From assembly GCA_038213805.1 (NCBI GenBank), contig JBBQSO010000056.1, forward strand, positions 1-35,364: a stretch of DNA of 35,364 bases. The letters are read 5' to 3'. Shown piece after piece: positions 1 to 35,364 of this stretch. The translations under genes and the position numbers were made by a program. The DNA comes from Planctomycetota bacterium. GTDB lineage: Bacteria > Planctomycetota > UBA11346. Each line of letters opens with the position of its first letter. The stretch's first letter is position 1. The notes under the pieces are model-generated. The model ran no database searches, was not told the DNA's origin, and saw nothing but the letters and a program-made list of their open reading frames with translations.

Positions 1-140
1 CCATCAGCCATCAGCCATCAGCCATCAGCCATCAGCCATCAGCCATCAGCCATCAGCCATCAGCCATCAGCCATCAGCCATCAGCCATCAGCCATCAGCC
101 ATCAGCCATCAGCCATCAGCCATCAGCCATCAGCCACCAG
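1..140. repeat. Heptamer tandem repeat (CCATCAG)n, truncated by the window start
   Basis: 19 perfect CCATCAG units (1-133) plus one variant CCACCAG (134-140). It ends 4 bp from the stop codon of the SGNH gene. Confidence 0.98.
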
Positions 141-144
141 CCCC

Positions 145-1413
145 TCACTTCACCGCCTTGATCGTGATCACATGCGTCACCGGCACGAGCGCCTCGCTGG
201 CGGCGGTGCGCAGCGCCCCGGCCTTGGCGGTGCCCTTGGCGACCAGACGATCCCAGGTGGCAGCTTCGTCGCTGATCACCTGGCGGTACTGGGGCACGTT
301 GTGCAGGAAGTTCTTCACGAACTCGGTCTCGTAGATCTGCTGGCCGCGCACCGCGCTCTCGACCTTGAGGAAGAAGGGCGTGAATGGATTGTCGCTGAAT
401 TCCGCGGCGAGATTGATGCCCTTGGCGAGGTCGGCGGCGCTGAATTCCTTGGTGGCGCCGCCCCAGGTGACGGCCAGGCGCTCGGCACCGGGGTTGGTCA
501 CCACCAGCAGGAAGCGGTTGAGCTCCTGGTTGAAGGGGATGAATTCGGCGGCGCTGGCGGTGGTCTGCTGCTTCGGGTCGCCGCTAACGCAGAACGGGTA
601 GCGCGTGCTGACCACCTGCACCGCGCCGTCGGCGCCGACGGCGAGGATGCGGTGGCCGGCGGTGGTTTCCGCCTTCTTGGCCGCAAGGTCGACGGTGACG
701 GTGCCGATCGCGCCGTCGCAGCCCAGCGCCTTGAGGTAGGCGTAGGCCATCACCAGGTGGCCGTTGCGCCCGGGGTGCACGCCGTCGCCGCCGGCGAAGA
801 CGTACTCCTTGCCGTACTTCTCCTTGGCCTTGGCCATCGCCGCCATCATCGCGCCGTGCACGTCGGCGAAGGCCACGCCCTCCTCGTCTGCGACCTGCTT
901 GGCGAGTGCGCCGAGTTCGGCGAGGGTCTTGTTGTACATCAGCGCCTGCTCGGGGCTGTGGTGAAAGGTGTCGGCGTCGACGCAGCCGGGCGCGCCGACC
1001 ACGATGAAGCGCGTGCCGGCCTTCTTGAAGGCGGCGACGATGCCTTTCTGCGCGTCGTGGTACTGCTTGGCGCGGTCGGCGCCGAGCGGCGCGTAGCCGC
1101 CGTCGTTCATGCCGTAGCAGGTGGTGGCGACCTGCGGCGCGAAGGGCAGGGCGTCGTTGGCCATGCGCCCCAGGAAGCCCCACGAGGTCTCGCCGCCCCA
1201 GCCGAACTGCATCGCCTGCAGCTTGGCCACCGGCTGGCACATCAGCAGGTAGTCCTCGATGTCGACCGAGTAGTCCTTCTGCTCGGTGATGGAGTCGCCG
1301 CAGACCGCGACCAGGTCACCCTCGATCAGGCCCTTCTCAGCGGCGGACGCGGTGAACGCGCAGGCGACGATGAGGGCGAGGGGCAGCGCGAGGGTGCGGA
1401 ATGACGTGGCCAT
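145..1413 (-). CDS. Secreted SGNH/GDSL-family hydrolase (esterase-like)
   Basis: N-terminal signal peptide; GDSIT block I, GWGGE block II, YGMND block III and DGVHP block V. Confidence 0.9.
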   Translation of the reverse strand: MATSFRTLALPLALIVACAFTASAAEKGLIEGDLVAVCGDSITEQKDYSVDIEDYLLMCQPVAKLQAMQFGWGGETSWGFLGRMANDALPFAPQVATTCYGMNDGGYAPLGADRAKQYHDAQKGIVAAFKKAGTRFIVVGAPGCVDADTFHHSPEQALMYNKTLAELGALAKQVADEEGVAFADVHGAMMAAMAKAKEKYGKEYVFAGGDGVHPGRNGHLVMAYAYLKALGCDGAIGTVTVDLAAKKAETTAGHRILAVGADGAVQVVSTRYPFCVSGDPKQQTTASAAEFIPFNQELNRFLLVVTNPGAERLAVTWGGATKEFSAADLAKGINLAAEFSDNPFTPFFLKVESAVRGQQIYETEFVKNFLHNVPQYRQVISDEAATWDRLVAKGTAKAGALRTAASEALVPVTHVITIKAVK

Positions 1414-1604
1414 GGAGGTCTCCGGGGGGCGGTAGCTAACGGTACACGGCTGCGGCCGTGACGTTGAGCGCGTGGCCCGTCCAGCCTAGCCGTACCCGCA
1501 TGCGTGCCCATCCCCCGCCCGGGGGATCCCTGTTCATTACCCACACCCGTCCGGCTGATTGGTGGGCAATGCATAGGGGAGCCCCGGGCCATCCCCGCGG
1601 GCGG

Positions 1605-3050
1605 TTATCCCGCCAGGTCCGGCAGCAGCTTCGTCCCGTCGCCCAGGCTCTCGACCGGGCAGCCGGCGCGCGCGAGCATGGCCATGAGCAGGTCGCAGAA
1701 GGTGCCCGCGCACTGCTTCACGTAGCGCCCACCGCGCACCGACCCGCCGCCGCCGCCGGCGAGGATGGTCGGCAGGTTGTGGTGGTTGTGCTTGTCGCCA
1801 TCGCCCATGCCGGAGCCGTAGAGCACCATGCAGTTGTCGAGCACCGTGCCGCCGCCCTCCTTCAGGTCCTTCAGGCGGGTGAGCAGCGCGGCGAACTGGG
1901 CAACGTGGTAGGTGTTGATCGCGCAGATCTTGGCGAGCTTGGCCGGATCGTTGCCGTGGTGGGAGAGTTCGTGGTGGGCCTCGGGAACGCCGATCTCGGG
2001 GTAGCCCGAGGTGGCAAGGATATACTGCCCGAACATCATCGTCGCGATGCGCGTGGTATCGCTCTGGAAGGCCAGCGCGACCAGATCGAGGAGCAGGCGC
2101 GCGTGCTCGTCGAAGCGCGCCGGCACGGCGTCTGGGACCTTCACCTCAAGCAGCGGCGAGTCCTTGGCCCCGCGCTTCGCCGCCGGCCCGGTCGCGCGCG
2201 CGGCGGCCTGCTGGCGCTCGATCGACTGGATGCGCTTCTCCAGCTCGCGCACGCCGTCGAGGTACTCGTCGAGCTTGCGCTGGTCGTTGCCGCTGACCTG
2301 TCCGCGCAGGCGCTGCGCGTCGGTCAGCACCAGGTCGAGCATGCTCTGGTCGAGCGACGGCGCGGCCGCCGCATCCGCGTCCGCGTTGCCGGCGGCGGGC
2401 GCGGCGGCAAAGCGCGCCGGGTCGCCGGCCGGGCCGCGCGCGCGGTGGACCGGGGTCGAGGCGCGCGACGAGAACAGCCGGGCGAAGACCGCGCGTGGGT
2501 TGATCTCCTTGGGCATCGGCTGGGTCGCCGAGCGCCAAGAGATGTTGGTGTTGTAGGCGCAGCTGTAGCCCATCTGGCAGTCGCCGGCGCGGTACGCCTG
2601 GTGGGTGCCGAGTTCAAGCGAGGGCAGCGGCGTGTAGGCGCCGATCTTCTGCGCCGCGATCTGGTCGGCCGAGATGGCGTTCTCCAGGGTGTCGCGGCGG
2701 GACGGATAACCGGTCAGCCAGGTGCCGGTCTCGCGCGGGTGCGGGGCGTTGCCGTCGCCGTAGGCGCGCAGGTGGTTGAGGCCGCCCAGCACCAGGCAGT
2801 CGCCGACGACCGGGCGCAGCGGCTCGAGGATCTTCGGCAGCGGCGTGCTTGCCGAAAGGCGCGCGTCGGCCGGCCAGAAGTTGGCGTTGTCGACGCCGTG
2901 CGGCACGTAGATGAACGCCATGCGCACCGGCGGCCGGCCAGCGCCCTTCGGCGACTCCGCCCAGCCCATGGTCTCAAGCAGCGGCAGCGCGAGCGCGGCG
3001 CCGAGGCCGCGTAGGGCGGTGCGGCGGGAGATGAGCCAGTTTTTCGTCAT
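1605..3050 (-). CDS. DUF1552 (HXXSHH) family protein with Tat-like signal
   Basis: Starts with SRRTALRGLGAALALPLLE; contains SADQIAA, SLELG, GYSCAYNTNISW, DTTRIAT, HHELSHH and LYGSGMGDGDKHNH. ATGA overlap with the upstream gene. Confidence 0.9.
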   Translation of the reverse strand: MTKNWLISRRTALRGLGAALALPLLETMGWAESPKGAGRPPVRMAFIYVPHGVDNANFWPADARLSASTPLPKILEPLRPVVGDCLVLGGLNHLRAYGDGNAPHPRETGTWLTGYPSRRDTLENAISADQIAAQKIGAYTPLPSLELGTHQAYRAGDCQMGYSCAYNTNISWRSATQPMPKEINPRAVFARLFSSRASTPVHRARGPAGDPARFAAAPAAGNADADAAAAPSLDQSMLDLVLTDAQRLRGQVSGNDQRKLDEYLDGVRELEKRIQSIERQQAAARATGPAAKRGAKDSPLLEVKVPDAVPARFDEHARLLLDLVALAFQSDTTRIATMMFGQYILATSGYPEIGVPEAHHELSHHGNDPAKLAKICAINTYHVAQFAALLTRLKDLKEGGGTVLDNCMVLYGSGMGDGDKHNHHNLPTILAGGGGGSVRGGRYVKQCAGTFCDLLMAMLARAGCPVESLGDGTKLLPDLAG

Positions 3051-5473
3051 GGTGCACTCGCGGCGCGGCGGTTGAGGAACGGGTAGCTGGTGGCGACGGC
3101 CATGACGATGCCATCCAGACGGTAGCCGTCGGCGGCGCTGGCGCGGGCGATGGCGTCGATCACGCGCTCGTCGGCGTCCTGCAGGCGGCGGCCGAGCGCG
3201 TAGCCCAGCAGGCGCGCGATGAAGGTGCGCGCGAAGTCGTCGCGGTAGGTCAGCAGCAGGCGCTTGAGCCCGTCGGGCGTGCTGAAGCGCCGCCCGCCCG
3301 GCAGTTCGCCGCTGGTGTCGACGAGCGCGCCGGCGTCATCGCGGGTGCGTGCGTGGCCGATGGCGTCGAAGCCCTCCAGGCCGAAGCCGATCTGGTCCAT
3401 GACCGCGTGGCACGAGGCGCAGGCGGGGTCGCTGCGGTGGCGCTCCAGCTTCTGGCGCATGCTCAGGCCCACGCCGCCGTGCTGGTCCTGCTGGTCGAGG
3501 GCGGCGACCAGCGGTGGGGGTGGGGGCGGCGGCGTGCCGAGGATCTCCTCCAGCACCCAGCGCCCGCGCTTCACCGGGCTGGTGCGCGTCGGGTGCGAGG
3601 TGACCATCAGCAGTGCCGGCAGGGTGAGGATGCCGCCGCGGTCGCGGTCCTCCAGCGGCACACGACGCATCTGCCGGCCGGTGATCCCCGCCATGCCGTA
3701 GAAGCGGGCGAGGTCGGCGTTGACGTAGGTGTAGTCGCAGTCGAGCAGCTCCAGCAAGCTGCCTTTATTCTGCAGCACCCCGGCAAAGAGCAGTGCGCCC
3801 TCGTCGTACATCGCCTGGCGCAGCTCGCGCGTCAGCCCGGGGAAGCGCGTGCGGTCGGGCTCGACGATGAAGACGTTGCGCAGCTGCAGCCACTGCCCGG
3901 CGAAGTCGTCGGTCAGGGCGCGCGCGCGCGGGTCGGCGAGCATGCGCCGCACCTCGCCCGCCAGCACCGTGGGCTGGTGCAGGGTACCCGCGGCGGCCGC
4001 GGCGGTGAGCTGCTCGTCCGGCATCGTCGACCACAGGAAGTAGGACAGCCGTACGGCGAGGTCGTAGTCGCCGATGGCGTAGGCGCCGTCCGCACCGGGC
4101 GGGCGCTCCTCTTCGATGCGCAGGAGGAATGACGGCGAGATCAACGCCGCCTTGATCATCAGCTTGACCGCGGCCGAGAACGGCGCGTCCTGCGCGTCGG
4201 CGAGGTCGAAGACGCGCAGCAGCAGGTCGAGCTGCGCGGCGTCGGGCGGGTGGCGGTACGCGCGCGCCGCGAAGTCCGTGGCGATGCGCCGCGCAGCCTC
4301 GCGCTTGGCTAGCCCGGGTCCGGGCGTGGCGGTGAACAGGCGGCGGTGGGCGGCGGTCAGCGGCGCCGCCGGCGGCCCCTGCACGTCGACGCTGTCGATC
4401 AGCAGGCGGCGCGGCCGCGCCACCTCGACCGCGCGCGCCGGGGCGCCGGGGGCGGCGTGCGTGCCGGGGGGCGTGGCGCTGCTGGCGACGGGCGTGGCCA
4501 CCGGGTTGATGAACACCAGCGACAGACGCTTCTGCCCCGGCGTGAGCGTAGTCGTGAAAGCGTAGGCGGCCGGGGACTTCGCGTTCGCCGACACCCGGCA
4601 CTCGTAGGCGGCCACGCCGTCGATGCGCACCACCACCCGCGCCGGTTCGCCGCCGGCGGTCTCGGCGGCGGCCTTGAAACGGATGGTGTAGGCGGCCGCA
4701 TTGGGGACGGGCAGCATCGCCACGGCCTCGCCGGGGCCGCTCAGCGCGCACGGCTGGGGCTTGCCGGCGGCCGGGTCCGCGGCGCGCTCCTGCGCCTTGC
4801 CGTCGACTACCGCGACCAGCTCGGATCCGCTCCAGTGCAGGTCGACGCGGTCGTCGACCACCACACGATCCAGGATGGCGTCGGCGGCGAACAGGTATTT
4901 CTCCATCAGCAGCGGCGACAGCGACAGCACGTCACCATCGCCGTCGAAGCCGTCGCCGACGTCGTCGGCGGGGAAGTCCGCTGCGGGCCTGAAGTCGATG
5001 CCGAAGAGGTCGTGGATGGTGCGGTCGTAGGCGCTGCGGTTGAGGCGGCGGCTGGTCACCCGCCCCGGATCGGGCGGATCGCTGCGTCGCAGCGCGCCGA
5101 TCCACGCGGTGATGCGCTCGCGCTCGTCATCGTCCAGCTGGCGGTGCTTGGCGGGCGGCATCTGGCGCGCCTTGAGCTTCTGCAGCGTGCGCAGCCACAG
5201 CGGGCGCTGCGCCGGGGCCAGCGCGGCCGGCGCCGCCAGCTCGAGATCGAGGTCGCCCTTCTGCACGTCCTTGCCGTGGCACTCGGCGCAGTAGCGGTCG
5301 AGCAGCGGGCGGACCTCGCGGGCGAAGCCCACGGCGAGCGTCGCGGGCGTGGCGGCGGGCGTCGACGCCTCGCCCGCCGCCAGGCACGCCGACGCCCACA
5401 CGGTCGCGGCGCACAGCGCGGCGGCGAGCAGGCCAGGGGGCCGGAGCTGCGGATGGTCCAGGCGCTTCAGCAT
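3047..5473 (-). CDS. Planctomycete cytochrome c / DUF1587-1595-1592-1588-1585 multidomain protein
   Basis: ATG at 5473 follows a GAGGAGG RBS. Heme-binding motifs CAECH and CASCH; family motifs RRLNR, LSYFLWSTMPD, FAGQWL, TSPVKRG and GFGLEGFDAIG. Confidence 0.9.
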   Translation of the reverse strand: MLKRLDHPQLRPPGLLAAALCAATVWASACLAAGEASTPAATPATLAVGFAREVRPLLDRYCAECHGKDVQKGDLDLELAAPAALAPAQRPLWLRTLQKLKARQMPPAKHRQLDDDERERITAWIGALRRSDPPDPGRVTSRRLNRSAYDRTIHDLFGIDFRPAADFPADDVGDGFDGDGDVLSLSPLLMEKYLFAADAILDRVVVDDRVDLHWSGSELVAVVDGKAQERAADPAAGKPQPCALSGPGEAVAMLPVPNAAAYTIRFKAAAETAGGEPARVVVRIDGVAAYECRVSANAKSPAAYAFTTTLTPGQKRLSLVFINPVATPVASSATPPGTHAAPGAPARAVEVARPRRLLIDSVDVQGPPAAPLTAAHRRLFTATPGPGLAKREAARRIATDFAARAYRHPPDAAQLDLLLRVFDLADAQDAPFSAAVKLMIKAALISPSFLLRIEEERPPGADGAYAIGDYDLAVRLSYFLWSTMPDEQLTAAAAAGTLHQPTVLAGEVRRMLADPRARALTDDFAGQWLQLRNVFIVEPDRTRFPGLTRELRQAMYDEGALLFAGVLQNKGSLLELLDCDYTYVNADLARFYGMAGITGRQMRRVPLEDRDRGGILTLPALLMVTSHPTRTSPVKRGRWVLEEILGTPPPPPPPLVAALDQQDQHGGVGLSMRQKLERHRSDPACASCHAVMDQIGFGLEGFDAIGHARTRDDAGALVDTSGELPGGRRFSTPDGLKRLLLTYRDDFARTFIARLLGYALGRRLQDADERVIDAIARASAADGYRLDGIVMAVATSYPFLNRRAASAP

Positions 5474-5625
5474 CGCCACGCCCTCCTCGAGAGACCGGCG
5501 ATGATGCCCGGGCGGCACGGGCGGCCATGCCGCGACCCCGCATCGGCATGGATGTTCTTACGGTATTTTATCGGCTGCCGCGGTGTCTTGGCGGCCATTC
5601 CCTGTGGCAGCCCAGGGGGCGACGC

Positions 5626-6558
5626 TCAGCGCGAGGTTCGGCCCCGCCGCGGCGGCTGCGGGTGGGGCATGATGGCGCCGCTCACCAGGGTGCGGCCGAC
5701 GGTGCTGCCCTGCGGGGTGCCGCGGCCGGGATCCTGGCGCACCGCCAGCGGACTGCAGCCGAAGTAGCGGCTGAAGACGCGCGAGAAGTGCAGCGGATCC
5801 TCGTAGCCGCAGCGGCGCGCCACCTCCTGCACCTGCAGCGCGGTGGCGGTGAGCAGGTGCACCGCGTCGCGCATCCGGCACTCGCGCGCGTAGACCGTGG
5901 GCGAGGCGCCGAAGGCCTTGCTGAAGACGCTGTGCAGATGATTGGGCGAGCGCTCGCAGGCACGCGCGATCTCGGCCAGGGTGGGCATGCGCCGGTAGTG
6001 GCGCTCGATGTAGGCGAGCGCGGTGCGCAGCACCTCGCCACCGTAGTCGCCGGGCGGCGGTCCAAGGCGCGCGCCGATGTGCGCCACCACCTGCAGCAGG
6101 CAGCCCTCGAGCGCGGCCACGGCGTAGGCCGACGCCTCCGCGACGCGCGCGGGCGGCTCCATCCCCAGGCGCGCCGCCTCGCCCACGGCAGTCACCCACG
6201 GGCGGTACTCGGCGAGCGGCAGGGACAGCGGCCGTTCCAGCCGGCCGAGGTGGAGGTCGGCGGAGAGCTGCTCGAGGTTGTAGTTGATCCAGCGGTGGCG
6301 CATGCCCGGCGTGCGCCGGCGCGCGAAGCGGTGGCCGGGGATGAGATGCAGCGCGCCGCCGGCCAGTCGCCACTCCTGCCCGTCGAAGGCGATCGTGCAC
6401 TCGCCCTCGAGAATGTGCCAGATGGTGTGGTTCCAGGTGCGGTAGGGGCCCTTGTCCCACACCGACCAGCCGGCATCGACGGTGTGCTCGCCGCAGGCGG
6501 CGATGCGGATGGCGCCGACATGTGGCAGCGGGCCGGCGCCGGTGAGGGAAAGCGGCAT
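5626..6558 (-). CDS. AraC-family transcriptional regulator
   Basis: Cupin-like N-terminus (ILEGECTI...LHLIPG); C-terminal double HTH (LAEIARAC...HLHSVFSK and VQEVARRCGYEDPLHFSRVFSRYFGCSP). Confidence 0.9.
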   Translation of the reverse strand: MPLSLTGAGPLPHVGAIRIAACGEHTVDAGWSVWDKGPYRTWNHTIWHILEGECTIAFDGQEWRLAGGALHLIPGHRFARRRTPGMRHRWINYNLEQLSADLHLGRLERPLSLPLAEYRPWVTAVGEAARLGMEPPARVAEASAYAVAALEGCLLQVVAHIGARLGPPPGDYGGEVLRTALAYIERHYRRMPTLAEIARACERSPNHLHSVFSKAFGASPTVYARECRMRDAVHLLTATALQVQEVARRCGYEDPLHFSRVFSRYFGCSPLAVRQDPGRGTPQGSTVGRTLVSGAIMPHPQPPRRGRTSR

Positions 6559-6614
6559 GGCGGAAGATCATCCATGCGTCGGCGCCACGCGCCAGTGGCA
6601 GGGGATGCCCCGAG

Positions 6615-7829
6615 TCAGCCCTTGTTCCCGAACATGTTCTTAACGCGCGTCATCAGCGCCTTGCGCCGGCCGTCCCCGACCACGACGCGCCCGCTCGACG
6701 AATCGCCATCCTCCGTGCGCAGCAGTTTGAGCGCCTCGTAGGTCGCGCGCAGCGCCTGCCCAAGCTCCGCGTAACTGGCGAAACGCTCCTCCGGCTGCTT
6801 GGCGAGCATGCGCAGCAGCAGCGCCGAGAGCTGGGGCGGGAAGCCGCTGATCAGCTCGCCGGGCACCGGCGGCGGATCGTGGATGTGGCGGTAGACCAAG
6901 CGCAGCGGATCGCTGTCGGTGAAGGGCGGCACGCCCACGGCGCTGTGGAAGAGGGTGGCCCCGAGCGCGTAGATGTCGGCGCGGAAGTCGGCGTGGTCGG
7001 GGTCGGTGGCCTGCTCCGGCGCCATGTAGGCGGGCGTGCCGGCGACCTCGCCGAGCGGTGTGGCGCGCTGCTCCTCACCGGTGTTGCCGGACAGCACGCT
7101 GTGGCGGGCGAGCCCGAAGTCGACGAGCTTGGCGCGGCCTTCGCGCGAGATCAGGATGTTGCCCGGCTTGACGTCACGGTGCACCAGACCCTGCTGCAGC
7201 CCGGCGCCGAGACCGGCACAGATGTGCATGCCGAGCTTGAGCACGCTCAGCGGGCGCAGCGGCTGGCGTGCGATGGCGCGGCCGAGGCTGACGCCGTCGA
7301 TGAACTCCATGACGATGTAGGCGTGGCGCTCCTCCATGGTGACGTCGTGCACGCGCACCACGTTGGCGTGGCTGATCAGCGAGGTGAAGCGCGCCTCCTC
7401 ACAGAGCTGCTCGGCGAGCTGCGGGCGCTGGCGCAGCACCCACGGCTGCAGCAGCTTGATCGCCACCTGGGTGCGCATCAGCAGGTGGGTGGCGCGGTAG
7501 ACCGCGGCGAAGCCGCCACTGCCGAGCAGCTCCTCGAGGCGGTATTTGCCAAGCACGGTGCCGACGGCGGGCAGCTCATCTTCGCTGCCCGGCGCACCGT
7601 GCCCGGCGCCCGAGAGGTCGGCGGCGTGGGTCGGGGTCGGATCGCGCGTGCCGGCATCGTCGGCCGGACGCGCGCTGACGGGCGCGGCCGGCGCGCCGAC
7701 GAATAGTTCATCGGCGAGCGCGTATCCGGCGAGCGGCGCGCAGCGGCCGGACAGCAGCCCGGGCGCGACGAAACCGTCGCTGGCGAAGCAGCCGTCGAGG
7801 ACCAGGCCGCCGAGCTGGTGCAGGCTCAT
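6615..7829 (-). CDS. Cytoplasmic Hanks-type Ser/Thr protein kinase (404 aa)
   Basis: Motifs GSGGFAAV, VAIK, HRDVKPGN, DFGLA, GTPAYMAPE and DIYALG. Start placed at ATG 7829, which overlaps the upstream stop (ATGA). No transmembrane segment seen. Confidence 0.93.
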   Translation of the reverse strand: MSLHQLGGLVLDGCFASDGFVAPGLLSGRCAPLAGYALADELFVGAPAAPVSARPADDAGTRDPTPTHAADLSGAGHGAPGSEDELPAVGTVLGKYRLEELLGSGGFAAVYRATHLLMRTQVAIKLLQPWVLRQRPQLAEQLCEEARFTSLISHANVVRVHDVTMEERHAYIVMEFIDGVSLGRAIARQPLRPLSVLKLGMHICAGLGAGLQQGLVHRDVKPGNILISREGRAKLVDFGLARHSVLSGNTGEEQRATPLGEVAGTPAYMAPEQATDPDHADFRADIYALGATLFHSAVGVPPFTDSDPLRLVYRHIHDPPPVPGELISGFPPQLSALLLRMLAKQPEERFASYAELGQALRATYEALKLLRTEDGDSSSGRVVVGDGRRKALMTRVKNMFGNKG

Positions 7830-8323
7830 GCGCGGCTCTCCGTCGCCGTGGGGGCCAGCAGCAGGGTGCGCGCGGCGCCCACCGCGGCGGGCGGCAGCAG
7901 TCGTTCGGCCGCGAGCGCCAGCCCGAGCGCGGCGAGGCCATGGCGCTCCGCGAGCGGACCGGCCGGGAAGCCGCCGAGCGCGAGGTGCCCGCCGGCGAAG
8001 CCCACGGGCAGCGGCCGCACTGCTCCGGCGAGCGTCGCGACCTGCAGGCAGCGCCCGGCTCGCAGCGCCAGGGGCAGGCGCCGGCAGGTCAGCAGGATCC
8101 AGCTCTCCGCGCCGGATGGCAGCCCGAGCAGCGCGCCGAGATCGACGGCGACGCGTGGGCTGCCGGCGTGCAGCACCGTACCGAGCAGCGCCGGATGCGC
8201 CTGCGCGGTGGCCGGAGGCGCGGTCAGCGCCTCGGCAAGCAGCACGCGCTCGACCTCGGCGATGGGCAGGGCGAGCAGCCACGGGGCGGCGATCAGCAGC
8301 AGCGCCTGGGCGGGCGGGCTCAT
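7826..8323 (-). CDS. Divergent CheW-like protein
   Basis: LALPIAEVERVL, HPALLGTV...VAVDLGALLGL and LALRAG patterns match CheW. ATGA overlaps on both sides. Confidence 0.7.
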   Translation of the reverse strand: MSPPAQALLLIAAPWLLALPIAEVERVLLAEALTAPPATAQAHPALLGTVLHAGSPRVAVDLGALLGLPSGAESWILLTCRRLPLALRAGRCLQVATLAGAVRPLPVGFAGGHLALGGFPAGPLAERHGLAALGLALAAERLLPPAAVGAARTLLLAPTATESRA

Positions 8324-11259
8324 GGCCTGCGCGTCCAGCGTGCGAGCGCCTGCTGCAGCATCTCGGCGGTGAACGGTTTGGGCAGGTGCGCGCTCGCGCC
8401 GAGCTCGGTGGCCAGGGCGCGATGCTTGTCCGCCGAGCGCGAGGACACCACCACCACCGGCAGATCCTCCAGGCCGGGGGCGGCGCGGATCTCGCGCAGC
8501 AGTTCATAGCCGTTCAGGTGCGGCATCTCGAGGTCGGTGAAGACCAGGTCGAACTCCCCGGCGCGCAGCAGGGCGAGCGCCTCCGCACCGTCGCCGGCCA
8601 TGGTCGGCACGGCGCCGAGCTCGCGCAGGTGGCGCTCGGCGACCTTGCGCACCGACAGCGAATCGTCGACGTAGAGCACGCGCGGCCCGCCGGCCACGGC
8701 AGGCGTGGCGGTGGGCGGCAGCGCCACCGGCGCGGGCGTGGGCGGTGGCGCGACGATGGCGGACTGCTGGAGCAGCCCGGGCACGTCGATGACCGGGATC
8801 AGCGTGCCGTCGCCGGCGATCGCCGCGCCGGAGAACAGGGCGTGGCCAGCGAGCAGCTCGCCGAGGCTGCCGATGACGATCTCCTCCTGACGCAGCAGCG
8901 CATCGACACGCAGCGCCCAGCGCTGATCGCCGAGGCGCAGCACCAGCGCCGGTCCCTGTCCCGCCGGCGGGGAATCGCCCAGGCCGAGCACCGCGACCAG
9001 GTCGCGCAGCACCAGCTGACGACCGGCGTACGGGATGCGCACCGCCCCGGCCGAGGCGGTGGCGGTCAGCTCGCCGAGGTCGAGCAGGCGCTCGATGAAG
9101 TGCATCGGCACCGCGAAGATGCGCCCCTGCGCCACCACCAGCAGGGCGCGGCTGATCGCCAGGGTCAGCGGCAGGGTGACGGTGAAGCAGGTGCCGCCCG
9201 CGGGCAGCGCCGCGACGCGCACCGTGCCGCCCAGGCGCTGGATCTCGTGGCGCGCCGCATCGCAGCCGTAGCCGCGCCCGCTGACCGCGTCGGCGCTGGC
9301 CTGGGTGGACAGTCCGGCCGCGAAGACCAGGTCGCGCACCGCGTCGCTGTCCGCCGGTGTGTCGGCGGCGATCAGGCCGAGCGCAATGCCGCGCCGGCGC
9401 AGGGCGGCGAGATCGAGGCCAGCGCCGTCGTCGCTGACGGTGATGACGATCTCGCCGGACTCCTGGCGCGCCGCCAGGGTGATGGTGCCGTCCGGGGTCT
9501 TGCCGGCGAGCAGGCGCGTCTCCGTCTGCTCGAGGCCATGCGCCACGGCGTTGCGCACCAGGTGCAGCAGCGGGCCGTGCACGGCGTCGGTGAGCGCCTT
9601 GTCGAGCGCGACCTCCTCGCCGGCGGTGGCCACGCGCACGCCCTTGCCGAGGCGTTCCGCGGTCTCGCGCACCGCGACGTGCAGGCGCATGAACAGGCCG
9701 CCGACCGGCACCAGGCGCGCCCGCATCACGCCGCCCTGGATGCCCGAGATGACCCGGCCCATGGACTCGGCGTCCTCGTCGAAGGCGGCGAGCGAGCGGT
9801 CGATGCCGCCCTGCAGCTCGCCGATGTCGCCGCTGATCTCGGCGAGCGCGCGCGCCAGCACGTTGACGTCGTCGTAGCGATCGAGTTCGAGCTCGGTGAA
9901 AACCGCGGCGCCCGTGCCCGCGCTGTCCGCGCCCAGGGCCGCCGCGCCGCCGCGAAGGCGTGCGCCGTCCAGTCCGCTGAACTCGTGCCGTGCGCGGAAA
10001 TCTTCGACGGTCGCGAGCAGGCGCGTGCGGCTGGCGCTCAGCTCGCGCTGTACCGCGGCCAGGCCGCCGATGCGGTTGCCGAGGCGGGCGCGGCCGATCA
10101 CCAGCTCGCCGGCGAGGTGCATCAGACCGTCGAGGTGGCTGGCGGCGATGCGCAGCCAGCGGCCCGCCTCGGCGGGGGCCCTGCTCGCGGTGCCGGCAGC
10201 GTCCGGCGCCGCGTCCGGCCCGTGGTCCGGAGCGGCCAGGGCGCCGATCGCGGCCTCGAGCTCGGCGGGGGCGAGGTCGGGCGCGCCGCACCGGGCCAGC
10301 CCGGCGCGTAGCGCGCGCTGCACGCGCAGCAGCAGGGGCACGGTGCCGGCGGGCAGGGTGCGGCGCTCGCGCAGGCCTTCGAGCAGATCCTCGACGCGGT
10401 GCGCCAGGTCGCCGAGCGCGGCCAGCCCGACGGTCTGCGCCGAACCCTTGAGGGTGTGGTAGTCGCGCAGCAGCTCGGTCAGCGCGCCGCGTCCGCCGCC
10501 CTGGTCGAGCGCCAACGTGTGGCGGTCGAGGCTGTCGAGCAGTTCGCCGGCCTCCTGCGCGAAGGCCTCCACCACCTCGGCCTCGGGCTGGTCGGTGGGA
10601 TCGGATGCAGCTGCGGGTGGGGCGGCAACCCGCGCGGCGACGGGTGCCGGAGCGGGGGCGCCGGCACACGCGGCCGGCTCCTCCGGGAACAGGTAGCCCT
10701 CCTCATCGTCGGCGCCCGTCAGCGACGGTCCGGGGGTCTCATCGGCGAAGACGTAGCCGGTCTCGTCCGCCGGCGGCGCGCCCGCGGACTCCGCTGCACC
10801 CGCCTCCACCGTCATCCCGCGCACCGGCACCTCGTCGAGCTCGGCGAGCGGCAGCGCCGTGGCCGCCGCGAAGGCGGCCGCCACGGCGTCGGCGCCGACG
10901 CGGTCCTTGGCCAGTTCGAGGTCGAGCAGGCCTGCCATGGCGGTCAGGCCGCTGGCGGCGCGCGCGGCCAGCAGCTGCAGGCGGTGCGCGGCGCGCAGCT
11001 GGGTGAGCCGCTCGGTCTCCATCGCCTCGACCAGTTCGCGCAGGGTCACCGCGCTGGCGGTCAACCCGTCGGCGCCGACCAGCGAGCTGCTGCCGGCGAT
11101 GGTGTGGCAGCCGTCGTCGAGCGCGCCGAGCAGCGCGGCTACGTCCTGCACGCTCGGCGCGCCGTGCAGCTGCGCGAGCTGGCCGGCCATGCCGTCCAAC
11201 GCCGCGCTGATGTCGGCGCGGAACGGCCCGTGCACCTCGTCGATGGAGAAGCGCTCCAT
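8320..11259 (-). CDS. cheA: Hybrid CheA (ChpA/PixL-like): Hpt-Hpt-dimerisation-HATPase-CheW-receiver
   Basis: Start MERFS at 11259. Hpt motifs CHTIAGSS and YHTLKGSA; LDGLMHLAGELVI, ELELDRYDD, HLVRNAVAHGLE, DDGAGLD and SGRGYG; C-terminal receiver YVDDS...FTDLEMP...KPF. Confidence 0.95.
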   Translation of the reverse strand: MERFSIDEVHGPFRADISAALDGMAGQLAQLHGAPSVQDVAALLGALDDGCHTIAGSSSLVGADGLTASAVTLRELVEAMETERLTQLRAAHRLQLLAARAASGLTAMAGLLDLELAKDRVGADAVAAAFAAATALPLAELDEVPVRGMTVEAGAAESAGAPPADETGYVFADETPGPSLTGADDEEGYLFPEEPAACAGAPAPAPVAARVAAPPAAASDPTDQPEAEVVEAFAQEAGELLDSLDRHTLALDQGGGRGALTELLRDYHTLKGSAQTVGLAALGDLAHRVEDLLEGLRERRTLPAGTVPLLLRVQRALRAGLARCGAPDLAPAELEAAIGALAAPDHGPDAAPDAAGTASRAPAEAGRWLRIAASHLDGLMHLAGELVIGRARLGNRIGGLAAVQRELSASRTRLLATVEDFRARHEFSGLDGARLRGGAAALGADSAGTGAAVFTELELDRYDDVNVLARALAEISGDIGELQGGIDRSLAAFDEDAESMGRVISGIQGGVMRARLVPVGGLFMRLHVAVRETAERLGKGVRVATAGEEVALDKALTDAVHGPLLHLVRNAVAHGLEQTETRLLAGKTPDGTITLAARQESGEIVITVSDDGAGLDLAALRRRGIALGLIAADTPADSDAVRDLVFAAGLSTQASADAVSGRGYGCDAARHEIQRLGGTVRVAALPAGGTCFTVTLPLTLAISRALLVVAQGRIFAVPMHFIERLLDLGELTATASAGAVRIPYAGRQLVLRDLVAVLGLGDSPPAGQGPALVLRLGDQRWALRVDALLRQEEIVIGSLGELLAGHALFSGAAIAGDGTLIPVIDVPGLLQQSAIVAPPPTPAPVALPPTATPAVAGGPRVLYVDDSLSVRKVAERHLRELGAVPTMAGDGAEALALLRAGEFDLVFTDLEMPHLNGYELLREIRAAPGLEDLPVVVVSSRSADKHRALATELGASAHLPKPFTAEMLQQALARWTRRP

Positions 11260-11264
11260 GCTGA

Positions 11265-13421
11265 TCAGGTCCGGAAACGCCCGATGCTGGAGCGCAGCTG
11301 CTCGGAGAGCTGGCCCAGCCCCTGGGCGATGTCGAGCGAGCCCTGGGCGCTGCGCTCGGTGTCCTGCGCGATCGCCGAGATGCGCTGCATGGTGCCCACC
11401 ACCGACTGCGCCCCGGTGACCTGGGTGCGCGCGGTGCTGGCGATGTCGGTGACCAGCGCGGTCGACTGGCTGGACACCTCCTTGATGCGCGTCAGCGCCG
11501 AACCGGCGGTGGCCACCGCGCGGCCCTCCTCCTCCACCACCAGGGTCTGCCGCTCGATCGCGCTCACCGACTCGGTGGTCTCGGTCTGGATGGTGCGCAC
11601 CAGCTTGTCGATCTCCTGGGTGGCGTTCGCGGTGCGTTCGGCGAGTTTGCGCACCTCGTCGGCGACCACGCTGAAGCCGCGCCCCTGATCGCCTGCGCGC
11701 GCCGCCTCGATGGCGGCGTTGAGCGCCAGCATGTTGGTCTGCTCGCTGATCTTGGCGATGGTGCCGACGATCGAGGTGATCTCCATGCTGCGGTCGCCCA
11801 GGCGCTTGATCTTCTTGGCGCCGGCCTGCACCAGCGCGCGCAGGGTGTCCATGCCCTGGACCACGTCCTGCACCGAGGACGAGCCCTGCAGCGCCGACTC
11901 CTGGGTGCGCTGCGCGGCCGCGGCCGCCGAGTCGGCGTTGCCGCTGACGCGCGTGATCTCGTCGCTCATGCGCTGCACCGCGGTGGTCGCGGCCAGCACC
12001 TCGTGCGCCTGGCGTGAAGCGCCGGTGGCCATGGTCGCGGCCGCGCCGCGCAGCTCGGCCACCGCCTGGTTGGTGCGGTCGAGCTGGATGGTGATCGCGG
12101 CGATCAGCTCCTGCCACGACTCCATCATCTGGTTGAAGGCGTCGCCGACGTTGCCGAGCGTCCCGTCACCGACCTTGGCGCGCGCGGTGAGGTCGCCGTC
12201 GGCGGCGTTCGACACCACGATGAGCAGGCCGCGGATGTCGTCCTGGAGCAGCCCGTGCTCGTCGACGATGCGCTCCTGCGACTCCTTCACCTGGCTGGTG
12301 AAGCCGTTGAACACGTAGCTGATCAGCAGCGCCGCGCCGATGAAGGTCCAGATGCCGATGCCGCGGGTGGCGCGGTAGCGGTCCGCGCGCTCCACGCACA
12401 GCCGGTCAAGCTCGGGCCCGACCGCCTGCTGCAGGGCCTGGATCTCGTCGATCAGCTGCGCCGCGCGCTGGGTCAGGTCGGCGGCCTTGAGTCGCGGCTG
12501 CGCCGGGTAGAGCAGGTTGTCGCGCAGCGCGTCGGTGAAGGCGTGCAGCTTGGCGGCGGTGGCGTCGAAGTGGTCCTTGACCACCAGGCGCAGGCGCGCG
12601 TTGCCCTGGCGGCCCTCGGTGTACTTCTCGTTGTCCTCAAGGGCGCTCTTGAGATCGACGTTGATCAGGTCGTTGGCGGTGGAGGTGATCAGGCCAAGCG
12701 TCCCCGCGAGGTCGGCGCGCTCCTCGTTGGTGAGCACGCCGTCGGCGATCGCGCCAAGACTGGCGGTGCCGGCGCTGGCGACCAGTTCGCCGAGATTGGG
12801 CAGCTTGAGCAGCCACGCGTCCATCATCCAGTAGCTGTCCAGGTCGGGATCCAGGATGAGATTCGAATGGTTGCCGGCCTGGATCCCGATGAGTGTGCCG
12901 GCGATGTAACCGGTGAGCTCGGCGAAAGCCTGGTCGCGCGCCTGCGGCGTGGGGAAGGTTGCGGCCTGGAGCTGCCGCCAGCCGAGGTGCGCCGTGGATG
13001 CGGGCGGATCGTCCGTCCAGCCGTCGAGCACGTTGCGCCACAGCGTGCTGGTCTCGAGCTGCGCGCCGTAGGCGGTCTCTGCCGCTTCGACGTCGGCGAC
13101 CTGGCCGTTGGCGAGCCGGGTGAGGTCGAGGATCTCAGTGCGTGCCGGTCCCTCGACGCCGCTGTAGGCGACCACGCGCAGGCGCTGCACGGTGGCGAGG
13201 AACCTGCGCACCGGCGTGATGTAGGCGACGCCCACGCTCTCCTTGAAGCTGAAGTCGACATCCTTGCTGGTCTGCTTGACGAGCATGAAGGCGACGTACC
13301 CGTCGGGCAGCAGCAGCAACAGGAGCAGCAGGGAGCGCGCGAAGCGCACGCGCTCGATGAAGAAGTAGACCGGGGCAAAGACGATCCGGGCGAAGCGGTG
13401 CCGGGTGTTAAGCGCTGACAT
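11265..13421 (-). CDS. Methyl-accepting chemotaxis protein (PilJ/PixJ-like) with two TM segments
   Basis: ATG at 13421 follows GGAG. TM1, a large periplasmic region and TM2, then a HAMP-like GDLTARA...GDAFNQM and the signalling hairpin ISEQTNMLALNAAIEAARAGDQGRGFSVVADEVRKLAERT. Confidence 0.95.
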   Translation of the reverse strand: MSALNTRHRFARIVFAPVYFFIERVRFARSLLLLLLLLPDGYVAFMLVKQTSKDVDFSFKESVGVAYITPVRRFLATVQRLRVVAYSGVEGPARTEILDLTRLANGQVADVEAAETAYGAQLETSTLWRNVLDGWTDDPPASTAHLGWRQLQAATFPTPQARDQAFAELTGYIAGTLIGIQAGNHSNLILDPDLDSYWMMDAWLLKLPNLGELVASAGTASLGAIADGVLTNEERADLAGTLGLITSTANDLINVDLKSALEDNEKYTEGRQGNARLRLVVKDHFDATAAKLHAFTDALRDNLLYPAQPRLKAADLTQRAAQLIDEIQALQQAVGPELDRLCVERADRYRATRGIGIWTFIGAALLISYVFNGFTSQVKESQERIVDEHGLLQDDIRGLLIVVSNAADGDLTARAKVGDGTLGNVGDAFNQMMESWQELIAAITIQLDRTNQAVAELRGAAATMATGASRQAHEVLAATTAVQRMSDEITRVSGNADSAAAAAQRTQESALQGSSSVQDVVQGMDTLRALVQAGAKKIKRLGDRSMEITSIVGTIAKISEQTNMLALNAAIEAARAGDQGRGFSVVADEVRKLAERTANATQEIDKLVRTIQTETTESVSAIERQTLVVEEEGRAVATAGSALTRIKEVSSQSTALVTDIASTARTQVTGAQSVVGTMQRISAIAQDTERSAQGSLDIAQGLGQLSEQLRSSIGRFRT

Positions 13422-13432
13422 GCGGAAGGCTC

Positions 13433-13978
13433 CTAGGCGGGGACGGCGCGGTGGGCGCTGCTGGCGTTGTGGGCGCCGTGGGCACGGAACGTGCGCAGGG
13501 CGTCGAGACGGGCGAGCAGCTCGCTGGAGGCGACCAGCGTGGCGACCAGCCCGGGATGCTCCGGGACGGTCAGGAAGCCGGCGACGATGGCTGGCTCGAT
13601 GGCGCGGTCGCCGGCGCGGAAGGCGAGCGCGGCGCGGTCGTGGACGCCGGCCGCGCCGCGGATCACCAGGCCGGCGAGGCTGGCCCCGCGCGCGGCCGGG
13701 CGCAGCACCAGCACGCGTGGGCGCGGCTCGGGCGCGACGCGCTCGCCGGGCAGCCCGAGCAGCTGCGCGGTGTCGATCACCGCCAGCGCCTGGCCGCGCA
13801 GATTGGCGATGCCGAGCACCGCCGCCGGGCAGCGCGGCAGCGGCGTCACGCCGCCCAGCTCGCGCACCTCGCCGACCAGGCCGACGTCGAAGGCGAAGCA
13901 GCCCGCGCCGAGCCATACCAGGCAGACGCGCCCGGCGCCGGCGGCGGCGATGGCCAGGGTGGGAACGGCGTCGTTCAT
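13433..13978 (-). CDS. cheW: CheW coupling protein
   Basis: FAFDVGLVGEV and VTPLPRCPAAVLGIANLRGQALAVID. ATGA overlap with the upstream receiver gene. Confidence 0.9.
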   Translation of the reverse strand: MNDAVPTLAIAAAGAGRVCLVWLGAGCFAFDVGLVGEVRELGGVTPLPRCPAAVLGIANLRGQALAVIDTAQLLGLPGERVAPEPRPRVLVLRPAARGASLAGLVIRGAAGVHDRAALAFRAGDRAIEPAIVAGFLTVPEHPGLVATLVASSELLARLDALRTFRAHGAHNASSAHRAVPA

Positions 13979-14337
13979 GGCGCGAAGCGCTTGATGACCT
14001 GGCGGATCTGTTCGGCGCTGAAGGGCTTGACGATATGGTCGTCGGCGCCCTGCTTCTGCCCCCAGAAACGGTCGGTGTCGGTGCCCTTGCGGGTGATCAG
14101 CACCACCGGGATGGAGGCGGTCGCAGCGTCGCGCTTCAGCCGTCGGCAGGCGCTGAAGCCGTCAAGCCGCGGCATCACCACGTCCAGCAGGATCAGCGCG
14201 GGCCTGAACTCCTTGGCCTTGGCCAGCGCCTCTTCGCCGTCGACGGCGTAGGCCGGCTGGTTGCCGCTGGCCAGCACCACCTTGCCGAGCAGCTCGCGCT
14301 CGCTCTGCAGGTCATCGACGATCAGGACGGTGCTCAT
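13975..14337 (-). CDS. cheY: Single-domain response regulator (PilH/PixH-like CheY)
   Basis: VLIVDD, ILLDVVMPRLDGF, TDRFWGQKQGA (typical of PilH) and KPF. Confidence 0.9.
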   Translation of the reverse strand: MSTVLIVDDLQSERELLGKVVLASGNQPAYAVDGEEALAKAKEFRPALILLDVVMPRLDGFSACRRLKRDAATASIPVVLITRKGTDTDRFWGQKQGADDHIVKPFSAEQIRQVIKRFAP

Positions 14338-14395
14338 GGGTGCTTCCGCGGGCGACGGCATCCTGCCGGGGCGCGCTCGTGGTGGGATGGAGTGA

Positions 14396-16159
14396 TCATG
14401 CGCCGATGCGTCCGTTCATCAGGCGCTGGACGGACGTGCGGTGCAGCGGTCGCGCCAGCACGTGGTCGAAGCCAGCCGCGAGCAGCGCGCGCGCCTGGGT
14501 GGCGTCGGCGTGCGGCAGCAGCGCGACCAGGGTCGTCGCCGAGGTCTCAAGGCGCCCGCGCAGGGTCAGCGCCAGCGCCGCCGCCTCGACCGGGACGGTG
14601 ACGTCGACCAGCGCCACGCTCGCGCCGCCGGCGGCCAGACGCTCCTCGGCCTGGACCGCCGTGCAGCCGCTGACCACGGTCGCGCCATGCCCGTCGCCGC
14701 CCTGGTGGAGCAAGCGCGCGAACGCGCTCGTCAGGCCGGTCTCGGGCGCCGCGCACACCAGCAGGCTCGCGGCCGGCGCCGCCGCCGCGAGCGGCTGGAC
14801 GAGCGCCACGTGCAGCAGCCGGTAGAGCGCATGGAAGGCGTCGAAAGTCGACAGTCCAAGCTGCGCGATGAGGTCTTTCACGCGCTTGCGGCCGTTGATC
14901 TGCAGCAGCACGCGGCGCTCGAGCGCGTCGAGGGTGAAGCGCGGCAGTCGCGCCAGGAAATCGGGGGCGCGCACGCACACCAGGTCGAGCGAGGTGACCT
15001 GCAGCTCAAGCTGCGCCCAGTCGTCGACCAGGCGCAGCCGCTCAAGGTCGAGCTGCTCCGCCGGGATGGCCAGCCCCACGCGCGTGGCGAAGGCCGGCGG
15101 CGCACCGTCCGTCCAGGCGAACGGCAGCGGCCCCTGGCCGAGACGCTGCACCAGTGCGGCGGCGCCCAGGCGCTGCAGCAGCGCGGGGCAGTCCGCGGCT
15201 GGCACCGCCGCCTCAACCCACGCGACCAGTTCCGGGACGCCGTCCGGCGGGGCGCCGCTGGGCACCGGGACGCCGGCGGCGGCGGCGGCACGGCGCGCCT
15301 CGTCCGCGTCGCCGGGCACGCATAGCAGCAATTCGCCGCGGCTGAAATGCAGCGCGAGGCCGCGCGCGCCGCCGACCTGCAGCACGCCGCTGCGCCCACT
15401 CTCGGCGAGCACACGCACCAGCCGCGGCAGCGGCAGCAGCCCGGTGCTGCCCGCGAGTTCGGCGTCGATTGCGCCCGTATCCGGCGCCGGCGCGCCCGCG
15501 CCGGGCAGCAGCGGCGCCAAACCGCCGAGCAGCGCCCCCATGCTCTCGGGCGTAAGCAGCTTGCGCGCGAAGAACGCCGCCGGTGACTGGCCGCGCAACT
15601 CGCCGCACCACTCCGGGATGCGCGCCAGGCGGTCGCGCAGCGCGCTGAAGGCGGCGCGCGCGGCCTCCTCGCAGACGCGCGCATCGCGTTCCGCCACGGG
15701 CGTGGCGGTGGGCGTGGCGATCTCGACGGTCGCGGCTCCCGCCATGGCGGTGCGGACCGGCTCCACGTCGACGGCTACGGCTTCCTCCGGCAGGCGCGCG
15801 AGCACTTGCGCGACCACCTGGCTGATCGCGCCGGGCGTAAAAGGCTTGGCGACGAACGCGACCACCGCCGGACAGTGGCGGAACAGGGCGCGGATGCCGT
15901 CACCCTTGGCCGACATCACCACGATCGGGATGCTGGCGGTGCGCTCGTCCGCAGCCAGGCGCACGCACACCTGGTCGCCGGTGAGGTCGGGCAGCACGTG
16001 GTCGAGCAGGATCAGGCGCGGGCGCAGGCGCTGCGCCAGGGCGATGCCGTCGCCGGCGCAGGCCGCGACCTCCAGCGCGTGGCCCTGCCGGCCGAGCGCC
16101 ATCTCCAGCAGCTTCCGGATAGTCAGGCTGTCGTCGATCACCAGCAGGGGCGCGCTCAC
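14396..16159 (-). CDS. Response regulator: receiver + DUF4388/PatA-N-like domain + degenerate C-terminal receiver
   Basis: N-terminal VIDDS...LLDHVLP...KPF; central LAGSTGLLPLPRLVRVLAESGRSGVLQV...LHFSRGEL; C-terminal ALVDV...GFDHVLARP. GTGA overlap with the upstream gene. Confidence 0.8.
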   Translation of the reverse strand: MSAPLLVIDDSLTIRKLLEMALGRQGHALEVAACAGDGIALAQRLRPRLILLDHVLPDLTGDQVCVRLAADERTASIPIVVMSAKGDGIRALFRHCPAVVAFVAKPFTPGAISQVVAQVLARLPEEAVAVDVEPVRTAMAGAATVEIATPTATPVAERDARVCEEAARAAFSALRDRLARIPEWCGELRGQSPAAFFARKLLTPESMGALLGGLAPLLPGAGAPAPDTGAIDAELAGSTGLLPLPRLVRVLAESGRSGVLQVGGARGLALHFSRGELLLCVPGDADEARRAAAAAGVPVPSGAPPDGVPELVAWVEAAVPAADCPALLQRLGAAALVQRLGQGPLPFAWTDGAPPAFATRVGLAIPAEQLDLERLRLVDDWAQLELQVTSLDLVCVRAPDFLARLPRFTLDALERRVLLQINGRKRVKDLIAQLGLSTFDAFHALYRLLHVALVQPLAAAAPAASLLVCAAPETGLTSAFARLLHQGGDGHGATVVSGCTAVQAEERLAAGGASVALVDVTVPVEAAALALTLRGRLETSATTLVALLPHADATQARALLAAGFDHVLARPLHRTSVQRLMNGRIGA

Positions 16160-17091
16160 GATCGCACCTCCAGCACCGCGCCCGCGACGTTGGCACCCAG
16201 GCGCCCGGCCTCCGCCTCAAGATGTCCGGCGAGCGCCCGTGCACCGCGTGCCGCCACCTCGGCCAGGACCGCGGGCGTCAAGGCCGGGTCAGCGGGTAAC
16301 GGACCGCAGACGAGCAGCACATCGCCGGTCTCCGCCGCCAGGCCCTGGTAAAGGCCCGGGCCCGCCGGCGTGAAGTCGTACCAGGTGGGCAGCCGCGCCG
16401 GCGAATACAGGGCGAGCAGCCCGCCGGTGGTGCTGCCCGCGACCAGCCAGCGCCGCCCGGGCGCATCGAGGTGGATGAGCGCGCCCAGCGCGTCGCCCTG
16501 GCGCGCCAACAGGCGCGTGAGCTGGTCGGAGCCGGGCTGGCCGTCCCAGGCCGCCAGGCTCGGCAACACGCTACGCAAGAGCTCCGCGTCGCTGCCGGCC
16601 GCACCGCCGGCGAGCATCGCGGTGAGCCCCTGCCCGTCACCGCCGGCGAGCTGCGGAAGGCGGCCGTGACCGGCGGCGAATGCGGTGCCCCAGCCGCGCC
16701 CATCCTGCTGCTCCGGCCTCGCCGCGTTGCCGTTCGGCCGCCAGCGCGCCGCCGCGGCGCAGCGCTCGGCGATCAGGGTGGTCGGCAACGGCGGCCCGAG
16801 CAGGGTCAGGCGGCCGCCTGCGAGCAGCACATAGGGTTGCACGAGCGGCTCGCTACCGATCAGCAGCAACGGCGTGCGCGGGAAGAGCCCATCGATGATG
16901 GGGGCGAGCGCGGCCGGCAGGCGCCGCTCGCCGCGCGGCAGGGCGGCGATGACCAGCGTGGGGGCCGCTTCCGGCGGCATCCCGTTGCCGTCCCAGGTGG
17001 CTAGGCGGAGCGCAGCCTGCGCCGTGGCCTGGGTGAGGCGCGCCTGCAGCTGCGGATCGAGGTCGCGGTCCAGCATCAATGCGGTCCTCAC
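16156..17091 (-). CDS. Hypothetical protein; possibly degenerate receiver + degenerate PP2C/SpoIIE-like domain
   Basis: GTGA overlaps on both sides support that it is a real gene. The domain call rests on weak patterns (PTLVIAAL...TPLLLIG, AETGDVLLVCG, terminal GAVLEVR). Confidence 0.6.
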   Translation of the reverse strand: MRTALMLDRDLDPQLQARLTQATAQAALRLATWDGNGMPPEAAPTLVIAALPRGERRLPAALAPIIDGLFPRTPLLLIGSEPLVQPYVLLAGGRLTLLGPPLPTTLIAERCAAAARWRPNGNAARPEQQDGRGWGTAFAAGHGRLPQLAGGDGQGLTAMLAGGAAGSDAELLRSVLPSLAAWDGQPGSDQLTRLLARQGDALGALIHLDAPGRRWLVAGSTTGGLLALYSPARLPTWYDFTPAGPGLYQGLAAETGDVLLVCGPLPADPALTPAVLAEVAARGARALAGHLEAEAGRLGANVAGAVLEVRS

Positions 17092-17534
17092 GAGGCCACC
17101 GCCACCGTCCCGGCGAGATGGGCCGCGATCTGTCGGGGCAGGATCAGCACCGCCACCCGCCTGTCGCCGAGTCGGCCGGCCTGCGCCCAGGCACTGGGCA
17201 GGGCCAGGCGCGGCAGCGGCCCGCTCGTGGCGGTAGCTGTCGCCATGCCCTCGACCCCATCGATCACCAGCGCCCAGGCTGGGGTGGTGGTAACCAGAAT
17301 CACCAGCCGCGGCTGACGGGGCGCCGGCAGCGACCCGTCGGGCAGCGTATCGATCACCGGATGGACGCCGTCGTCACTGATCGCCAAGCCCGCCACCCAC
17401 GTCGGCGACCAGGGCGGGGGCGGGGTGCACATGGCACTGCTGGCATTCCCGACCGCCCCGACCGGCAGCGTCAGCAGCAGGCCGCCGCGCCTGACGACGA
17501 GCACCTGATCTGAGATGGGGGTGGCAACAGACAT
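17088..17534 (-). CDS. Divergent CheW-like protein, first gene of the chemosensory operon
   Basis: LTLPVGAV, PPWSPTWVAGLA...VHPVID and WALVIDGVEG patterns match CheW. Confidence 0.7.
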   Translation of the reverse strand: MSVATPISDQVLVVRRGGLLLTLPVGAVGNASSAMCTPPPPWSPTWVAGLAISDDGVHPVIDTLPDGSLPAPRQPRLVILVTTTPAWALVIDGVEGMATATATSGPLPRLALPSAWAQAGRLGDRRVAVLILPRQIAAHLAGTVAVAS

Positions 17535-17603
17535 GCGCGTAACACGCTACCGATTACGCGGTTGCCTGCCAATGTAACGAAACGCAACAGTGCTCGCCGG
17601 CGT

Positions 17604-18584
17604 TTAGCCGATCGCGATCATGCGCTCGATCGGCAACCGCGCGCGCGCGATCACCGCTGCATCGAGGTGCAGCTCCGGACGGCCATCACGCAGGCAGTCG
17701 CGGATCTTCTCCAAGGTGTTCAGGCGCATGTGCGGACAGGTATTGCAGTGCGTGCAGCTGCCCTGCTGGGTGCCGCCGACCGCGGCCGGGGCGAGCAGGA
17801 AGGTCGCCAGCGGCGCGGCCTTGCGCATCTGATGGACGATACCCGGCTCGGTGACCACCAGATAGATCCCCCGCGGATCGCCGCGCTGGACGCGCTGCAG
17901 CAGCTGGGTGGTGCTGCCGACCACGTCGGCGAGGGCGCGGATCGGCAGCGGACATTCCGGATGCACCAGCGTCACGCAGCCGGGGTGGGCGGCCTGCAGG
18001 TCGATGATCGCCTGCTGGCTGAAGTTCTCGTGCACCTCGCAGGAGCCCTCCCAAAGCACCAGCGGCCGCCCGGTCTCGCGGCTGACCCAGTCGCCCAGGT
18101 ACTGGTCCGGGGCGAAGATGATGGGCTGGTCGGCCGGGATCGCGCGCACCACCGCGCAGGCGTTCGACGAGGTCACGCACCAGTCCGACAGCGCCTTGAC
18201 CTGCGCCGAGCTGTTGACGTAGGTGACCACCACGTGCCCGGGATGGGCGTCGATGAAGGCCTTGAAACGGTCCGCCGGGCAGGAGTCCGACAGCGAGCAG
18301 CCCGCGCGCAGGTCCGGCAGCAGCACGCGGCGCTGCGGATTGAGGATCTTCGCCGTCTCGGCCATGAAGTGCACGCCGCAGAAAACGATGGTCGAGGCGG
18401 TGGTCGCCGCGGCCTGGCGGGCGAGCTGCAGGCTGTCACCGATGAAGTCCGCGACATCCTGGATGTCGTCGTCCTGGTAATAATGCGCGAGGATGACGGC
18501 GTCCCGGTCACGCTTGAGGCGGGCGATCTCTGCGGCGAGACCGGTCTTTGCGTTCGCGGTGGGCGGGGTGGCGGTTTCTGGCAT
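17604..18584 (-). CDS. nadA: Quinolinate synthase A
   Basis: ILAHYYQ, GDSLQLA, FCGVHFMAETAKILNP, AGCSLSD, YVNSSA, CEVHE, VHPEC and CPHM (three Fe-S cysteines). Confidence 0.97.
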   Translation of the reverse strand: MPETATPPTANAKTGLAAEIARLKRDRDAVILAHYYQDDDIQDVADFIGDSLQLARQAAATTASTIVFCGVHFMAETAKILNPQRRVLLPDLRAGCSLSDSCPADRFKAFIDAHPGHVVVTYVNSSAQVKALSDWCVTSSNACAVVRAIPADQPIIFAPDQYLGDWVSRETGRPLVLWEGSCEVHENFSQQAIIDLQAAHPGCVTLVHPECPLPIRALADVVGSTTQLLQRVQRGDPRGIYLVVTEPGIVHQMRKAAPLATFLLAPAAVGGTQQGSCTHCNTCPHMRLNTLEKIRDCLRDGRPELHLDAAVIARARLPIERMIAIG

Positions 18585-18768
18585 GGCCAATCACGCTAGG
18601 CGCCGCGGCGGCGCGGGAAAGCGCGGTGCGGCGCGGCCTGGAACAATGGCGTTCACGCACCCAGTGGGACGGCTACGGGCATCATCGCTTGCCGCGCAGC
18701 GGCCGCCGGGCCATAGTGGACGGCCGGCGCCGTGGCGCCGCCGCGTACATCATCAGCCGAGGTCCGCC

Positions 18769-20394
18769 ATGCCCATCCCAGCCCGTCTCCGCCACGCCCT
18801 GCTCACCCCGCTGCTGGCGGCCGGCCTCGCTGGCCCGCTTGCCGCCGCCGATGCGCCGCTCGAGCCCTCGCAATTCCTGCCCCCCGCGGCGGTCGCCACG
18901 CTGCGCCTCAACGACCTGCCGCGCTCGCAGACGCGCTTCGCCGGCACGCCCTTCGCCAAACTCCTCGCCAGCGGCTGGGGCAAGCTGCTCAGCGGCCACC
19001 TCGAGAACGGGCTCCAGGATCTCGCCAAGCAGGGCAACGATGTCGGGCCGATCCTGCGCTCCCTGACCGCGGCGACCGTCGGCATCGCGCTACCCGCCAA
19101 GGACCAGCAGGACTTCGCCGGCGCGCTGCTGCTCGCCGGCGATGCGGCACCGCTCAAGGCCATGCTGACCAAGGTGGTCGGTGCCGAGCCGACCCTGGCC
19201 GCCGGCAATCCGACCTGGGTGGTGGGCGGCGGCCAGCTCACCGCCTTCGGCCAGCTCTTCGCCTACGCCTCGGCCCCCGCCGGCGGCGGCCTGGTCAAGG
19301 CGGTCGTGCCGCGCTCGCCCGCCACCCCGGCCGTCCATCCCGAGGCCTGCCTCGAAGGTGCCATCGACGTCAAGATGCTCGCCGAGTTCCTGCGCTCCAC
19401 CGGCACGCCGAACAGCTTCAGCGTGGGCTCGGGGATGATCGACAGCCTGGCCTTCTCGCTGGCCCTCGACCCGATCGGCATCCGCGAGCACTGGGACATG
19501 CCCTTCGCCGCCGCGCACGCCGCGGTGCTGGCGCCGCTGGTCGCGCCCCCTGCCAATCTCGCATTGCTGCGTAGTCTGCCCGCCGCGACACTCTTCGCCC
19601 TGACCGTGCACGTCGACGCCAAGCAGACCGCGCAGGAGCTTGCGATCGCCCAGGCCGACATCGACGACGCCCAGCTCGGGAAGATCGACGCGACGTTCGC
19701 CCAGGTGGGGCTGCCGCCCTACCTCGAACTGGTCAAGGCGATCGACGGCGACGTGCTGGTGTACTGCGAGGAGGGGGTGCCATTCCCCACCGGCACGCTC
19801 ACGCTCGGCATCGCCGCCGAGACCGCCACCAAGCTGCTCGCCACGCTCAAGGAGAAGGCCAGCCTGCAGGACATGGGCGACGGCACGCTCTCCGGCCTGG
19901 TCGGCGTGGTGCAGCTCCAGGCCGCCTACCAGCAGGGCCAGCTCATCCTCACCACCAATCCCAGCGGCATCGCCGGCTTCGCCGCGCGCCAGGCCGGCTT
20001 CGCCGACCAGCCCGAGATCAAGTCGGCGTTGGCCGAGCTCAAGCCTGGCGCGATCGGGGTCGGCGTCAGCCGCACCGGTGCGACCTATGCCGCGTTCGCG
20101 CAGCTGGCCCTGACCTTCGCGGCGATGGCCGGCGTCGACCCCAAGTACATGACCATGCCCCAGGACCTGCGCGCTGCCGGGCGCTATGGCTTCGTCTCCT
20201 ACCAGCGCACGCCCAAGGGCTACACCCTTGATGCGGGCGGCCTGCTCGGCGGCGTGGTCGGCATGTACTCGATGCTCGGCGGATCAGCGGCCGGCATGTA
20301 CTTCTACACCATGGCGCAGATCAACGGCATGCGCGCGGCGCCCGCCCAGCCGCCACCCGGCAAGCCTGCCAAGGACGCGGAGCAGGTGTTCTGA
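18769..20394 (+). CDS. Exported hypothetical protein (541 aa), possibly DUF3352-like, with hydrophobic C-terminus
   Basis: ATG at 18769 follows GAGG; signal peptide ending LAAA/D; strong third-position GC coding pattern. The family call is tentative. Confidence 0.75.
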   Translation: MPIPARLRHALLTPLLAAGLAGPLAAADAPLEPSQFLPPAAVATLRLNDLPRSQTRFAGTPFAKLLASGWGKLLSGHLENGLQDLAKQGNDVGPILRSLTAATVGIALPAKDQQDFAGALLLAGDAAPLKAMLTKVVGAEPTLAAGNPTWVVGGGQLTAFGQLFAYASAPAGGGLVKAVVPRSPATPAVHPEACLEGAIDVKMLAEFLRSTGTPNSFSVGSGMIDSLAFSLALDPIGIREHWDMPFAAAHAAVLAPLVAPPANLALLRSLPAATLFALTVHVDAKQTAQELAIAQADIDDAQLGKIDATFAQVGLPPYLELVKAIDGDVLVYCEEGVPFPTGTLTLGIAAETATKLLATLKEKASLQDMGDGTLSGLVGVVQLQAAYQQGQLILTTNPSGIAGFAARQAGFADQPEIKSALAELKPGAIGVGVSRTGATYAAFAQLALTFAAMAGVDPKYMTMPQDLRAAGRYGFVSYQRTPKGYTLDAGGLLGGVVGMYSMLGGSAAGMYFYTMAQINGMRAAPAQPPPGKPAKDAEQVF

Positions 20395-20396
20395 AC

Positions 20397-20837
20397 GTGC
20401 CCGTGCGACCAGCGCCGCTCCGGGAGTGGACCCTCAGCCGCGAGCTCGCCCCGCCGGTGGCCTTCACCGGAAGGCTCCTGCGCAGCGTCGATGGCCGCGC
20501 CTTCATCACCACCTGGGACAAGCTGGTGGGCAAGCAGCGCCACCACCAGATCTCGCTATTCGAGACCAGCGAGGGCCGCCACCTGCTGTACGTGACCTTC
20601 AGCGCGCGCGGCGTCTGGGAATACAGCCACAAGCTGATCATCCCGCTGAACCACCTGGGCGAGATCGCCGCGACTCTGGCCGGCTACATCCGCGAATTCA
20701 CGGTCGCAGTGCAGTCCTCACCCGGCCTCTCCGCCAACGAACGCGCCAGCGCCGCCGAAGTCATCGCCAGCCGCTTCGCGCGCCTCTCCGAACGCCTGCA
20801 GCTCGCCATCGGCGCCTGTACCGTGAAGATCGACTGA
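20397..20837 (+). CDS. Hypothetical protein (146 aa)
   Basis: GTG start 2 nt after the previous stop; globular-protein composition and host-like codon use. Confidence 0.7.
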   Translation: MPVRPAPLREWTLSRELAPPVAFTGRLLRSVDGRAFITTWDKLVGKQRHHQISLFETSEGRHLLYVTFSARGVWEYSHKLIIPLNHLGEIAATLAGYIREFTVAVQSSPGLSANERASAAEVIASRFARLSERLQLAIGACTVKID

Positions 20838-20862
20838 GTCTCGACTCTCCGAGCGGACGGAC

Positions 20863-20985
20863 GGATAGAACCGCCAAGATGCCAAGAGGCCAAGGGTTTG
20901 GCTGCCAGCCTCGGATTCTTTCGCGTCCATCTTGCTGATGACGCACGAGAGGTTCAGCGCTCTTGGCGTCTTGCCGGTTCTATCC
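20863..20985. repeat. 26-bp imperfect inverted repeat (REP/MITE-like) between convergent genes
   Basis: GGATAGAACCGCCAAGATGCCAAGAG (20863-20888) and CTCTTGGCGTCTTGCCGGTTCTATCC (20960-20985) are 24/26 complementary. Confidence 0.85.
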
Positions 20986-21026
20986 TCTCCAGCCGATTCC
21001 GGCACCGCCGCCGCACCCGGAAACGA

Positions 21027-21058
21027 CAGCGCCCCCGGCCATGTGGCCAGGGGCGTTG
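21027..21058. terminator. GC-rich hairpin downstream of the 44-aa ORF (putative terminator)
   Basis: CAGCGCCCCCGGCCA-TG-TGGCCAGGGGCGTTG stem. No strong U-tract follows it. Confidence 0.4.
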
Positions 21059-21082
21059 CGCGTGGGCGGCTTCCGCTTCCGG

Positions 21083-21217
21083 TCAGAACAGCGTGGTCAC
21101 CACGAACAGGTCGTTCGCACGCAGTTCCAGGAGTTCCATGGTCGCGAACATGATCGCGGCGACCCACGCCAGGAAGGTGATGATCACCAGCCACGAGAAC
21201 GACTTGTCTTCTTCCAT
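21083..21217 (-). CDS. Small single-TM membrane protein, 44 aa (not in the ORF track)
   Basis: Manual translation MEEDKSFSWLVIITFLAWVAAIMFATMELLELRANDLFVVTTLF*. GAGG RBS upstream, almost all codons end in G or C, and it lies 28 bp downstream of the coiled-coil gene. Confidence 0.85.
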   Translation of the reverse strand: MEEDKSFSWLVIITFLAWVAAIMFATMELLELRANDLFVVTTLF

Positions 21218-21245
21218 GCTAGCCTCGCTCGCTAAGGGTGGTGGC

Positions 21246-22130
21246 TCAGAGCCGGTTCTGGGCCAGATCGCCGGCCTGGATCTGCAGCTTGTTGGTGTTC
21301 CACGACTCGGGGATCACGCGGCACGCGACCATGTCGTTGAGCACCTTCTCGGCGCGGACCTTGACCACGTACTGGCTGCCGCGGAAGACGATGAACTCGA
21401 CGCCCTCCTCAACCAGGTCCTTCTTGCCGAGCGTCAGCATGACCAGGTCCTGCTGACCCTGGGGATTGTTGCGCACGGCGGCGACCACGGCCTGGAGGAA
21501 GGCGGCCGACTGGTGCTCGTTGGCGACGTCGTTCCAGACCTTGGGGTAGCGCTCCTTGACGATGCCGAGCTTGGCGGCCTTGTCGTTGTCGTCCTTGGTC
21601 AGCTTGGTCAGGTCCTCTTCGCGCTGGGTCAGCGCGGTCGAGGTGCTGTTGAGGTCGTCCTCGACCTCGGCGAGCTTGACGTTCAGCTGGAAGGCCACGG
21701 CGCGCGCGACCTGCGCGATGTGGGTCTTCTCGATGTTGCTCTGGCGGGTGGCCTCAAGCGTGGCGCTGAGCGACATGTTCTGGTCGCGCAGCTGCTTGAT
21801 CTCCTCGTCGTTCTTCGAGAGGGTCAGGCGCTGGGCCTGAACTTCCTTCTCGCGGGAGGTGATGGTGTCCTCCTGCTTCTTCACCTGCACCTGCAGATCA
21901 TTGATCTGCGCGCTCAGGCTGGCGGCGCGCGCTTCGGCGGTCACCTTCGCAGCGGACTCGTCGGCGATCTTCTGCGCCGCGTCCTTGATCTCGACCGAGA
22001 ACTGCTTGGTGTCCTCGTGCCAGCGGCGCTTCCAGTTCTCGCGGGTCGCGTAGACCGTCATCTGGACGAACATGAACGCCAGCGCGAGGAGCAGATTGAG
22101 GACAATGAAGATCTTGACGGTGGTGGTCAT
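21246..22130 (-). CDS. Membrane-anchored coiled-coil protein with C-terminal beta domain
   Basis: N-terminal TM (KIFIVLNLLLALAFMFVQMTVY), a long heptad-rich E/K/Q helix, and C-terminal VMLTLGKKDLVEEGVEFIVFRG...IQAGD. GGAG RBS. Confidence 0.85.
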   Translation of the reverse strand: MTTTVKIFIVLNLLLALAFMFVQMTVYATRENWKRRWHEDTKQFSVEIKDAAQKIADESAAKVTAEARAASLSAQINDLQVQVKKQEDTITSREKEVQAQRLTLSKNDEEIKQLRDQNMSLSATLEATRQSNIEKTHIAQVARAVAFQLNVKLAEVEDDLNSTSTALTQREEDLTKLTKDDNDKAAKLGIVKERYPKVWNDVANEHQSAAFLQAVVAAVRNNPQGQQDLVMLTLGKKDLVEEGVEFIVFRGSQYVVKVRAEKVLNDMVACRVIPESWNTNKLQIQAGDLAQNRL

Positions 22131-22180
22131 GGTCGACGTGCTCCGAGGCGGTTGCCTTGTGTGCGGTTCGTGTCGAAGAA

Positions 22181-24559
22181 CTATTCTTTACCAGCGCCCT
22201 GGCCGCGGACATCGAGCCGCTGCTGGACCTGGTACTTCTGAAGGAGATCGTTGGTGATCACGGTGCTGTGACCGACCGCTTCGGCGGCGGCGGTGCGCAC
22301 CATGAGCTGCACCTCGGGCTTCTCATCCGTGAACTGCAACGCCTTGAGCAGGATCTGCACGGCGGCGTCGGTGTTCGGATTGAGCTGACCGATGGCATAG
22401 AGGAAGGCGGAACGCAGATCGGGCTTGAGCGAAGCGTCCTGGGCGCCGTAGACGTCGGTGACCTTGCCGATCATGGCCTTCACGGACTCGCCGTTCGGGG
22501 CCTTGGCGGCATGGCCGAGCGCCTTGAGCGTCTCGATGCGCAGGGTGTCCGCGCGCATGTCGAGGGTCTTGACCAGGGCGTCGGCCGCCTTGGTGAGGTC
22601 AAACTGGGTGCGTGCCGGGTCGGGCTGCTGCAGGGCGATGGCCGCGCGCAGGGACACCTCTTCGGCATCCTCGCGGTTGGCGTTCGGCAGCTGGGCGTCC
22701 TTGAGGGCCGCCTCGATCTTGCCGGACATGTCGACCGAATTGAAGGGCTTCTGAATGAAGCCGGCGACCTTACCGTCGAACAGGCCCTGGATCTTGGCGG
22801 CCAGTGCGGCGTTGTCGGGCAGCGAGATGAACACCGGGGTCTTCTCGCTGCGCCAGTCCTTGGACAGCTTGGCGACCAGGGTCTCGGCTTTCTGCTCGTC
22901 GACGCTGACGATGGTGCCGTGCTCGTCGCGCACCGTCGGGATGAGGTCGCCGGCGATGATGATGGCGTCCTTGATCGGCGATTCCTCGAGGCGCTGCATC
23001 AGGTCGAAGCCGTCCTGCACGGCGTAGACGCGGTAGCCCTTGCCCTGCAGCTGCTCGCGCGCCACGTTGCGCTGGCGGTAGTCCTGGTCGAGGACCACGA
23101 CCACGCGGTTGCCCCACTCGCCGACCGCATCGGCCAGGGTGGTGACGACCTTGTCGGCGTTGAAGAACTTCACCGCCGGATCGAGGTGGGCGAGGGTGGT
23201 CGCGGCCTGGTAGCGCACGATCTTGTCGCTGTGGTCGAGAGCCGCGGCCAGCACCGTGCCGGCCTTGTCGGCGGCCAGTGAGCCGACCGGCAGGTAGACA
23301 TCGCCCTGGGCGAGGCTGCGGTCCTGGAGCAGGCGCATGATGTAGGCAGCGACGTCGTAGCGCTCGGAGACGATCGCCTCCTGGACGGCGTGGTACAGCC
23401 GTTCCGGGCCGAACATGCGCACGCGCAGGGACTGCTCGCCCAGCGCGGTGACGCGCTCGCTGATGGCGTCGAGGGCCTCATCGGGGAACTGCACCGGCGT
23501 GGTGCGCTCCTTGGCGATGCGCACGCGGCGCTGGGCTTCGACATCCTCGGCGGCGAGGTCGGCGGCGAGCAGCGGGCCGTAGGCGGTGTAGGCGGTGTAG
23601 GACTCGGCGCCGTCGATGAGCAGCTGCTCGGCGATCAGCTCGTTCCAGGCGTAGCGCGGCACGCGCACGAAGCCGAGCTTCTTGCTGGCGTCCTTGCTCT
23701 CGTCCCAGCGCCACAGCAGCGACTCGTTGGCGACCATCTCGTCGCGCACCAGGTCGCCGCCGCGGAAGTAGCGCAGCGCCTCCTGGAAGTAGAGGGCGTC
23801 GGCCGGGCCGGCGTCCGCCACCTTATTGCGTGCGGCGATCGCGGCGATGGTGTTGGTCGCCACGCGCTTGGTGGTCTCGGTGGCGTCCTTGCTGTCGAGC
23901 AGCTGCTTCAGCTTGGGCAGCGGGCGCGGGTCGCCGATGTCGGCGAGCACGGCGGCGACGCTGCTGATCAGCCGCTCATCCTTGGCCTTGAGGGCCTCCA
24001 TGAGCGGGATCACGGCGCGGTAGCCCATGCGGGACAGCACCACGCGGGCGTAGACGCGGTTGTCGTCCTGGCGGTTGTCGTTGAGGCGGGCGACCAGCAG
24101 CGGCACGGCGATCGGGCCGACCGCGACCAGCTCGTTGGTGGCGACCAGGCGCTCCTCTTCGCTCTTCTCGAGCTTGTCGATGAGCAGGGTGATGTACTTG
24201 TCGTCGCGACGCAGCTGCTTCTGGTAGATGTTGGCCTGGCGCAGGACGTCCTTGAGGACGTCGCGGAGCTGGTCGTACTCCTCCATCTGCACGAACAGGG
24301 CATCGCCGGCGGCGAGGTAGAACTCGTAGAGCAGCTTGCTCTCGGGCTCAAGCTTGAGGGCATCGCGGAAGCGCGCGGCGGAATTGGCGTAGCGGCCCGA
24401 ATGGTACTCCTTGATCCCTTCCGCGAGCAGCTCACGGACCTGGTCGGAGTTCGGGAAACGGGCATCGGCCTTGAACCCCGCATCGGCGCCATGGAGGGCA
24501 GCCCCCGCGGAGAGCGCGGCGGTCAGCAGCGTGGTGGCCAGCAACGTCGGCTTCGGCAT
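22181..24559 (-). CDS. Exported TPR/HEAT-repeat protein with an embedded receiver-like domain
   Basis: AGGAGG RBS and signal peptide; TPR-like helix pair; HEAT/PBS repeats (AVPLLVARL, AVIPLMEAL, VLADIGDPRPLP, VRYQAATTLA); receiver-like segment ending IQKPF. Confidence 0.85.
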   Translation of the reverse strand: MPKPTLLATTLLTAALSAGAALHGADAGFKADARFPNSDQVRELLAEGIKEYHSGRYANSAARFRDALKLEPESKLLYEFYLAAGDALFVQMEEYDQLRDVLKDVLRQANIYQKQLRRDDKYITLLIDKLEKSEEERLVATNELVAVGPIAVPLLVARLNDNRQDDNRVYARVVLSRMGYRAVIPLMEALKAKDERLISSVAAVLADIGDPRPLPKLKQLLDSKDATETTKRVATNTIAAIAARNKVADAGPADALYFQEALRYFRGGDLVRDEMVANESLLWRWDESKDASKKLGFVRVPRYAWNELIAEQLLIDGAESYTAYTAYGPLLAADLAAEDVEAQRRVRIAKERTTPVQFPDEALDAISERVTALGEQSLRVRMFGPERLYHAVQEAIVSERYDVAAYIMRLLQDRSLAQGDVYLPVGSLAADKAGTVLAAALDHSDKIVRYQAATTLAHLDPAVKFFNADKVVTTLADAVGEWGNRVVVVLDQDYRQRNVAREQLQGKGYRVYAVQDGFDLMQRLEESPIKDAIIIAGDLIPTVRDEHGTIVSVDEQKAETLVAKLSKDWRSEKTPVFISLPDNAALAAKIQGLFDGKVAGFIQKPFNSVDMSGKIEAALKDAQLPNANREDAEEVSLRAAIALQQPDPARTQFDLTKAADALVKTLDMRADTLRIETLKALGHAAKAPNGESVKAMIGKVTDVYGAQDASLKPDLRSAFLYAIGQLNPNTDAAVQILLKALQFTDEKPEVQLMVRTAAAEAVGHSTVITNDLLQKYQVQQRLDVRGQGAGKE

Positions 24560-24828
24560 CAGAACCTCCTGCTAGGGCGGAGTCGTCGATCTCGGGGTGC
24601 AGCTGACAGGCCCAAAGACCGCGGCAATTCCGCTGTGCACCCCGATTGGGACGCGCATCATTCGCGGCAGCCCCTGTCGCCTCAACCGTGGAGGATGGCG
24701 GCGGGTAGGTAGTGTATGACGAACCGCAGGATGTGCTTACGCCGTCGTCCCCAGCCCCCAGGGGCGGGGGTTGCACCCCGCGGCGGGCCGGCACAGTGCG
24801 GCGTTTTCGGCGTCTGCCCGGGATCCCC

Positions 24829-25689
24829 ATGACCGTTCTCCGCCTCGCCGCGCCGGCCAAGCTCAACCTCCATCTCGAAGTGCTGGGCCGGCGCGCCGAC
24901 GGCTTCCATGCGCTCGAATCCATCTTCCAGACCATCACGCTGCACGACGACGTCGAGCTCCGGGTGCGTCCCGAGGCTGGCATCGCGCTGACCTGCGATG
25001 ATGCGGGCCTGCCCGCGGACAGCGGCAATCTCGCGTGGCGCGCCGCCGCGGCTTTTCTCTCACGCGCGCCTGCCGCCGGCGTGGCGATCGCGCTGACCAA
25101 GCGCATTCCGCACGGCGCGGGTCTGGGTGGCGGCTCGAGCGATGCAGCCGCCGTGCTGCGCGGCATGGCGCGCTTGATGTCGGGACTGTGGAGTCCGGCG
25201 GAGCTGGCCGCGCTTGCCGCCGCACTTGGCTCGGACGTGCCTTTCTTCCTGGTCGGCGGCACCGCGCACGGCACCGGCCGCGGAGAAATCCTCAGCGCTC
25301 TGCCCGATCTGCCCGCGCAGCCGGTGACGGTGCTGATGCCGGGCGCGACCCTGGCCACGCCCACGGTCTTCAAGGCTCTCGACGCTGCCGAGCGCGGTCC
25401 GCGGGACTTGCGCGGTGCGCCCTGGTGGCAGGCCGCCCTGGCGCGTGATGGCGTCGTACCGCACCTTCACAACCGCCTCACCTCGGCCGCCCAGCGACTG
25501 TGTCCAGAGGTCGGCGCCCTGCTCGCCTGGTTGGCGGGTCAGGGCGTCCCGCACCTCATGTCCGGCTCTGGCGCCGCTTGTTTCGCCCTCGCCCACCTCG
25601 CCCCACCAGCCGGCGTGCGCGCCTGGCATACCGCGTTCAGGGGGCGGGCGGCGCTGGAGGTCCGAGAGCCTCGGGAAGAGGGGCCATAA
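24829..25689 (+). CDS. ispE: 4-diphosphocytidyl-2C-methyl-D-erythritol kinase
   Basis: APAKLNLHLEV, DGFHALES, KRIPHGAGLGGGSSDAA, LGSDVPFF, GRGE and MSGSG. Confidence 0.96.
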   Translation: MTVLRLAAPAKLNLHLEVLGRRADGFHALESIFQTITLHDDVELRVRPEAGIALTCDDAGLPADSGNLAWRAAAAFLSRAPAAGVAIALTKRIPHGAGLGGGSSDAAAVLRGMARLMSGLWSPAELAALAAALGSDVPFFLVGGTAHGTGRGEILSALPDLPAQPVTVLMPGATLATPTVFKALDAAERGPRDLRGAPWWQAALARDGVVPHLHNRLTSAAQRLCPEVGALLAWLAGQGVPHLMSGSGAACFALAHLAPPAGVRAWHTAFRGRAALEVREPREEGP

Positions 25690-25810
25690 AGCGCGGACCC
25701 CGGATCCCACCGCAACGTGGTGTCACAGCTTCGCGTCGCGGGTTGCTGGGGATGCAGCCGGGAGCGGCCCACATCTCACCTGACTGAATTGACGGATTTC
25801 CCCGCTGCAT

Positions 25811-25828
25811 GGGTGCGATAGCGCACCC
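25811..25828. terminator. Perfect hairpin between convergent ispE and the MerR gene
   Basis: GGGTGCG-ATAG-CGCACCC. Its function is inferred only from position. Confidence 0.35.
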
Positions 25829-25872
25829 GCCCTCGAAACCCCGGCAAGGTCCAGGGTCGCGGGCGAGGCGCT

Positions 25873-26718
25873 TCAGTTCGTGCTGAGCGGAGCCACCGGG
25901 GTCGGGGTCATGGGCGCGGCGAGCAGCCCTTCGAGACTGCCGATGCCCTGGTCGCCAAGGGCAGAGACCATGCCGACCAGGCGGCGGTCCGAACGCGCCC
26001 GTGCGGCATCGAGATGGTCGCCGGCGAGCAGGTAGCCGCTGCCGGGCAGGCCGGGCTGGGACCACAGCTGGGCGCGCGTGGAGCGCTGATTCAGCATCAG
26101 GGTGGCGAGCGCCGCCAGGGCGAGGTCCTCCTTGGTTGCCGGGACGACCCAGATGGTGGGCTCAGCGGTCTTGAAGCGCCGCAGCAGCTGCAGGCAGCGC
26201 TCCTGGATGAGCAGGCGGACCTCGGCGTCTTCGGCCAGGGGGCGGTCGGCAGCGGCGATCTCGGCCAGGCCGGCCAGGGCGGGGATCAGCGCGGTGGGCG
26301 CCTCGTCGTTCGGGCGGACCTGCCAGAAGGCGCGCTGCAGCAGCTCCTTGACCAGGCTGGCGTGGCGCTTCTCCAGAGCCTCGACGATTTCGCCCTGGAT
26401 CTTAACCTCCTGGGAGCCCGCCGGACGGCCCAGGCTGCGCGTGCGCGACAGTCCCTGGGGGACGCGTTTCTGCTGGATGTCGGCCGGCCAGCGCGGCAGG
26501 CCATCGATGATCAGGCTGCTGATCGGCGTGCCGCCCTTCACCAGATCGGCGATGCGCTTGAGCTCGTCCACCTGATGCTGGTTGTAAGCCCTGTAACCGT
26601 TGGGCTTGCGCTTGGGCGCCGGCCAGCCGTAGCGCAACTCCCAGATGCGCAGCACGCTCGGGCTCAGTCCACAGGCTTTGCTGGCTTCATTGATGTTCAT
26701 GGATTGGTTCGCACTCAT
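25873..26718 (-). CDS. MerR-family regulator with CarH/MlrA-type N-terminus
   Basis: MNINEASKACGLSPSVLRIWELRYGWPAPKRKPNGYRAY HTH. Start may be 26718 or 26700. Confidence 0.9.
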   Translation of the reverse strand: MSANQSMNINEASKACGLSPSVLRIWELRYGWPAPKRKPNGYRAYNQHQVDELKRIADLVKGGTPISSLIIDGLPRWPADIQQKRVPQGLSRTRSLGRPAGSQEVKIQGEIVEALEKRHASLVKELLQRAFWQVRPNDEAPTALIPALAGLAEIAAADRPLAEDAEVRLLIQERCLQLLRRFKTAEPTIWVVPATKEDLALAALATLMLNQRSTRAQLWSQPGLPGSGYLLAGDHLDAARARSDRRLVGMVSALGDQGIGSLEGLLAAPMTPTPVAPLSTN

Positions 26719-26927
26719 GGCCGGTTCCGCGCGCAGGTGGCGGGCGGCAGCGTTGCTGGGACGGGTCGCCGGCCGATGACGGCAAGCACATGCTCTCATC
26801 CCATTGGTAACCCGGAACGGCCGTCCTTGTCAACTGCGCCTTGCAGGCGCCGCGTCGCTGCGGGTGGGACTCGGGTGGCATTGTCCGGCCCTGCGGCCGC
26901 GCTACGGTCCCATGCCACGGAGAAGCC

Positions 26928-27566
26928 ATGAGCGACGCCATCCTGACCGCCCTCGCCGGCGAGGCCGCCCGCCTAGCCGGCCTCGGCCTGATGGCCTGCA
27001 CCGGTGGCAATCTCAGCGCGGTCATCGAGCGCGAGCCGCTGATCGTGGCGATGAGCCCATCCGGCGTCGACAAGGGCCAGCTCAAGCCGGCCGACTTCAT
27101 CCGTGTCGGCCGCGACGCCAAGGCCCTGCCGCCGGAAACCCGCAAACCCTCGGATGAGGCGCTGGTGCACCTGCGCATCTACCAGGCGACCGGCGCGCAG
27201 GCGGTGTGCCACGGGCATCCGCCGCACGCGGTCGCGCTCAGCATGGACGCGGGTGCGCGCATCGAGATGCGGGGCATCGAGATGATGAAGGCGCTCAGCG
27301 GCACCACCACCCACCTCTGCGAGCGCACCCTGCCGGTGGTCGAGAACAGCCAGGACATGGAGGAGCTCACCGCGCGTGTGCTCGCCGCGCGCATCGAGCA
27401 CATGCCCGCGGTGCTGGTGCGCGGCCACGGTGTCTACGCCTGGGGCGCGAACGTGCGCGATGCCGCCCGCCACCTCGAGACCGTCGAGTGGCTGTGCCGC
27501 GTGCTGCTGCTGATGCGTTCGACGGGCATCGCGCTGCCCCAGGTCGCCGGTCGCGTCGGGGCGTGA
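26928..27566 (+). CDS. mtnB: Methylthioribulose-1-phosphate dehydratase (class II aldolase fold)
   Basis: GGAG RBS; TGGNLS, SPSGVDKG, KPSDEALVH, HGH, EMMKALSG, NSQDM and RGHGVYAWG. Confidence 0.88.
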   Translation: MSDAILTALAGEAARLAGLGLMACTGGNLSAVIEREPLIVAMSPSGVDKGQLKPADFIRVGRDAKALPPETRKPSDEALVHLRIYQATGAQAVCHGHPPHAVALSMDAGARIEMRGIEMMKALSGTTTHLCERTLPVVENSQDMEELTARVLAARIEHMPAVLVRGHGVYAWGANVRDAARHLETVEWLCRVLLLMRSTGIALPQVAGRVGA

Positions 27567-27755
27567 GCGGCGCATTTCGGGTGACTCGCTGATTGTTGTG
27601 CGTTGCGGGTGGCGCACCGCGTGACGCGCAGTTCCTGGCGCGCAGCCGGGCATGGGCACACCGGCGTCCGGATTCCGTGGCCAGGGAAGGCCAGGGCTTG
27701 AACCGCGCTGGTCCATCCTACCGTGGCCCCCCCGCCCCTTGAGGATCGCCCGCCC

Positions 27756-28883
27756 ATGAGCCAAGCCGCTTCCTGCGCCGCCGCCGCCGCCGCCCTGGCC
27801 GCATTCCCCGCATCCCGCAAGCCGCAGGTGCTGGTCGGCTTCGACGGCTTCATCGACAACATCATCGCGGTGGTGGCCAAGCGCGAGAGCGCGACCACCT
27901 TCCAGGCCATGGAGACCATCGCCGAGCTCGGCGGGCGCATCACCGCGGCGGCGGGCAAGAGCGCCAACTTCGAACTCGTGGTGAAGAATAGCAAGATCGG
28001 CGGCAACGGCCCGATCATGGCCAATGCGCTGTGCAGCTACGATTTCGCCGTCACCGCCATCGGCCTGCTCGGCGAGGGCGCCATCGACCCGGTGTTCGCG
28101 CCGCTCGCCGCGCGCGCCAGCCACACCATCAGCCTGGGCGCGGCCGCGTCGACCGACGCGCTCGAGTTCAGCGACGGCAAGGTCATGCTCGGGAAGCTGC
28201 TGCCGCTCGAGAACGTGAGCTATGAGCGCCTCGTCGCCAAACTCGGCCTGGACGGACTCAAGCACGCGCTGCGCTCGGCGCAGGGCATCGCCACGGTCAA
28301 TTGGACGATGACCTTGGGCATGACCGAGATCTGGCGCCGCCTCGCCGCCGACGTGCTGCCCGGCCTGCGCGGTGATCGGCCGCTGTGGTTCATCGACCTC
28401 GCCGACCCCGCCAAGCGCACCGCCGGCGACATCCGTGCGGCGCTCGCCGCGCTGCAGGAGCTGCAGTGCCACGTCGACGTGGTGCTCGGCATGAACGAGA
28501 TGGAGCTGCGCCAGGTGCTCGAGGTGATCGGCGAGCCGTGGCCCGCGGTGGAGCCCGAATGGGAGGCGGCACGCGCCGGCTGCGTCACCGTGCGCGAACG
28601 CTTCGGACTGGCGTGGGCGATGTGCCACCTGGTGAAGTCCGCGGCCTGCGCATGGCCGACGGGCAGCGTCGGCCTGAACGGCTTCTTTGAGCCCAAGCCG
28701 ATGATCACCACCGGCGCCGGCGACCACTTCAACGCCGGCTTCCTCGCCGCGCTGCTCGCCGGCCTGGAGCCCGCGCACGCGCTGCTCGTTGGTGGTGCGA
28801 CCAGCGGCTACTACGTGCGCACCGCGGTCTCGCCGAGCCGCGCGCAGGTCGTCGACTTCCTGCGCGCGCAGGCACGCGCTTGA
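27756..28883 (+). CDS. PfkB/ribokinase-family carbohydrate kinase
   Basis: VGFDGFID, KIGGNGPIMANAL and the C-terminal TTGAGDHFNAGF signature. Confidence 0.88.
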   Translation: MSQAASCAAAAAALAAFPASRKPQVLVGFDGFIDNIIAVVAKRESATTFQAMETIAELGGRITAAAGKSANFELVVKNSKIGGNGPIMANALCSYDFAVTAIGLLGEGAIDPVFAPLAARASHTISLGAAASTDALEFSDGKVMLGKLLPLENVSYERLVAKLGLDGLKHALRSAQGIATVNWTMTLGMTEIWRRLAADVLPGLRGDRPLWFIDLADPAKRTAGDIRAALAALQELQCHVDVVLGMNEMELRQVLEVIGEPWPAVEPEWEAARAGCVTVRERFGLAWAMCHLVKSAACAWPTGSVGLNGFFEPKPMITTGAGDHFNAGFLAALLAGLEPAHALLVGGATSGYYVRTAVSPSRAQVVDFLRAQARA

Positions 28884-29195
28884 GCGCATCGGGTGCGACC
28901 CGCGCAGCGCCTGGCCCGGTGCTGCTCCGCGCAGCCACCTGGACGCCGGGGCTGCGGTCGACGCAGCGAGTCAAGCGGTCGGTCCAGACCCGTCACAACG
29001 CCATCTTGAGTTGGCGCGCGGGCGGTCTACAGATGGGGACCTCTGCCGGAAGGGTTCGCGCAAGCGAGCCAGCCGCGTCCCACTCCGGGACCGGGTGACG
29101 ATGCGCCCGCGTCGGCGGGGACCGGCTGCGCCGCCTGGCCAGTGGCGGGTGGCGGTCGAAGATCGGATAACGGATCGCGGGGGCATGCAGGGTCT

Positions 29196-30626
29196 ATGAC
29201 GGCACATGAGGGATCCGCGGTGGAACGACAGGAATCCGTGATCGCGCAGGCCTGGCCTGCCATCCTCGAGCGCCTGCGCTCGCCCGACAACGAGCAGGGC
29301 GTGCGCCTCTGGCTCGCCTCGCCGAAGGTCCACCCCGCGTCGTTCGCCGACGGTGTGCTGACCCTCGACTGCCCGACCGCGCTCTTCCAGCACACCATCC
29401 GCGACCGCTTTTCGCGCCAGCTCGCGCTGGTCGCCGCCGAGGTCCTCGGCGCGCCGGTCAGCGAGGTGCGCTGCCGCGTCTCGGGCAACGCCCTGCGCGA
29501 GCACGAGCAGCGCCGCAGCACCGCCCAGCTCGCCGCCCGCGAGGCCACGCCCGCCGCCGGACATGCGCACCTCGACGGCCAGCGCGGCGGCTCGCGCTGG
29601 GGCCAAGGCTTCAAGGCGCTCGAGGATTTCGTGGTCGGGCACTGCAACCGCCTCGCCTACGACGCCATCATCCGCATCCTCGAGGAACCGGGCAACCCGG
29701 TGAACCCGTTGTTCATCCACGGCGCCTCGGGTCTCGGCAAGACCCACCTCGAGCAGGGCCTCGCCCTGGCCTTCCGCGAGCGCTACCCGAAGAGCAAGGT
29801 CCAGTACATCCGCTGCGAGCAGTTCACCAACGACTACATCGCCGCCTGCGAGCTGGGCGGCCCGGGCATCCAGGCCTTCCGCGTGAAGATGCGCCACCCC
29901 GACCTGCTGCTCATCGACGACATCCACTTCCTGTCGCGCGGGCAGATGGTCAAGACCAAGGAGGAGCTGTTCTCGACCTTCAACCAGCTCAACGAGCAGG
30001 GCAAGAAGGTGGTGATCACCTCGGACGCGCCGCCGGCCGACATCAAGTACCTCGAGGAGCGCTTCATCCAGCGCTTCAGCGGCGGCCTGGTGGTGGCGAT
30101 GGAGAAGCCCGATCCCAAGTTGCGCCACGCGGTGATCATCGCCAAGGCCAAGGCCCAGGGCATCACCCTCAGCGACGAGGTGCTGGCCTACGTCGTCGAC
30201 CACATCACCGACAACATCCGCGAGCTCGAAGGCGCGGTCAACAAGCTCGCCGCCTTCGCCGCCAGCTTCCAGCGCCGCATCGACCTGACCCTGGCGCGCC
30301 AGGCCCTCGCCGACGTCATCGACCGCAACACCGGCGAGCCGCGCGCGAAGATGATCATGCGCGCGGTCGCCGACTACTTCGAACTCACCGTCGACGACCT
30401 GCTCGGCAAGAACCGCTCCGGCATGCGCTCGAACGCCCGCCACGTCGCCATGTACGTGCTCAAATCGGCGAGCTCCGACACCTACACCGCGATCGGCCAG
30501 GCCTTCGCGGTCAAGAGCCACAGCAGCGTCGCCTACGCCTGCGAGCAGGTCGCCAAGTACCGCTCGCAGGACGCCGCGCTCGACGCTTTCATCATCGATC
30601 TGATGATGCGCGTCAAGCGGGCCTGA
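29196..30626 (+). CDS. dnaA: Chromosomal replication initiator DnaA (divergent; start could be GTG 29220 or 29238)
   Basis: DFVVGHCNRLA, NPLFIHGASGLGKTHL (Walker A), LLIDDIHFL (Walker B), EELFSTFN, NIRELEGA and domain IV ARHVAMY. Confidence 0.93.
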   Translation: MTAHEGSAVERQESVIAQAWPAILERLRSPDNEQGVRLWLASPKVHPASFADGVLTLDCPTALFQHTIRDRFSRQLALVAAEVLGAPVSEVRCRVSGNALREHEQRRSTAQLAAREATPAAGHAHLDGQRGGSRWGQGFKALEDFVVGHCNRLAYDAIIRILEEPGNPVNPLFIHGASGLGKTHLEQGLALAFRERYPKSKVQYIRCEQFTNDYIAACELGGPGIQAFRVKMRHPDLLLIDDIHFLSRGQMVKTKEELFSTFNQLNEQGKKVVITSDAPPADIKYLEERFIQRFSGGLVVAMEKPDPKLRHAVIIAKAKAQGITLSDEVLAYVVDHITDNIRELEGAVNKLAAFAASFQRRIDLTLARQALADVIDRNTGEPRAKMIMRAVADYFELTVDDLLGKNRSGMRSNARHVAMYVLKSASSDTYTAIGQAFAVKSHSSVAYACEQVAKYRSQDAALDAFIIDLMMRVKRA

Positions 30627-30913
30627 CGCGGTTCCACGCGCACCGGAAACGGCATGGCGGTGGTTTGACCGTCCCCGCACCGCATGAAGCTGCGAGGTGC
30701 GAGTGGACTGCCGGACGCCGGCCTGACCTGCATCTATCGACTAATCACGTAGTCGAACCCGGCCCAAACGTTCTACAGCGTCCGTCACCACGAATCTCCT
30801 AACCCGCGGTGGCGCGCCGGCCGTTCCTGTGTCATAAGTTGGAGGCAGAACCTGGCGACCGCCCCGGCCATGATCGGGAGCGGGCCGCTCCGTCCCCCGC
30901 CCATGGAGGCTTT

Positions 30914-32740
30914 GTGCGCCCATCCCGCCTGCTCGCCCTGCTCGCCATCTGCGCCGCGCCCGTATTGGCCGGGCCATGCCTATCCGCCGCCTCGCTCTCC
31001 GAGGTGCGGGAACGCATCCATCCGGGAGAACAGGTGGTGCAGGACGTCGACCTGTCGGGGGTGCTGGCCGCTCCGCAGTCCTTCTTGAACGTGCGCATCC
31101 GCTTCAACGCTTTCTTCGTCGAGAACGGCAATCTCTTCGACACCCTGCGCACGTCCTATAAGCCGGAGTGCTTCTTCAACCTCATCCTCTGGGATGCCCA
31201 TGCCGACATCTGGGACCCCCAGGTGCGCGCCCAGCCGGTGACCACGGCCTTCCTCAGCAAAGACCGCCGCGATGCGACCAAGATCGCCGGATTGAAGAAG
31301 TACCAGCTGCTCGTGTTGACTGGCGAGGTGACCGGCGTCATCGACGGCCAGCCGCTGCTTTCCATTCACTCCTTCGACGTCGCCGAAGGCGCTGACACCT
31401 ATAGCGACACCGGGCTCTACCACATCCAGCAGGCCGACAGCTTGGCCGCGGAGTCGTCCTACGATCTCGCGGACGACCATTTCGCCGCCGCCCTGGGCGG
31501 CGAGATGCCCTCCGGTGCCCGCCAGCGCGTCGCCTACCACCGTGCGCAGAGTCTCGCCGCCTGGGGCCACTACGACGCCTGCGCCAAGGTGCTGCGCGAC
31601 CTGCTCGAGAGCGTCAGCGATGCGGCCCCGCTCGACCGCAAGATGCTCGCGGGCATCCACTACCTGCTCGCCAAGGCGCTCGCCGAAGGCGGCGCCGCGG
31701 ATGCCAGTGCCGAGGCGCGCAGCGCGCGCTACGGCGAAGCCGTCAGCCACGCGCGCACCGCCGTCGAGCTCGATCCCGAGCAGGGCGACGCCTACGCCGT
31801 GCTCGGCATCACCCTCGCCGGCATGGGCCAGTTCGACGAGGCGCGCCGCCAGTGCGAGAAGGCCATCCGCCTACGCCCCAACAACGCCGAGGTGCGCTGG
31901 TACCTGGGTCGCATCCTCGACCAGCAGGGCAGCTACGACGAGGCCATCGACGCGCTGCGCAAGGCCATCGATATCACTCCCAAGGACCACCGCATCCACA
32001 AGGCGATCGGCGCGGTCTACCTGCACCGCGCCCAAAAGGGCGGCGCCAGCGCCGCCGCGGACTTGGTGATCGCGCTGCGCGAGTACGAGATCGCGGTGCG
32101 CCTGAACCCGGCCGACCCCGAAGGCAGCTTCGGCGCCGGCCAGGTGCTCGAGGCCGCGACCGCGGCCAAGGCCGACATCTTGGTCGGCGGCGAACGCAAG
32201 CCCGCGACCGCGGCCATGGCCACCGACGCCTACCTCAAGGCCGTCGCCGCCGACCCCAAGTTCATCCCCGCGCGCCGCGCGCTGATCGCGCGCTACCGCG
32301 CCGACAACAACCAGGACGCCGCGTTGGTGCAGCTCGCCGGCCTGGCCGAAGCCCAGGGCAACAACTACGACAGCTACGCCGAGCTCGCCGACTTCCAGGT
32401 CTCGCTCGGCAAGAAGGCCGAGGCCTACCAGACCTGGGAAAAGGCCGCCAAGGCCTTCCCCAAGGACGCGCGCGTGCCGGCCCAGCTCGGCCATCTCGCC
32501 AACGAGCTCGGCAAGCCCGACGTGGCGGCTGGTTGGCTGATGCCGCTCTACGCGGCCGACGACCACAATGCCGACGTCGCCCTCGACCTGGCGACGGCCA
32601 AGCTCGCCCTCAACCTGCCCAAGGAGGCGCTGCGCATCGCGCGCCGCGCCGAAAGCGTGAGCGGCGACGAGGCCCTCAAGGAGAAGGCCCGCGCCATCCA
32701 GCAGCAGGCCCAGACCGCCATCGACGCACCCGCGCACTGA
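30914..32740 (+). CDS. Exported TPR-repeat protein with N-terminal beta (OB-like) domain
   Basis: GTG follows a GGAGG RBS; signal peptide; several TPRs (AYAVLGITLAGMGQFDEARRQCEKAIRLRP, WYLGRILDQQGSYDEAIDALRKAIDITP). Confidence 0.88.
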   Translation: MRPSRLLALLAICAAPVLAGPCLSAASLSEVRERIHPGEQVVQDVDLSGVLAAPQSFLNVRIRFNAFFVENGNLFDTLRTSYKPECFFNLILWDAHADIWDPQVRAQPVTTAFLSKDRRDATKIAGLKKYQLLVLTGEVTGVIDGQPLLSIHSFDVAEGADTYSDTGLYHIQQADSLAAESSYDLADDHFAAALGGEMPSGARQRVAYHRAQSLAAWGHYDACAKVLRDLLESVSDAAPLDRKMLAGIHYLLAKALAEGGAADASAEARSARYGEAVSHARTAVELDPEQGDAYAVLGITLAGMGQFDEARRQCEKAIRLRPNNAEVRWYLGRILDQQGSYDEAIDALRKAIDITPKDHRIHKAIGAVYLHRAQKGGASAAADLVIALREYEIAVRLNPADPEGSFGAGQVLEAATAAKADILVGGERKPATAAMATDAYLKAVAADPKFIPARRALIARYRADNNQDAALVQLAGLAEAQGNNYDSYAELADFQVSLGKKAEAYQTWEKAAKAFPKDARVPAQLGHLANELGKPDVAAGWLMPLYAADDHNADVALDLATAKLALNLPKEALRIARRAESVSGDEALKEKARAIQQQAQTAIDAPAH

Positions 32741-32895
32741 GTTCAGCGCGAGGGCCGGACCCCGCGCCCTCTGCGTGCATGGCGCAAGTCAAGGATGGGC
32801 TTGCGCCTGCGTCCGAGCGGCGTGGCGCAGCCGGCCAAAACCCTTGTCCGCGCGCATGGAGGTGGTGCACTGTCGCCCAGCGGATGGTCGCGGGC

Positions 32896-34545
32896 ATGCT
32901 CACTGAACTCCTGGTCCAGAATCTCGTCATCGTCGCCCAGGCGCGCCTCGCGCCCGGCGCGGGCCTGACCGTGATCAGTGGCGAGACCGGCGCGGGCAAG
33001 AGCCTGCTCCTCGATGCCCTCGACCTGCTGCGTGGCGGCCGCGCCCAGGCCAAGCTGGTCGGCCCGCGCGCCGATCACGCCCAGGTCACCGCCGCCTTCC
33101 AGGTCGAGCCCGCGATCGCCGCCGCCGCCGAGGCGTCCTGCGCCATCCCTGCCCAGGACGGCCAGTACATCCTGCGCCGCCGCCTGGCCGCCTCTGGCCG
33201 CAGCCAGGCATGGATCAACGATGTCCCCGTCACCCTCGCCGCGCTCGGCGCCCTTGCCGAGATCCTGGTCGAGATCCGCGCCCAGCATGAAGCCCAGCGC
33301 CTCGGCGACCCCGCCCGCCAGCTCGCCCTGCTCGATGCCTATGCCGGCCTCGACGGGCAGGCCGCGGCCTACCGCGCCGACCACCAGCGCTGCCTGGCCC
33401 TGGCGCGCGACCTCGCCGCGCTCGAGAACGGCGGCCGCGACAGCATCCGCGAACTCGACTTCCTGCGCTTCCAGGCCGCGGAATTCCAGGCCCTCAGCCC
33501 ACGCGCCGGCGAGCTCGCCGAGCTCGAGCGACGCGTCAAACAGCTTTCCGGCAGCGAGGAATGGCGCACCCGTGCCGCCTCCGCCGCCGCCCTGCTCGGC
33601 GATGGCGAGCGCGCCGTCGACCGCGTGCTCGCGCGCCTCGCCCGCCAGCTGGGCGAGGCGCCCGACGAGCGTCTCGCCGAGGCCGGCCGTGCCTGCGCCA
33701 GCGCTGGCGAGCTGGTGCGCGACGCCGCTGCGGCCTGCGCTGATGCCGCCGAGCGCCTGCAGGGTGACCCGGTCGAACTCGCGCGCGTCCAGGAACGTCT
33801 CGACGCATGGTACGGTCTGCAGCGCAAGCACGGTGATGGCGAGGCCGCGCTGCTCGCCGCCTGGGCAGCGGTCGACGAGCGCATCCGCGCCCTTGAGGGC
33901 CTGGACGGCCGGCGCGATGCCCTGCGCGCGGAACTCGGCACCGCCCAGGCCGAGCGCGCGCGTCGCGGCGCCACCCTGGCCAAGGCGCGTGCCAAGGGCT
34001 TCGCCAAGCTCGCCGCGCGCTTGGTCGCTGAACTCGACGGCCTGGGCATGCCCAAGGCGCGCCTGGTACTCGGCGAGACCGCCCTGCCGGAGCCCGGCCC
34101 GCTCGGCACCGTCGGCCAGGAATTTCTCGTCGCCACCAACCCCGGCCTGCCGCCTGGCCGCCTCGGCGCGGTCGTTTCCGGAGGCGAGGCAGCGCGCCTG
34201 TCGCTGGCCTTTGCCGTGGTGCTGGCCGCGCAGGAGCTCACCCCGGTGCTGGTCTTCGACGAGGTCGACAGCGGCGTCGGCGGTCGGCTCGGCGCTGCGA
34301 TCGGCGCCCGCCTTGCGGCCCTGGGGCGCGGCCGTACGGTGCTGGCGGTGACCCACACCCCGCAGGTGGCCGCTGCCGCCCACCGCCACTACGCGGTGCG
34401 CAAGCGCCAGGGGATCGACGAAACGACGGTGGAAGTGGACGAACTCTCAGCGGAACGACGCCTCGCGGAACTGGCGGAAATGCTCGGCGGCGGCAGCGCG
34501 GCGCTCGGCCAGGCGCAGGCGTTGGTAGCCGGGGCGCGGACATGA
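32896..34545 (+). CDS. recN: DNA repair protein RecN
   Basis: MLTELLVQNLVIV, ISGETGAGKS, GRSQAWIND, TNPG, SGGE, LVFDEVDSGVGG, VTHTPQVAA and ELAEMLGG; 549 aa. Confidence 0.96.
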   Translation: MLTELLVQNLVIVAQARLAPGAGLTVISGETGAGKSLLLDALDLLRGGRAQAKLVGPRADHAQVTAAFQVEPAIAAAAEASCAIPAQDGQYILRRRLAASGRSQAWINDVPVTLAALGALAEILVEIRAQHEAQRLGDPARQLALLDAYAGLDGQAAAYRADHQRCLALARDLAALENGGRDSIRELDFLRFQAAEFQALSPRAGELAELERRVKQLSGSEEWRTRAASAAALLGDGERAVDRVLARLARQLGEAPDERLAEAGRACASAGELVRDAAAACADAAERLQGDPVELARVQERLDAWYGLQRKHGDGEAALLAAWAAVDERIRALEGLDGRRDALRAELGTAQAERARRGATLAKARAKGFAKLAARLVAELDGLGMPKARLVLGETALPEPGPLGTVGQEFLVATNPGLPPGRLGAVVSGGEAARLSLAFAVVLAAQELTPVLVFDEVDSGVGGRLGAAIGARLAALGRGRTVLAVTHTPQVAAAAHRHYAVRKRQGIDETTVEVDELSAERRLAELAEMLGGGSAALGQAQALVAGART

Positions 34546-35081
34546 ACCTGCCTCAGCCCGCCAGCTACCAGGTCGCGCGCCTGGGCGCGACCATCTTCGT
34601 GCGCGCCACCGGCCTCGCGAACATGAAGAACGCGCCGATGCTCGACCTCTTCCTGCAGAGTGAGATCGAACAGGACGCCAAGCTGGTGTGCATCGATCTC
34701 TCGGTGTGCGCCGGCATGGACAGCACCTTCATGGGTGTCCTGGTAGGCTATGCGCAGCTGCTCGGCGCTCGTGGCGGCAAGCTGGTGGTGGTCAACCCCA
34801 GCGAGGGCAACCTGCGCCTACTCGACATGCTCGGCGTCAGCGCGGTGCTGCCGGTCATCCAGCGCATCGAGCGCGCCGAGCTGGATTTCGTCAACCTGCC
34901 AGCCAGCCCGACGCTCGGCCCGATGCAGCGCATGGAACTCGTGCGCCGCGCCCACCACCATCTGGTGGCGATCAGCGACGACAACCGCGCCAAATTCTCC
35001 GCCTTCATCCAAGCTCTCGAGGCCGACCTCGCCAAGGTCCAGAGCCAGGGGGGCCAGGGCCTCCCCCAGTCCGGCAACTAA
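34542..35081 (+). CDS. STAS-domain anti-sigma-factor antagonist with C-terminal helical extension
   Basis: IDLSVCAGMDSTFMGVL carries the phosphorylatable Ser motif, followed by LLDMLGV. ATGA overlap with recN. Confidence 0.88.
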   Translation: MNLPQPASYQVARLGATIFVRATGLANMKNAPMLDLFLQSEIEQDAKLVCIDLSVCAGMDSTFMGVLVGYAQLLGARGGKLVVVNPSEGNLRLLDMLGVSAVLPVIQRIERAELDFVNLPASPTLGPMQRMELVRRAHHHLVAISDDNRAKFSAFIQALEADLAKVQSQGGQGLPQSGN

Positions 35082-35125
35082 GAGCCTGGACCGGCGTGAC
35101 TTGAGTCGGACTGCCGAGGGGGTGG

Positions 35126-35172
35126 AAAATAAATTTGACAGAGGGGGGTCACCCCACATGATGTGCCTCCCG
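35126..35172 (+). promoter_or_regulatory. Sigma70-type promoter with rRNA P1-like layout
   Basis: A/T-rich UP-like tract AAAATAAAT, perfect TTGACA (35135-35140), 16-bp spacer, CATGAT (35157-35162) and a GC-rich discriminator. Confidence 0.75.
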
Positions 35173-35364
35173 CCGCTGACGCAGGGAGCTGAGAAGCCCC
35201 GAGGTCAGCCAGATAAAAGACGGGAAACCCCGGTAAAACCCGGGCACATTGACAACTCAAGAGCTGTGGAGGAGAGAAGGAAAAGTCCTGATCATTTCTT
35301 CGAAGTGATCAGGCACATCGGTTTCTGTCTTCGGACAGAGACCACCAACCGCCTAGCAGTCCGT
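35173..35364 (+). other. Probable rRNA operon leader (rRNA gene itself outside the window)
   Basis: BoxA-like GCACATTGACAACT (35244-35257) after short hairpins; stem-loops at 35287-35313 and 35320-35343, the latter with a cUUCGg tetraloop; lower GC and no credible ORF. Confidence 0.6.

Follow-up and report, generated by a model that had tools for sequence, protein, structure and literature searches.

A putative Tfp/ACF-type chemosensory operon with a candidate Ser/Thr-phosphorylation accessory module in a Planctomycetota bacterium

Introduction

The Pil-Chp cluster of Pseudomonas aeruginosa (PilG, PilH, PilI, PilJ, PilK, ChpA, ChpB) encodes two single-domain CheY-type regulators followed by a CheW, an MCP and a multi-Hpt CheA. 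It also includes the CheR and CheB homologues PilK and ChpB. According to the excerpted text of PMC10782961, the CheA of this system, ChpA, ends in a receiver domain and lacks P2, and about 93% of the multi-Hpt CheAs with a C-terminal receiver belong to the ACF or Tfp class. In Synechocystis, the Tax1/Pix cluster (PixG-PixH-PixI-PixJ-PixL) encodes a PATAN regulator, a CheY, a CheW, an MCP and a hybrid CheA with a C-terminal receiver. In the part of PMC11181946 used here, PatA-type regulators carry PATAN at the N-terminus and REC at the C-terminus; in Synechocystis PATAN serves as the output domain and binds PilB1/PilC; and methylation enzymes are missing from cyanobacterial systems, Tax1 among them.

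Components of three other kinds of system also bear on the locus reported here. RssB is built of a REC domain and a PP2C-type domain and acts as an adaptor. Hanks kinases and PP2C-fold partners are encoded in one operon in pairs of the PknB-PstP type. Auxiliary array adaptors, such as CheV and the multiple CheW classes, add CheW-fold proteins to a single system; a role in specialising array contacts is proposed for them (bioRxiv 10.1101/2022.05.07.491037, in excerpt).

Here we describe a nine-gene cluster in a window of 35,364 nucleotides, which is the whole stretch of DNA analysed. Our preferred reading, held with evenly balanced confidence, is that the nine genes form one operon for a non-flagellar chemosensory pathway of the Tfp/ACF type, with Pix/Tax1 and Pil-Chp as closest models, and that this operon includes a conserved Ser/Thr-phosphorylation accessory module.

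Results

Gene organization and related loci

Nine co-oriented genes, all on the minus strand, fill positions 6615 to 17534 of the window, from the first start codon, an ATG at 17534, to the stop of the kinase gene at 6615. From g1 to g9 they encode a CheW-like protein, a 311-aa protein, a REC-PATAN(DUF4388)-REC-like regulator, CheY, CheW, an MCP, a hybrid two-Hpt CheA, another CheW-like protein and a Hanks kinase. Overlaps of 4 bp (GTGA or ATGA) were found at five of the eight junctions (g1/g2, g2/g3, g4/g5, g7/g8 and g8/g9), and the other intergenic gaps were 34, 11 and 5 nt, 34 nt being the maximum. Seven of the nine genes matched Pfam at E≤0.01, six above the gathering score and g1 below it. 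Since g2 and g8 each have a conserved homologue family as well, the nine ORFs were taken to be real and not chance frames. The gene list, the order and the five overlaps given in a first-pass annotation were borne out by the Pfam matches and the junction sequences.

Related loci were found with six peptide patterns from the CheA of the window, so that they were selected on CheA similarity whether or not a kinase was present. The scan gave four loci, of which three cover the downstream side and were hence scorable: one from Planctomycetota and two from mutually divergent Myxococcota MAGs. These are called L001 (a close relative of the window), L002 and L003. Because six patterns from one CheA catch close relatives only, the sample comprises three independent lineages.

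The chemosensory core

The gene g6 (11265..13421, minus strand) encodes a 718-aa transmembrane MCP with a Pfam MCPsignal match of 139.9 bits and an arm of about 140 aa beyond the hairpin tip. Its two hydrophobic segments lie at about 20-50 and 354-375, and the roughly 320 aa between them, the sensor region, are presumably periplasmic. Pfam at E≤1 gave no domain, GAF and PAS included, for the first 400 aa of g6 or of either of its two orthologues. The canonical CheW of the cluster is the 181-aa product of g5 (13433..13978, minus strand), which matched Pfam CheW at 55.1 bits. g4 (13975..14361, minus strand) encodes a 128-aa single-domain CheY-like regulator (Response_reg, 80.8 bits) with its acceptor residues present.

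The 979-aa hybrid CheA is encoded by g7 (8320..11259, minus strand). Pfam identified Hpt, H-kinase_dim, HATPase_c, CheW (P5) and Response_reg domains, the receiver lying at residues 861-972, and gave no P2 match. One Hpt was above cutoff, and the N-terminal 140 aa gave a second, weak and divergent Hpt (19.6 bits) whose histidine was kept in the alignment. Orthologues of this CheA carry three and five Hpt stretches. The product of g3 (14396..16159, minus strand) is a 587-aa response regulator with an intact N-terminal REC at residues 6-116 (Response_reg, 56 bits; acceptor set DD, D53, S83, K105). Its DUF4388 (PATAN) region at 241-382 was below cutoff (E=0.0036 for the whole protein, 0.00044 for the excised region), and the same domain was above cutoff in its orthologues (44.6 and 32.5 bits). 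The C-terminal 126 aa of g3 gave weak matches to PDB receiver domains (E 0.0074-0.03) and appear to be a degenerate REC-like tail. The DD/D/S-T/K sets were intact in the g3 REC, in g4 and in the CheA receiver. With the MCP, CheW, CheA and CheY models all above gathering score, g4 to g7 are predicted to form a chemosensory pathway.

A CheA with several Hpt domains and a C-terminal receiver but without P2, as seen in g7, is a Tfp trait in the scheme of Wuichet and Zhulin. The ACF class shares this trait (PMC10782961), and so it cannot separate Tfp from ACF. The gene order is also of the Tfp type, with two CheY-like regulators, CheW, MCP and CheA. This order of regulators, CheW, MCP and CheA (g3, g4, g5, g6, g7) is repeated in L003, and the CheW is displaced in L002.

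Methylation enzymes

CheR and CheB domains were found nowhere in the window, and in 118 frames besides the nine cluster genes Pfam at E≤1e-4 gave no CheR, CheB, CheD, CheC or CheZ. These frames were read from stop to stop on both strands of the 35-kb window with a minimum of 130 aa; 127 were listed, nine of them being the cluster genes, which were scanned separately. The 69 frames in the 10-kb flanks of L001, L002 and L003 contained no CheR or CheB either. The first-pass annotation had reported neither enzyme in the cluster, and none lies near any of the four clusters (the window and the three flanked loci). The MCP g6 gave no match to the methylation consensus. Tax systems of cyanobacteria function without CheR/CheB and without a kinase of this sort, and so the absence of methylation enzymes alone demands no substitute.

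Two additional CheW paralogues

The first gene, g1 (17088..17534, minus strand), whose stop overlaps the start of g2 (GTGA), encodes a divergent CheW-like protein of 148 aa. Its match to Pfam CheW (E=0.0019, 18.2 bits) was below the cutoff of 23.5 bits, and its positional orthologues in L003 and L002 were above it (56.8 and 24.6 bits). The 165-aa product of g8 (7826..8323, minus strand), a gene that shares an ATGA with cheA at one end and with the kinase gene at the other, did not match Pfam at E≤0.01, and none of its 14 homologues carries a precomputed Pfam domain. Alignment of g8 with the cluster CheWs by hhalign gave a probability of 9%, which is weak support at the sequence level. Among the Atlas look-alikes of g8, CheW was present in 27 of 30. 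As to the AF2 model of g8 (pLDDT 82), its best 17 Foldseek matches were all CheW or CheA P4-P5/P5 with TM 0.5-0.74, and the next match had E=0.43. The model predicts a CheW/P5 double-SH3-like fold for g8, in agreement with its earlier description as CheW-like.

A tree of CheW domains (16 rows) was built, and its groups were scored against shuffled labels. The g1, g5, g8 and CheA-P5 groups were each cross-phylum, with supports of 81/82, 90/94, 97/98 and 89/92, and the tree required 3 label changes, where shuffled labels needed 9.4 on average. The g5 group included g5, the L003 CheW and a CheW domain downstream of the L002 kinase. The g8 group adjoined CheA-P5 rather than CheW. Because each of the four forms one cross-phylum group, the additional CheW paralogues are old, dedicated lineages.

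The 311-aa protein

The product of g2 (16156..17091, minus strand) belongs to an unnamed family and matched neither Pfam nor NCBIfam; a profile search found 264 representative proteins. Its AF2 model (pLDDT 79) had RssB, RsbX, tPphA and PstP as top Foldseek matches. The best structural match over both domains was RssB (6od1, 3f7a, 3eq2, 8t85; E 5e-8 to 3e-6). PP2C-fold matches to RsbX, tPphA, PstP, SpoIIE and the RssB C-terminal domain had E values of 5e-7 to 3e-3, and a PP2C beta-sandwich fold is predicted for g2 on this model. A profile search of g2 against PDB sequences found nothing, so that similarity to RssB was undetectable in sequence, and none of 139 family members matched the PP2C, SpoIIE or Response_reg models of Pfam at E≤1.

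Strand positions in g2 were read from the AF2 model. At position 50, equivalent to D57, 113 of the 139 members have G (53), A (38), E (11) or V (11), and Asp is not among the four commonest residues. The beta5 Lys was not found, positions 99-101 being G/P/P. In residues 120-311 only four positions are at least 50% acidic (E127, D257, position 289 and E308), a judgement on metal ligands that sets conservation counts against the canonical ligands and is not a residue-by-residue structural superposition. Since the receiver Asp is missing family-wide and few acids are conserved, g2 is probably a pseudo-receiver/pseudo-phosphatase. The first-pass annotation had called it REC/PP2C-like and a probable pseudo-phosphatase, and the RssB/PP2C fold and the family-wide loss of the Asp and most metal-ligand acids agree with this.

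The Hanks kinase

The last gene, g9 (6615..7829, minus strand), encodes a soluble 404-aa Hanks-type Ser/Thr kinase. Pkinase scored 143.3 bits (cutoff 31.7), the N-terminal region is 95 aa long, and there is no hydrophobic segment. The catalytic motifs VAIK122, HRD217, DFG237 and APE270 are intact and the glycine-rich loop is GSGGFA (alignment A4), from which g9 is predicted to be active. Such a kinase could be an independent input, which would sense a cue in the cytoplasm by way of its N-terminal part or its partners and merge this second signal into the pathway by phosphorylating the MCP, CheA or the regulators. Besides the intact motifs, the N-terminal 95 aa, variable for the rest, contain short motifs that are kept across phyla in alignment A4, which would suit a cue-binding role. 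The same 95 aa gave no recognisable sensor domain in Pfam at E≤1, and two dedicated CheW paralogues and a pseudo-enzyme exceed the needs of a simple input; we consider this explanation quite unlikely.

Conservation of the cluster

The whole gene set is conserved across phyla. All three scorable loci retain the kinase, the g2-like protein and both additional CheW paralogues, in the order CheW-like, g2-like, REC-PATAN, CheY, MCP, multi-Hpt hybrid CheA, g8-like and kinase. The kinase is 90%, 45% and 44% identical to its orthologues in L001, L002 and L003; its loss from orthologous clusters, which would have told against the link drawn in the first-pass annotation, was thus seen in none of the three. 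Identities between the window and L002/L003 were 58/62% for CheY, 45/44% for the kinase, 43/43% for CheA, 41/43% for the MCP, 32/31% for g3 and 31/31% for g2. Those between L002 and L003 were 60.5% for CheY, 47% for the kinase, 48% for CheA, 48% for the MCP, 35% for g3 and 30% for g2.

The neighbours of the cluster differ. nadA is common only to the window and L001, and the downstream neighbour is AraC in the window, RsmB and a Mur ligase in L001, and other genes in L002 and L003. As the flanks are not conserved, the conserved block ends at the kinase. No pilus genes were seen in the 35-kb window. In L001, one frame with a prepilin-type N_methyl motif lies about 4 kb downstream, which is not evidence of pilus linkage.

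Hanks kinases abound in Myxococcota genomes, so that one may more easily come to lie beside a che cluster by accident. The kinase and g2 might be passengers, co-transcribed with an ordinary Tfp/ACF operon and functionally unrelated to it, with adaptation carried out by CheR/CheB encoded elsewhere; the sample of independent lineages is small, and the scope of 35 kb plus 10-kb flanks leaves room for distant cheR and cheB. Yet orthologous kinase, g2 and g8 genes were kept in all three scorable loci, in two phyla and between changing flanks, and by the above identities the kinase appears to have diverged in step with the che genes. In L002 a g5-type CheW domain is located past the kinase, so that the che cluster encloses the kinase gene there, and in the window 4-bp overlaps join cheA, g8 and the kinase gene. 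Kinase orthology and internal position argue against chance adjacency without excluding it, and we regard the passenger explanation as very unlikely.

Discussion

The protein-protein contacts, kinase substrates and physiological output proposed below are what we infer from the observed gene content, folds, state of catalytic residues and conservation. By homology, the MCP would control the two-Hpt hybrid CheA through the canonical CheW g5, and CheA would pass phosphoryl groups to g4, the CheY-like protein, and to the g3 REC. In g3, PATAN may be the main output domain and, by analogy with PixG, may bind a polar or type-IV-pilus motor component, with g4 and the CheA receiver acting as antagonist or phosphate sink. 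In the accessory module, g1 and g8 would sit at CheW/P5-type positions in the receptor array and bring in their translationally coupled partners, the pseudo-receiver/pseudo-PP2C g2 and the Hanks kinase g9. By Ser/Thr-phosphorylating array or regulator proteins, g9 would set the gain of the pathway, a slow feedback in a system without methylation enzymes nearby. g2, predicted neither to receive nor to hydrolyse a phosphoryl group, would be a phospho-dependent binding or regulatory subunit and not an enzyme.

The Ser/Thr branch could instead lie downstream of the array. The array or CheA, perhaps through the REC-PATAN proteins or through g2 docking on Hpt, would then control the kinase, which would phosphorylate targets outside the cluster (motility, polarity or transcription proteins), and g2 would be an RssB-like adaptor that binds its partners in a phosphorylation-dependent way. 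A kinase with neither sensor nor membrane segment of its own needs an upstream regulator. A further REC-PATAN gene stands between g8 and the kinase in both L002 and L003, tightly spaced directly before the kinase, and the adjacency of g8 and kinase is therefore not universal. The architecture of g2 is that of an adaptor, and its residues S230, R233 and P235, invariant or nearly so, could be a phospho-site or docking motif. On the other side, no external target is conserved beside the cluster, the flanks differing in every locus, and g2 has no receiver Asp, so CheA cannot switch it in the RssB manner. No computational result tells output from feedback; on balance we hold the output explanation, the adaptor role of g2 included, to be possible but doubtful.

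Ser/Thr phosphorylation as an accessory module of a Tfp/ACF-type operon, our preferred reading, also has a stronger form. The locus would then represent a distinct, previously unclassified array type in which dedicated CheW/P5-like paralogues build the kinase and a pseudo-REC/PP2C 'reader' into the lattice, Ser/Thr phosphorylation of array or regulator proteins replaces the CheR/CheB memory, and the complete module has passed between the Planctomycetota and the Myxococcota in one piece. We think this stronger form unlikely.

Among known systems, Tax1/Pix resembles the window cluster in gene order, in its two response regulators and in a PATAN domain, which is the output in Tax1/Pix and the putative output here. 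It lacks methylation enzymes (PMC11181946, in excerpt), and no CheR or CheB was found in the 35-kb window. The Pix-type, PatA-like label of the first-pass annotation is loose. PixG is PATAN followed by REC, whereas g3 is REC, PATAN and a degenerate REC-like tail and is thus not PatA-type; PixJ is a photoreceptor, whereas no photosensor was found in g6, a transmembrane protein with no recognised domain in its sensor region. Tax1 as described in the excerpted PMC11181946 has no Hanks kinase, no pseudo-REC/PP2C protein and no pair of extra CheW paralogues. The Pil-Chp cluster shares the run of two regulators, CheW, MCP and multi-Hpt CheA, and ChpA, like g7, has the C-terminal receiver and lacks P2. 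In Pil-Chp, however, both regulators are single-domain, PilK and ChpB are present, and neither a kinase gene nor a PP2C-like gene nor any additional CheW gene belongs to the cluster; the g7 CheA also differs from ChpA in having only two Hpt domains.

The g2 protein is like RssB in fold over both domains, but it lacks the phospho-acceptor Asp and the beta5 Lys, and its gene follows that of a CheW paralogue in a che operon. As in PknB-PstP-type pairs, a kinase and a PP2C-fold protein share one putative operon; here the PP2C-fold partner is without most acidic metal ligands and both genes are inside a chemosensory cluster. g1 and g8 resemble auxiliary array adaptors as additional CheW-fold proteins in one system, although g8 is unseen by the Pfam CheW model and groups beside CheA-P5. 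The words 'Pkinase' and 'serine' are absent from the text of the CheV/multi-CheW survey (bioRxiv 10.1101/2022.05.07.491037). Full-text literature searches, whose coverage did not extend to the main comparative surveys (Wuichet & Zhulin 2010, Sharma et al. 2018), met no such cluster. The recurrence of a kinase, a dead-looking phosphatase and extra adaptors in distant bacteria points to a previously undescribed extension of a familiar signalling apparatus.

Gene content and organization of the cluster

The region at 6615-17534 of the window, whose G+C content is about 72%, contains nine genes, all on the minus strand. The first, g1 (17534..17088), encodes a 148-amino-acid-residue protein with a weak match to the Pfam CheW model (18.2 bits, not reaching the cutoff of 23.5). 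It is followed by g2 (17091..16156; 311 residues), which has no Pfam match, and by g3 (16159..14396; 587 residues), with Response_reg and a weak DUF4388 match. The next two genes carry Response_reg (g4, cheY, 14361..13975) and CheW (g5, 13978..13433), and g6 (13421..11265), encoding the methyl-accepting chemotaxis protein (MCP), carries MCPsignal. The hybrid CheA gene, g7 (11259..8320), contains Hpt, H-kinase_dim, HATPase_c, CheW and Response_reg. The series closes with g8 (8323..7826; 165 residues), again without a Pfam match, and g9 (7829..6615), which encodes a Hanks-type kinase (Pkinase). The internal starts of the MCP (13421), CheA (11259) and kinase (7829) genes were set by ORF translations together with the junction sequences. 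An NCBIfam search of the nine genes yielded no specific name.

Five of the eight junctions are GTGA or ATGA overlaps, and the remaining gaps are 34, 11 and 5 nt. From a list of 127 stop-to-stop frames of at least 130 residues on both strands, the nine frames of the cluster genes were set aside, and none of the other 118 in the window encodes a CheR, CheB, CheD, CheC or CheZ domain. The first-pass annotation had described nine co-oriented genes at 6615-17534, with five 4-bp overlaps among the eight junctions and no cheR or cheB, and was right on these points. A scan of 5400-18800 gave no promoter-like and two terminator-like signals against 2.0 expected, and was uninformative at 72% G+C. A co-oriented AraC-family gene (6558..5626, minus strand) begins 56 nt beyond the end of the kinase gene. 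As no copy follows the kinase in the three related loci L001, L002 and L003, it was rejected as a tenth member and probably lies outside the conserved block.

Related loci in Planctomycetota and Myxococcota

A CheA-seeded scan of genome contigs matched 122 stretches, five of which encode a relative, in four loci. L001, from an uncultured Planctomycetota MAG, has a CheA 88% identical to that of the window. L002 (labelled Deltaproteobacteria, Myxococcota by tree placement) and L003 (a Polyangiaceae MAG) each have a CheA 43% identical to it. L004 is a 2.6-kb Planctomycetota fragment that ends within cheA and could not be scored. All three scorable loci carry on one strand the series CheW-like, g2-like, REC-PATAN, CheY, MCP, multi-Hpt hybrid CheA, g8-like and Hanks kinase. 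Whether the kinase stays in related clusters had been posed as a question by the first-pass annotation, and it is kept in all three (L001, L002, L003).

For the pairs window-L002, window-L003 and L002-L003, respectively, identities were 58%, 62% and 60.5% for CheY, 45%, 44% and 47% for the kinase, 43%, 43% and 48% for CheA, 41%, 43% and 48% for the MCP, 32%, 31% and 35% for g3, and 31%, 31% and 30% for g2. The two Myxococcota clusters, L002 and L003, are thus separated from one another by as great a distance as either is from the window, and the three represent deep lineages. The divergence of the kinase is in step with that of the che genes. The flanking genes are unlike in every locus, nadA alone being common, and only to the window and L001; even between these two the genes downstream of the kinase differ. 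No CheR or CheB was found in 69 frames (at least 180 residues) flanking the L001, L002 and L003 clusters. These observations bear on one rival explanation, that the kinase and g2 are unrelated passengers of the chemosensory genes: the surroundings of the cluster change from locus to locus, while both genes are retained in all three lineages.

Several features of the individual loci were observed besides. Compared with the window, g3, cheA and the kinase gene of L001 (5126-6885, 10001-12950 and 13484-14651) are fragmented across different reading frames, and these breaks are probably assembly frameshifts in the MAG, not signs of real pseudogenes. A second REC-PATAN gene, found in neither the window nor L001, lies between the g8-like gene and the kinase gene in L002 (about 14388-15977) and L003 (13862-15364), and its product has a C-terminal region of about 240 residues without a Pfam family. 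Right next to the L003 cluster, on its downstream side, the opposite strand (17697-22276, minus) encodes a REC-GGDEF diguanylate cyclase and a large hybrid histidine kinase, the latter containing an Hpt domain and three receivers. A link to c-di-GMP, specific to the L003 locus, is possible.

g2 defines a family of probable pseudo-receiver/PP2C-like proteins

A single-sequence search with g2, limited by its word index, returned four homologues, and the same search run with a 139-row profile returned five. The four, together with the three locus-encoded orthologues, formed a first alignment. In the AlphaFold model of g2 (mean pLDDT 79), the N-terminal half is flavodoxin-like and the C-terminal half forms a beta-sandwich. 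The best Foldseek matches of the model were full-length RssB, which combines a receiver (REC) and a PP2C-type domain, followed by RsbX, tPphA, PstP, SpoIIE and other PP2C phosphatases; 37 matches in all had E≤0.001. A language-model look-alike search pointed to SpoIIE-type PP2C clusters with a score of 0.85, which serves as a lead only. Searched against 1.84 billion representative proteins, the g2 profile gave 264 matches at E≤0.001, of which 238 were at E≤1e-10, forming a compact family with lengths mostly of 285-380 residues among the 150 matches listed. The larger alignment comprised g2 of the window and 138 of 153 proteins (those of 285-380 residues; 15 of other length were dropped), 139 in all.

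None of these 139 members matched the Pfam PP2C, SpoIIE or Response_reg models at E≤1. A search of the family profile against PDB sequences gave a single match, at chance level, and found no solved PP2C. Across the 139 members, R56, R233 and P235 are invariant, and S230, D257, E308, G54, G93, R94 and W215 are at least 90% conserved. The equivalent of the receiver aspartate, which the model places at the end of strand 3, is Gly, Ala, Glu or Val in 113 of 139, Asp being outside the four commonest residues, and no lysine is found at the end of strand 5 in the family. In residues 120-311, only four positions are at least 50% acidic. With the receiver Asp and Lys missing and few acids conserved, g2 is read from its model and from conservation counts, judged against the canonical PP2C ligands, as a pseudo-receiver fused to a PP2C-like domain that is probably inactive, and the earlier suggestion of a pseudo-phosphatase is therefore probably correct. 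The proteins form an unnamed family, newly defined here. It is a candidate for a new domain-family entry, since no member of the 139 matches a Pfam PP2C or receiver model and yet the fold is REC plus PP2C, and it offers material for the study of how bacteria use pseudo-phosphatases.

g8 and g1 are CheW-type paralogues

In a look-alike search with g8, 27 of 30 matches were CheW clusters. The 14 homologues obtained with a profile all lack Pfam domains, and one of them, from a Myxococcales MAG, bears the annotation hypothetical protein. The model of g8, built on 16 sequences, has a pLDDT of 82. Its best 17 Foldseek matches were all CheW or CheA P4-P5 structures (TM up to 0.74), after which the E-value leaps to 0.43. 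When the g8 family and the CheWs of the cluster were compared profile to profile, the probability was 9%, too low to be of use, and the fold comparison decided the matter. By its modelled fold, g8 is a CheW-fold protein diverged beyond the reach of sequence models.

A maximum-likelihood tree was made of 16 CheW-type domains, including five of the 16 g8-family rows, with near-duplicates omitted. Neither g1 nor the g8 of L002 gave a tblastn match at 1e-5, and both were identified by position, Pfam, profile search and the tree. In the tree, g1, g5, g8 and the CheW-type domain of CheA (P5) each form one cross-phylum group (supports 81/82, 90/94, 97/98 and 89/92, respectively), with three label changes where shuffling gave a mean of 9.4, and g8 adjoins P5. 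In L002, the CheW domain encoded beyond the kinase clusters with g5, so che genes lie on both sides of the kinase gene in this locus. Prediction of a g9-g8 complex scored 0.00 and gave no answer, neither for nor against binding.

Regulators, CheA, MCP and kinase

The DD/D/S-T/K residue set is found in the N-terminal REC of g3, in g4 and in the CheA receiver. The DUF4388 (PATAN) match of g3 is under the cutoff in the window and over it in orthologues (44.6 and 32.5 bits). Its last 126 residues gave weak matches to receiver domains in the PDB (E 0.0074-0.03), and the acidic positions of beta1 and beta3 in this tail vary among three orthologues. The second REC previously assigned to g3 thus seems to be a degenerate REC-like tail. 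At the N-terminus of CheA lies a further, divergent Hpt (19.6 bits), whose histidine is retained in an alignment with the P1-type domain of a solved CheA. In the MCP, there are two hydrophobic segments, no recognised sensor domain, and an arm of about 140 residues beyond the hairpin tip. The length of the arm is a rough indication that the MCP may be a 40-heptad receptor. The MCP has no match to the methylation-site consensus.

The kinase is soluble, and its VAIK, HRD, DFG and APE motifs are present. A second rival explanation regards it as an independent input. Residues 1-95 of the kinase (6615-7829, minus strand) are variable, yet short motifs are conserved between phyla: hydrophobic-x-P-G/D-L-hydrophobic, A-P-L followed by acidic-hydrophobic-F, and L-P-x-V-G right before the kinase domain. 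These are possibly docking motifs.

Other genes in the window

A DnaA gene (29010-30623, plus strand) with Bac_DnaA, Bac_DnaA_C and Hda_lid domains lies just behind a peak of cumulative GC skew at about 26-28 kb. The window may lie close to a replication origin, although the skew changes with a sign contrary to that expected of one. Plus-strand genes for a class II aldolase, a prokaryotic ketohexokinase and a GHMP kinase are located at 26811-27563, 27702-28880 and 24709-25686. Long minus-strand ORFs lying over plus-strand genes (26973..28889 and 28971..30680) have no Pfam match and are probably antisense artefacts of high G+C. At 1605-5518 (minus strand), a DUF1552 (HXXSHH) gene adjoins one that has DUF1592/1588/1587/1585/1595 and a planctomycete cytochrome c motif. 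Such pairs are typical of Planctomycetota, and this one agrees with the taxonomic label that L001, the closest locus, bears. A STAS-domain protein of the anti-sigma-antagonist type is encoded at 34542-35081 (plus strand), preceded (31852-34545, plus strand) by an SMC/RecF-like ATPase and a TPR protein. No evidence was found of a link between the STAS-domain gene and the cluster, 17 kb away.

Proposed role and comparison with known systems

Few signalling machines are understood as well as chemosensory arrays, for which methylation enzymes, phosphatases and CheV are the accessory parts known. By homology, the core of the cluster would be a non-flagellar chemosensory pathway, in which the hybrid CheA, under control of the MCP and CheW, would phosphorylate the CheY-like g4 and the PATAN-containing regulator g3. 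Conserved in addition to this core are two CheW-fold paralogues of old descent, a Hanks kinase with intact motifs and the pseudo-REC/pseudo-PP2C protein, and each extra CheW paralogue is translationally coupled or close to g2 or g9. The best explanation for these additions is a single accessory module that docks on the array. In the joint reading, g1 and g8 would occupy CheW/P5-type places in the lattice and bring in g2 and g9. The kinase would tune the activity of the array or its regulators through Ser/Thr phosphorylation, and g2 would be a phosphorylation-dependent partner without catalysis. The contacts and substrates are ones that we infer, and our confidence in the joint reading is evenly balanced. 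In Synechocystis, the PATAN domain is the output, with PilB1 and PilC, proteins of the pilus motor, as its binding partners, and the CheY-like PixH antagonises the PATAN regulator PixG (PMC11181946). About 93% of multi-Hpt CheAs with a C-terminal receiver fall in the ACF or Tfp class (PMC10782961). A third rival makes the Ser/Thr branch an output branch.

As an accessory module, a conserved Hanks kinase with an RssB-like pseudo-enzyme and two dedicated CheW-fold paralogues would be of a new kind, and the cluster would be a concrete, testable example of how His-Asp and Ser/Thr phosphorylation can be wired together. Full-text literature searches, judged from the papers listed, and term look-ups within some of these showed no description of a Hanks kinase together with a PP2C-like protein in a chemosensory cluster; an entry in the tables of comparative surveys is possible. 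The core is closest to Tax1/Pix and Pil-Chp, and to this extent the Pix-type label given at first pass stands. It does not hold in the strict sense: the domain order of g3 is reversed here relative to the Pix-type regulator, and the MCP is no photoreceptor. The closest known protein to g2 is RssB, and the closest known counterparts of the g9-g2 combination are Hanks kinase-PP2C pairs.
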